DNA from: Gonapodya sp. JEL0774
Taxonomy: Eukaryota
Length of the DNA: 57,586 nt
NCBI GenBank assembly: GCA_027604505.1
Contig: JADIIX010000031.1
Location: 124,001 to 181,586, forward strand
Direction: 5' to 3'
The notes beneath the pieces are model-generated. The model saw only the letters and a list, made by a program, of their open reading frames with translations. It did not search any database and was not told where the DNA came from. Numbering within the stretch: position 1 is the first letter of the stretch; each line of letters opens with the position of its first letter. Of this stretch, positions 1 through 57,586 are shown one piece after another. The position numbers and the translations under genes were made by a program.

Positions 1-3000
1 TGAGGTGTGGCCTTAACAGGTCCATGATGTCCTCCATGTCCTGGCACTTGCTGAGATTGCCCGCCCGCCGGTTGTCCAGGAAATGCATAGCCTGCCGGAT
101 ATCTCTCATCTACCGCACCTGCCAAGAGAGCCGGAGGAAATGCACCATAGCCGGCCGCACCAGCGGCTAGGAGCTGGCCCGGGTAACCGGCGAGCTGATG
201 ATGGGTGGCTGGAGCAAACTGACGCGCCCCGAGCACACCAGACGACGGTGGACTAAAGTAAGGTGGAGAGACGGGACGAGGAATGGCGTTCGATGGGGTG
301 TGGCCGCTTAGAGGGCGGGAAGACGGCATAGATGTGGAGTACGGGCCAGGCGAGCCAGGGGTGGATGAATAGCTCTGACGGCCAGTAGGAATCGGCCGAT
401 GAGGAAGGTGCGGGTGTGCAGTTGAGAGAGGTGGAGGTGGCGAAGACGTTCGCTGACGATCGTGTAGCCTCATCAGACCAGAAGCCTGGTTCGATTGAGA
501 GCCTCCGCCGGCCGTCGACGGAGGACCTTGAGATGCTCGCTTCTTAGGGTCACGCTGCGGCAGGATGCGTGCCGAGAGTCCAGGAGAAGATACAGAATTG
601 TTTGTAGCCGAATATTTGTTATCTTCAGTAAGATCCTTGTCATCCTTGCCCTTCTTTTTATCCCGTTTGAAGATGCCCATCAACGACGACAACAATCCCT
701 TCTTCTCCCTCCCAGGCCCCGATTTGTACCCGGCATCCGTCTCGCCTCCTGCGAGGAACCCACCGCCATCGGTTTCGTCTCCGGTAGCGCCAGTTGGGAC
801 CCGAGATCTGCGCATTTCCTGGCTTTGGTTAGTCGACTCTCCTGCGTTGCGGATCATTCCAGCAAGAGTCCAAGAGGTAGAATCGTTTCGACTTCCGACA
901 GTAGTGCTGAGTCTACTAGAGTTCATGTTGTTCCCGTTGGCGGAGCCTAGGGTGGTCGATGAGAGGGATGCCAGAGTTGATGATCCGCCTGAGCCGAACC
1001 CACCAACACTGACCGATCCAAGATTGCTGGATCCAATAGCTGCGGATCCTGGTGGGGTAGGGAACGCGGAAGCCTGCGTTGCACCATACGATCCCAAGTG
1101 AACCTCCACGTCACCCACACCTGGTGTACCTCCCCCAATTTTCTCCTCAAAGGTGCTCCAGGTCATCGCTGAGCCACGTGACGCCTCTCTACGTAGCTTT
1201 ACTCCCGAAGACAAGGCCGCATATGCCCCCATCGGCTCATCCGTCTGTCCGTTCCTGCCTGGCCTGACCCCGTCTTCCGACGTCCTTCCACTAGCTCCAC
1301 CACTGGCAGTTGCATTCACAGTCGATCCGACCGACTCGAAATGCCTCCTAGCCATCGCTGCAAGCTTACTCGATGGTCCCCTCGAAACCGGAGTGTACTC
1401 GTCTCCACCCACCCTGGACAGATCCGCGGACATCCGGGACGCCAAGAGAGCTGAAAAACTGATTCCCGAGCCACTCCGTGCGTGACTAGAGCTCGGATCT
1501 GCGCCTGGGGTGATGGGACGGACCTTTGGGGACCGCGGCATGGCGGCGTTTGCCGCCGCGTTGTCTGCCGCGGAGTGCAACGACATGGAAAGCGACAAAG
1601 GTTGAAGCTTGGGCGAGCTCCCACCGCCAGTACCTTCCCGTTCGTACGAGAAGGGCATGTGCGCCATTGCAACCCTCTGCTGGCCCTGAGAAGCATCCGT
1701 GGCGCCACCTAGTCCGCTCAGTCTCGATGTCGCCGATCCGACATAATCCGATACGCGACGTGATGCGGCAGGGACCGATGGCGATCTTGCCGATTTACGT
1801 TCCTTGCCTGTAGCAGCCAACAGGGCATCGGCGTCCGAAGTTGCCCGCTGGACTCGCCGACCCGACGGACGCGCGGTGAGTGAAGCCCCGCCACCGTCAC
1901 CGGGAGCAGTACCTGTTGGGGTTTCAGGTCGGGGCTGGGAGGTTGGCGGGGGTTGAGATGGGGACCGCTTGTGTATGGACAAGCCTGAAAGGAGCTGGCG
2001 GACGGAACGGCGCTCGCGACGGCTAGGAAGGGCGGCTGGCGGAGAAGTCGATCCCTCGGGAACGTTCTCAGCGGCCGGAGCGGATGATGGTGTGGTCGAA
2101 GGAGCTCGTTTTGGAAGGAGTCCGTTGGCACGCCAAGGTTCCGAAACAGATCTTCCCAAGGCCGAAGCCCCCGACGACGGATCTGACGGAGGTGTCGGAG
2201 ACCGCGCCTGGGGAGGTCCTTGTGTTGGTTGCTGGAGCTGCGGTGGGTTGGACGACAGCGGTGAAGCAGGAAGTAATGGCCCGGGGGACGTGGGGCCCGG
2301 AGGAAACTGGAGACCAAACGATTGGAGCAACGGAGGCTTGGGTAGGCCAGCAGCCGTGGACCAGGAATCGTACGAGAACCGCTGTGCGTCCGACAGGTAG
2401 GGTCCCGGTGCAGCTTGCGTGGTAGTTGACGCAGCGATCGCGTTGTTGCCAAAGTAGCTGGTCCGGGAGGTAGATGTCGGCGAATAAGGGGTATTGGAGG
2501 GGTTAAGATCGTCGGAGATAGTAGGAGAAAATTGTAGGTTGGGGAGGAGCGGTGCCTAAAAAGGTGGAGTGTGGGAGACGTGAATGACAATGGTGAGTGC
2601 ACAATGGTGGATTCGTGCGTCCACGTCCGTGTTTCCCGGGAACATCACAGCGAACTCCTGCATTCCAAACATCCGAGCAATTTTTGGAGTTGCCTCAAAG
2701 CTGGGCTCAAACGGGTCCCAATGTCAGGGACAAGTAGGTCACTCGAACGGCTCCCCTCGATAGGCCACCATCCCACAGCGAATTCCGATTTCGGGAGAAA
2801 GCACTCCCACCAGCGTGACATAAAAAACGAGTGTGGGATGGTGATCGGCGCTGGGAGCGCCGCACCGAAAGTGACCCTCGCGACCCTGACTCCCCATTCC
2901 CCGACACTCGATCAGGTTCCCGACGCCCCCCCAGATTTGGGCATGCCACTCCAGTCACACAGAATACATCGATATTGATATGTTCAACTCACAGCTGAAA

Positions 3001-3625
3001 GACTCCAAAACGCATTGGTGGAGCCGTCCAAGCTGCCGTAACCCGATCGCCGCTTTTCGGGTGGGCGAGGTGGTGCAGAAGGGGAGGTCGCCGGTGACGG
3101 GGTCTGTTGTGGAGTTGTTCCGTTACCGTAAATGTTGTTGGAAGGTTGGAAAGAAGCAGCGATCTGCTGAATGAACTGGCGCTGCTCGAGCACACTACTT
3201 CCAGACGTTGACCGGGAGCGGGAGTGTGTTTTGTGAGATGGCGGGGTATTCTGCGGGGTCACAGAGATTGAGTTCAAAGGTGTTGTGCCTGTAGGCGAGG
3301 ATGCGCGGGAGAGTCCGGCGGGGACACCGGAGAGACGGTTGGAAGGAGGTGCTACCGAAACGGTCGGTGGGGTTGGAGTAGGAGCAGGAGTAGGAGCTGC
3401 CGAAGCCCGCGAGACCGAGCGCGAGGAGTTCGATGGCGCAGTTGCAATTGATTGAGACTCGTCCTTGGCGTCCGCGAGCGAGTGACTGGACCTCTTCTTT
3501 CGAGGCATGAGGGTGTTGAGCATTCCGCGGATCGAGCCGTGGCGCTCACGGTCTCGTTCCCGCTCCCGTTCTCGCGAGGGGAGCCGCCGTCTGTTGGACG
3601 GTGGTTCCGCTAGAGTGTCCGCCAT
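1..3625 (-). CDS. Large Ser/Pro/Gly-rich, probably disordered protein; 3' part lies outside the window
   Basis: Exon 1 is 3625-2993 (211 codons, MADTLAEPP...). A phase-0 GTGAGT...TTTAG intron spans 2992-2556. Exon 2 is an uninterrupted frame from 2555 to the window edge (APLLPNLQFSPTISDD...MEDIMDLLRPHL, about 850 codons). It is absent from the ORF track because no stop is reached. No domain recognised. Confidence 0.85.
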
Positions 3626-5002
3626 CTTTACCCGAACGAGGGATCAGGATATCGGGGTGGGGATGCCAACCAATACCGACTAGTTCCCAAGGAGGGAGCC
3701 AGCGAGAGTAGAACTCGCGGCCGGCAATTTCTACAACAGAAATAATCAGTGGTATTCGGGTTTTAAACGACCTCTATGAATCCCGAAAACGAATCTGTAG
3801 CACTCTCGCTGAGAACCGCACACCTTTTGCTGATTTTCCACCAGACGCACCCTCCCGCGCCCCTGTTCTCCAACTCACCTCGTCCGCTTCGTACCACTTC
3901 CAGAAAGTTTCCCGGTTTGCTCCAGTCCTGGCGCTGTCAGACGCCACCAGCGAACAAATGAAAGGCGGACGGAAAAGCGTCCTGCGCCTTGGGGTCCCTT
4001 CCGTTGTAGACTTTCGCGCCTGCGGATCACGGCGCTGTCACCGTCCTCTTTGCCGAAAAACTTTGAGTTTTCTGTCGCGGGCGTCGTCGGATTTCTCTGC
4101 GTGAGGGTTGGGTAGTTCGAACGGCTGACGGGATCAGGATGTGGCGTTTCGGAGTATGGGGATATAACGCCTCACACCTACACACAAAGGAACGAAAGCG
4201 TGAAATAACACGCTCAAATCTGCACAATAAACGAGCCGAATCTTATCGCCCAGCTTGATAAAATTTGGCCTTGACGGGTTCCGAAGACCGCATTACTGCA
4301 TGGCAGAGAATGTGAACATTCACAGATCGGAGGTCTCCAGTTTCTTGACTATCAAAATTCGAAATCGGCTCTGGAATTGAGAATTGAGCTGCCCAAGTCC
4401 AGAACTCCACGGCGCAGACCGCGGACCTTTTTCGAGAGTGTCCCTCGCCGGGTTACCTGGCTCGGAGAATGAGACCAGTACGGGGTTCTTACGCGACCCC
4501 GTTCATATAGAGAAGAATCAGGTGTACATTTTCGTGCCAGAAATTTCAGAGCTCTATGGGCTTGCTTTTGGCATTGATCTCTTCATGTTCGAAGATTGGC
4601 AGTTGGTTTGTGCACTTTATTGCCAACGAACTCATGAACTGATTGACAACCCGCAGATAGCTGGGACAAGCATACGAAAGCAGCCATAAGTGATATCAAA
4701 TCGTTTCGGATGGTTATATGGACAAGATGGACGAGCGTCTACCCTTCATACGCCCCCGGTTCTATGTCAAAGCACCAGGCACCACCCCAAGTAAAAGCCC
4801 GGGAAATGCAGGTGAAAGTTTGCGCTCACGGTGTTCCGCGGTATTCCTAAATTTACCGTCATCACTCGGCCGTATCAACTACAGAGCTGAAGAGCACATG
4901 TACAGTTCCCTCACCCGTGCTTTCATTCCTCTAGAATAGCAGTTGTCACAGAACACTTATACGAGAACCCCGCACACAACACCACGAAAGTATCAGTCAC
5001 AA

Positions 5003-7181
5003 CTACTTTATCAACCTCTTAACCTCTTCGTAACAGACAAACGCCACACCTGCGGCCGGCACCGCCTTTAACAGCATCGCTGGCCAGCCTCTGTAGAATC
5101 CCAGCAGACCCTCGCCTGCAAATGTCTGCTTCACACAGTCGAGAGCGGAACTGTACACCGTAGGGTGGGATGGTGTGCGTTGTGCTTGGAGACTTGGTAT
5201 CGGTAAGATGCAATATCAAGGTCCCGAGCGACGTAAAGTGTTGGCCGCATCCACCGCCACGACAAAGAGGAATGTGAGATGCATTAGCAAGTGCTTTGAG
5301 CGCGAATTCTCGACGATCTTGATCACCTGTTACCCAGGGATTCACAACACTTACCCAATTCTCACGAGGTTGAAAGGATGTGTCACCGTTCCCGCCAGGG
5401 CTGGCTACATTCAGATCGATCCAGACGGGCGGGAGTGATATCCGGTATGAGACTGAAATCATTTCTACCCAGATGACGGACCAGGGAAGGGAGGGTTCCG
5501 TGTCACAAAACGTGGAGATCCATTCACCGCCCCGCACCCAGCACCCAACACCTCGCCCTGTCCCAGCACCTCATCCACGTCCTGCCCCGGTCTCAACTTT
5601 TCATATCTCTTCCCTTGCTTACGCGTGGCCCGCCATCGCTTGATCGCCTCGAACGACCAGTAGTTGAGGCCAGAGTAGGGAACGATGCCGAGGCAGGCGG
5701 GAAGTGCCCCGCCAAAGAAACCTCTGATGCCCGAGGTGGTGTAGATAGTACGAGCGGTGGAAATATCAAGTGAGCCAGGCGTTGCTGGAGTGCCAGATGG
5801 TGTGTGAGAGGGAGGCGTGCGGGTGGGGGAAGGGGGCTTTCCTTGACGACCGTGGTCGGGCCGAGTGTGGGACGGTGGGGGAACAGCGGTGGTGCAGGGA
5901 CCTTTGATGCTGCAGAGAGGTGTTCTGGAGATGTAACGGTGGTGGTTTGGTGGGAGATCTCGCTTATCATCTGCGATCTTTGGCACGATCCGAATGCACA
6001 GCAGTGACGAATGGTTCGCACGGTTGTGGAACCAGAGACATACAAAAGATGTCATTAAACCATACCAAGATACGTCAACGGTGGCTTCAAAGATTTTGGA
6101 ACTCACCTGACTGTGTCCAGCGGATAAATTGTGATCTGGCTCGCGAACCCCGCGGCACCCCCACCAACCAAATTCTCCAGCCCCTCCCCGTCCACAGCAC
6201 CAGTTGCCCAGCTCCCCCCTTTCATCCGCGTCACCCCCCAAGTTTTCACCTGTTCGTAGGTCGCGAAGCTCACCCCTTGCTCGGGGAAGATTTTGACGCA
6301 GTTGACACCGTTCCCCCTCCAAAACCCGCGAAGCCACCAGAGGAGCGGTAGATGGCCCGTGTAGCAGATCCGAGGGACCCAAGGCTTAAAATTGCGGTAG
6401 GAAAACGGTGATTTGTGGGGTTGATGTGGTGAGAGCTATAGTTGTACGGTCCCACGGTGCCCGTTTGAATGTAGATACGGAGACGGTCGAGCGGGGCTGT
6501 AGCTGAGCAGGAGACTGCACCAGATTCCTCCACTCAGAAAGCTGATTATTAGCGTGTTCGATGGAGTTAGTGAAGGCCAATCGGTCAAAAATCGAAAGCC
6601 GCAGCTACCACGTCATTGTCGCTACTCACGAAAGCCAACCACTCCCCACTTGCTTGATGTCTTTCCTCACATCTCGTCCATACACAGGACTAAATCCATG
6701 TGCAAGTTCGGATCATATAGCATTCGGTATCTCGCCAACATTGTCCTCAGCTCCCCTTCTTCACTCGAGTCGCGACAAGAGCCACGACTGGAGGCACATC
6801 TGCATTTTTCGAGCCGCGGCTTCGATTCTGCCGTCGAAGAGCCTCATAGAATTCAGGGGGGATGGCGCGTGAGAAGGTTTGAGAAAATTCCGTCGCAGTG
6901 ACGCAGCCGTCGTGGTCAGTGTCGAGTGTGTGGAAAAGACGGGAGAGGTCCGCTGGGGGTATCGCTACGCCTTTAAAGATTTCACAAAATGGAGACTTCG
7001 ATCTTTCTGTCTTGCCTTGATTCTGCTTCGATCAGAGCTTTCTGCTTTTTTCGGACCCACCTGCATCCCGGAATCCGCGTTCGAGGTCTTCACGATTAAT
7101 CAGGCCATCAGAATCAATATCTAGCGATTCAAATGCCCGTGCGAGATCGTCTTTGTGGTCAGAGTTTCCGGTGGTGCCCAT
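5003..7181 (-). pseudogene. Ca2+-binding mitochondrial carrier (Sal1/SCaMC ATP-Mg/Pi carrier type), frameshifted
   Basis: Two EF-hand loops (DIDSDGLINREDL, DTDHDGCVTATEF) precede carrier motifs APLDRLR, FWRGNGVNCVKIFPE, YPLDTVRSQM, GIRGFFGG...IVPYSG, LQAQRTPSHP and EGLLGFYRGW...KAVPA...YEEVK. The motifs lie in different frames with no intron between them (lesions near 6522 and 6321-6324, plus others). Confidence 0.75.
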
Positions 7182-7515
7182 TAAGTGATCGTGTGAAATT
7201 GCGAGAAAGCCGCGTCATCCCTCCTCCGGAAGAGGGTGTTCTCTGTTAGTTATTACATCATACAACATTGCCACACTAATATCTAATACGCTGATTTCAG
7301 TTTCAAAACTTAACGTAATCGACTTGATATTCAAAACTGCGCCTACAACTACAGATAGTACAAACACCTGAATCAGTACATTGAACTCCCCAAGAGCTAT
7401 TGTCGTTCGATCACCTCACCACTAACACACTAATAGGAAGCTTCAGAAACCACTGACGAGTTCTGCCAGTGCCGCACCTATAATCCAGCACCAAAATGTC
7501 CATGACCTCTCGCTC

Positions 7516-9786
7516 TTACGGCCTTGGCATCTCTCGGCATGCGCATTTAGATTTCTCCCAGTGGCGGCGCAGCCCCCAAATATCAGCGTACTGACGTGTA
7601 TTGTCGATAGGGGAGTCGTCGTGGGTTTCCAATTTCAGTTCGAGATGAAAGGAACAACTAAATAGGAGACTCACCACTCTGCCTGTCACGGGGCACATGG
7701 TGCCTCCAGTAGCTTTTCGTTTTTGTCTGTACATCTGTTGAGTGACTCTAATTCGACGGAATCGGCGGCGATCAAGAGGAAAGGGAAGACAAACCATTCC
7801 GATATAGCATCCGACAAACAAAATAAAAGTACGCAAGCACATAAGCCACCTTGCAACGCACCTCCGCTTATCCACCGAATCTCTGTCATCAGATCTGTGT
7901 CTTCCTCCTCCCTCAACCATCTGACCGATCATAGTCCCCATCCCCATTCCCAGTCCCGCCATCCCCTGTACGCTCCCGTACTGTACCCCCTGCATGCCGG
8001 TCATGCCTATGCCCGGAACGTGCACTGGCACCGGAACAGGTAATTGCATGCCTTGCATCCCTGCCATCGTTTGGTACGGCATGTGCTGGTACTGGACATG
8101 AACCGGTTGAGCTTGCATGCCACCCATTGACTGCGGATCGGAGACAAGAACGTATTGGACGTTTTGCTGTTGCTGTTGATGTTGTTGATGCTGCTGCTGC
8201 TGCTGTTGGTTGTGATTGGGGGATGGGGCAGTGGTGCCGTATTGGTTCTGTCCAGTACCGGTTGAAGAGGTGTGCATGGTCGTAGTGCTTGACGTGGACA
8301 TGTTGGAAAGGGAGAAAGACGAAGATGACGTCGGAGAGTGCGCGTCGGCACACACCATGCCCGACGGGACAAAGTTGTGGAAGTTGACGCCATACTGCGC
8401 CGCGAACGGTTGAAGCGTCTGGTCCACTTGCACACCTCCCGTCGGCGCTGCAGCAGAGTACTGGAAAAAAGGGAAGGACTGAGACTGCTGCTGCTGATGC
8501 TGCTGATGGTAGTGACTGACATGCCCGTGGTGGTGCGACGGCGACTCTGGGGATCCATACGCGTTGTGTTCAACGTGTTCGTGCGAAATGGTGTTACCGC
8601 CATGTGCCATCGACGCCGATGAAGATTGGGTCGTACCACTCATGTGATCCATCGCGTCGCTCGGGCCGCCGCCCATATGACCTTGTTCAACACCGGATCC
8701 CATTTGCTGGTGCTGGTGTTGGTGCGGTACTTCCGAAGCTGACATGTAATTCTGCATGCCCGCGCCCATGTTGACATTGATCGGCATCTGCAACGGAACC
8801 AAAAATGTCTGTTCTGCCCCGACGTCCACGTTCATGCCCATGCCCATACCGGCGCCATTGCCCACGGATGCGGACAGCGGAGCACCGTACGGAGAGTAAG
8901 AAGCGTATCCTGGGTAACTAGAAAACGTTGCCGAGAACGAGTTTGGATCAAAAGAGGTGGGAAGAGACACTAGTGTCGCCGAAGACGGGGCAGTTGGGGG
9001 GATCGACATCTGCGCAGTAGCTGCGGATGAGAGTGCGACACAGCTGGAGTTGGTGTCCTCATGATCTGCAGCAGAGAGGTCTGAGCCAATGATGTTTGGT
9101 GCTTGGGATCTGGGTGAGAAAGCGATGGGAGGGTGATGGTCTATGGAAAGGCAGGTTGAAGAGGAGTGGGTCGTCAGCGGAGCCGGTTTGGACGACGGTC
9201 GGCGTTGAGACTTCGATGGAGAAAGCGGAGCGGACGGTATGGAAGGGAGGCCAGAGACGGGGTCGTGGAGTTGCTGAGATGGGACTTGCTCCAGGACGAT
9301 TGGTCGTTTTGGAGTTGCAACACTGTTTCCTTGTGTCAGAGCGAGAGGACGGTCGTCGTCGTCCTCTGCAGTTTCATTAGAGTGGTGATGGTGCTGCGAT
9401 GCGTTCGTAATCGTAGCGGTCGTCGTGGCTACGTGGTGCGGGTGCGTCGGTGACGGGTGACTCCACTCCATGGACCCGGCAAGTGTTTTCGAGCTTGTCG
9501 AGTCGGTGTTGTTCAACTTGGCTTCCGATCCGGGATGACCGGGGCGCTTTTGTTTCTTTGACGAAGCGACTTTCTCATACGCATCTCCGAGTCCCGCTTC
9601 TGTGTCGTGCGTAGTAGCGAGCGTTGCAGCGCTCATTCCCAGGGGCGGCGGGTTCCGGACCAAAAACTCATCGGAGATTGCCGGAGTGAGAACTACTGAA
9701 GGGGTGCGCGCGAGTTTTTCGGACGAGGCAGGACGGGAGGGCTTTCCTGGCTGCGCGAGTGCCGAGTCGGAGTGCAGGGGATTCAT
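7516..9786 (-). CDS. Q/H/M/S-rich low-complexity protein with a C-terminal basic segment and zinc-finger-like motif; putative transcription regulator
   Basis: First ATG of the long ORF is at 9786. Likely introns are 7861-7748 and 7674-7591. The spliced C-terminus reads DKRRVTQQMYRQKRKATGGTMCPVTGRVYADIWGLRRHWEKSKCAC. Confidence 0.75.
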   Translation of the reverse strand: MNPLHSDSALAQPGKPSRPASSEKLARTPSVVLTPAISDEFLVRNPPPLGMSAATLATTHDTEAGLGDAYEKVASSKKQKRPGHPGSEAKLNNTDSTSSKTLAGSMEWSHPSPTHPHHVATTTATITNASQHHHHSNETAEDDDDRPLALTQGNSVATPKRPIVLEQVPSQQLHDPVSGLPSIPSAPLSPSKSQRRPSSKPAPLTTHSSSTCLSIDHHPPIAFSPRSQAPNIIGSDLSAADHEDTNSSCVALSSAATAQMSIPPTAPSSATLVSLPTSFDPNSFSATFSSYPGYASYSPYGAPLSASVGNGAGMGMGMNVDVGAEQTFLVPLQMPINVNMGAGMQNYMSASEVPHQHQHQQMGSGVEQGHMGGGPSDAMDHMSGTTQSSSASMAHGGNTISHEHVEHNAYGSPESPSHHHGHVSHYHQQHQQQQSQSFPFFQYSAAAPTGGVQVDQTLQPFAAQYGVNFHNFVPSGMVCADAHSPTSSSSFSLSNMSTSSTTTMHTSSTGTGQNQYGTTAPSPNHNQQQQQQHQQHQQQQQNVQYVLVSDPQSMGGMQAQPVHVQYQHMPYQTMAGMQGMQLPVPVPVHVPGIGMTGMQGVQYGSVQGMAGLGMGMGTMIGQMVEGGGRHRSDDRDSVDKRRCVARWLMCLRTFILFVGCYIGMVCLPFPLDRRRFRRIRVTQQMYRQKRKATGGTMCPVTGRVVSLLFSCSFHLELKLETHDDSPIDNTRQYADIWGLRRHWEKSKCACREMPRP
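8164..8208 (-). repeat. CAG/CAA trinucleotide tract (polyQ) within CDS
   Basis: (ctg/ttg)n on the plus strand, encoding QQQQQQHQQHQQQQQ. Confidence 0.9.
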
Positions 9787-11709
9787 TGACGAGCTGGAGA
9801 GATCTGGGAGGGAGGGAGTTGAGTCTTGGCGGTGGTGTTGGAAGATTTCACAAACCGTGGCTGAAACAATTGATGAAAAGATTCGGGGAGGTAGGTGCAA
9901 GAGGGAAGGTGGGCAAGGTCGTCGGATATTGAAGTGACAGAAACACCACGGTGGTTGGGAATGTGAGGAACGATCCAAAAGAAAGACTCGTTCACGAATG
10001 TGGCTGTCACATACCGAGCAAATCTAAAGACTCCTCTTTGTGGATTGAAGCTGGCTTGGACCTGGTTTGAGGAGGTGACGACCGAGCTGGAATGTAGTGC
10101 GGTTAAGCAGGAAGAGCGTACACGAACGAGGAAGAAGAGAGAAGAATCAGTTGGATCAGTAACTAGTTAGTGGATTCCGAGGATAAATATAGTCCACCAC
10201 GTGTCACGACTGATTTTCTGCAATGATGGTGATGGATCGATGAATCCACGTCGGGGTTGCGTCGAATGTACGTTCACAGCTCCCGAACCGATACGACACT
10301 CGATCACATCAGATTCGTAAACATCATTTAGCAACGTGTGCTTCCTCCGTTCTCTATCCTGGCGTTCCAACCGAGTCTCATTCATTCAGTGGGACCAGGG
10401 CACGATGGAGACTCACCTTCCGGATCCAGAGTGATCGGTCTCGATGCCGGCTGTTTGGATGGCGCTGGACCATTCCTGCTTCGCGGAGTTCGCATAGCAA
10501 AGTGTCTTGATCTTGCACTGATGTATACGCTCTAATTCGCCGAGTGATTCGCCAGTGATGTATGAAGAACCAAGGTGATGATCGGCGAGCAAATGCGGAT
10601 CTCCACTCGCTTCTCAGCACCAGCAATTGTTAGAATACTGCAAGATGAGTTCGAATCGCTCCAAGTGGTTGACTCCAAGCGGTGGACTCTCTCCGCTCGC
10701 TCTCGATCAGAATTGCTTCTGGATGGGCGATTGATGCCGATTCTCGTTTGTGATCGCTCCCTCCTGCGCTCTCTTCGCCGTTATCCAAAAGCAGCTATCG
10801 AACGTCGTCCGCGTGTGAAGACAGAGTTGGCGAGGTGCGAGAATTTGCGAAGTACGAGTGGGGTTCGGGGGATCGATGAGCTGGAACGCGTAAAGGACTC
10901 CTGCGACACAAAATTCTCCGATTCCCAATCCACCGACCCTTATCACAATGCGAATAGTGAACAGTAGAAATGGCTGAAAACTGGCTTTGCTTCAAAGCTA
11001 TATAAGAATATGAACGGGACCCAGAGCAAGATCTTGTACGTTTCCTATGGACTTGCGTCTGGTAGAGATATGTCGAGATGTTGGAGCGTTTCACGCCATC
11101 AGTTATACTGGTCGGTACCCACTGCTGTACTATCGCAGTCAGATGCGTATGTCCTCTTGAATTTCATGTACGCAGCTGCCCATACGTTAGAATTCCACCG
11201 GTATTATGGTGTGCATGATGAATAGTGCCAAACCATGACCTATATGGAATGATGCGATCCCCACTTGCGGCACATTGCCATCGTGGCGACAACGGTACCG
11301 TCAAAGATACACTGGATTGGTTGAACGGTTTGGCAATTTCGCCTTTACAAAGAAAGTCCCTGCGCACACACATTAATCTGCACATGGACAGTTCGATGTA
11401 TATCCAACGAAACACGCCAACCCTACAAACACACACGCACAAAAGAAAAGAGACAGAAGAAGCTTGGATGGGGGATCAGAACAAAGTACAGCAGGAGAAA
11501 AGCTCATCGATCATTGCAGCGATAAACACGACTTCCAAAAAGGGAACGCATACGAGAGGAGAACAAACGAAAAGCGGGCGCGACGCGACACACAAAAGAG
11601 GCTATGAAAACAGGGATCAGGATGAAAAAAAGGGCGAGACATAACCGGGGGATGGACAGAATCGGCCGATCATAAAGGAGGACCCAACGAAGAAAACAGT
11701 ACGAGAGAT

Positions 11710-11737
11710 ACCGTCCACCGTCCACCGTCCACCGTCC
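11710..11737. repeat. 7-bp tandem repeat (ACCGTCC) x4
   Basis: Four perfect copies in the presumed 3' UTR of the CBM48 gene. Confidence 0.9.
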
Positions 11738-11923
11738 CTGTCTCCACCACGACAGCGACACACACATACAAACACGCACCCGCACACGCACTGCCTCTTC
11801 AAGCTGAATCACCACCACGCAACTTCGCCATCAGGTATGACACTCAGACCTCCCATCTCTCCCAGTCGCACGGTCGACGGCACAAGACCCACAGTTTATC
11901 CTGGCCTGGCCTTCCATCCACTT

Positions 11924-14267
11924 TTACTTCGCAATAACCCACGCCACAACCAGGACCGCCGCAGCACCAAGCACGACCAGCCACGGCAAGCCGAATCCTG
12001 ATCCCGATACAGAACCACCGCGGCGTGAAAGACCCGTCGGTTGCGAGGCGGACGCTTGCGGTAGGGGGGTGGACTTGGTCGCCGGTGAAGGTGACGGTGA
12101 CGGTGCCAGCGTCTGAGTCTTGCTGGCTGGAATCTCGGGCGTTCCAACCATGGTAGCGGGTGAAGAAGGCGACTTGAGAGATGGGGAGCCATTGCCAGTG
12201 CCATCGGTGTACGTGACGGCGAGGGGACCTGCAGAGAGGGACGTCGGAGCAGACTTGAGGGAGCTGGAAGCGTCGCTGTCTGTGACTGGAAGGATACTCT
12301 CGGCAGCATCTTCACCATTCGCGGTAGCCTCTGACTCGACAGGCGTTGGAGTCCCAGAGGAAGCAGAGTTTCGATCGTGCTCGACGGCGTCGTGAATCTT
12401 TACCGCGAATAATGGAGACACTTCGGTCTTTTGTTCCTCTACCCCACCGGTACTCGGCCGCACTGGCTGGTCCTCGACGGCGACGTCAACATTCTTGGCG
12501 GCCTCCATGACGAAACCACCACTTGCAGGGGTAGGAGGCAATGGGGGGAGAGCCGGGAGGATGAGTTCGTCGGGCGAGTGCGGCTTGTGGTTCGTGATGG
12601 TGTGAGAGCGATCGAAAGGTGGAGTTAGGAGTAGTTAAGGAGTTGGTTGTGAGCATTGTGAGATCGGACGGCACGAGTGGATATGGGTAAAAGCGTACAT
12701 GTAAAAGAGGAACAGTGTATTTCAGAACACCACACAGACACACATTCAAAGACAATCTCAAACAACAGCTCAACAACAAAGCACAAACAAAAGGGAGCAG
12801 ATGACTATTCTTCTGATGGTAAAAGGAGGTCCGGTTCTCGGGTTCTGAGATTGATCCGGTGTTCCTCCGTGAGTAGAGACAACAAGATCGCCGCGCCACG
12901 GTTCCAGCGCTACTTTTCGTACTTCGTGTACGATCCAAGGCTCCAAATTCGAGACTTCACCGCCCCTTCACTTGATTATTACTCAAACGTCGCCGCCACG
13001 CCTTCACAGCAGGCCACAACCCCGCCCAACCAGCCGACCTCCAGAGGACGATCATCACAGGATGGAGCATCCACACACCCTACTCCTCGTCACGACTTTT
13101 TCCTTCTTCGTGCCCACCTTATCGCCTCCATCGCCGTTGATTGCGCGCCCGTTCCCGTTTCCCTTCACCTTCACGTCAGCACCATCCGCCGTACCCAGGG
13201 TGGACGAATTGACAATGACGTCAGTGGCGCTGTCCGGGTCACCGTCGTAAAGAGATGTTGAGCCGTACACGGGTGGCTTCTCTGATGGCGAGAGGAGCGA
13301 TGTGGTGGACGAGCTCTCGACATCGGCGTCGGGTTCGGGGACCAGAGTGGGCGCAGGAGACGTTTCGAGCTTGGAGGTCTGGATGAGCACGGCATCTTCG
13401 CGAGTCGAGGGTGCTGCAGAGTTCTCCACTGGCGGCTGCACGGACGGAGATTGTTCCACGATGAGTTTCGCGAGATGGTCGTGCGCGAGGAACTGGGCGT
13501 CCATGGGAGCGGAAGACGACTCGGGGACGATGATGTAGTTATTTTTGTTCCCCGAGGCTAGTTGCGATTGGTTTGAAATAATATTTCGAGGATAAAGGCG
13601 AAGTGTAAGCACCAAGTTTTGGCATTTCAATCCAGAAAAGGATCCACATTCATCCGAAACCATAACATCAACTTACCATCAGTGGAGATTGGCATGGAGT
13701 CATCAGTGAGCCCTTTTGAAATAGTAGCCCATTTACATTGTTCCACAAGTAGGACGAAACAGATAACGAAAAGAAAAGAACAAGAAAGCAAGGACCGATT
13801 CGTGAACGAAATCCTTATCGTCGCAAGATCTGCTTTCTCTCTCGGAGTTTCGAACTCACATTGGCCGTCTGCAACGTATTTGAACTGTTTGGGAAAGAGT
13901 GGCACCGCACGGGATCAGCCCACTGAAACTCGTCTCGAGCGTGATCAAGGGAACGCCACGCGTGACACCGCTAATAATACTTTTCCAGCCCGAAATTCAA
14001 AATCTAATTGATCTAGAGCATTTCCATCTGGCGTTCCCCGTCTTGTTCTTCGTTCCCCCGTGGGTCCTTTGTGTGACTCACCTCCACGCGTTGCCCATTC
14101 GCTGGAAGCAGGACTTGGGCTACAAACACCGAGGACCCAACGCCAGGAAACTCCTTCTTGGCCATCGTGACGGACTGGCTCCAGTTATCGAATGTCCCGG
14201 TGACAATCACCTGGGACGGGGACCAGGAGGGATTGAATATGAACTGATGTGTTATCGTGCTGGACAT
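11924..14267 (-). CDS. CBM48/AMPK-beta-type glycogen-binding domain protein (Crp1/Mdg1-like N-terminus) with C-terminal membrane anchor
   Basis: Exons 14267-14082, 13884-13860, 13712-13677 and 13557-13079 give VIVTGTFDNW...VEFKYVADGQWLTDDSMPISTDASGNKNN, the classic CBM48 signature. Probable last exon 12583-11924 ends in hydrophobic LPWLVVLGAAAVLVVAWVIAK. Confidence 0.85.
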
Positions 14268-15308
14268 CGCTGGTGAGAAAGGCGAGCAGGGCGGCGGGCG
14301 GGTAACAGAGCAGAGATGGAATACGAAAGAGCCGAATTTGAGACTAAGATTGACGCTGTTCGTCTCAGCGTCGCGGCAACAAACCGCAGATTCTGTTAAG
14401 GAAAGTTGGACGAGCTGAGCCGACCTGGTGCGCAGGTTCATTCGCCTTCAAGACCTACCCTTTTGGCATCTCAGTTATTTGTTTACATTTGAGCTCTATT
14501 CGCATGCCAATTGCCTTCACCTTCGCATGGAAAGTGGACATTTATTCGCATGGACCAACGGGGCAGATGTATATTAGCACTTCAGGGTTCTGCTTTACTT
14601 GTTGTTCAAGTGTAGATCCACATTCACAATTAGAACGGTCAACGGTCCTTTCAGTACAGTAAACATCGCTGGCTCTTTGTGTATAGTTGCTGCCTAATAC
14701 TGTTCGTGGCACATCAGCTTTCATGACGGTGGCATATTGGGTTCAAAGAATCCATTGATTTGATCCCCCACGCCAAAAATCATGGATAAAGAAAGAAATT
14801 CTGAGCACCGCTATTACTTGTTCTTTGTTCATAAGGAGTCCTTCAGTTTCCCATCGCAATTGCGATCGACATCCCGTGATGCCTACAAAACAAACCTGCG
14901 CCAACTTGTGAGCAGTACAGGAGTTACATGTATATATGTTAAATGAAAACTAAACAAGCGAAAGGAAACAACTGGGTCACAAAATACTCAACTGGAGAGA
15001 CCATTTGTGTTTGCCAACAAATTACAATAGTCCGACAAGAAATGACACCGCAACCGCATGTCAAGTCCGGTTGCCGCTGGTTCTAATCATCCAGGCACTA
15101 CAGCTTCTAAATGATGATGTCCGCTCTGTTTTGGTGCAGGTCTCGAGCAAGAAAGCGGGCGGGTTGCCGGTTGCCGCCATTTCGTCATAAGAGCCGATCG
15201 GGCCGCCTTCGTTTCATATCGCTCTTTTCCATTTTTGTTTTCCCGCCTGTCGGCGCTTTGCTCTCCCCTCGCAAGGAATCAGTTGTATTCTCGTCAGTGT
15301 TTGCATCG

Positions 15309-16905
15309 ATGCCCATCCACCCGTCCCCCACCGACTCCCTGCTGCTCGCAGCCGTCGAGTCCGGCTCCTACGCCGACGTCCGAGCCGCCATCGCTCAGGG
15401 CGCAGTTCCCAACAATGCCCGCAAACTCGTGACGCTATTTGCGGGGTACGCCGAAGATGGCGGACGGTGGAAGACTGGCAGTGATACCGTGGTGGCGGAG
15501 GGGGTGTTGGCAGTCGCTATCAGGAATGGAGACAGCGATTTGGTGGCTGAGTTGATTCGAGCCGGTGAGTAATCGGATGAGCTGGAATGGTTGAAATACT
15601 CGTTGGAATTGTTGGTCAGGATGTGGTCTCGGTCTCGTGGATTGAAAATGGTTCGGGAGGTATCCAAAGTCCGTTTTCTCGGGCCAACATCCAGCACATT
15701 CTTTTGCGTCATATCGCTTGCAGTTGTGTATTGGACATAGCAGATCATCGTGCTGGTGTTCCCGGCTGTCTGTATTCACCTTCCCTCTTTAGGTGCCGAC
15801 CCCTCACTCCCCATCTCCTGGCAACTTCCCGCCACCGCCACGTCCTGGACGTCCAGCACTTGGAGCGACCGCTGGCCCACATGGCGCTCCTTTACATTCC
15901 CATCGGCACTCGATATGGCCATTTCGTGCTCGGGCAATGTCTTTTTCAACAAACCAGGTGGCAAAGTGACATATAACAACCCCAGAGAGATCAACGACGT
16001 GTGTGTGACCATCAACGTCAAACCGAGTGTCGAGGTCGTCAGGGGTCTGGTGAATGGTGGAGCGTCAGTGACTGAGAGGCATATCGAGCGGGCCAGCGAC
16101 TTGAAGGACCAAAGCATCTTCCGTCTCCTGGACGCACACCGCAAATCGGGAGGATCACCCTCCAAGTCTTCTCAACCTGCCTCCACCGGCTTTAAATCTC
16201 CCACTCCGGCTGCCGCCATTCCCGCACACCCCATCGTCCCGCTCGGGCCTTCCCCAGCCACCGCCCGCTCTGCCGAGCCCTCAGCCACATCCACCCGCAC
16301 CACTCACGCGCCAGGCCACCACCCCGCCGACCCATCCCTGTTGACCCTCGCCGACCACCTCTCCAAGCACATCTCTGCGTCCTCCAACTCCCCGTCGTCC
16401 CCCGACACTCGCCTCCTCACCGCCCTCCAACTCATGCTGGCCGACGTCCAGCGATCCATCTCGGACCACCACTCGCGTTTGATTGCTCTCGAGGAGGACA
16501 ACTCGGTACTGGTCGCCAGGGTTGAGGCGCTCGAGATCGGTGGATCCGAGTCTGGATTCACCAGGCCCAGACGGGTCGTGAGGGGCACAAGAGCGTTCCA
16601 ACCACAGGCGGGAGACGAATTGCCCATTGCAGTTGACGATGAAGTGTTTTGGGCGGAAGGGTATGCGGATGGGTGGGGGAACGTGAGTTGGGTCAATTGA
16701 TGGAGCTCCAGCTGTTCACTTTGCACGTTTTCGAAAACGCCACGCTCACTCCACACTGCGCACCCTTTCGAACCCCAACACTCAGGGGTACAATCTTTCG
16801 ACCCTCCGATCCGGCTACTTTCCCCTCTCGTACACCACAGCGTCGGCCTCAGGTTCGACCACCGGCGGGCTCCCAGCCCGTGTCCAGAGCGCCGCCAGAA
16901 AGTGA
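15309..16905 (+). CDS. Ankyrin-like N-terminus, coiled coil and C-terminal SH3 domain protein
   Basis: Exons 15309-15564, 15793-16682 and 16786-16905. Ankyrin-like segments LLAAVESGSYADVRAAIAQGA and LAVAIRNGDSDLVAELIRAGADP. SH3 reads RAFQPQAGDELPIAVDDEV...DGWGNGYNLSTLRSGYFPLSY. Confidence 0.85.
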
Positions 16906-17595
16906 AGAGGGCCTCGAAGTTGGAAGGCAGGCAGAGACCGCGACTTGGATGGGTTTGAGTGGAAGAACGTGGTTGGACGTGGTGCTGATTGGGGTGGCCG
17001 GGGTAGGGGGTTTCTTGGGGCTGATTTGAACAATGCCGGTACTGTTGATATGTAGTTGGATCGCACACTCTTTAGTTTCTTTATACAGCATTTATGAAAA
17101 ATGTGTGTGGAAAAAGTCGCGAAAATACTTTGGTATGTCTTGCAACGTTCCCGTACCGCTAGGTGCCGGTTCTTGTAATCTCGCTCTCTCCCAAATAAAG
17201 GATTCGCTCGGTGGAATCAGATTCCCGCAACTCTAGATTTCAGCGGACATTTCTCTCGTTTGAAGTCACGAAGAAGCGACTGCTTACGGACATTTCAAGG
17301 GAGCGAGCGGGTCCATTTCGCTTTCCTTCTTGACTTGATTTCCGACACATTGGGAGATTCGACTCTTTCGGCAACAGCTGTCGAAGTTTCTGTAGTGAAT
17401 TTACCTGTAACGGAGATCTGGAAGTTCGAGGTGCGTTGAACGAATCAGTTCAATCAAAAGTTTTGTCACAGGCATTATTCAATCGATTGCCTCTAGCACT
17501 CTCGGCCTTCCCGAATCAAATTAAATAGGGCAGCTACGCTCTCTCTAGAGCGGCGAATCGCATAGTCACCAGGTTGAGATTTTCTCGTTGTCGTG

Positions 17596-19200
17596 ATGCC
17601 CGGGAAGAAATCGCGGAAAACGGGACGGAGAGGGACAGACGCGGACCCTCGACTCGAAACCCACAGACTGCTCCTCCTTCGTCAGAAAATGCGGCAGTCC
17701 GCCCTCGCTGGGGTGACCTGATTCCGTCCGAGATTCTCACTCGAATCATCTCCTTTATGAGCTTTTCACGGCAGGCCAAACAACCAACACTTCGAGCGGT
17801 GGGACGCCGGTGGTGCGAGCTACACGATGAGCACGTCTTGAATGGTATCAAAAGGCTGTTTGAGAAACGGATGTTGGTGGACCAGTTTGATGTCGGGTGG
17901 TTGGTTCCAGTGGCGTGCAGGGCGATATTCGTTGCTGCCGAACAAGCGGGGACTGACTCAGACCGGGCCAACGCAACTCTCACACAGATCTGGGCGGATG
18001 ATGCGCCGATATGGAAGTCAGAAATACTCATTGGATGGATACAACGCCTTGCGCCCGTTGCAACAAACTGCGGTGGTTTCCAACTCATTTTCTCGTGGGG
18101 AGACAAGTTTCCGGAAAGGATTCCTGTAACTGCGGGAGCTCGTTTGATCCACAAGCTTCGCATTTCCTGGTTAATGGCTTGTCTGCGGGATTTGGTGATT
18201 CGTATGAACGAGCTAAACGAGGACAAATCTGAGCAAATGGAGTTCAACCACATACACTTTAACATCGTTCTCTCATGGCCATACATCAAAGTTCGTGAAT
18301 CACCACTGCTCATCAACTCTCCTCGACCCGATGCACTGCACGAGATTTCGCACGGACTCGATGACTATGTGTGCCTCGACGACTGGGTCGTAAATGAGTT
18401 CGCACATTGTTACACCTCGGCAACCTTCAACCGAATATTTATTTACGATATTCAAGTGAAGCGTGAAATGGAAGTTTTTCGGGCAATTCATAGTAGGAAT
18501 GTTTCGATCGGAGGAAAGGTACTCCTTCTACGAACGTTGGGAATGACCCGCGCCACTTTGAGAGAGATGATTATGTGATCACCTCAACGTCTCGACAGTC
18601 TTGATCTGGAAGCATATTCAAAATCCTTCGCAAGGACTCCTCTCCTGGTCATGACTGATTTTGCGGATGTCGCCATCACGTGCTCCCGTCTCAGAGACGT
18701 CTGAGTCCCAACTATGCGCTGTATGTGCTTTTCCTCTACGCCATTGCTGAAACAAAGTTCGCTGCACGATCAAACGTTGCCGACATTGTTCACCAAATCT
18801 TCTGCGTGATTCACGGATCGGATTCGGGGGAAGTATTGCACGCACTCTCCTTGAGCGCAGCAGTCTGGTCGATGCAACATGTTGTTGCTTCAGGAGAATT
18901 AGACGCAGTGGAATTCTCGAGCATGTTAGAGTACTTGGATCCAGTTGTGGAAGCATGGCGTGCAAAGGCTATCTCACCAAATTTCGATACTGAGGGAGTG
19001 GACCCGAAGATCGTAAAGCTCTTACGATTTGTGTGCAGGAAGAATGCTGAGTGGTGGCAGAGTATGGTGGCTCTGGAAAAGTAGACCACAAGCATCGTGA
19101 TGCGATCCCTATCATCCGTTTATCTGGTTGATATTCCGATGATAGGCGTGAAAGGGTCGTTTTGGAAATTTCCATATTTGGCGCAAAATCATTGCCATGG
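17596..19200 (+). pseudogene. Intronless F-box-like protein, copy A (disrupted)
   Basis: F-box-like segment WGDLIPSEILTRIISFM...LRAVGRRW, collinear with the copy at 27954-29563. The start MPGKKSRKT (17596) is out of frame with the main ORF. TGA at 18576-18578 replaces the paralog's Trp. There is an 11-nt insertion at 18687-18697 and another frameshift near 19080. Confidence 0.8.
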
Positions 19201-20011
19201 ACACAAGAGGCAACCTCAGCGTCAACGGGAGGTTCCCAAGCACGTGACTGACGGATGACAATTCATGTACTGATTTCCGCTTTCAAATATATTCTAGTAC
19301 AGCTAATCCCCTGGTGAACCCACGTATGGCTCGTTACAAAATTGTTCATTCAACTTTATGAATTTTGCGTCGGGCATTCGAAAATGTCTGTCCACAGGGA
19401 CACATTGTTTCAGAGCACGACTTCGAGTCTTCCCCGCATATAGCGTGTTGCCTGTGCTTTTGACTATTGCATATTCCTCTACTATAGATATAGGAGGAGA
19501 AAGCGTTATGACGTGTGCACAAGTCGTCCATTTCGATAGAAATCGAACATATGCTTGGATCAATTTGAATTGCTCGCTAGAAGATCACTGGTAACTATTT
19601 TCTGCACCAATCACAATTCAGTCATATAACTCGATATGTAATGAGGGAAAGAGAGAAAAAAGGAAAGAAAAGGAAAGTAACACAACCACCACAGCAATGC
19701 AACCTCTCGGGCAGCCATTATAAGCGAATGTCCAGATCTGCCAAGAAAGTTTTCAATTAGGTACTGTATTAAACAAAGGGGGGGTTTCCGTTCCAAGGGC
19801 AGGGTAGAGCCAAGGCGAATGTCGGTAGTTTTTGGCGTTTCTCATCGTTGATAGGTATTTATGCTTTGGGTGTGATGCTGGTGGTTTCTTGTTGGTTGTA
19901 ATTTTGTTTTTTGGCAGCTTTAGTCGTCCCGTCCGAACAACTCTCGAAATATAACAAGGCTCGGATTGAAGTAGTCGTCCCCAGAGGATGTAACAGCAGG
20001 GTTCGCGAGTA

Positions 20012-22196
20012 TCAGTAAGGTTTGTATCTCGAACTGGACCCTTCGAGCGTCCCACCGGGTCTTCTCGGTCCCGTGCTACTCGATCCACCGTGATCTCGTG
20101 CACCTCCAGGCTTAGATTTACCTCCTTCTCGATATCCCGGCTGTTGGATGCCGCTCGACGATTTGTGACTCGCAGTGCGCGCTGCTGGTTCACCCATGGG
20201 TGGGCTCGGCAAGGTGCTGGCGGCTCGGGAGGACGGAGGATTCTCGGGTGAGGTCCAGCCAGAGGCTTGTGTAGGGGAAGAAGAGGATACTGAAGGGGGC
20301 GACGTAGGAATGGCAGGGAGGTTCAGTCTTCGACGGTAGAGGGCGATAAGGTCGGCGATACACGCTGGTGCAAGGAAGAGTGGTCAGGTATTAGAAAGAA
20401 TCCTTTACCATGAAGCTCGGCAGCGCCCCCTCCCTCTTCATAACACCAAAACTCACCCTTCATCTCAGGTGTGGTGACACCATACCGAACCCACCACTCC
20501 TTTGGGACCATGGATCCCCCTTGCTCCGCGACCCTGTGCCCAGCCAACTCCCCCGCAAAGTAAATCGCCGCACAGGCCAAATTCTCAAAAGTATAGACCA
20601 AGCACGTCCTGGACCCCATCGCATCCGCAACAGTCTTCCTCGCCGCCCTCGCGATCCGATCCGAAAGACCCACGTCGCGGGCCACCGAGGCGCCGACTTC
20701 ACGCCACGGGTGCCGTTCCGCGAGGTCGAAGCCCAGCGCGGCGAGCACGGGGGTTTCGGTTCTATCCATGGTCCGCAGCCACGAGTCGAACTCTGCATCG
20801 CCTGGTGCCAGGACACGGCGGTGCTTTCCGGCGGCTTGGGCGACGGCGTTGACGAGGTAGTTGGCGCGGCGGAAGGAGCGGTCGCAGAGCTTAGAGGCTA
20901 TGCGAAGGCAGGTGGCGGCGGTGTCGAGGTAAGTTTGTGGAGTGCGGGGGTCGTGGACGGGGGGAGGTGGTGGGGGCGGTGCGGGAGCGACAGGGGGAGG
21001 TGGCGGAGCGTGCGAGGCCGGGTTCAGGGGCGATGATTTCGCGGGTTTGCGGAGGAAGGGGTAGTCGCGTTTCGGTACGGCTGGAGGTGGTCGAGGTGCG
21101 ACGGGTTCAGGAGGTGGTGGTGGTACAGGAGGGGGCGGCTTGGGAGGAGGCTGCAGTTCTCGAAACGGTGTTCGAGCGTAATATCGTTGAAAGAGGAGAG
21201 TGGCAAAGTCGACTGTGGTAGAGGTGCTATGGAGATGAGGGGAGAAAGGGCATGAGGATAGGAGTAGCATGGTCGGTGAATGTGTTGTTGTGGAGGCGTC
21301 CGGTGTTTTCAGAAACGTCATCCTTCCACCGCAGTCCCTTTTCTCAAACTCGGATGCAGGAAAAAAAATCTCCAACACTTGGTCCGTGTTATTGCGTATG
21401 CCAGCACTTTATTGTTGCAATCCATGATTGATTGATTCACACCGGTTTCGTAGGGCCGGTCCTATTGCATACCACCAACACAAGACCCATTGCGATATCC
21501 ATGCACAGCACTGTCGCCACGTTTGCATAAGGGTATGCATGACGTGGCATCCGTTTGCCCCTGCAAGCGTCTCTCGCTACTACGACCACTCACAATTTGA
21601 GTCCCTCACCAACCCTCCTGATAAACGATGCGGCCTTCCACCGCAAGTCGTCTTCCGTCTTGCCTCCTTCAACATTCCTTTGTGGGTTCATGGCATCTAG
21701 TTGAGCATTGGTAAAGAGCCAAGTGTTCCAGTTGCCACCGTAGGGCTCGAGCAGTGATGCCGGGTCCACGGGGATCGGGACGGACGGGGACGGCGGAGAC
21801 GGGTACGACTGGGGCCCTGGAGCATCCGCGCGAGGATTTTGTGGCCTGGGAAACGTTGTATCGAACAAACGAATCGGGTGAGCTTGATTGATGGTTGGAC
21901 AGACAGTACAGTACCCCGTGAGGTAACCTCGTCCGGGAAAGGGCCGAATCCATGGAACGGGCGACGAGTCCCAGCCATCGGCTCCGTAATATGGTTCATG
22001 CGCAAGAATGGCATATGGCTTTTGCGGTATCGGTCGTTGCTGCTGTTCCGGTCACAAGGAAAACCCGTTCCCCCGTCAGCCGATTACCAATCTCTTGCCC
22101 CAGCACTCACCGACTCTCAGCGGACCTCCTGGCGCCATCCCAGCGGCTGTTCGCAGCATACGGGACTTGCAGCGGCGGAAGAATGTGTGCCGACAT
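20012..22196 (-). CDS. Transcriptional cyclin (cyclin K/T, Pch1-like)
   Basis: Cyclin-box segments WLFTNAQL, EDDLRWKAASFIRRVGEGLKL, ATLLFQRYY, AATCLRIASK, ETPVLAALGFDL...HPW and LACAAIYFA. Last exon ends SSRYKPY-stop at 20012. The 5' exons and start codon are uncertain. Confidence 0.85.
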
Positions 22197-23560
22197 TGCA
22201 ATATTGCTGGACTCGTTCTGTTGGATTGGCGAATAACAGGTGCAACACTGTCGGCATGACCCTTTGACGTCTTTTCTCCCGCCAGGCAGCTCACCGAACT
22301 TGGACTCTTTTCTTGGTTCCTCCTCTCGCAAAATCGCAGAGTTCCGTTTCAATTTCGGTGCTTGATTGCCGGATTTTGGTGAGTTTTGCACAACTGCGCC
22401 CGGATGGGAACAAAGGTCACCTCAGAACGAATCGACTGAGTGAGGGCAAGTGGACCTGCAAGGAATCCACGCCATGGACGATTTTCGCAATTCTTTCTCA
22501 AATGTATATATTTACGCATGCTAATGGAGCTGAACTGCCGGTTTGATAAATAAATCGTTGTTTGATGCTTGACCGATTATTCAGGTCATCGCATCACGAA
22601 ACTCCGATGGAACCTTGTCCGTGTTGCGGAACGACAATCGCCCGCCACTCCGGACATGAATTCCGGTTTTATTATTGCAAACGTGCTTGTAAACTTGAAC
22701 CTGTCCTGGAAATCGGACTATGGATTCGTTCCGCCTCGCCTCCCCCCAGAAAAACATTTGGCCCCGCACCGCCGCCTCTTCCGTTCACAATGTACACGAG
22801 AGTTGATAGCTACATAGCACAAGACAAATCGCACAAACACAGCTTGAATAATTTTCAGCTCATCTCAATGGCTCGTGTTTGATCGACGCAAAAGTCGGGA
22901 TCGGGCAAATTCCGCCGCCGATTGCACCAATCGCATGTCGCCCAGATTTCTATATTTTATTCTAGTCATTTGCTACCGACTGTCGTAAGGAAAAACAGTC
23001 AGTCAGGAGTTCAAATTTTAATCTGGCGGAGCAACATATCCAGATGGCACTTTTCGGCCACCCAAAAATGAATGGAAACTTCAAATGCCCTAATCTCGAA
23101 TATCTCTACAAAGTTGCTTCTCATTGTAAATCTGTTAAATGTCAACTTAAACTTGTCCCCCCACGATCTTTGCCTCATGAGGGTTGATGAACCTTCGGCC
23201 GATTGGACGCGGCAGGTTCCGCGCTCGGAGTTTCCAGAAGGGTATTCTTTCACCGTTATTATAAGCGGCATCCTTGTATCCGCGCATCATTGTCATTCTC
23301 GACCCTCCTCATCATACTGGCGATGGGGTGATGACGGAGGAGGTGACGGTGAGGGGGACAAGGGCGCCGCCCATGGTGTCCATAGTGGACGTAGAGCCGT
23401 AGAGGAGTTGAAGGAGTGAGGGTGGGTGGGACGGTGGTACCGCTGTGTGGGACGGGCGGCGAAGGAGTGCCTGCCCTCTCACCTCTGGCCTCTGCATCAT
23501 TCGGGGTTCCCAATTATAGACTTATCCTCACTCTGGCAGGCACTTAAAACGTGACCAATT

Positions 23561-23602
23561 GCGTCTGAGCGCAAAATCCATCAAGCGTCTGAGCGCAAAA
23601 TC
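23561..23602. repeat. 18-bp direct repeat GCGTCTGAGCGCAAAATC x2 (24-bp period)
   Basis: Exact copies at 23561-23578 and 23585-23602 in intergenic DNA. Confidence 0.9.
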
Positions 23603-24567
23603 GATAATGATTCGATCCGTTTGTCTCCCCGATTGTCCCCCTGGGAATGTACCGAAATGTTGAAAGTGAGCGAAACTTTCCAAAAAATGCACCGACACCA
23701 ACAGCACAAAAGTCGTGAAAACGAGGTATCGAAAGATAAAAACACTTGAATACACTTGAACGCTCTTGCATTAAAGATTTTAGGTGGACAGAAAGTCACG
23801 CCGCCCTGAGTTCGCAGGAAGGTCAGAAACGGGTCAACATCAAATTAAATATGGACGGGATACACACATCATCCACCAGGTGATAGAGTGAGTGGTTCAT
23901 AGTAACGACTCCAGCAAGTACTCTAACTCTTATGATTCACAAAACATTCATTCTGGATGAACTGGTGAGTTCATGTCGCGATTGTCTCCCAACGTGTGAT
24001 GATTTTTCCTTATCCAAATATTTTGCACAGTTCCATTGTCCCATCGTCACCATACCCCACTCAATTATGTACACGAGGAAATGCGTGATTCCGAACGACA
24101 TTGGAAAGGACCACGAGTGTAGTTTCGTCTTCTCATGAGTCATGACTGCCTGTAAATAATAAGTGGAGTATCATGGATGAAATTCGTATTGATGCTATCC
24201 AAAGTCATGCCACTAACTGCTAGTGCAGAAGCATTTTAGGAAAAGGAAAGTGATAAGAAATATTGCTGAGGGGCAGGAGTGCATACATATGACCGTGCTG
24301 TGCCTTGCAAAATTACCGAATGCGTGCGAATTGGCGAGCTCCACCAACATATGACCAGCCAACCACCAGTGTTGATCGCTCCCACACAACTCGTGCCGCA
24401 TGTCCGGTCCGTGATCCCTCCATTAAATTACCCGTTTTTTCTTGGATCCCCCCGCTCACATTACCGACAGGTCCTGAAATAATCTCGATTGGCGATGATC
24501 TCCGAATTACAGTGCTGTCCTCCCATTACGATCGTACCCCATCACTCGCCAACAGCTGAGTGTCTCC

Positions 24568-27541
24568 TCACACCATGTCCACTCTCCCATGAACCCCTCC
24601 TGCCAAAGGGTAGTACTCCCTGCTCGTCCTGATGCTGCTATCCTGACTCAAGGACGTGTCTGCCCGAATCGAACTCCGACCGATCGTCTCGGGTGGTGAC
24701 GCAACCAACCCTGCGGACAGCACGGTGCCACTGGTCGTGCTCGCCGCCGTGATCGTGATGGTGGATGAACGTCCTCGGTGGGCTTTGTTCATGGCGGCAC
24801 TGTCGCGCGGACTGATACTCCGCGAGGGTTTCTTGATCATGTCGTGGTAAGTAGAGTAGGTTGGTGAAGTGATCCCGCCGTTGTGGTGGACGTCGTCATG
24901 TCCGCTCACACTCCTGGATTTAGACCTCACGGAGGGACTGTTGTTGGCTGACATGGGGATATCTGTACCAATATTGGTGGTCTTGTGCATGTCCATATGA
25001 CCGAAGGGAACATCGCGGAGCTCGCTTTCCTCGATCAATCGTCGAGTCGGAACAGGCGCAACAGAAGAAGCTCTCCTAAAGTTCTGCCGATGTTCGGGCG
25101 CATCTTCACGGACACATTGCTTTCGGAGCACCGCACTCTCCCCGTGCACATCAGTACTTCCCCGGCCTCGACCAGATCCCGCGTTCGCACCACCACCTCG
25201 GTCTTCCCGATCGTGACCACCCCTGCCTGTCCCAGTCACACTCCCCCTGGCTCCAGCACACACTCTCTCTCCGTCATAGCTCACTGGTTCGTCATAAGAT
25301 GTTGCAGGATCATCGGACGCAGACTGCAAGTGGCCTCCGGCCAGAGGATGCTCGACTTCTCCCATGACAGTCTTTTCCGAGCCGAATCCGATCCGATGCT
25401 TGTGTCCCTGTCCTGTAAAAGGGATTCTCGGTGCTGGAACAGGAAAATTTGATCCTGCCATCCCACCCACGCCTGAGTGTCCAACGGAGGCCGTTTCGCC
25501 AGTAATGATACTGGACATATCATTTCCATCTTTATACGTCCCTCTTTCATCGTCCTTAACCTGCACATTCGCGACGTCCCACTGTCCTCCCCCCCCGTAC
25601 TCATATTCCGACGACCCCCGCCGCGAGGTCCCCGTGTATTCGCTCACACTTGGGGCGCCCCGTCCAACCGACGAAACCGTACCTGTCCGTTGAGCTCTTC
25701 TGCTATCAATCCTTGCAGGAACTTGAACAACACTTGCGCTCCACCCGGACTCGGAGCCGATGGAGGGGGAGCAAGCGAGTGGGTGCCCGAACGTTTCCCG
25801 GTTACCTGATCCCGCTGGCTCATCGCGCTTGATGATGCCTTCGCCAGAGCCGAACACAGATCCTGCGAACGACGATGATTCCGTGGGGCTTTTGACCGTT
25901 TGGTATCCATGCTCGAAGCCTGGGTATCTGGCGGCCGCAGTCAGCGACCTCACCTGGGGTGTTGTGGCGGCGCCGTACAAATCTGTGCCACCACCATTGA
26001 CGGCAGCGCGATATATCTCCCCCCACTGCTCAGGTACTGGTAACTGTTCGCCGTCGCCGCTACGCCGCGGCGGTCCATCGTAGGCTCCGTAACCCATCGA
26101 CCCATGACCCGGTGAGTGCAGGAGATTGCGTCCACTACGACCGCTCCTGCTGCTGATTTGCGGAGAGGGCAGTGGTGGGTGCTCCGAGAGGGCGCCAGGA
26201 CTTCCCAAGGAGCGGAAGCTGCTGATGGTTGGGATCGAGGGAGGGGAGAGAGCGCCTCGGTAACCCGAAAGAGCGGTGGATATAGAGAGCTTGGTTTCAA
26301 GGTTCAGAGACCCAGTCGCTATGTGCGCCGTACTTTCGGACTTGCGATCTTCCTGTGTGTCCCCCAAAGATGTCGTGCCATTCCATGCACCAGGAAACAA
26401 GCCACTGGCAGTGCTCATTCGACTTGACCTCCCGTTTGCTGAACTCACACGGCTTGTCCGGCTGCTACCAGGCCAAGGTCTCCTTGACGACGTGTCAGCA
26501 CCCTCGCCGAATGTCGGGCTCCATCGGCCCGGCCCACCGTCTTTACTTGTTGTGTCCAGGCCGCGCGGCACGGTGCTGCCCACAAACAATGCAATGGGAG
26601 CAGGACCGCGGAGGTAGTGGTATCCGATGCCTATCCCTGCGAAGATCGCCAGAAAAAGGACAGCGCCGGAGGCGATGAGAACATTTTGCAGGGTTATTCC
26701 CCCTGCTTCACGGGATGGACCACCAATGTGACCCCCTGTCGTTGACGTGATACCAGACGAATCGGATCCAGTGCCAAAGTCGAGAGAAGTCACGTTGCGT
26801 TGGGGAAACGGAATACTGTAATTCACCGCTGGCGGAAGCGCAGCCTGCCCTGCCGGCCCAGGCGAAGGTGCAGGAATGCGATCGGGTGCATCAATCTGTA
26901 ATGATCACGAAACGGAGTTCGGGACGAAAGGTGTTATTCACATAATCGAAGAATGACCTGACCCGACATAATCAGTTTCAAACACATGTCTGCACCGCAG
27001 ATATCTGGACATGTCCACCACAACATCACCTGTCTCGAACTAAACTCACCGTGGCGCAAGAATCCGCCCACATCGACACTGTGCCAACTGTAATTAGCAA
27101 ACCACAAGTTTCCAGTGTCTGGCACACCGGCTGAGTTGTCGAGTACGCATCCAAAATATTACAGTAGGATGTACACGCGCAGCCCCGGTAGGAAGTCTGG
27201 AATGTTTGCCCACTGCTCGGGGATGCGAGAAGGCCGGCGGCGACAACCAAGCAGAGGACGAAGGACACACAAAAGGAAGATTTTGAACTCTTTCCAGCGT
27301 AGAGCGCTGAGTCTGTCGTTGAATTCGCTGATAAAAGTCGGATGCGTTTGTGAAACCGGGAACGAAATGGTTGTGAGTGCTGGCGTCCGGTGGAACGATG
27401 CCCGAGCGAAGCTGGTCGTGGGCCAACAAGAGACCCCGCGAGAGGTTTCATATCGAGAAACTCATGCGAATTGGAACATTGAAGAGTCTGATTTGGGCTC
27501 ATTTCGTGGAGAAATTTCCCCCTGCGTCCGCTCAAATTCAT
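24568..27541 (-). CDS. Single-pass membrane protein with a small 6-Cys ectodomain and long disordered cytoplasmic tail
   Basis: Exon 1 (to 27050) carries a signal-like stretch (FCVSFVLCLVVAAGLLASPSSG) and the Cys module. A phase-0 intron spans 27049-26896. Exon 2 carries TM segment VLIASGAVLFLAIFAGIGIGY and the S/G/R-rich tail. Start codon uncertain. Confidence 0.8.
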
Positions 27542-27953
27542 TCCAAGAGCGGCGCTCGACTTGGCCGGCGATGAACCAACGAGAAACAAATCTGCGGATA
27601 CGAGGGTCTCCACGATCACTGCAGGCACACTTTCTACGCGCGCTCTTTGTCTCTGTCACGATTTGTTCGAGGTTTCGCCGCTTATTTCACGTGGAAATGG
27701 AAAATATCCCGATTTGGATAAAGTGCGAACTTCTCGGTTCTCCTGTGCTTGCCGAACACACATTTTCGAAACGTGTAATTTCCCACCAATACAGAAATGA
27801 GACTAAAGGGCTTTCCGAATTTGGGAGTGCTTGCGCGAGAAGGTTCTGTAGCGAGGGTACGTACCGTCATATGTCCTAGAGGAAACGTAAGGAAACATCA
27901 AGTGATAGCAATTGTATTCATTATTGTGTTCGCGCAGATGCGACGAGTTCCAT

Positions 27954-29563
27954 TTACCGATTATAAGACGAGATCTCCAAAATAGTTGTCCCTAAGACCA
28001 GATCTCCAATACCACTTCCAATGAATGCACAGTCCCACTGTGATTAATGCCCCGAAAACCGCAAGAGAGGAAGTGCGTCTGCTTCTTTCTGTTTCAACTC
28101 TCTCCGGTCCGCTTTATGCTGCCACCATCGCGCATTTCCTCTTAGAAGTTTCGCGTTTTTCGCGCCAACCCCCCCCCCGCGTCAAAACGCAAGGAGATTG
28201 CATTTGCGTTCCACGCCTCTGTAACTGGAGCGAGGCACTCCAACATGTGCGAGATGCCCAGATCATGTGATTCCTCCGAGTCCACTGCGTACCGCATCGC
28301 CCACATCGCACGATTCACAGAGAATGCAAGCAACACTACCTCCGAACCACAATTGGCGAGGCAAATGAGTCGGGAAACTTGAAGAACGATCTCGGTAAGG
28401 CTCGATCGGGTATACAGCTTGGTCTCCGAGAATACGTGCAGGAACAGAACATACAAGGCATGGTCGGGGCTCATGTCAGAGCAGGTGAGAGCAAGTTCAA
28501 CAAAATCGATCACTGAAATGAGAGGAGTCTTGCTGCTTACTGCAAGAGGAGGTGCCAGGGCGGTATGAAGCACATGGGGCCAGAGAATCGCTTCCCGGAA
28601 CAAAGCAGCACTCATCCCCAAAGTTCGGAGACAGAGAACCTTTCCTCCCACTGACAGGTCGCAGTTCCGAATGGCGGCGGAAATACCCCAGTCATCGTTT
28701 ATGTGGCTCTCAGGGAAGGGACCAGGGATCCGGAAAGATGTGAACGTCATGATACTCCAGTCATCTGCGCAACCCCAGTCTTTTGACAAGAAACCTCAGT
28801 CTCTCCATTTTAATAATTCCAATGGTGGGCAACCATCAATCTTCGGCGAGGGTCCAACAATGATACCAGGACGAGTACAGAAGAGATTGTTAAAGAATTG
28901 GCTCAACCCCGACCATCGTCTTGTTCCATTCAACCCGTTCATCCAATCGAATGCACGCGATAGACGAATGTATAAAAGGGAAAGCCGGAGTATCTAGAGT
29001 AGTTGCAAACAAGCTTCTAGTGGAATTCTCTCTAGCAACCAGTCTCCCCACGAGAATATCAATTGAAACCCTCCTGCGTAGGTCGTGCCTGATGCGAGGA
29101 GCTGAACCCATTCCACGAATTCCTTTGACTTCCAGATCGGTGCATCCGAGCTCCAAACCTTCGTCAACGTTAGAACACCCTCACTTTTCGGTCTTGCGTT
29201 TTCTGTCAGGCCTGAATGAACGGACACTGCTCTGCATGCCAGGGGAACCAACCTCCCGACATCAAATTGGTCAGCCAACGTACGCTTCGCGAATAACCTT
29301 CTGATGCTGTCCAAGACATATTGATCGTGAACGGCGCGCCATTGTCGTCCTACCGCTCGTATTGTCGGTTTTTTCGTCCTCCGCGAGAACCCCACCAAGG
29401 AAATGATCCGAGTCAGAATCTCGATGGGTATCAGGGTCCCCCACCGTGGACGAGTAATGTCATCATCGGACGGCGGTTTTGGCACACCTTGTGCTGCGTT
29501 TGGCGTTTCTTTCAATCCTCGTGGTACCCTAGTTGCAGTCTTCCGTTGCTTCTTCCCCCGCAT
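27954..29563 (-). pseudogene. Intronless F-box-like protein, copy B (disrupted)
   Basis: MRGKKQRKT...RPRWGTLIPIEILTRIISLV... aligns with copy A along its length. In-frame stops at 28996-28994 (TAG) and 28798-28796 (TGA). Frameshift in the G10 run at 28169-28178. Confidence 0.8.
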
Positions 29564-30124
29564 TCCGATGAGTAGAGAGACAGGAGCGTCCAGAGGACAC
29601 TGAATCGCTTGGAGAAACGAGACCAAATGATCCGGTAACCGCGTTTGCGCCCGCTGCAAACGTACGACGATTCAGACCGTTGGAATTCTGTACATCGTTT
29701 CTGGACGCGGAAACAGTTTCAGCAAAATATCGCACCACTCTTTCTGCAGTGACCAATTCAATTGAGGCTGCTCGCTGGACTTAATCAAGAAATAGCCGTT
29801 TTCTTTCGACGAATGATTTATTATGTAAGGCTTTCACCATGACTTCAGCTCATTACACAATACAAACAAAAGCTTCGGTAACTAAATATCATCTGAGTCA
29901 TGAGATTCGTAACGCTAAGACAGAGCTCCGAATCGTCGTCGCATTAACAAAGCTGTTGCAGACCCCGGACAATCACACTCAATCACCAAAATGTCCAAGG
30001 CAGCTTTTGAAAGTTTCTTGCGCCACCGCCCTCCCGAGGGTGAGATTATCAGGTTGGGACATATCATATTGGGAACCAGCCAACACTGGTGGGCTTGTCA
30101 CAAGGCAGGGCAATCGGACCGCGA

Positions 30125-32735
30125 ATGCGGAGCGTGACCCTCAATGGGCCTCTCGCGTCACTGGCGCTCTCGCCAGATGCTTCGCAGATTGCTGTCTGTG
30201 GATCCGCTGGTTTGTTTTCATTCATTTCCGTTCAGTGCGTGTTCAAAGGTTGTGACACATCCTGATTCTCAAGTCGTCAAAGTCCTGTCGCCAGGCAATG
30301 GACTGACCGAAGTGTCAAATCTGCGGACTATGATCAAAGGTGTCTCAGACTTTACCGATGTCAAGTTTTCGGGAGCGGCTGGTGGTGAGTGGCTCGAAGT
30401 CATAATTTGTGATCTCATTCTGTAATCACCGTCCAACGACTGTTTTAAGAGCCGAACGGACTTCTTGCAGTTGCTAGTACGAATGGAGTGATCGTTGTTT
30501 TGTCCAGAAACCCTGATTGGCGAGTCGGTAAGTGTTTGAAACTGATTGAATACCAGTGGCACTTGCTCATTGTTGAAGCTCACATCCGGCACTATTTGCA
30601 CCATGTCTAGATTATATCCGAGAACACACTCTCGCAGTGAATCGATTGGCGTTTCATCCGACTGACCTTCGCCTTGTCAGCGCGTCCCAGGATGGTACCT
30701 TGCGACTCTGGGTGAGTGCACCATCAAAACACCGGTTTTGCATGCGATCGGGGTCTTCTGCATTTCCGATCGCAGACATTGTATGACGGTGCTATTGTTC
30801 CGGGGTGCTGATGGCCATGACACCAAAACGTGCGATCATCGCCGTTGCGCTAATGCGTATATATCGCCGTCCCTTTCAGGACGTGTCTTCTCGCCCCTCC
30901 GTCCGAGCTCTCCTGGACGGCAAGTCTCATGCTGCACGTGACGTCCAATTTAATCCTCGAAGTTCCACCGAATTCGCGGCCGTCTTCGAATCAGGGTTCC
31001 TCCAAACGTGGGACTCTGTCCGTGGCGAACAAACAAGGAGGCTTTCGGCACACTCGGGACCGGCGCTCTGCTTGGATTGGCACTCTAGTGGATACGTCGT
31101 GGCGACAGGTGGGATGGATAAGGCGATATACGTGAGTTTGGGGAAAGCATCACTTTCATCCCTTCAACTCCCAACTGATGGCACTCAACTTCCAATCTCT
31201 ATGTACCCAAACATCACTAAACAAGCTTTGGGATATTCGAGAACCCCGCCGCTATGCCGCACACCTCCACGCCCCCTCTGGCGTCTACCGTGTCGCCTTC
31301 CGGCCCCTCTCCGACACCCAACTCGCCTCCTGCGCCATCACCTCCTCGACCAAATCTGCCGACCCTACTGTCCACGTCTGGGATTTTCGCAGACCGTATG
31401 TTCCAATCGTGTCGTGGAAACCTCACACGGGTATGGTGTCCGGGGTCGTCTGGTGTTCGGGGTTGGGACGGATCGCGACGTGCTCAAAGGATAAGACAGT
31501 GGCGATGTATGGAATCAAAGAAGGGAGGGCAGTGGTCGAGGAGTTGTCGACTTCTGCAATTGCGATGAGCTGCAGTGAGGAGATGACCTTGGCGGTGGGG
31601 CCAACACAGAGGTGAGGTGTCTTCTCATGTAAAATCGAGCGTATCCTTCCCGGGGATCTTCATCCAGATGAGGCTGTGTTTCTTATCGATTTTCGATCTT
31701 GTATTCAGCGACTACGCCAAAGACGACAGCTCGGTCCCGATAGCGCCATCCCACTCCCTCTGCGGCGGCGTGCAGGTTTCCAGTCGGGCCAGTTTCAACT
31801 ACCTCGCCGAAAATTATTCGTGGGGTAAGAAAAGGGGCACGACTCTTGTTCATTGTGAGATAAATGCCGCGGTGGGTTGAGGGTCTGTTTGACGAACTGG
31901 TTTTCTGCCCGGTAACTTTCTCTCGCCCGCTTCCCACCCCAACTCGCACGAATCTATGCTATTTCTCTCAACACCGCCAGGTCGCCGAAACTGTCGGTCA
32001 GTACTCCGTGGCCCAAACTTGGCGGATGCTGCACCTCCTCTCCCTGCAGCCTGGCGGAGCGCTGCGGACACCACACGAGTTCGAACCAGATGAGCTGGTG
32101 CTGGTGCACGATGTGCTCGAGTTTTACGCAGAGCTGGGTAACGTGCAGATGTGCGTTATGGTCCTGTTGGTGCTGGGGATGGAACACGAGATGGAGGAGG
32201 TGTGGATCGGGAGTTATGTCGGTGAGTTGGGCACGAGGGGATTGTTTGGACGTTTGGCACCTTGCCATTTTCAGAGCCGACTGAACTGTATTTGTATTGG
32301 CGGGGTGATATTTGTGGCAGAGTTGTTGAGGCGGTTACAGCTCTATGACGTGGCAACCCGAAGTGAGTTTCCCACGACCGATGGAGTTTCTATATCTGTT
32401 GAACTGCGGCACGCTCATGAAATTCGTTCACTCATACTTTTTCAGTATTGAAAGACTGCTCCAAGTCCATTTCCCATTCCCTCCAGTCTGGCCAAGTTCT
32501 CGAAACAATGTGTCCCGCATGCGGCAAATCCATGTCGGCGACGACTCTCGAGTGTCCCTCGTGCTTGCAGTCCCAGAGTCGATGCACGGTGTGTCATTTG
32601 GTTGTGTTGGGACGGTACACCTTGTGCAGCGGGTGCGGTCACGGGGGCCACGTCGAGTGTGTGGAGGAGTGGTTCGGGGAAGACGCAGAGTGTCCCACGG
32701 GGTGTGGTCATGCGTGTGTCAGTAGTAGGATGTGA
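30125..32735 (+). CDS. WDR24: GATOR2/SEA complex subunit WDR24 (Sea2/Rtc1)
   Basis: WD40 repeats with family motifs (RDVQFNP, FESGFLQTWD, AHSGPALCLDWH, VHVWDFRRPYVP), then CEINAAVA...QTWRML and YAELGNVQMC, and a C-terminal zinc finger/RING CTVCH...CSGCGHGGHVECVEEWF...CPTGCGHAC. Multi-exon. Confidence 0.95.
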
Positions 32736-33885
32736 CCGAGTTCGGCATGAGGACTGATGTGTGTTGGATGAGACGTTCACGGAGCGTTTCAAAGGTGCGG
32801 TGGATCTGATTTGATATGTTATATATGTGATTTGGGGGGGGGGGGGGTGGTCAAACAGACGGCCGTGAGTGGCGGTGCTGGACGTTGCCGGAGAACGAAC
32901 AGTGTTGGACATGCATGATACCCAAGGCAAAATGTATAATGATCTTTAAATGTCAAGTTTTGGACAGTCATGGGTTATGCTTATCATCACACTCTTACAA
33001 TACAACAGCGTTGGTGTTGGCATCGTTTCTGATCACATTTGGCTTCTACTGAATATTCAAAACAGCGTCGATCTCGTGGAGCCATTCCGCGGAGATGGAC
33101 CACCAGCAGTCATGATACCACGAGAGTGGGGATCCGGTCAAAGCAACTGCGCTCATGGCACAATAGAGCAGCTCATCAAGGACCTCACGGTTGAGGGCAT
33201 AAAGTTTGAGGTTTGGGAGACACGGCTCTTTGATGAACAAACCTGGAGTTCGCGTATAAACAAACAAGTTAAGGTTTTGCTCACCTCTGTGTAAAAACGC
33301 CAAATCAGTGCATGCACTAAAACCCTGCACATTGACCGTCCCGTATACGCACTTCCATTTCTGTACCAAATTAATTTTTTCCCTTGAGCTCACAGGGCAA
33401 GTGCGTTCCCTGCTCGCCGCCGTTGGCGCTTCCCCAAATGTGGCCGAATTACAAGTCCCTGTGTCGAAATATCGAAATCGCAATAGTGGATTGGAATTAC
33501 TAGATTTTCTGAGCTAATTTCATACTTGTGCCCGCCCTGTTTCAAATTTTTGCACTCGGAGAGACAAAAAACGGGTCCTGGTCTGCTCCTCCTGAGGCTT
33601 CGCAGCCTGACCCGAACACACGGTTTCGGTCCAACCATGCAGAATAATGCATCATCGAAGGTTTTTATCCACGAGATAAACAGGTATATACAGTCTGATT
33701 CGAAAGATCTGTCCTAATATGGATACATCGATGGGGCAACGTAATGCCGGTTTATTCGTCCAGTTACCGTCTACCGCACCAGACAACGCTGTATTGCACT
33801 AAACCGATAAAGAATCTGAGATTTGCAATGGGATGTGGCGAATTATGAAAAGGCCTCTCAAACTCAAAATGGGTGTGTATTATTT

Positions 33886-33916
33886 TCAAGGGGGCGGTGC
33901 TTTTCCACCTCAGCTT
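33886..33916 (+). promoter_or_regulatory. Upstream motif shared with the second deacetylase gene
   Basis: TCAAGGGGGCGGTG followed by CCTCAGCTT; near-identical motifs occur at 37896-37943. Confidence 0.35.
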
Positions 33917-33964
33917 CATTTCCCCCTTGGAGCGTTTGCTGAATCGCCGGACACCGCAACAATA

Positions 33965-36900
33965 ATGCGGACGTCGCTGATGCTCGCACTTTTCCTTGTC
34001 CTGCTTCCGCTGCTTGCGACAGCGGCGCCTCTTGCGTCGTCCTGCGACCGCGCTGTCGGCTGCTTGACCTTGTCGGCGCTCTCAGACTCCGCTCCCGTCC
34101 TGCCCGTCGGGCACAACCGCAAAGGCGCCCTCCTGCCGCTCAGGATCGACGTCGAGTCGGACGTTCCCAAGAATCTTGTGGTCGAGGCCTTCACTGCAGA
34201 CGGTGTGAGTGTCGTTGGAGTCTCGGGCTTTCCATTTTGGGCATATTGTCGGAAACAGCGGAGTCATCAAACGCTAATAATTTTTTTCCCTTCTCCTCGT
34301 AACAACACATGCTGATCGTATTCTTGGCGTTGTTTTTTCAGTCTACTTTCCTCGGCAAATCGCATGTCCATGGCGTGGCGTCGACCGACGGACCCGTGTC
34401 GGTGGCTCTCAACCTCCCCCGAGCCTGCGAGGATCTCATCCAATTTCTGGACGGTATCACCACTGAAGTGACCGTTATTATCCGCGCATGGCTTACTCCC
34501 GAGAACCCCAATTTCGCGCAAGCTCCTGCGAATAAGGTGTCAAAGACGGTGGTGCTGGTGAGTGCAGCAGCCTCGGGCGCACTGCTGCTGGACACCCGTA
34601 GTTCAACTACCCCTCTTTTCCAGTTTCGCCCGAACAAACCCGCCGTTCAGCAGGTCGCCATCATCGAGAATGCTGCCGCTCCTGCTCTACAGCTCAAGAA
34701 AATCGCACCCCTGGTCAAGCGGCAACGGTCATGTGACACGATCCACGCCGCTTACGCAGCAGGTGGGACGACGAACGGAAACACGTTCGACACTATGTGG
34801 TCTCAAATTTCACCAATATCGGTTGTGTCTTGTAACATAGGTACCGCGATGACCGCTCAGGATTACTCTGACTGGGCGGCTTGGAGCTGCAACACATGGT
34901 AATTTCAAAGTGTTTTGCACGTTCAGGTGTTCGTTTGGCGGCACAAACCCTCATCAACCTGATGGTTTTTATAAAGGTACCCTGGTGGCATTGGTAGTTC
35001 AAGCGGTGGTGGCGGAACAACCCGCACTTGTGACACTATTTACGCTGCCAAGCAGGCTGGTGAGTTGCGTCAGAGATGTGGTGGCATGCACATGATTCAT
35101 GTGTTGAGCCTCTTTTCTCATTATCCATCTCCAAATTTTCTCCAGGTGTGACCATGACTGCTCAAGACTTTTCCGACTGGGCTGCATGGGGATGCAACCA
35201 ATGTGAGTTCCACCCAGGCTTCTGATGAAAATGTTCACAGTCTGATCCATTTCGTTGGGCAACTTTCGCGATGGCCTTTGCAACTCAGGGTTCCCGGCCG
35301 GAATCGGTAGCCCGAGCCCACCTCCCCCACCTCCCGCTCGCACAACCACCCGCCGGACCACCACCACCCGCAAAATCACAACCACCACCGTCGCCAACAC
35401 ACCACCTCCACCCCCACCTCCACCACCTCCTCCTCCCCCGCCAGGCGTTACGACCACTCGCACTCGTACCACGACCGTGGCTGCTCAGCCACCACCGCCA
35501 CCACCCCCTCCTGGCGTTACGACCACTCGCACTCGCACTCGCACCACGACCGTGGCACCACCGCCTCCAGCTTCCGGTCCTTGCTCGAGCCCAACTGCTG
35601 GCTGTGTCGACGCAACGAGCTTCCCGGCGACCATCTCGGCCACGGCAGGTGGAGGGAGCGGGTACGTCCTGACCTTGCGTGCGTGGGCCTCTGTACAGAA
35701 GGACCTGTTTGTGGAGTTCAGAAAGGTGAGCGGAAGACCCCACTCACTGGGAAGGCATCCCATTCTCCACGTTGCCGAACGCTGACGATGCTCCACTCTG
35801 TCTTTCCCACTCCAGGACGGCGTCATCGTCTCCAACTACGCCTACGCCTCGCTCCCCGCCGCCTCTACCTCTGCCTGGACATCAATCTCGGTTACGCTCA
35901 CTTACCCGACGCAAACCGCCGGCGGCACCTACCAGTTCTTTGTGTGGCTCACTTCTCCCGGAACCAGCTGGGGTGGCCAGACGTTCAACACGGTGAGTGA
36001 GCCGATGAATGCGGTCAATGGCGCCTAGGCAATTTGTCGTGATTGGAACGCTCATGCTTGGATCTTTGCGTTCGATGTTTCTAAGCTTCTCCCCGTCACC
36101 TTGTCTGGTGGTACCACCCCACCTCCCCCGCCCCCGCCCCCACCATCGGGAGGCGGCAGGGGTAGTGCTGCAGGAGCGTACATCTCGACGTGCAAGACTG
36201 CAGGCCAATACGCTTTGACCTTTGATGATGGACCACACATGTGAGTTTGGGTTCTCGACCTGTCGTGGAGGAGGTTTTGTTTCAAGGCTACCCCACTCAC
36301 CATCGCGTGCTCTCAGCTACACTTCTGGCTTGAAATCCATCCTCGCCCAGTACGGTATCAAGGCCACGTTCTTTGTGAGTTTCTTTTTCTCTTGTGCTTG
36401 AAATAGCACGTGCGTGACCCTGGGCAAACACGACTGACCTGTACTGTATCACTCATTCCAACAGGTCAACGGACAAAACTGGGGTAGCATTTACAACTAC
36501 GGTGATCTCCTCCGAGATTCTGTTGCCCAGGGACACCAGATCGCCATGCACGGGTGGTGGGTTTCCGTTCTTGGACGATGGCACATTCCCAAGGGAAACC
36601 ATCCCACAAAAGCTCAATATGTTCCCGCCCGGCCGTAATGTGTGTTTTTAAAGGTCCCACTGTGACTTCACGGTCCCTTCGACGTGCATCTACGCCAACG
36701 AAGTCGACCAGCTCATGAACGCCATCAACAGCATCATTGGCAAAACTCCTAGCTACTTCCGGTTCCCCTACGGAAGCTACGACGGCGCTGCGCAAAACTA
36801 TGTCGCTGGCAAAGGTCTCAGGGTGAGTTTTATTGTGGCTGGGAGGAATGTTCTGGCCCGATTGGCGCATCCTCTGTGTTCATTATTTTTTTTTTTTTTG

Positions 36901-37462
36901 TGTGTTTTCGCTGCTTGCTTGGGTTCCAGATTGTTGGTGAGTCCCCCGAATAGATTATAGTGCTCTAACTTGTTGTTCACACCATTCTGATTATCGCGCG
37001 GGACGTATTTAGGCTGGAACTTGGACACCAACGACTGGCAAGACGCCGTGAGTAGGCTGAGGCGGAGGAGAAGTCACTGCAGTTCCTTGTTAACATTCCT
37101 ATTCACAGAACAAAGCCGATCCATCTCTCACACTTGGCACCATTCAGGGTGCTTTGAACTCGGTTTCCAGTTCCTAGTGAGTAGCTTTCTGCGACCTTCG
37201 TCTCGAACGCGCAAACCTCTTGTCGCATTCAAATAAACTCTCCCTGCCTGATGCTGATGCGCTATATCCCCGACTTTTTTTTTTATTTCTTCACCATGAC
37301 AGTGCTACTTGGGTCGCTCTTGAGCACGACGTGTGGCCCACGACCGCCGGTGCAACTTCCAACTCGTGGATCTGGGCGGGTCTGTCCTTCATTCAATCCA
37401 AGGGATACCGCTTTGTGACGATCGCAGAGTGCGATGGTGACTCAACCGGTGGATACCTTTGA
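33965..37462 (+). CDS. Secreted modular polysaccharide (chitin) deacetylase, CE4/NodB family, paralog 1
   Basis: Signal peptide MRTSLMLALFLVLLPLLATA. All five CE4 motifs appear after splicing: TFDDGP, HGWSH, RFPYG, DTNDW, LEHD. Many short GT-AG introns. Confidence 0.95.
35400..35565 (+). repeat. Pro/Thr linker duplication (PPPPPPPPGVTTTRTRTTTVA x2)
   Basis: Near-identical DNA copies of ggcgttacgaccactcgcactcg...accacgaccgtggc. Confidence 0.85.
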
Positions 37463-37895
37463 GTATAATTTCGTACGACAAGGATCAGGGCGGAAGACAT
37501 GGAAGGGAGGGTTGGACTTTGGAACTACATAATTATGCATGGAGAAAGTGCATCGACGTACCAAGCGTTCTTGTTATACTAAGTCTTGCAAAAGTAGAAT
37601 AATACGTCGCAAGGAAAACAGACCTTGCAAATATGTGTACATGGCTGTGTTTACGTCACATGTTCGTTTTTTCTCCCCCTCGTGCAAAAATTTTGAACTG
37701 AGGTTGGGGCTCGACCCCCGACTGAGCTGGCCACACCCTGCCACACCCCGCAAAGAACGACGAAACTTTGCATTGCTAACAAGGCCTACGATGTTCAGCA
37801 GCCACTTATACCTCTTGTACACTGCGAATTTTCGGGCAAATTGGACGGCTTCAGTTCAATAGAATTTCCAGTCCAACATTATTTATTTCGGTTTG

Positions 37896-37943
37896 TCAAG
37901 GGGCGGTGTGTCCTGGTTGATCGTGTGACCTCACCCTCAGCTT
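37896..37943 (+). promoter_or_regulatory. Upstream motif shared with the first deacetylase gene
   Basis: TCAAGGGGCGGTG ... CCTCAGCTT, matching 33886-33916. Confidence 0.35.
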
Positions 37944-38048
37944 GAGCGCCGAGGATCGCGCCAAGATGGCCTTCTATGGTGTTTTTTGTACGCCCGTTTG
38001 AAAAACTTTCAAACCCAAAAGTGGAAAGAAACCAGACTCATTCACACC

Positions 38049-41000
38049 ATGAAGCTGTTTCTACTCGCTTTGGTCCCGCTTCTGACCCAGGCGTCGCCGG
38101 TGCCTTCGCTACCGTGCGACCGTGCCGTGGGCTGCGTTGACTTCTCTCCAGTCGCCGATTTGATCCCCATCTTGCCCGTCGGACGAGAGCGAAACGCCGC
38201 GCTTCTCCCTCTCAAGCTCAACGTCTACTCGGACGTTCCCCGCAACCTTGTTGTAGAGGCCTCCACCGAGGATGGGGTGGGTAGTTGCATCACTTCTTGG
38301 CACCGAATCGGATGCATTCCCACACTAAACGGACCTCGATTTATATATCTATTCTCAGCTCTATTTCCTTGGCAAATCTCATGTTCACCGGGTCTCATCT
38401 TCCGCGCATCCGGTACCGGTGGCAGTCGATCTTGCCCGGGTTTGCGCGGAATTGACCGACTTCCTGGAGGGCACTGTTCACGAGTTGAAAATCACCTTGA
38501 AAGCGTGGCTTACTGCAGACGATCCCAACACTGAAGCCACCGTGTTGACCGAAGTGAAAAAAAATGTCGTCGTTGTGAGTACCGGCTTGGTGTCGCTGAT
38601 CTGGTTGGACTGGAACCAACGTGTTGCGTCCTTCCCGGTCTTGGCAAACCTAGACTCGCCCAGTTGTTGGAATTTCAACATTACAACAGCACAGCATTAT
38701 GGAAACAGATGAATCCAAGATGGTCTCTCCCTTGATTAAGCGCCAGCGCTCTTGCGATACCATTCACGCAGCCTACGCAGCAGGTACGTCATCTAAACAC
38801 AAGTCTCAAAGCCTCATGCAATCTGCACACAATCTACTTTTCATATCTGGATGATAGGAACCGCCATGGTGTATCAGGACTTCCTTGACTGGTACACCTG
38901 GAAGTGCAACACGTGGTGAGTACCGGGCAGCCCTTTCACCTGAACGAATGTCTGTCTCAACTCACTCACATGATCTCTTCAAGGTACCCCGGTGGCATTG
39001 GTCGCTCGTGCGACTCTATTTTCGCCGCATACACAGCAGGTTCGTCAATCTAATATACTTGGTCATGCCAGGGAAGACCGAAACCTTCTCACTTATTTGA
39101 ATCGATCCGTGCACGCTCAGGCGTTGCTATGGTAGCTCAAGATTATTCGGACTGGTCAGCATGGAAATGTAGCACATGTGAGTCTCCCGCGACACTTACT
39201 GTGCACCCAGCAAATCCGTGCATCATGCGCAATCCATGTCACTCTGTTAGGGCACCCAAGCGGTATCGGCAGTGGTGGATCCACTCCTCCACCTCCCCCA
39301 CCACCTCCGACCGGCAGCAGCCCCTGCGCGAACGCAGCCAACGGATGTGTCGACACCTCGAGCTTCCCGACTTCCATCTCTGCAACAGCCGGTGGAGGTG
39401 GTGGATACACGTTCAGCTTCCGTGCATCGGCATCCACCCAAAAAGATGTGTTTGTCGAGTTCCGCAAGGTGAGCTCAAAACGTTACTGCGGGAAATGGTC
39501 GTTCCGGTGTACTGACCGCCCGTCCTCCTCGCGACCCCCGGGCCCGTTTCAACTAGAACGGTGTCATCGTCTCGAACTATGCCTACGCCTCGCTCGCTGC
39601 TTCCACAAGCTGGACAACTCTCTCGGTCACGCTCACGTACCCCACACAGACGGTCGGAGGTACATACCAGTTCTTTGTCTGGCTCACTGCCCCGGGTAAA
39701 AGCTGGGCAGGTCAGACGTACAACACCGTACGTCAGATTGCACGTGCTTGGCGTCAAGACCGCGGTACACTCACATTTCTCAACATTGTACATGCCCTCA
39801 GCTCCTCTCCGTAACGCTCAGCGGGGGATCCTCGCCACCTCCTCCGCCTCCTCCCCCACCTTCTGGAAGGGGCGGCAGCGCTGCCGGTGCTTATATCACG
39901 ACATGCAAGACTCCCGGAATGTATGCTCTTACTTTTGACGACGGCCCTTACATGTGAGCTTGCAATCGAGGGCCTGTTTATTTGAGCAGTTTTGTAAGAA
40001 TGACGTATGTATTCCGGAAACCACCAGCTACACTGCAGGTTTGAAATCTATCCTCGCACAGTACGGTATAAAGGCTACTTTCTTCGTGAGTCTACATGGC
40101 AAATTTCTATCGAATGTACCAAAACTTGACACTGAGAATCGCCACAGGTCAATGGGAACAACTGGGCGAGCATTTACGACTACGGGGACCTTCTCCGAGA
40201 CTCCGTCAATCAGGGTCACCAGATTGCCATGCATGGCTGGTAAGAAACGATGCACTTTTTCTTTTGAAAAGATTCAATCGCGATGGAATCTGAGTCTGAT
40301 TTATCGCTGTCACCTTCTTTGCTAGGTCACACTGCGACTTCTTGACCCCCGCCACCTGCCCGTACTACTCCGAGATTGACCAACTCATGACGGCCATTCA
40401 GTCCATCATCGGACGTACCCCGAGCTACTTCCGGTTCCCGTACGGTGACTTTGATTCAGCGGCTCAGAACTACGTGGCGAGCAAAGGACTTCGGGTACGT
40501 CGCAAGGCCGCTTATAATCGTGTTTTACCGCCGTGCTGATCGTATTGTCTTTCTAATGGGATCATGTGAACGAATCTCGGATGATCGTGAATGCAGATCG
40601 TCGGTAAGTGATTGTAGTACCCTATGATGCATTGAAACTGCACCTGCTTACTAGGAACGCTATTTGATTACACGTATAAGGTTGGAACTTGGACACCGAA
40701 GACTGGACCGACGCAGTGAGTGACTTGTTTGCCGCGGGTTTTCTTATTTGGAAGCTTTGGGACTGATCTTTCGGTGAACTCAGAACAAGGCAAACCCGAC
40801 GTTGTCGCTCAACAACGTCCAAAACGCTCTGAACGCGGTCGACAGCTCCTAGTGGGTTACTCTCCCGTCACACTCTGTTTTCCCCAAGTTGTTTCCTCAT
40901 CACTCACATTTTACATCGTATTATTTCTCCCACGCCAGCGCCACGTTTATTCCCCTCGAGCACGACGTGTGGCCCACCACGGCCGGTGCCACATCGAACT

Positions 41001-41098
41001 CGTGGATCTGGGCAGGCCTTTCGTTCATCCAGTCCAAGGGATACCGTTTCGTGACTGTAGCTGAGTGCGACGGTGATCCTTCTGGTGGATACTTTTGA
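38049..41098 (+). CDS. Secreted modular polysaccharide (chitin) deacetylase, CE4/NodB family, paralog 2
   Basis: Signal peptide MKLFLLALVPLLTQA. Motifs TFDDGP, HGWSH, RFPYG, DTEDW, LEHD. Architecture and intron pattern closely follow paralog 1. Confidence 0.95.
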
Positions 41099-42050
41099 GG
41101 AGGTACCGATGGAAATAAAGTACGCAAGGGGGGGGTGATCACGGGATAAACGAGTTCGGCTTTGAATTATACTATTTTGGTCATACAGCTGCTTGTCTTT
41201 GTACTGAAACTGAATTATATATACGTGCCAATTCGCAGATATACCTCCTCGAAACCGTGCAGGAGGGAACCCAACTGCGCGCATGTGACCCGGGTCACAC
41301 TGCGAAAGTGGCAAACGCGACTGGTCTCATTCAACTCCTTTTTGGTCGCAGACAATCCGCGCCCACCAAGGCGTTGTATTAGCTGCAGTCAAGAAAGTGC
41401 GGACAATCTTCCGTGAGATCTTGTTGAGATTTCGAATGAGTTGATCCCCGCATGGTCGTGGTCCCTGGCATTAAAGAACTTTCCAATGTTTCAAACCACG
41501 TACGTATAATAGGATTCACAAGAAGATATAAACTTATAATTCTTTTCCTTGATTCTCCCTGGCAAAACTCAAAAGTAATGTTTCCTGGGAAGTGTGGAGA
41601 TCTTTGGCCTCGTGCGTCCCCGTAGTTGCCAAGATCGAGATCGCCAAGCGTGGGGAACGCTGTTTGTTCTGGTACATAGAGGAATATGGACCGATTTTCA
41701 AGAGCTGCTGGTCTTCCCAAATAGTAATATTGGCCGTCCAGAGCTCATCCTCGTGGCGGAACTCGCCATTGCAGGAGCAGATTGTCATGAACCAAACATG
41801 AGACGTTTGACAGCCAACTTCGTGTACGCTGCAATTCTCTTGGCTGCGAAGTTCAAAAGCTGTTACCGCCTCGAAATGGGGACAAAGGTCTTCCATTTTT
41901 GGAATTGCAGGCCCGCTCAGGCCCGCGGGTCAGGTCGCAACCAATGGAGGCTGTTCCCCCCCAAAAAAGTTCTTGCATTAATCCCGAAACACCGCCCAAA
42001 CTCCGTTCACCCCAGGAGTTTCTTTCGTTGTTCTTGAGGTCTGAAACGGA

Positions 42051-45000
42051 ATGGCTCGCCTCGCCCGTCCCTGGTCGTTTCTGGCCTTTCTCGCTTTGCT
42101 CGGTTTGGTGACCCTCGCGCGATCGGCTCTCGCCGATTGCTCGGGAAACGGCGATTGCGTCAATGTTTCCGACGTTCCTGACCAGCTGCCAGTTACATTG
42201 ACGGGGCAGAGCCGGAACGGAGCCGTGGTACGGCTCCAGCTCAATATCCGGTCAGCAGCCCCTCGAAATCTCGTCCTTCGAGCGACCACCACTGATGGGG
42301 TGAGCAAGATTTGTCAATTGACGATGACTTGTGAACATCAACAGAATGATCCCTTTCTTGTCATATGCGTTACGTGTGGTGCATGTATACCTTCTTCCAA
42401 ATTCGGCCATCGGGAACTTTTGACACAGAACAAAACTTTGGGAGAAGCTCGGCTACACTCGATCCAGTACAGCGATATATCTCCAGTGACTGTAGGCGTA
42501 TCTCTCCGTCCAAATGATGACGCAACGGGCCGTTTTCTCGGTGGGGTGGACACCCAACTGACGCTGACCATCACAGCGTGGCTGGCAACCGACAACCTGG
42601 AATTCGAAACCGACGAAGCCACTAAAGTCCAAAAGACAATCACTGTGGTATGTACCACTGAAACGTTATGCTTCGTTTGAAACAACGGGGCCTGTGTTGC
42701 ATGGGAAGTTTGAAGGGCTGACGTCCGGTCACATTGTTTACTTTTACCTGATATTCACAGACCCGTCCAGCCCCTGTCTCGCGCGAACCCATTAGCATAT
42801 CTAAGTCGTCGAGCTCTTCGAACTTGCGTGCCCGTGCGCCAGCTTCTCCATGCTCTGACGGTGGCGCAGGTGGCTGTGTCGACACCACTCGGCTCGCGTC
42901 ACTGTCATCGAGTGGCGGAACGTTCACGGTGCAAATTTATGCATGGGCACCCACAGCAAAAGACTTGTTTGTTGAAATTCACGACACCGCGACCCAGGCT
43001 TTGCTGTCCAACTATGGCTGGATCTCTGTCCCTGCTGCGACCACGTCATCGTTCGGTCTATACACGGTCTCACTCACTGTTCCTGCGCTTACCGCCGGTC
43101 CATACAACTACTATCTCTGGATGAGTGATCCTGGTGCCGGCTGGGCAGCCCGCTCTTATTCGCAGGTACGTGTGCTCGCGTGCCCCCGCCTGCTTTGAAG
43201 CCGGCAAATTACCAAGACTCACGATGATTCAACACACTACCAGAACGCTGCACTGTCAATCGTCTCGCTCACTTCCCCATGTAGCGGGGGTCAAATCAAC
43301 TGCATCGATACATCTTCCCTCCTTACCACGGTCTCAGCGAATGTCGGCACCTTCACCGTCAATGTCGGTGCATGGTCATCGAAAGCCAAAGATCTGTTCG
43401 TCGAGGTCCACCAAACATCTGATGGCGCCCTCCTCTCCAACTACGGCTTTATCGCGCTCCCCGCGGCGACGGTCTCGTCCTTTTCGACGTATCCAGTTCA
43501 GCTCACAGTCCCCGCGCTGACTCCTGGCGTCGCGTACAACTACTACATATGGATGTCTGATCCAAACGCAGGTTGGGGAGCAAACACCTACTCCATCAAC
43601 GTGCCCATCACTGTCACGCAAAGTTCCAACGCCGTGACCACCACCAAGGCAGCAACCACAACCGCTGCTGCAAAGACCTCGACCAAGATCACGACCAAGA
43701 TCACGACCACCACCGCAGCGCCGAAAATCTCTACCACAACGGCGACACCCAAGGTAACCACAACCACCGCCATAGTTCGGACGTGCGATACCATCTTCGC
43801 TGCCTCCAAAGCAAACACTCTCACAGCCCAAGACGTTGCCGATTGGGCTGCATGGTAAGCTCCGACGATCGAGTGAAACAGGTGTTCCAGCCAAATAGCC
43901 ACATTTTCACCGTAATGTTCGAACGCGTGCTTGTAGGTCCTGCTCGACGTGGTATCCCAGCGGCATCACTCCCTGCACGGGCAATGCTGCGCGCTGCATC
44001 ACTGGTTTTCCTGCAACAGTTCCGCAAACGAAGTCCGTCACCTTCACCGTGAGCGTTTTCTCAATCGCTCGGGAAGACCTCGTCTTTCAAATTCAACAGG
44101 TGAAGAATCCGCGGGTATTCTGGTTGCATCATACGATTTGCATTTGCTCATTGGCTTCGTGTTCTGCAGGCCGGAGTTGCCGCCTCACCTGAATCTCGGT
44201 TGGCTGTTGTCAGTACCTCGGGGGCGTTGGTCCAGCTTACATTCACCCTCACCTACTCCACGACGCTCACAAACTCGCCATACACTCTTGTATGGTACTT
44301 TGCTCCCACTGGCGAGGGCTTCAGTGCCGCAACCATGCAAGGTCAAGCAAGCGTGACCCTCGCTGCCATCACCAGCCCCTGTACCGGAACCAGCACCGGA
44401 GGATGCATCGATACCACAACCTTGCCGCTCTCCGTATCTTACTCGGTTGGAACTATCAACCTGAACATTGGTGCATGGTCCGCGACCAAAAAGGATCTCT
44501 TTGTGCAGCTTCAAAAGTCCGCATCGGCGGTCACCGTTTCCAACTACGGGTACGCAAGTGTGGCTGCTTCTTTGAGCTCGGATTATACATCGTACCTGGT
44601 TACGTTGAATGTGCCGCCGTTGGTGAGATGTGCCGGTTTGTCTGAAATTGGGTTTGATCTGATCGTATTGCCTCCTGTTTTCGTGTCACCTGTAGACAAG
44701 CGGACCTTATCAAATCTTTGTGTGGATGACAGACCCAGGCAAGGGCTGGCCATGTAAGTAACGTTATATACATGTCAACCTTCGCTCTGTTTGTGCTAAT
44801 TGTAATCTTGAAACTACCCGCACTATATTAGCTGTGTCATACCAGTACGTATCATCTGTTACTATCACCGGCATTGTCACTCCGTTGCCCGGCGGCGGTA
44901 GCCCCGCGGGTTCTTACATCGATAGTTGCAAAACGCCTGGTCAATATGGTGGGTGATCTTTGAGACAGCTTCGGGAGACAATAAGTGTCGAGTTATGGAT

Positions 45001-45961
45001 TTCACAACCTCTTTCGTCGTGTCACTTCAGCTCTGACTTTCGATGACGGACCATACATGTCAGTTTGATTCTCATGTCACGAATATCATTGCTTTCGCTT
45101 CCGTCTAACTGCAATTGAAAACTATTGCAGGTACACTGAAGCAGTGAAGACCATCCTGGCCAAGTACAACATCAAAGCGACGTTCTTCATGAACGGTTTC
45201 AACTGGGCGCCTATCACCGATTATAACGCGACGCTCCAGGACTCGATAGCAAAAGGGCACCAGCTTGGAATGCACGGATGGTACGGAGATTTTGTTGTAC
45301 GCCTTTTTGTTCAAGCAGACGGTGTCTTAGTGTTCTGTGTTCTTCTCGGGATCAGGTCCCACTGCGACTTTTTGAATCACGCCAATTGCTCGTACCCTGC
45401 CGAAGTTGATCGCCTCGCTAGCACCATCCACGATATTATCGGAGTATACCCTACCTACTTCCGATTCCCCTACGGTGACTACGATGACCAAGGTCAAGTC
45501 TATGTGGCATCCGAGGGGTACCGGGTGAGTACGGGATAATTTTTATTTGAATAGCGAAAAAGGTCTTCTCGTTTTATTGAAATCGCTACTTTGGTTATTT
45601 TGAATGGCGTAGATTGTCGGATGGAGCATCGATACCCTCGATTACACGGCAGACAATATAGCGAACACCACCCTGTCTCTTCAAAACATCAAGAATGTTC
45701 TCGAGGGTCAAAGCTCTTCAACGTGAGATTTTGTCGCACTCACTTCGTCTCTTGTTACCTTTGTTCACGAGTTCGTCTGTCCACTGCTCATCCTTCTATA
45801 GTTACAGCACCATCAGCTTATCACACGATGTCCACGCAACAACCGCTGCAACCTCCAACGCGTACTTGGAGTCGGCAGTGCAATACATCCTCTCCAAGGG
45901 CTACACTTTTGTGACGGTCGCAGAGTGCGACGGTGACCCATCGGGAGGATATCGGACCTGA
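42051..45961 (+). CDS. Secreted modular polysaccharide (chitin) deacetylase, CE4/NodB family, paralog 3
   Basis: Signal peptide MARLARPWSFLAFLALLGLVTLARSALA. Five beta-rich modules and one Trp/Cys module precede the catalytic domain, which has TFDDGP, HGWSH, RFPYG, DTLDY and LSHD. Confidence 0.95.
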
Positions 45962-46671
45962 GTCAGAAGCTTGCGCGATAACATATTTATAGCTGATCTA
46001 TCCCAAACGTACTCTTGAGACTCGCGAAAAAGCTATCTTCTGCACAACTAGATATTATGTACTACAATAGGAATCTTGATCTCTACGTATACACGTCCAT
46101 CCAGCTGTTCTACTGGAATGTTGGATTGCAGCCAAGCACAGTCTATTACACATGGCACTGAATTCACTCAAATCGTTGTACACAGACTGTGTTTAAGACT
46201 ATGGAGTTGAGAGGACAGCTTTGGAATCTGCACATAGACGAGCGTTGGTATGGAATATGGACGCTCTACACATACATGCCCACTGCGGCGGTCGTGGAAA
46301 CCGATGTATTATTAAATGATTTAGGCCACACCCCATTTACCTTAAAAGCAAGTAAGAAGAGATTCAGAACGATGCTGACCTGTTGAGCTGCAGTGGAAAC
46401 CATTTACTTGAAATAGTGGCTGCAGGCCAACGACAGTTCCTCCGCCCAAAATTACCACGCATGAAAATCTAATAACTCCCTATGGAACAAAGCGCTTAAA
46501 CAAGCTCTTAAGAATGCTCCTTCTGGTAGCGCTCCTACTGAGAAGTGGGGGTTGTGCTGCACTGGAGTGTTGGCACTACGCTCAGCCCAGCCAGTTTTCT
46601 TCTACAGTTTGCCACAACCAACGCACTGTCACCTTTGAACGCACCGTTGCGTTCAATAAGCTCAGTTTCCG

Positions 46672-49600
46672 ATGCCGCCGCCACCTCTTTTGAATGTCGG
46701 GAAAAACAAGCCGGCGAAGACTTCTGCCCCATCGGCGCCAATCGCCGCCGTGGTCGCCCAATCGAAGCCCGCGAAGTCCAAAAAGGCACCAGTCGGCGAG
46801 CCATCCGAGTCATCGGAGACCGACGAGGAGCCTCTTCCCGCGCCAGCTCTCTTGAAGGAGGACAAAGCGGCCAAGAAGAAGGGCGATGCGCTAGGATCTT
46901 CTGTATCGACTGGCACCAAAATGCCAACCAAAACGGTCAAAACCAAGAAGGTTCCACCCACTCCGGCGCCGCCTCCAGCACCCATTCATATTGATAGCAA
47001 CTCCGACGGCAGCAAGGATGATGAGGATAATGAGGATGACGAAGACGACGAGCTAGAGGAGGTTGCGCCTGTTCCGCCTGTGAAGTCTTCGAATCCGACA
47101 AAGGGAAAGGACCACGCAAAGGTTCAAGCCGCGCCAGTCGAGAAACCTAAGGAGAAGAAGAAGAAGCACAAGGAAGGCAAGGCTACCGACGACGACGCAT
47201 CCAATCCGCGCGACAGTAAATTGACAACAGCAACATCAACCGCATCAAACATTGCACCCATACCATCGAAAGTTGCTAAATCAGTGGTGCCGGCGCTTGC
47301 ACAGCACTCACATCCTGCCGAATCGGAGACTGATTTAGTGATCGAAGAGCTGACAGCGAAACTTGCCCAGGCCCAAGCCAAGAAATTGCAGGAATTAGAA
47401 GAACGAGAACAAAGGAAGGAGCAGAGGCGGATGAAAATCCTTAAGGAGATAGCGGTTCTCCTTCCACTAGGTGCATTCACCCTCATCATCAAAGCGGCGT
47501 AAGTTGATGCATCACCGTTCCACATGGGCTTTAAACAGGAACAGGTTTCCGCCACTGTGTAGCGATTCTCATTTGAATGGGGGGTTTTGCTGTTGCTAGC
47601 ATTTTACACCTTCTGATTGAACTTTCTGACTTATTTTCTCAAAATTTTCCATCTCACAATCCAGCGCTGGTATACTCACACCACCCGAGAAGCGAGAATT
47701 CCAAAAGATTGCGGAACTCGTCAAGGTCCTCCCTCACGACGTCGCATATTTGCTGGAAGGTCGAGGTGCTCGCCCCGATGCGGAATGGGAGGAGTTGGCC
47801 GGCATGAACATCGTGGCGCTCCTGAAGCTGTCGGGCCTTCCTGACGATTTCTGGTTGAATACTATGTCGAAGTCGAGTCACACAGCAGACTCTACGTCAT
47901 CCAAGGGATCTTCGACAAAATCCGGCGCCGAAACCGCCAGTAAGGCTTCTAAATCCGGCACCGAAGCAGCCAGCAAGGCTAAATCCAATGCTTCTAAATC
48001 CAACGCCGAAGAAAACATCAAGTTTTCAAAGCCGGGACCAGAAACCACCGACAAGGGGTTGAAAACAGGCATTGAAATATCCAGCAAGACTTCGAAATCC
48101 GGATCTGAAACCGCCAACAAGGCTTCTAGTTCCAAAGTTGCCACCGAGCCAACCGGCAGAACAGCTCCCAAGGCTGCTCCCCAGGCGCTCGTGAGAGGTT
48201 CCACATCCACCGATGCTGCTGAAGGCAAGGGGAAGGCAAAGGCCACCGAGGTCGAGATCACAGCTCCGAAAAAGAGACCTGGCGAGGTATGTCAGAATAG
48301 GACTTTCTCATCACCGGCAGATGAAACCTACTCTAAGAAATTTTGTTATCAGCCTGTTCAAGGCGATGACGATGACGACGACTTCTCTAGACCTATCATG
48401 GCGACAACTAAGAGGCGTAAGGTAATCTTCTCAGATCGGATGAGTTGGCTGTGAATGTGCACTGACGCTGATCCTTGGGTAATTTCTTTGGCCTAAGGTT
48501 GTCGAGAACGACGAGGGCAAAGATATTCCGGTCACTAACAGCAAGAAGCGAAAAGCCGTGAGTGTGTATAATGGTTGTCTCGTCAATGGCAAGTCCACTT
48601 GATGTTTCTCGCCGATGTTCTCTCTGTTTCTCTATAATATTCATGATAGCCCAAGCAGGAGGGAGAGCCCAACCGTCCACCACCCCCTTTCATGGCATTC
48701 AGGAAAGAGTGTGGAATCAAGGACATAAAGGAGGCTTCCGAGAGATGGAAGGTACTCAGCGATGAAGAGAAGAAAGTAAGTAATGTCGTCATTCGAGTGT
48801 AAATCGCGAAGTCAATTTATCGATGTTCCGTTTTTTCATTACCTTCAAGGAATATGAAATGGAATATAAGGAGAAGCTGGACAGGTATAAAGAAGAGAAG
48901 GTTCAGTGGGATGCCGAACACCCGGACACGGTCGTTGAGAAGAAGGCGCGAACAGAGAAGCTATCGAAGGAGAAACCTGAAAAGGCAAGTATCAATTTTC
49001 GAGGTTGAAGTTTACGAAAGCTCACCTAAAGGTTTTCTCCTGTGTGGGACAAAGTATGTTCGGCCCGAAGGAATGCCCAAGCGACCCACCACGGCCTTTT
49101 TCCTTTTCCATAAAAACAAGGGTGGATCTGCCCATGCCGCGGGCGAGATTTGGAAGACTCTCTCTTCGGAAGAGAGATCTGTGAGCATCAACGGGATTCT
49201 TAAAGATGGGTAATCAATGACATTCCGCCGTTTTGGTTGCGATCGACAGGTGTACGAGGCACAAGCAAAAGTGGAAGCAGATCGTTACAAGGAGGAGATC
49301 ATGGCTTGGAAAAAAGAGAACCCGGATGTCGTTGTGACACGCAAAGTACGTTCACGTGGCTGATCCATGGATGCTGTTCATCACATTCAATGATTACAAA
49401 TAGAGAAGGGCAACAAAATTGCACGACGAAAGCAATGCTGAAGAGACGGACGGCGAGCATAAGGTCACTAAGACGAAAAGGGTCAAAAAGGTGCGCAATT
49501 CTGTTTTGTCAGTGTCAGGTGAATAATTATGGACAATCACCCTAAAAATATTCAGGTGTACGCAGTGGATGAACCACATCCCCCACTTAACGCATATTTT

Positions 49601-50122
49601 CTGTACTTGGCAGAAGCCGCGCCAGAGGGTAAGACCCGCAATGACCTTCAAGCGGAGTGGAAGACAATGACGGAAGCGGACAAAAAGGTGAAGATCCGAT
49701 CCGTAGTTCGGATGTTCCAGCGACTGATCTCTTTGCGTGTAGCCTTGGACGGACAGGCACGAAGCACTGCAGAAGGATTTCCAGAAGAAGAAGGCGGAAT
49801 GGGCTGCTAAGCAATCGGGCACTGCCACTGCCGAAGCTGCCGAGGAAGATGAGGATGAAGGCGAGGAAGCAGACGAAGAAGGGGTCGAGGATGAAGACGA
49901 AGACAGCGACACGGATGATGACGATGAGGTGCGTTCAAATATTCAAGCCTGGCGAGCTAGTTTGATTCAATAACCTTGGCTCAACAGTAGGTGGATACTC
50001 CTCAAAACGCGAACAGCAGCGAGCTTATTCGAGGTGCAAATACTTTCAACGCTTTCAAAACGGATTCTGATTCGTCGGGGGATGAGGATGAGTGGAATAT
50101 CGACAAGAGTCAATCGTCGTGA
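46672..50122 (+). CDS. Lys/acidic-rich protein with three HMG boxes and acidic tail
   Basis: Spliced boxes: PNRPPPPFMAFRKE...SERWKVLSDEEKKEY...YKEEKVQW; PKRPTTAFFLF...GEIWKTLSSEERSVY...YKEEIMAW; PHPPLNAYFLY...AEWKTMTEADKKPW...FQKKKAEW. D/E-rich tail; probable stop at 50120-50122. Confidence 0.85.
47918..48127 (+). repeat. Degenerate 33-bp (11-aa) coding repeat, about six copies
   Basis: KSGAETASKAS / KSGTEAASKA / KSNAEENIKFS / KPGPETTDKGL / KTGIEISSKTS / KSGSETANKAS. Confidence 0.75.
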
Positions 50123-50628
50123 CCAAATTGCGAATAGTTCTGCTTTGGTTTCCATTCATGTGTAGTGTCCTTTCTTGGAAGAAAATATATAGTCACGTCA
50201 TCAATAGTTCATCAAACAAAATATGGTACCATGTGAATAAGCAAGGTCTTCTCTCCTGCGCAGGAAAATTTGAATCACAATATCGCGGCGGGTGCAATTT
50301 GGCGGGCGGCGACCTAGTCGCTAACCCTATGAACGTTGCTCGCGGCAATTGACGGACGTGGTTGACGACGAAAGGTTCGCCTTACCCTCCTGATGGCAGC
50401 GTGCTCCGACGCACGCGGTGGAAACGGCCGACCGCCGGACCGGACGACATCCCCGATGAACGGGCACGGTGCCACCGCCAATTGGAGTGTTGCGGACTCA
50501 ATTGAACTGATCATTTTATGTAAAAGCCAGACACCGTAACTCATTTTACTGTTGTTCCAAATCTACAAGGTATAACGGCCAAGATGATATCTCCCGTGGT
50601 GATGGTGCACTCGCGCGTTGGGCGATCA

Positions 50629-53199
50629 TCATATTCCCAATTCCTCCCACAGTTTCTTCTTATCTAAAAATCAGTATGCACGTTAACCACGAATTGATTT
50701 CCGCGACTCAAACCCATTACCAACTCACGGCGCACAATCGCATCATCGAGCCTGCGGTACATTTCTTCGTCCCACCCACTTCCGGGATCCAACTTCTGGG
50801 CAAGTTTCATCCGGCTCTGCTGAACGTTAAGCACGATAAGTGACAATTTCCGACAAAAACTCTCGGCTGATTGATGGAAGACTATTTCGAAGGTTGGAAT
50901 AGCGTTATCCGCGTCATCGAGTGCAGCCTTGCACAGTTTGCTGCGACGGAAACGGAACTTTTGCGCTGAGGGTCGAGACACTAACCTCTCAATGATACAA
51001 TCACTCACATATCGGGGTTAACAAAAACAGTGACCATCCTCTCAGCCGTCCTCACGATTTCTCGGGCTCCCTTGATATCCGAGCGTAAAGCCGTGCCAGT
51101 GCACACCAAAATACCTGGGTGATGCAAATCATCATAGTGAGTAATTGCAGGGGAGGGCTTGGGCGGACGAGAAACTGGAATTACGCCGACGCTGCAGTGG
51201 TTTACTGAGATACCCCAGACTCACTCGATGGTCATTGTACAGAAGCAGATTGGGTCTCAAGGGTACCCCACAAGTTCTCATACGTCTGGTAGTACCGTTT
51301 CCAAGAGTAGAAATAGTGATTCGAGAGCGTTTTCCGAGTAACCCGTCACAGACACCTACCGTTTAGTTCCTGTGACGTTTGTACAGTACTTTTCGCAAGA
51401 GGGATTTAGTAGGTCATCAACTTCGTCTGCCGATAATCTCTGAATCTTATGACATTTTGGCTAAGAAGACGCAATATTGATGTAGAATGAGCTTGTGGAT
51501 CGACTAGTTCGGGTTTTAACACCAGTCGACCTATTCGATCAAAATAACTCACACAAAAGCTCTCAGCCAAACTTCCATGCAGCTGAACGCAGATTTGCCT
51601 CTTCTCTGGCGGCACATAATCATATTCGTCCGGGTCCCCAGAAGTTTCTTGGCTGCACCACTGATCCTTCCCGCTTTCCTCTGAAGTGAACGGAGAGGAG
51701 GCAACGACACTGGGCAAGGAATCTACCGACCAGGTTGACAATGGGGATGAGTCTTCAGTACTGTGGTTGAGAAGTCGAGCCTCAATGTTATCAATGTTCT
51801 GCGAGTATACTCTGCGAAGCTAATGTCCGAGTGAAGATGTCCGAATCAAGAAGAAGAAATGTTAGAACATTGTAGTTCTTGGTACCCTATCTTTTGAACC
51901 AATTTCGTTGAAGGTACATTGTTCTTTCGACTTCGATTCCGAGTTGTACAATTCACCCAGTACTATGCTGGAGATGCTCTGCGGCAAACTCAACACTCAC
52001 CATGTCAAAACCTGCCAAGATCATTAAAAAGTCATGGTACGACGTTTTCTTGGCTTCTCGTGCGGCTTTCACAAAGTGGGCGACGACTTCCGCAAACTGA
52101 TTGACAAGGGTTGAATCAGCAAGGATGGGAGGAGTTGCCAGTCTCGGAATGACCTACTCACAACTTCTTGAGGGGCGAAATTCAGCCTTCTCGTGGTGAG
52201 TTGGGAAGTCGGATAGACCTTGCGGGCGTCGAACAGGTCCTGGGGCTGGTGGTCGCATGCGGGAAACTCAAAGCTCTGTACGGTTGAGATATATGTCTCA
52301 AATGACAATTTCGTACCTTTTGAACTGGGTGCCGAGGGTGTTATTTGTGGGAGGACTGCGATGTCGAATAACAAATGATGAGCTTACAGTATCGACGCTG
52401 CTGCTCCGTAAAACGACCCTGAAAGGTGTTGAAAATGCTGTTCCCAGAGGCAAAGTCCTGCTCAAAAGATAGATGGGATATGAATCATTGGGCGGGGTTT
52501 AACAAGCAGCAGAGTGCTCCATTCAAGAAGTGCAAAAGCACATACAGGAATACCAGCATCAAGAGAGATGCCTGCACCGGTGAGAAATACAAACGGACGT
52601 TCTGAAGGGTTGTCTTCGACGTCTGTGCCCGTTTGGGTATGAACGAAGTTGGCATCACCAGAACCACCACCACGCATGGACTTACACTCGACAAGTATTC
52701 CAAATACTGCTGTCAAACTTACGAACTCGCTCCACTTTTTTCGATCCTCGTCGGTCTTAATTTCCGATGGTTCAGTGATGTGTTCGTCCAGACCAGCCAA
52801 CCTTCGAAGGAAGGGAATGGACTTCGGGATTTCGTCTTTCGCCAGATGATATCCAGCCTTAGACGCAGATTGGACGTGGCATTGAGATTCGTCAAATTTC
52901 GCTCTTTGGGCATCTGTACCCCAAATCTGAGTTGTATGCTCGCCAGGGTAGAGGCTCACCATGACGGAATAAGGCCACGGAACGCTTAATCCAGAAATGA
53001 AATTCTCTCCCATGCTCCAATGAAATTCACGAGGACGAGGCGGAGCATCGACTGGCGGTTGTGTGTGGACAGATGGGGGCGCGACAGTCTTCGGCAATAT
53101 GTTGTATGGACCGATTCGTCTGCCCAACACGTCTGCTCCTCCAGATGGCGCATTCAGCGATTGCTGTCGAATCTGCTTCTGCTTTTTTGCAGGGGGCAT
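50629..53199 (-). CDS. Divergent Sir2-family (sirtuin) NAD-dependent deacylase, Hst3/Hst4-like
   Basis: Motifs in order across exons: VFLTGAGISLDAGIPDFAS, DLFDA, TSYHDFL, RVYSQNIDNIE, VQLHGSL, CPKC...C, LRPNLLLYND, LVCTGTAL, VFVNPD, FEIVFHQSAESFC. Two small junctions (about 52250-52390 and 51180-51225) are unresolved. Confidence 0.85.
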
Positions 53200-53317
53200 A
53201 TCCAGCGTGGGGAAGAACTTTCGATGTGAACAACCTTTGCAGGGTGACGGAGTGCAAGGACCTCCCGACAATAATGCCAGTCATATTCATACAGCCTGTT
53301 ACAAAGCATTCCAGCAA

Positions 53318-53695
53318 TCACAGTCGCTGTGAGGGCGAAAGCTGATGCCCTCGACGTGGTGAGCGTCCTGGCCGTACTGGCGACTTTAAAAAGCATTCAT
53401 TCATTCTCTCGACATCCCAGTGGCTCTGATGACACTTCACCATCAAAGCGAACTTATTCTCCACTCAACCACCTTCCACTTAAACCAAACGAAAAAGTCT
53501 GTATTAGCAATCTCATATGCATCTCCACCCCCTCCTTGGGAGGGTGACGGTAATTCTCCGCGCCACCTTGCGGCCGGCGCATCCCAGAACGCCCTCTGCA
53601 ATGACCTACCTGTTATGGTGGTCCTGGTGCAGAGGTGGAGGACGTAACTACATACATGATTCAGTGATTCTACCACCGAGTGAGCTCAAAAGCCC
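53318..53695 (-). ncRNA. Candidate Fanzor omega-RNA scaffold (structured non-coding region)
   Basis: At least seven stem-loops lie immediately 3' of the Fanzor stop on the same strand. Most contain G-U pairs that form only on the minus-strand transcript, and one is capped by a GCAA (GNRA) tetraloop. Ends are not defined. Confidence 0.6.
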
Positions 53696-53879
53696 TTTGC
53701 ATAAATTGACCCAAACTCTTCCGGAATACCAACAGCCAGCAAGCCCCAGCCCATTACTCCTGTGTACTAAAAGGAAGTGTGTATGTGGCAATGTACTTGA
53801 TCAAGTTGTAGTCCATTGATCAGTGACTGTCAGTCCTCCTTGTTCATTACTCGTTGATCCTGTCTTCATCCATCCCCAA

Positions 53880-56800
53880 TCATTTACCATCAGCTTCGCT
53901 TGGATCACTCTCCTGGGATGACTCCTCGGGTTCTTCGGTACCGCCATCCAAGTGTGGTGACTGCGCGCGGGCATTCAGCTCCCACACGTCCAGGCCCTCA
54001 TCCTCTGCACGTTGGAGTTGCTCTCGAGTAGGTCGAGCATCTCCACGATCATCACCTTGCTGACGTGATCGGCCTCTTCGAGGTGTACCACCACGGCGTG
54101 AACGATCAGCTCCCCACAATTGAGTCCGCTGTGCAGGCCGACCCCTTCCAGCACTGTCGTCGTCGTCACTCAGATCAGCTCTGCGGTTCCGGAGCCGTGC
54201 TTGACGGAGTTGTTGAACAATGTGGGGTGGTGTAGCAGGATCCGCCTCCCTCCAGTGATCGGCCTTGGGCGGGGCTGGTGGCCAGCGGGGATCAACATTC
54301 CAGTCTGGTCGGTGTCCCAGTGATGTTGAGTATGCATGCTGGGTGAGATCAAAGAAGATGGCTGACGCAGTATCCCTGTTCATGTAAACACGTTGCTGGC
54401 CACCAGGACGAGGGAGCACAAATCGTGGGTGGGTGAGGTCGTTGCAAGTGTGAACGCGCCAGGTCTTTTCGTGCTCTGAATGTTCCAAAGAGAGAGGTAG
54501 CACACGCACACACCAATCAGCCACAATGTTTTGTAGAGGCAGGTTTCGCCAGGTGTCACGACGAAAATATTCATCGCGTCTGTAAACTTTCACAACTTAC
54601 CAAGAAACCGCTCAGCACAGCGTGAGACGGGGTAGTGGTTGGTTTTGCACCACCAAGTCTTGTGCCGCAAAATTTCGCTCGTCGGGCGGTTCTGTTGTTG
54701 TCGGGTGACTCTGACGTACGCATTCGGTCGTCTCCTTTCGACACTTTGGGAAAGATTGGTAGCCAGTAGGGTTTGACAGAGTTTGGAGGACGGAGGGAAT
54801 GAAGTTACATGTATCAGTTTAGCAATATCAACACAGATCACAGAGCGTGTGATTCCATGTTGTACCACCAAGAGGGGGAGAAGGCCCTTGGTTTACTCAC
54901 GGGTGAGGGCACTTGAGGTGCCAGACTCCAGTCCAGTTGAGATAGTTGTGGCGATCTGTTTCGTACCCGATTGCGAGAGGATCTTCTGTGCTGGAGCCCT
55001 TCTCGGACACGATGATGACAGTAGTCTGCCGGAGCACGGCAAGTGCCTCAGTGGAACCCTGCATATAGAGAGGCGTTCGAGAAAAAACATGGGGGGAGGG
55101 CAAAGAATGTCGTAAAGAAAATGTTGAGTGCATTTTTGGACAGGATGCACAGGAGCAAAAACGATTGAAGCCAAGGTCAAAATCGAATTCAATTTGTCCC
55201 AACGTATCACTGTTTGTAGTACTCACTCGGAAGGACGCGGGAGCGTAAGGTCCACGCTTTTCACCTCCTCCAATTCCGATCGTGAACACAAATGGATCAT
55301 TTTCAGGCAGTAGAGAAGGCTGAGCAGCTTCGCGGCCATCTCGATCGAGTTTCTCGTGCTTGGGCCCAAACAGATTCCAATGCGCACGATTTTCTCGTCG
55401 AGTCTCGACATTGTTGCGTTCCACTGCTCTCAGACAGTAGAGCCTCGTTCTGTTGACAACATCGAAGCCGTCGGGTGATCTATGCGTTGGGTGCCTGCTC
55501 CGCTTTTTTGGGATGTACGTTCGAGAGGGCTTTCGATGCAAGATCAGATGATCGTAGAGCAGGCATGGTTGGGTTGATTGGCAATGGTTACACACTTTTT
55601 CTGTTAGATTGCCACGCAATATATAAATCACAACACGCAACATACCAAAAATCCCCTTAGATCCAGTGCGAACATCTTTTCCCCCCGTTTCCTCGCAACG
55701 TTCATGTCAAATCGAGACTTGCGAAATTTGGGACTTCTCCAAAAATAACTCATACTTGTGAGATTATTTTTGGATGTTCATGTCAAAATAACGTCGACGA
55801 ACAAAGTTTTTCAATGTGTGGAAACGTTGAGTATGTCAATCTTGTGTTTGAAAGGAGTAATGAGACAGCACAACTTACATTGCATTCGAGAGATTAACAT
55901 TGTTGAGATATTGCAGAGTCTCTTGCGTATTTGCACCATGTCGGTAGTTCCTCAAGCCCTTGACGTTCGTGATGGATTCTGAAATGAAGGTGAATCAAGT
56001 GAAAGCGTATTTGATCCATCAGTGATCAGAATGTCCGCACAAAGGGCACGAGCGCATAGTTACGCACCATTGATGTCGGGATACTCCTTGCGGGCTACTT
56101 TCTCCAAGGTTTCATGCTGGCGATGTTGAAACACCCAGCTTTAGATTTGAATTGCAGAGTGTATGGCATAATCAGCGCGAGTGTGATGGTAACCAAGGGT
56201 CCATTCAAAAAATCAGTCAACATCGTTAATGCAATCCACTGTACCACAACACTCACTTTGACAATTGTGACGAGTAGTTCGATTCTTCACGTGGCTTTTC
56301 TTTTCTTGGAGTGCTGCGTCCCGATCTACTCTGGTGGCCTGATCTGCAGCATTTTGAGGATACATGACCCCTGGAGCGGCGTTGCTTGTACCGGCAGCGG
56401 CAAGCATCTCTTGTGCGTTGCGACAGAAGCGGTGAATTTTTCGCCTGTTTCAAGATCACAACGTGTGCAATATTGGAGAAGTTTTACAATGAGGAAGCAT
56501 GAATCCACATGGAACAGAATCCCAGATCGGTAGAACCCAAGAACAGCAGCAACTCACCGGTATCAGCAGCTGCATGTCTCACCCCTGGAGCCTGAAAACG
56601 GGCTGGATGTAGGACAGTGTTTCGAAGCATGGAGACAATTTGACCTGTTGTCTCCACTGGATCTTCTGCGATGATATTGTAACCGAGCTTGGGATTCTGG
56701 CGAAAGTCTTGCCAGGTCTTGATCCGTCCTGAGTGCCACCCAAAAAAAAAGTTCGATCAAATTACTGCAATCTCTAGGCTGCTGCAGGTCTGGGTTTCCA

Positions 56801-57586
56801 AACAGGAACTTACGGCCGTGCTGATGTGCATCTTTCTCACGAATACTTTCCGTTTTGCATTCCTGTGGGAGTTTTGAGGGGTCCAATTGTAGCTTGAGAT
56901 AGGCCACTTCACCATCGTGCGAGAAGTTAATTTGTGTGACTGGAATTCCGATCCCATTGGGGTACGCTGGGCATGCTGCAAGTAAGAGTTTTATGGTGAT
57001 GCAAATTCAACAGGCACCGGGGTCAATTGGTGTTGCAAATTCACAGAGGGACAAAACACCATTTGGTTTCCAATTCCAGGTTTGACTCACCCCTTTTCAT
57101 GTTTTCCTTGTTGTAGAAGACCTTTAACTGTTGTTGCGGGTGGTTTGCTTGTGGATGTCGAACATCAACGGCGTGCAACTTGTCCTCCACTCCCCAGACC
57201 CGAAGCATGATATCGACCTTCTGTGCTGGAGTCACATTTGTACTGTGGTAAAGCTCGTGCAAGTTTCGATGATTCTGGTTCTGCAAATTTTGCGGCAAAG
57301 CGATCCGAACAGGAGATGTGAGGAAAGGGTTGTTGGGAGGAGGGTTGGTCAGGTATTGGCACAGGAGAACGGTACCAGCCCAGCCCATCTCGGAGTGATC
57401 TGGAGAAAATCAAGCGTGGACGGGAGGGGGGCGCGATCAGATTTCGAACAAAAGAGGCACGCAAAAATCCGCATGCACGGTAAGAATGTGACCAATCCAG
57501 AAATTTCAGGGGGATTGCAACTTAGCATTTTGTCTCCTTGACAGCATAAAAGCAGTTCAGTTACTCACAGACACCCCGTTTTCCAA
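53880..57586 (-). CDS. Fanzor (eukaryotic TnpB/Cas12-like RNA-guided endonuclease), intron-containing; 5' part lies outside the window
   Basis: Spliced motifs in canonical order: INFSHDGEVAYL (WED TDG-like), NIIAEDP (RuvC-I D, 56663-56661), YFWRSPKFRKSRFDMNVARKR, FTIGIGGG, TVIIVSEKGSS (RuvC-II E, 55004-55002), TWRVHTC, YMNRDTASA (RuvC-III D, 54374-54372) and GHRPDW. Eleven GT-AG introns predicted in the window. Confidence 0.8.

Follow-up and report, generated by a model that had tools for sequence, protein, structure and literature searches.

In studied Fanzors the omega-RNA is encoded at the 3' end (PMC10432273), and the published Fz1 omega-RNAs are described as 75-150 nt long with a 7-bp first stem (PMC11423790). 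Fanzor1 scaffolds are reported to finish in a stem, without a pseudoknot, and the protein to carry a TDG motif in its WED domain (PMC10711439), while a relocated RuvC-II glutamate and the RuvC-III aspartate are given as marks of the group (PMC10530073, PMC10711439). In an intron-bearing algal Fanzor1 the RNA lies in the 3' UTR (PMC10530073). Fanzor1 from the genus Gonapodya is already on record, since Fz1 entries for Gonapodya prolifera (KXS09892.1, KXS17374.1, KXS18494.1) and for Hyaloraphidium curvatum appear in supplementary tables of PMC10432273 and PMC10711439; the host is of the same genus or class as that studied here, a likeness by table entry and not by alignment. In the searchable supplementary files of PMC10432273 the name Gonapodya occurs in the tree table only, with no omega-RNA for those entries there, and the three organism names searched for do not occur in the two text supplements of PMC10530073. 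Searches with the gene described below recovered none of the G. prolifera or Hyaloraphidium Fz1 entries. The present gene is a divergent addition to this known system.

This study concerned a 57,586-nt window of the Gonapodya sp. JEL0774 genome, in which a preliminary description had marked a 378-nt span (53318-53695) as a candidate omega-RNA 3' of a Fanzor gene. With moderate confidence, and by analogy with studied Fanzor1 systems, minus-strand positions 53680-53523 are proposed to be the omega-RNA scaffold of the divergent Fanzor1 upstream, the bases that follow serving as guide. The locus resembles that of SpuFz1 (Spizellomyces punctatus Spu-1; PMC10432273; PDB 8gkh, 9ceu) in its chytrid-grade fungal host and Fanzor1 motif order, and the RNA predicted here is, like the 88-90-nt omega-RNA of SpuFz1, downstream, in sense, and built of a short hairpin and then a terminal stem. 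However, SpuFz1 is reported as a single ORF with 42 loci, 134 ghost copies and 30-nt inverted repeats, whereas here there are about ten introns and the sequences searched yielded no copy; and the SpuFz1 RNA lies within 80 nt after the stop, whereas the candidate begins 200 nt after it. CrFNuc, a Chlamydomonas reinhardtii Fanzor1 in Helitron2 (PMC10530073), is likewise intron-bearing and has a structured RNA in the 3' UTR, as is predicted here, but for it six gene copies, a further 20 copies of the RNA, reads from small RNA and the formation of an RNP are reported (and no cleavage detected), whereas the present RNA is a candidate predicted from sequence. The 150-nt omega-RNA of GtFz1 (PMC11423790, PMC10432273) is close in size and multi-stem scaffold to the 157 nt predicted here, but overlaps the last 17 codons of its gene, whereas the candidate has no overlap with the ORF. 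Identity of the gene to the reference sequences was 14-20% in a forced alignment. Coordinates are collected in Table 1.

Table 1. Features of the locus, numbered from the first letter of the window.
Feature	Position	Strand	Remarks
Sirtuin-like gene	51200..53199 (end approximate)	-	ATG 53199; colinear motifs TGAGIS, YSQNID, QLHG by eye
Remainder of flagged span, background folding	53318..53507	-	Likely 3' flanking sequence, or the next gene's promoter and 5' UTR
Predicted guide	53508..53522	-	By analogy with reference right ends, if closing stem ends the scaffold
Structured core, candidate omega-RNA scaffold	53523..53640	-	6-bp closing stem CUCCAC/GUGGAG around long stem, GCAA hairpin and CCCUCC/GGAGGG hairpin
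8-bp hairpin with 2 G-U pairs	53661..53679	-	Mean pair probability 0.95; possible first stem-loop of candidate scaffold; its segment alone z -1.42
Divergent intron-rich Fanzor1-like gene	53880..57586	-	5' part beyond window end; stop TGA 53882-53880; exons match P0001
Last exon, RuvC-III aspartate (MNRD, codon 54374-54372)	53880..54475	-	Followed by 163 residues, the last of them a low-complexity tail
Exon with relocated RuvC-II glutamate (VIIVSEK, codon 55004-55002)	54901..55058	-	Rank 1 of 115,078 positions; invariant column in alignment A2
Exon skipped by database model, encoding conserved helix SPKFRKSRF	55646..55754	-	AAG acceptor 55755, GTATGT donor 55645; predicted from sequence
Exon with candidate RuvC-I aspartate (IIAEDP, codon 56663-56661)	56558..56728	-	Many splice models open toward 56117, with no unique winner

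The gene upstream corresponds to P0001, a stored protein of 669 aa that its source enters as hypothetical and assigns to a species of Gonapodya; nine GT-AG introns reproduce it exactly from this DNA. A donor at 57568 and an acceptor at 57400 connect one more exon upstream, in frame and reaching past the window end. The protein as it stands therefore probably lacks its N-terminal part, and some 150-215 residues of the REC lobe would be expected beyond that end. Open, GT-AG spliced frames were found throughout the visible gene. Between 56557 and 56117 there were 3322 open splice models, the best scoring 31 bits, with no unique winner; a pseudogene reading based on a stop at 56142 was dropped, as open GT-AG models exist. 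Several acceptors in the gene are AAG.

The preliminary description had placed a Fanzor upstream on the same strand, and this was borne out once the exon skipped by the database model was restored. In a six-frame scan of 115,066 positions its SPKFRKSRF stretch was the best match to that block of the profile, and it falls within a 429-nt intron of the annotation. Adding the exon (55754-55646) raised the score against a 29-sequence Fanzor1 profile from -1.4 to 23.2 bits (E 1.6e-9); this was the best of 321 open splice models, giving a corrected E of about 5e-7, and the top of 2000 shuffles reached 4.9 bits. Two further Fanzor1 profiles matched the corrected model at E of about 6e-7 each. The reference Fanzor1 loci had been gathered by motif, and the seed alignment built from them (A1) matches SpuFz1, PpFz1 and GtFz1 at E <= 1e-48; the profiles left out the chance 15-mer loci L035-L088, the TnpB-like L208, in one set ORFs below 250 aa, and in another those with less than 150 aa before the motif. 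Unmodified P0001 was not significant against the Fanzor1 profiles by HMMER or hhalign, phmmer gave it no relative, and neither P0001 nor the separate exons had a significant match among Pfam or PDB sequences. One skipped exon thus erased all detectable homology, and automatic gene models can in this way hide very divergent Fanzors.

Motif-chain tests on P0001 were equalled by 0-2 of 1000 residue shuffles and by 1-44 of 1000 block permutations, and a further set gave z 2.7-5.0, which is suggestive; the same kind of test on raw genomic DNA, free of a gene model, was not significant (z 0.7 and 1.0). Residues E390, N504, R505 and D506 occupy invariant columns of the Fanzor1 alignment. The RuvC-I aspartate is probably that of IIAEDP (DPV vs DPG; rank 12 of 115,126 positions), judging by sequence, the other candidate being HAAADT further on. 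The counterpart of the WED-domain TDG would be SHDG at residues 115-118 or ETTG, both inexact. In the zinc ribbon of the aligned gene other residues replace the first CxxC, and scattered Cys and His are left; reference L010 likewise lacks this first CxxC. After the RuvC-III motif, 44 reference sequences have 15-101 residues vs 163 here. A structure model from the single sequence had a pLDDT of 37 and no fold match, and one built on the Fanzor alignment had a pLDDT of 53 and ranked Fanzors first at E 0.09-0.2, a ranking that is circular by construction. Taken by its sequence, the gene is very probably a very divergent Fanzor1 homologue, with putative nuclease activity. Since this homologue lies on the same strand, a downstream omega-RNA is a reasonable expectation.

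The hairpins listed in the preliminary description were all present: ten helices were checked, comprising 58 Watson-Crick and 5 G-U pairs with 0 mismatches. On the minus strand the 378-nt span folded better than its shuffles (z -2.64, 0/100 equal), with z -1.42 on the plus strand. Within it, the core (53639-53524, 116 nt) gave z -3.76, with 0/200 shuffles equal, the long stem (53645-53589) z -4.28 and the stretch 53682-53524 z -3.02, while 53695-53640 gave z -1.42 (200 shuffles for each of these three, all on the minus strand). The core was the best-folding part of 52600-54400. The 3' half (53523-53318) was at background, with z -0.90 and 31/200 shuffles equal, and the sole part of it to reach a value like those above was a 38-nt hairpin at 53449 (53449-53423 region; z -2.71, 3/200 shuffles). 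Because the folding excess is confined to the core and the 3' half is at background, the span as first drawn was about twice too wide: its identification as an omega-RNA may fit the 5' part, 53682-53524, which folds above chance, but not 53523-53318. The structure is real but narrower than that span.

In a scan of 902 tile-strands over window positions 120-54240, the 120-nt tile 53520-53639 ranked third, on a grid anchored on that very tile; shifted by 20 nt, it gave z -1.2 to -1.8. There were 17 tile-strands at z <= -3, 10 at z <= -3.7 and 8 at z <= -4. From these counts, a comparable tile would be expected somewhere in the intergenic gap with a chance that is estimated roughly at 5-15%. Tiles of 120 nt as strong as the core (z -3.7 to -5.5) also occurred at window positions 17400, 27960, 15480-15720, 42120, 2760 and 22560.

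The array had also been called strand-specific, its G-U pairs working on the Fanzor-sense strand only, and this claim was poorly supported. The 5 G-U pairs among 63 all lie in three flanking hairpins and the core helices are without any; the long stem is equally good on either strand (plus -24.5 vs minus -23.9 kcal/mol), and for the 3' domain the plus strand gives the more stable fold (-25.3 vs -21.1 kcal/mol). At 23 reference Fanzor1 loci, a window at z <= -3 was found in sense in 7 and in antisense in 9, so folding and strand bias discriminate poorly. The strand argument therefore adds little.

The candidate lies on the sense strand of the Fanzor gene, 200-357 nt past the stop. An omega-RNA would be expected at the 3' end of the ORF or directly behind it; the strand here is the right one, but the distance was matched by only one of the eight usable reference families. 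The right ends of these eight (of nine examined; family D, of low complexity, was excluded from the distance count) lie about 80-150 nt past the stop in seven and about 350 nt past it in one. Together with the hairpin at 53679-53661, the core would give a scaffold of 157 nt, whose predicted stems are an 8-bp hairpin, a 7-bp stem and the 6-bp closing stem; the closing stem has a predicted probability of about 0.6, and the mid-domain adopts alternative folds. By analogy with the reference right ends, a scaffold of about 120-160 nt with a guide starting near 53522 is as good as an even call, and the scaffold may be shorter, ending at 53589. The RNA probably does not take in the 3' half of that span. 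For the predicted guide no second match with fewer than three mismatches was found within this window, a result that says little, since a guide copies the flank.

A comparison was made with 36 right ends of giant-virus Fanzor1 elements (alignment A4, from which 19 of 55 candidates were removed as false ends, long inserts or near-duplicates). In these a hairpin is joined by a linker to a terminal stem that encloses inner stems, with compensatory change in 12 of 19 pairs. The layout of the core, a short hairpin, linker and terminal stem with inner stems, resembles them, but this layout is generic, and the second domain at 53449-53322 fits it as well; the core lacks the CG loop and the A-rich linker that are conserved in the reference RNAs. 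A covariance model (R1) had no match here and is insensitive across families: at E < 1 it did not recover the right end of any of another 22 Fanzor1 loci either. The giant-virus right ends (L103-L168) are in themselves a covarying RNA family that ends in GTGTA. A GC-rich metagenomic Fanzor1 family (L199, L201, L206, L221) is conserved unusually far 3' of the stop, over 310-380 nt, with internal deletions and with antisense windows that outfold the sense ones.

If the proposed scaffold works as studied Fanzor1 RNAs do, the 3' end of the Fanzor transcript, or of the element, would give rise to the omega-RNA, whose first stem-loop would bind the RuvC/TNB face. The terminal stem would end at the right end of the element, and about 15 nt of flank would direct cutting of the empty insertion site beside a short TAM.

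The alternative that survives best, though unlikely, is that the omega-RNA lies elsewhere, either directly behind the stop (53879-53696) or across the part of the ORF that encodes the long C-terminal tail. The hairpins of the flagged span would then be flank or UTR. Reference right ends stand 176-443 nt past the RuvC-III motif, which here would land in the last exon, whereas the core ends 860 nt past it (357 nt past the stop), and the overlap of the GtFz1 RNA with its ORF (PMC10432273) is a precedent for such a position. Moreover, in 16 of the 23 reference loci no sense-strand window reaches z <= -3, so that a genuine omega-RNA in another place might escape notice. However, the stretches in question fold at background, with z +1.14 for the post-stop stretch 53879-53696 (minus, 200 shuffles) and, in another scan, -1.6 to +0.9.

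Somewhat less likely again, there may be no working omega-RNA, the Fanzor1 being old, low-copy or decaying with its element end lost, and the stems being mRNA 3' UTR structure, DNA palindromes or chance. The extreme divergence of the gene, the altered RuvC-I and zinc-ribbon motifs, the competing splice models at 56557-56117 and the lack of an annotated paralogue in the searches are consistent with this, as are the equal stability of the long stem on both strands and the tile-strands that fold as well as the core. Against it stand the open reading frames and the two catalytic residues kept, and short or unannotated copies escape protein searches.

Those searches, and others for copies and element ends, gave little. 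No second copy of the locus was found in the window, or in the viral contigs, metagenome contigs or protein sets searched, and none of 3 viral and 62 metagenome stretches was confirmed as a related locus. A 15-mer of the core occurred at 54 viral loci, none of them convincingly extended (38 nt at 82%, E 0.011, for the best). From the protein searches came only P0001 and P0002, the latter matching intron-derived residues; the word searches took in proteins of at least 336 aa, one search scored the best 7997 candidates, and another could conceal relatives more than 50% identical. Within the window there were no long inverted or direct repeats at the locus, and the ORFs scanned included no transposase; the left end of the putative element lies beyond the window. 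A CTRR end of Helitron type, seen by eye at 53507, was dropped as weak.

It is improbable that the core is an unrelated non-coding RNA, such as an intron-encoded small RNA. On the minus strand a donor-like GTATGT at 53655 and an acceptor-like CTAAT...CAG with its end at 53499 enclose the core nearly exactly, but hexamers that resemble a donor as strongly have a density here of 1.4 per kb, so about one is expected in the 680-nt gap. Rfam gave no match at E <= 5 over 50000-57586 and one at E 7 over 53190-53900, ARAGORN found no tRNA, and C/D, H/ACA and Sm boxes, as we take their patterns to be, were by eye not in canonical places. More improbable still is a reading in which a deeply diverged, intron-rich, low-copy Fanzor1 with a long disordered tail, missed by Pfam, phmmer and gene callers, would have moved its omega-RNA well away from the nuclease ORF, into a 3'-UTR spliceosomal intron at 53655-53499, with splicing freeing the RNA and setting the guide end.

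Least probable of all is that the entire 378 nt has a function, be it as a single long RNA or as two scaffolds in tandem: the earlier suggestion of more than one RNA agrees with the z of the whole span, with the hairpin at 53449-53423 and with the fold of the 3' domain into a terminal stem and two inner hairpins, but the 3' half as a whole is at background, its domain is better on the other strand, and such an RNA would leave about 120 nt to the next ATG and exceed the 75-150 nt of published Fz1 RNAs (PMC11423790).

If the preferred reading of 53680-53523 as scaffold is true, it would provide a predicted omega-RNA for a monoblepharid Fanzor1, of which none was found in the searchable supplements of three Fanzor papers or in literature searches. 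The known mechanism would be unchanged, and the case would gain in weight should the gene turn out to be a domesticated single copy, or should splicing free the RNA.

The window is eukaryotic and intron-rich, with matches to mitochondrial carrier, WD40 and polysaccharide deacetylase proteins. The gene that follows the candidate, at 53199-51200, has motifs that we take to be those of a divergent sirtuin, and the separate exons tried had no Pfam or PDB match. Long minus-strand ORFs of 750-820 aa, without a Pfam match, lie at 7516-9978, 24568-26826 and 3-2330. A 234-nt inverted pair (17700-17933 and 29219-29452, 73% complementary) probably represents paralogous genes on opposite strands. On the plus strand, at 34700-46000, at least three paralogous genes stand in tandem, spaced about 3.6-4.9 kb apart, and one of their exons matches polysaccharide deacetylase.

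Follow-up and report, generated by a model that had tools for sequence, protein, structure and literature searches.

The closest described systems are the Fanzor1 nucleases SpuFz1, PpFz1 and GtFz1, whose structures we take to be PDB 8GKH and 9CEU-9CEZ (SpuFz1), 9CF0-9CF3 (PpFz1) and 9CER-9CET (GtFz1). Solved structures of all three are described in PMC10432273 and PMC11423790. The motif defined by Bao and Jurka in 2013 consists of an Asp, [TS][TS] 125-275 residues on, a C4 finger after a further X-X, and RD 5-50 residues beyond it (PMC3627910). Intron-containing Fanzors have also been reported, with densities up to about 9.6 introns per kb; according to Jiang et al. 2023 (PMC10530073), one of them, CrFNuc of Chlamydomonas, occurs in several copies within Helitrons, and its authors' assay detected no cleavage by it. 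Closer to the organism studied here, the readable part of Supplementary Table 1 of Saito 2023 contains two Fanzor1 entries from G. prolifera, of the same genus: KXS09892.1 (449 aa), intronless by its coordinates, and KXS17374.1 (845 aa), whose span of 3,489 nt indicates that it probably has introns. That Fanzors can carry introns and that Gonapodya has Fanzor1 genes is already published, which makes the present gene less surprising.

The gene described here lies on the reverse strand of a 57,586-nt stretch of Gonapodya sp. JEL0774 DNA (the window), where intron-like segments, open exons and an ordered series of motif-like blocks can be read directly. From a weak sequence signal, Fanzor1 ancestry is very probable, and the gene is likely a divergent variant of Fanzor1 that is new in sequence. 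Our preferred reading, held tentatively and at somewhat below even confidence, is a spliced fungal gene, likely Fanzor1-derived, in which one in-frame splice choice would give a strongly diverged RNA-guided DNA endonuclease. Contrary to the earlier note, the gene is not hidden: NCBI already carries the locus as KAJ3341245.1, a hypothetical protein. That model agrees at 100% with most of the exons listed here, begins at ATG 57388 and omits the exon at 55754-55646. The contig that carries KAJ3341245.1 measures 181,586 nt, 124,000 more than the window to the nucleotide. The window end is therefore probably the contig end, so that the gene would run off there with its 5' end outside the assembly; what is left of the upstream exon is its final 18 nt (exon 1, 57569-57586), followed by a GTGAGT donor at 57568. 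No publication naming KAJ3341245.1 or its locus tag was found, our literature search returned none pairing Fanzor with Gonapodya, and the readable portion of the Saito 2023 supplement has no KAJ33 or JEL07 entries.

All 11 introns predicted earlier are GT...AG segments of 85-169 nt (57568-57400, 57090-56976, 56813-56729, 56557-56410, 56256-56139, 56067-55979, 55878-55755, 55645-55530, 55226-55059, 54900-54744 and 54600-54476). Nine donors read GT[AG]AGT, one GTGCGT and one GTATGT; in the 3,707-nt region GT[AG]AGT occurs nine times on the sense strand and never on the antisense strand. Each intron has a lower GC content than the exon preceding it (11/11), and the peptide fragments quoted in the earlier note were all located in exons. 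The intron at 55226-55059 contains no stop codon. With these introns, a single open frame runs from 56138, the start of exon 6 (56068-56138), down to the TGA at 53882-53880. The density of about 5 introns per kb of coding sequence and the candidate rearranged catalytic Glu are reminiscent of the intron-containing Fanzors in PMC10530073. Stops in the coding frame of the exons are absent except at a single phase clash; as identity to the Fanzor1 seed sequences is 13-20%, this suggests long selection as a protein.

Fanzor1 profiles were built from seeds at unrelated loci, gathered by a DNA motif that is absent from the window gene. The first set began with 118 distinct motif ORFs, from which 30 were excluded (TnpB/Fanzor2-like, very short or broken) and the remaining 88 thinned to 48; in the second, 235 of 308 motif ORFs were thinned to 57. 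A 41-sequence seed alignment matches SpuFz1 (E 7.5e-55), PpFz1 (2.3e-54) and GtFz1 (3.9e-38). The spliced model scored 17.5 bits with the 48-seed profile and 15.2 bits with the 57-seed profile (pairwise E about 1e-7 with both), against best scores of 5.6 and 5.0 bits among 2,000 shuffled controls, and only 1.9 bits with a TnpB/Fanzor2-like control profile of eight sequences. Five of 897 natural ORFs outscored it, four of them with Fanzor motifs and one unidentified, while the maxima of the other 892 were 5.8 and 8.6 bits. An exon that the earlier note predicted and the NCBI model misses (exon 8, 55646-55754, YFWRSPKF...) bears most of this signal, the score being 17.5 bits with it and 6.1 without. 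Exon 8 carries a bridge-helix-like segment (block score 19.3 bits), and exon 7 (55879-55978), a helix preceding this segment, lies within the main match. A point against the ancestry is that the profile signal is mostly one amphipathic helix. A separate second match covers the finger/RuvC-III region in the correct order (E 0.001 alone). Taken together, these weak but concordant tests support a Fanzor1-type ancestry.

Searches of databases returned far less. Pfam gave no family for the six gene pieces among 39 long window ORFs, and its one match for this gene elsewhere was an irrelevant family at E 0.22; NCBIfam and PADLOC gave no match, and PDB sequences, queried with two gene pieces and KAJ3341245.1, nothing relevant. 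A comparison with 1.84 billion protein representatives gave no relative, and the sole return of the homolog searches was the protein annotated at this locus. A search with a Fanzor-seeded alignment returned no Fanzor and hence says nothing on relatives, and viral contigs searched for related loci gave three pattern matches, none confirmed. hhalign reached a probability of 3-4% (E 0.011-0.014) with the spliced model and 0.4% with the NCBI model, and no match in global mode. The ESM Atlas gave a 0.83 lead, of value as a lead only, to giant-virus clusters, one of which has PF07282 on 11% of its members; residues 100-535 gave no usable match there. The absence of any database-level match, the low hhalign probability and scores of 15-17 bits, which are not significant against billions of proteins, would fit a fungal gene that is specific to its lineage and unrelated to Fanzor, with short Fanzor-like motifs that arose by chance. 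We regard this as distinctly unlikely, given that exon 8 ranked first of 1,472 six-frame pieces in a blind scan (E 0.03-0.04), that pairwise significance was obtained with two profiles, that the finger/RuvC-III match falls in the right order, and that the independent language-model lead points to the same clan.

The single-sequence AlphaFold model (pLDDT 37) was unusable, with no RuvC and no meaningful fold match. For an alignment-guided model (pLDDT 47.7), the 15 best VIA rows were Cas12, TnpB and Fanzor2 (Z 5.8-7.6) and Foldseek ranked SpuFz1 first (E 0.065), but this model was itself seeded with Fanzor rows and is missing exon 8.

The Fanzor1/TnpB pattern read by the earlier note survives as an order of motif-like blocks, and fails in its assignment of SHDG to the TDG motif and in its zinc finger. 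As in SpuFz1, PpFz1 and GtFz1, the order is RuvC-I D, a bridge-helix-like segment, RuvC-II Gly, a rearranged E, RD and RP. Residues 1-200 of the spliced model are without profile support; they include exon 2 (57091-57399), presumably the end of the REC/WED region, in which the KAJ3341245.1 start ATG falls. SHDG was rejected as the TDG strand, scoring -4.1 bits on the TDG block, with PNGIG (56961-56947, +4.2 bits) in exon 3 (56814-56975) the best TDG-like WED strand. Exon 4 (56558-56728) holds the candidate RuvC-I Asp in NIIAEDPV (codon 56663-56661); AEDPV, with V as third residue of the motif, outscores every other position up to residue 300 (+3.9 vs -3.7 bits for the next), and masking the Asp column lowers the RuvC-I score to 0.1 bit. 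One alignment pairs NIIAEDPV with the seeds' DPG, and a MAFFT run placed an Ala-bearing stretch there instead. This stretch was discarded as RuvC-I: it is outside the six best block positions, and direct scoring landed on a different APG at residue 200.

Beyond the bridge-helix-like segment, exon 9 (55227-55529) contains an insertion of about 60-75 residues and then the degenerate RuvC-II strand FTIGIG, and exon 10 (54901-55058) the candidate rearranged catalytic Glu in VSEKGSS (E456, codon 55004-55002), with HxxC further on. In Fanzor1 proteins a Gly stands where RuvC-II canonically has its Glu, and an alternative Glu follows some 45 residues on; here FTIGIG is followed by E456 about 35 residues later, and the two align to a Gly that is nearly invariant in the seeds and a Glu that is invariant there, with low block scores (4.3 and 4.1 bits). 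The last exon (53880-54475) encodes C-x4-H, the candidate RuvC-III NRDT (Asp codon 54374-54372), GHRP and a low-complexity C-terminal tail of about 130 residues. The RuvC-III block at RD scores 9.0 bits vs -1.3 for the next position, the RuvC-I and Glu blocks only 3-4 bits. The three acidic residues named earlier are indeed the top-scoring positions for their motif blocks, and the RuvC-I, bridge helix, rearranged Glu and RuvC-III blocks find their best unconstrained positions at these residues and in order. The five-block chain scores 39.7 vs a best of 38.5 among 269 natural controls, a margin narrow enough to count in favour of the chance resemblance discussed above.

The spacing is looser than in the seeds: 280 residues from D to E (150-206 in 35 seeds) and 116 from E to D (38-101 in 31 seeds). 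From D176 to SS 459-460 there are 282 residues in the 735-aa model, beyond the 125-275 of the Bao and Jurka motif, and in-frame splice forms that are shorter (687-708 aa) keep within that range; RD (571-572) lies 23 residues past the last Cys (548), within the 5-50 of the motif. PpFz1 likewise has a long insertion within RuvC, though the insertions here are at other places than in known Fanzor1. The claimed zinc finger is absent from its defining place: there is no Cys at E+7 or E+10, the positions after SS are Asp and Ala, and the first Cys comes 31 residues beyond the candidate Glu, so that no C4 finger directly follows [TS][TS]-X-X (PMC3627910). CxxC is found at this position in 57 of 57 seeds, which were selected for it. 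Two cysteines of a divergent finger region are in exon 11 (54601-54743). The window gene shows no direct sequence match to the solved Fanzor1 proteins; unlike them, it lacks CxxC after Glu, and it has DPV, SEKG and RDTA where they have DP[GN], DE[FY] and RDxN. KXS09892.1 of G. prolifera, compared by eye over its first 400 residues, shares an F-x-V-A-R-x-R bridge helix that is followed by an insertion, and likewise has a residue other than D ahead of the catalytic Glu, but it retains CxxC and has no introns, differing in both from the window gene. Searches with the window protein returned neither this protein nor KXS17374.1, which indicates that neither is close to it.

The phase clash noted previously is confirmed: when the listed introns are removed, the model meets its first stop at codon 276, and strong GTGAGT donors combined with the first plausible acceptors give the same stop. 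When an X was placed at the break and scanned along the gene, breaks at 56260-56097 scored 16.6-18.7 bits with the 48-seed profile, compared with 12.5-15.2 upstream; the step was smaller with the 57-seed profile. The frame change in this zone (56097-56260) may stem from a frameshift, from an indel in the assembly or from splicing of intron 5 at a non-default site; the acceptor of exon 5 (56257-56409) is uncertain. A one-base frameshift at 56260-56097 would make this the same Fanzor1-derived gene in a recently disabled copy, truncated after RuvC-I and without a nuclease. The default stop fits such a lesion, as do the profile and the codon use, which favour the exon-5 frame until this zone and switch there, and the fact that in-frame alternatives require either the weak donor GTGAAG or the bypass of two AGs past a branch-like site. 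On the other hand, this would be the only lesion in about 2.2 kb of exons, 11 of 11 donors are still near consensus, an assembly indel would look identical, and NCBI's predictor found an in-frame path. We consider a disabled copy rather unlikely. Across the clash, 274 in-frame two-intron solutions exist, NCBI's model among them, and the 24-27 bits of the top options, being best-of-274 picks, were excluded as evidence. The rescue offered by the earlier note (donor 56582, acceptor 56445) is open, yet it is the second lowest of the 274 (10.9 bits, 57-seed profile). It also reads exon 5 in the frame that looks less like coding sequence (-6.9 vs +1.6 bits in a crude codon model trained on three window ORFs), and was rejected as the likely junction. 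The same model favours a different open frame in exon 11.

In the preferred reading of an active endonuclease, the parts suggested by profile matches are a WED strand, a RuvC-I Asp and a bridge helix, then a Gly where RuvC-II has its canonical Glu, a Glu in a rearranged position and the RuvC-III Asp, separated by insertions. By analogy with the Fanzor1 structures in PMC11423790, the protein would load an omegaRNA, its REC/WED region would recognise a short target-adjacent motif, and, over a guide-DNA duplex of about 15 bp, a single D-E-D site would cut both strands. The canonical C4 finger is putatively replaced by other ligands, e.g. HxxC ... C-x4-H. The candidate guide would be a folded element at 53645-53520 plus the bases following it.

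This multi-hairpin element, a candidate omegaRNA scaffold of 126 nt on the same strand as the gene (53520-53645), begins 240 nt and ends 360 nt past the stop codon, and Fanzor1 systems also have a structured element 3' of the gene. With ends set by hand it folds at -61.1 kcal/mol (z -4.4, a value reached by 0 of 200 shuffles), and the opposite strand gives z -2.6. In 120-nt windows the z is -3.1 at the element, and 6 of 384 windows scanned blind got as low. Rfam (50000-57586, E up to 1) and ARAGORN (whole window) gave no match, and the window contains no second copy of the element.

The earlier description of an intact RNA-guided nuclease goes too far for a gene with no library profile match, a failing C4 finger, a frameshift under default splicing and a 5' end probably off the assembly. 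A domesticated Fanzor, i.e. a single-copy host gene that kept the RNA- and DNA-binding scaffold and lost cleavage or was repurposed, would explain several of its features. Intron density is host-like, KAJ3341245.1 has no annotated paralog (cluster of 1), and no second gene copy or terminal repeat was seen within the window; SpuFz1, by contrast, is multi-copy with a single ORF, while the window gene has at least 11 introns and a long tail. The broken C4 finger, the changed neighbours of all three acidic residues, the large insertions and the new 130-residue tail point the same way. Dead derivatives usually lose acidic residues, however, and all three seem to be retained here; searches with the window protein found no orthologue in G. 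prolifera or other fungi, and a contig break within the gene would fit a repeat. Such a non-cutting gene is, in our judgement, quite unlikely. A precedent for domestication in the protein family is given by the TldRs, nuclease-dead TnpB repressors that are bacterial and have lost nuclease activity (PMC13565253), whereas the window gene appears to keep its acidic residues.

If active, the protein would broaden the sequence diversity of RNA-guided nucleases in eukaryotes by a form without the canonical zinc finger, with no detectable relative among the 1.84 billion representatives and with a testable guide candidate included. If domesticated, it would be a counterpart in eukaryotes of the bacterial TldRs; the literature searched, by titles and abstract openings, holds no eukaryotic TldR-like case. 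Either way, automatic gene models can conceal Fanzors when the bridge-helix exon is skipped. A more far-reaching and improbable proposal is a fully host-adapted single-copy Fanzor that has left its transposon, with RNA-guided DNA binding or cutting, a His/Cys finger built anew, an added tail and, 240 nt downstream, a structured guide RNA of its own. Present Fanzor searches would miss such a gene, both for its strong divergence and for the absence of its most conserved exon from the public gene model; were this true, early-diverging fungi would harbour a hidden layer of such genes.

On the minus strand, window positions 57586-53880 appear from their sequence to hold a spliced gene with 11 GT-AG introns. 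All 11 introns proposed in the earlier note have the terminal dinucleotides GT and AG at the stated coordinates (lengths 85-169 nt), nine carry GT[AG]AGT donors, a pattern counted nine times in sense and never in antisense across this 3,707-nt region, and every one has a lower GC content than its preceding exon. The open frame 55529-54901, used as a search query, returned a single protein, KAJ3341245.1 (HDU93_005436, hypothetical protein, Gonapodya sp. JEL0774, 669 aa). It matches the window at 100%, exon by exon, and so represents this locus in the public annotation. This model starts at 57388, places intron 5 between donor 56290 and acceptor 56117, and omits the stretch 55754-55449 (minus strand), which holds the strongest Fanzor signal and comprises the bridge-helix-like exon 8 (55754-55646) and the beginning of the exon that follows.

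Direct searches with the gene product found no relatives among 5.8 billion clusters (word index) or 1.84 billion representatives (HMMER), and no relevant match in Pfam, NCBIfam, PADLOC or the PDB sequences, so we built our own Fanzor1 profile. To collect seeds, we searched for the glutamate motif of Fanzor1 with degenerate DNA patterns that do not match the window gene itself; these yielded 352 viral and metagenomic loci. An alignment of 41 seed proteins matched the three Fanzor1 proteins of solved structure with E values of 1e-38 to 1e-54, identifying the seeds as Fanzor1. Against the 48-seed and 57-seed profiles, the model with exon 8 and the NCBI intron 5 scored 17.5 and 15.2 bits, compared with 5.6 and 5.0 bits for the best of 2,000 shuffles and 6.1 and 2.3 bits for the NCBI model lacking exon 8. 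Five of 897 natural control ORFs scored above the window model, four with Fanzor motifs and one of no assigned identity; the remaining 892 reached at most 8.6 bits. In an unspliced scan, the exon-8 piece ranked first of 1,472 six-frame window pieces (E 0.03-0.04).

The RuvC-I, bridge helix, rearranged Glu and RuvC-III blocks each scored highest at the residues named in the earlier note, and in order. The motif-block chain reached 49.8 against 14.7 +/- 6.7 in 300 shuffles (best 45.1); for a chain of five blocks the score was 39.7, with 269 natural controls at 16.2 +/- 7.7 (at most 38.5). A sub-threshold lead from the ESM Atlas (0.83) pointed to giant-virus clusters, of which one has PF07282 on 11% of its members. 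On the other side, profile-profile comparison with hhalign returned a probability of only 3-4%, one helix supplies most of the profile score, and the profiles lend no support to residues 1-200. On balance Fanzor1 ancestry is likely, and a gene unrelated to Fanzor is the least probable of the readings considered here.

Structure prediction from the single sequence was unusable (pLDDT 37). Adding 27 Fanzor rows to the NCBI protein gave pLDDT of about 60-80 across residues 281-390; for this model, which lacks exon 8 and is not independent evidence of fold, Foldseek ranked SpuFz1 first (E 0.065), and the top 15 VIA-align rows were all Cas12, TnpB or Fanzor2, with Z of 5.8-7.6, a range the tool calls common. 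The modelling shows that the sequence tolerates such a fold.

The D-E-D triad claimed earlier survives as an ordered set of best candidates (D176, E456 and D572 in the 735-aa spliced model). Each of the three lies in a sequence context unlike that of the family, and their spacings (D-to-E 280 vs 150-206 in seeds, E-to-D 116 vs 38-101) exceed those of every seed. RuvC-I at AEDPV scored +3.9 bits vs -3.7 at the next-best position, and MAFFT aligned it to the DPG of the seeds in one run, not in another. A TDG strand had been read at SHDG (-4.1 bits), which is outscored by PNGIG, 14 residues earlier (+4.2 bits). The family motif requires a C4 finger directly after [TS][TS]xx (PMC3627910, PMC13565253). 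In this gene no such finger stands at that place, with Asp and Ala at the canonical positions and the first Cys 31 residues past the Glu; since one defining feature is thus missing, we treat the gene as a variant, not a member. H484-x2-C487 with C548-x4-H553 could form a substitute finger. A domesticated, non-cutting form seems unlikely.

The RuvC-I Asp lies near residue 340-490 in the seeds vs about 180 visible residues here, so some 200 residues on the N-terminal side may fall outside the assembly. The contig of KAJ3341245.1 measures 181,586 nt, exactly 124,000 above the window size, so the window probably stops where the contig does.

The phase clash suspected earlier is real, as the listed introns give a frame stop at codon 276. 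Across it there are 274 in-frame two-intron solutions; the proposed rescue (donor near 56582, acceptor near 56445) is among the lowest-scoring and puts exon 5 in a less coding-like frame. Scanning with an X at the break located the switch of frame within 56260-56097, possibly caused by a non-default acceptor, the weak donor used by NCBI, an assembly indel or a real frameshift. With at most one lesion in about 2.2 kb of exons and consensus donors throughout, the gene would be alive or only recently dead. A recently broken copy is a minority reading, doubtful rather than remote; an intact, diverged nuclease is the reading we tentatively prefer.

Such a nuclease, by analogy with solved Fanzor1 complexes (PMC11423790), would bind an omegaRNA, recognise a short motif next to the target, form a guide-DNA pairing of about 15 bases and cleave at a single RuvC site. 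A fold scan of 54400-53171 confined windows below z -3 to 53680-53551. The closed multi-hairpin at 53645-53520, on the gene's strand (minus), folds with z -4.4 (0 of 200 shuffles as good; opposite strand -2.6); with fixed 120-nt windows the value is -3.1, equalled or bettered by 6 of 384 blind windows. Neither an Rfam match nor a further copy within the window was found for it. We regard it as a lead only to a putative guide RNA; it could equally be part of the next gene's promoter. Elsewhere, four 120-nt windows of the minus strand, with starts at 1636, 736, 42286 and 13636, fold as strongly (z -3.5 to -4.0, dinucleotide shuffles).

That next gene downstream, 53280-51000 (minus), shows by eye a GAGIS-x-DAGIP motif typical of sirtuins; querying Pfam and the PDB with individual pieces gave no confirmation. 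A tandem array of three or four paralogous genes, spaced about 3.7-4.9 kb apart, occupies 34700-45950 (plus; repeat families D3, D5-D7, D9, D11 and D13-D16), and pieces of them presumably resemble polysaccharide deacetylases. An inverted related pair, 17700-18550 and 28610-29450 (234 nt at 73%, 37 nt at 84%), probably represents two paralogous genes on opposite strands. Three uninterrupted minus-strand frames of 778-851 codons (3-2555, 7516-10023 and 24568-26904), unusual for an intron-rich region, matched no Pfam family. Parts of a gene for a mitochondrial carrier (PF00153) lie at 5468-6385 (minus), and parts of a WD40 gene (PF00400) at 30787-31491 (plus).

Intron-rich Fanzors, with densities reaching about 9.6 introns per kb, are already published (PMC10530073), and Saito 2023 lists two Fanzor1 proteins for G. 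prolifera, one of them probably intron-containing; we did not find this locus in print. Intron 55226-55059 (minus; 168 nt) is stop-free in the coding frame and, if retained, would lengthen the protein by 56 residues in the segment that separates the glycine strand of RuvC-II from the candidate catalytic Glu, which is known as the "lid" in structures of Fanzor1. The novelty here lies in how far the gene has diverged, in its lack of the canonical finger, in its apparently single copy and in a public model that is mis-spliced.
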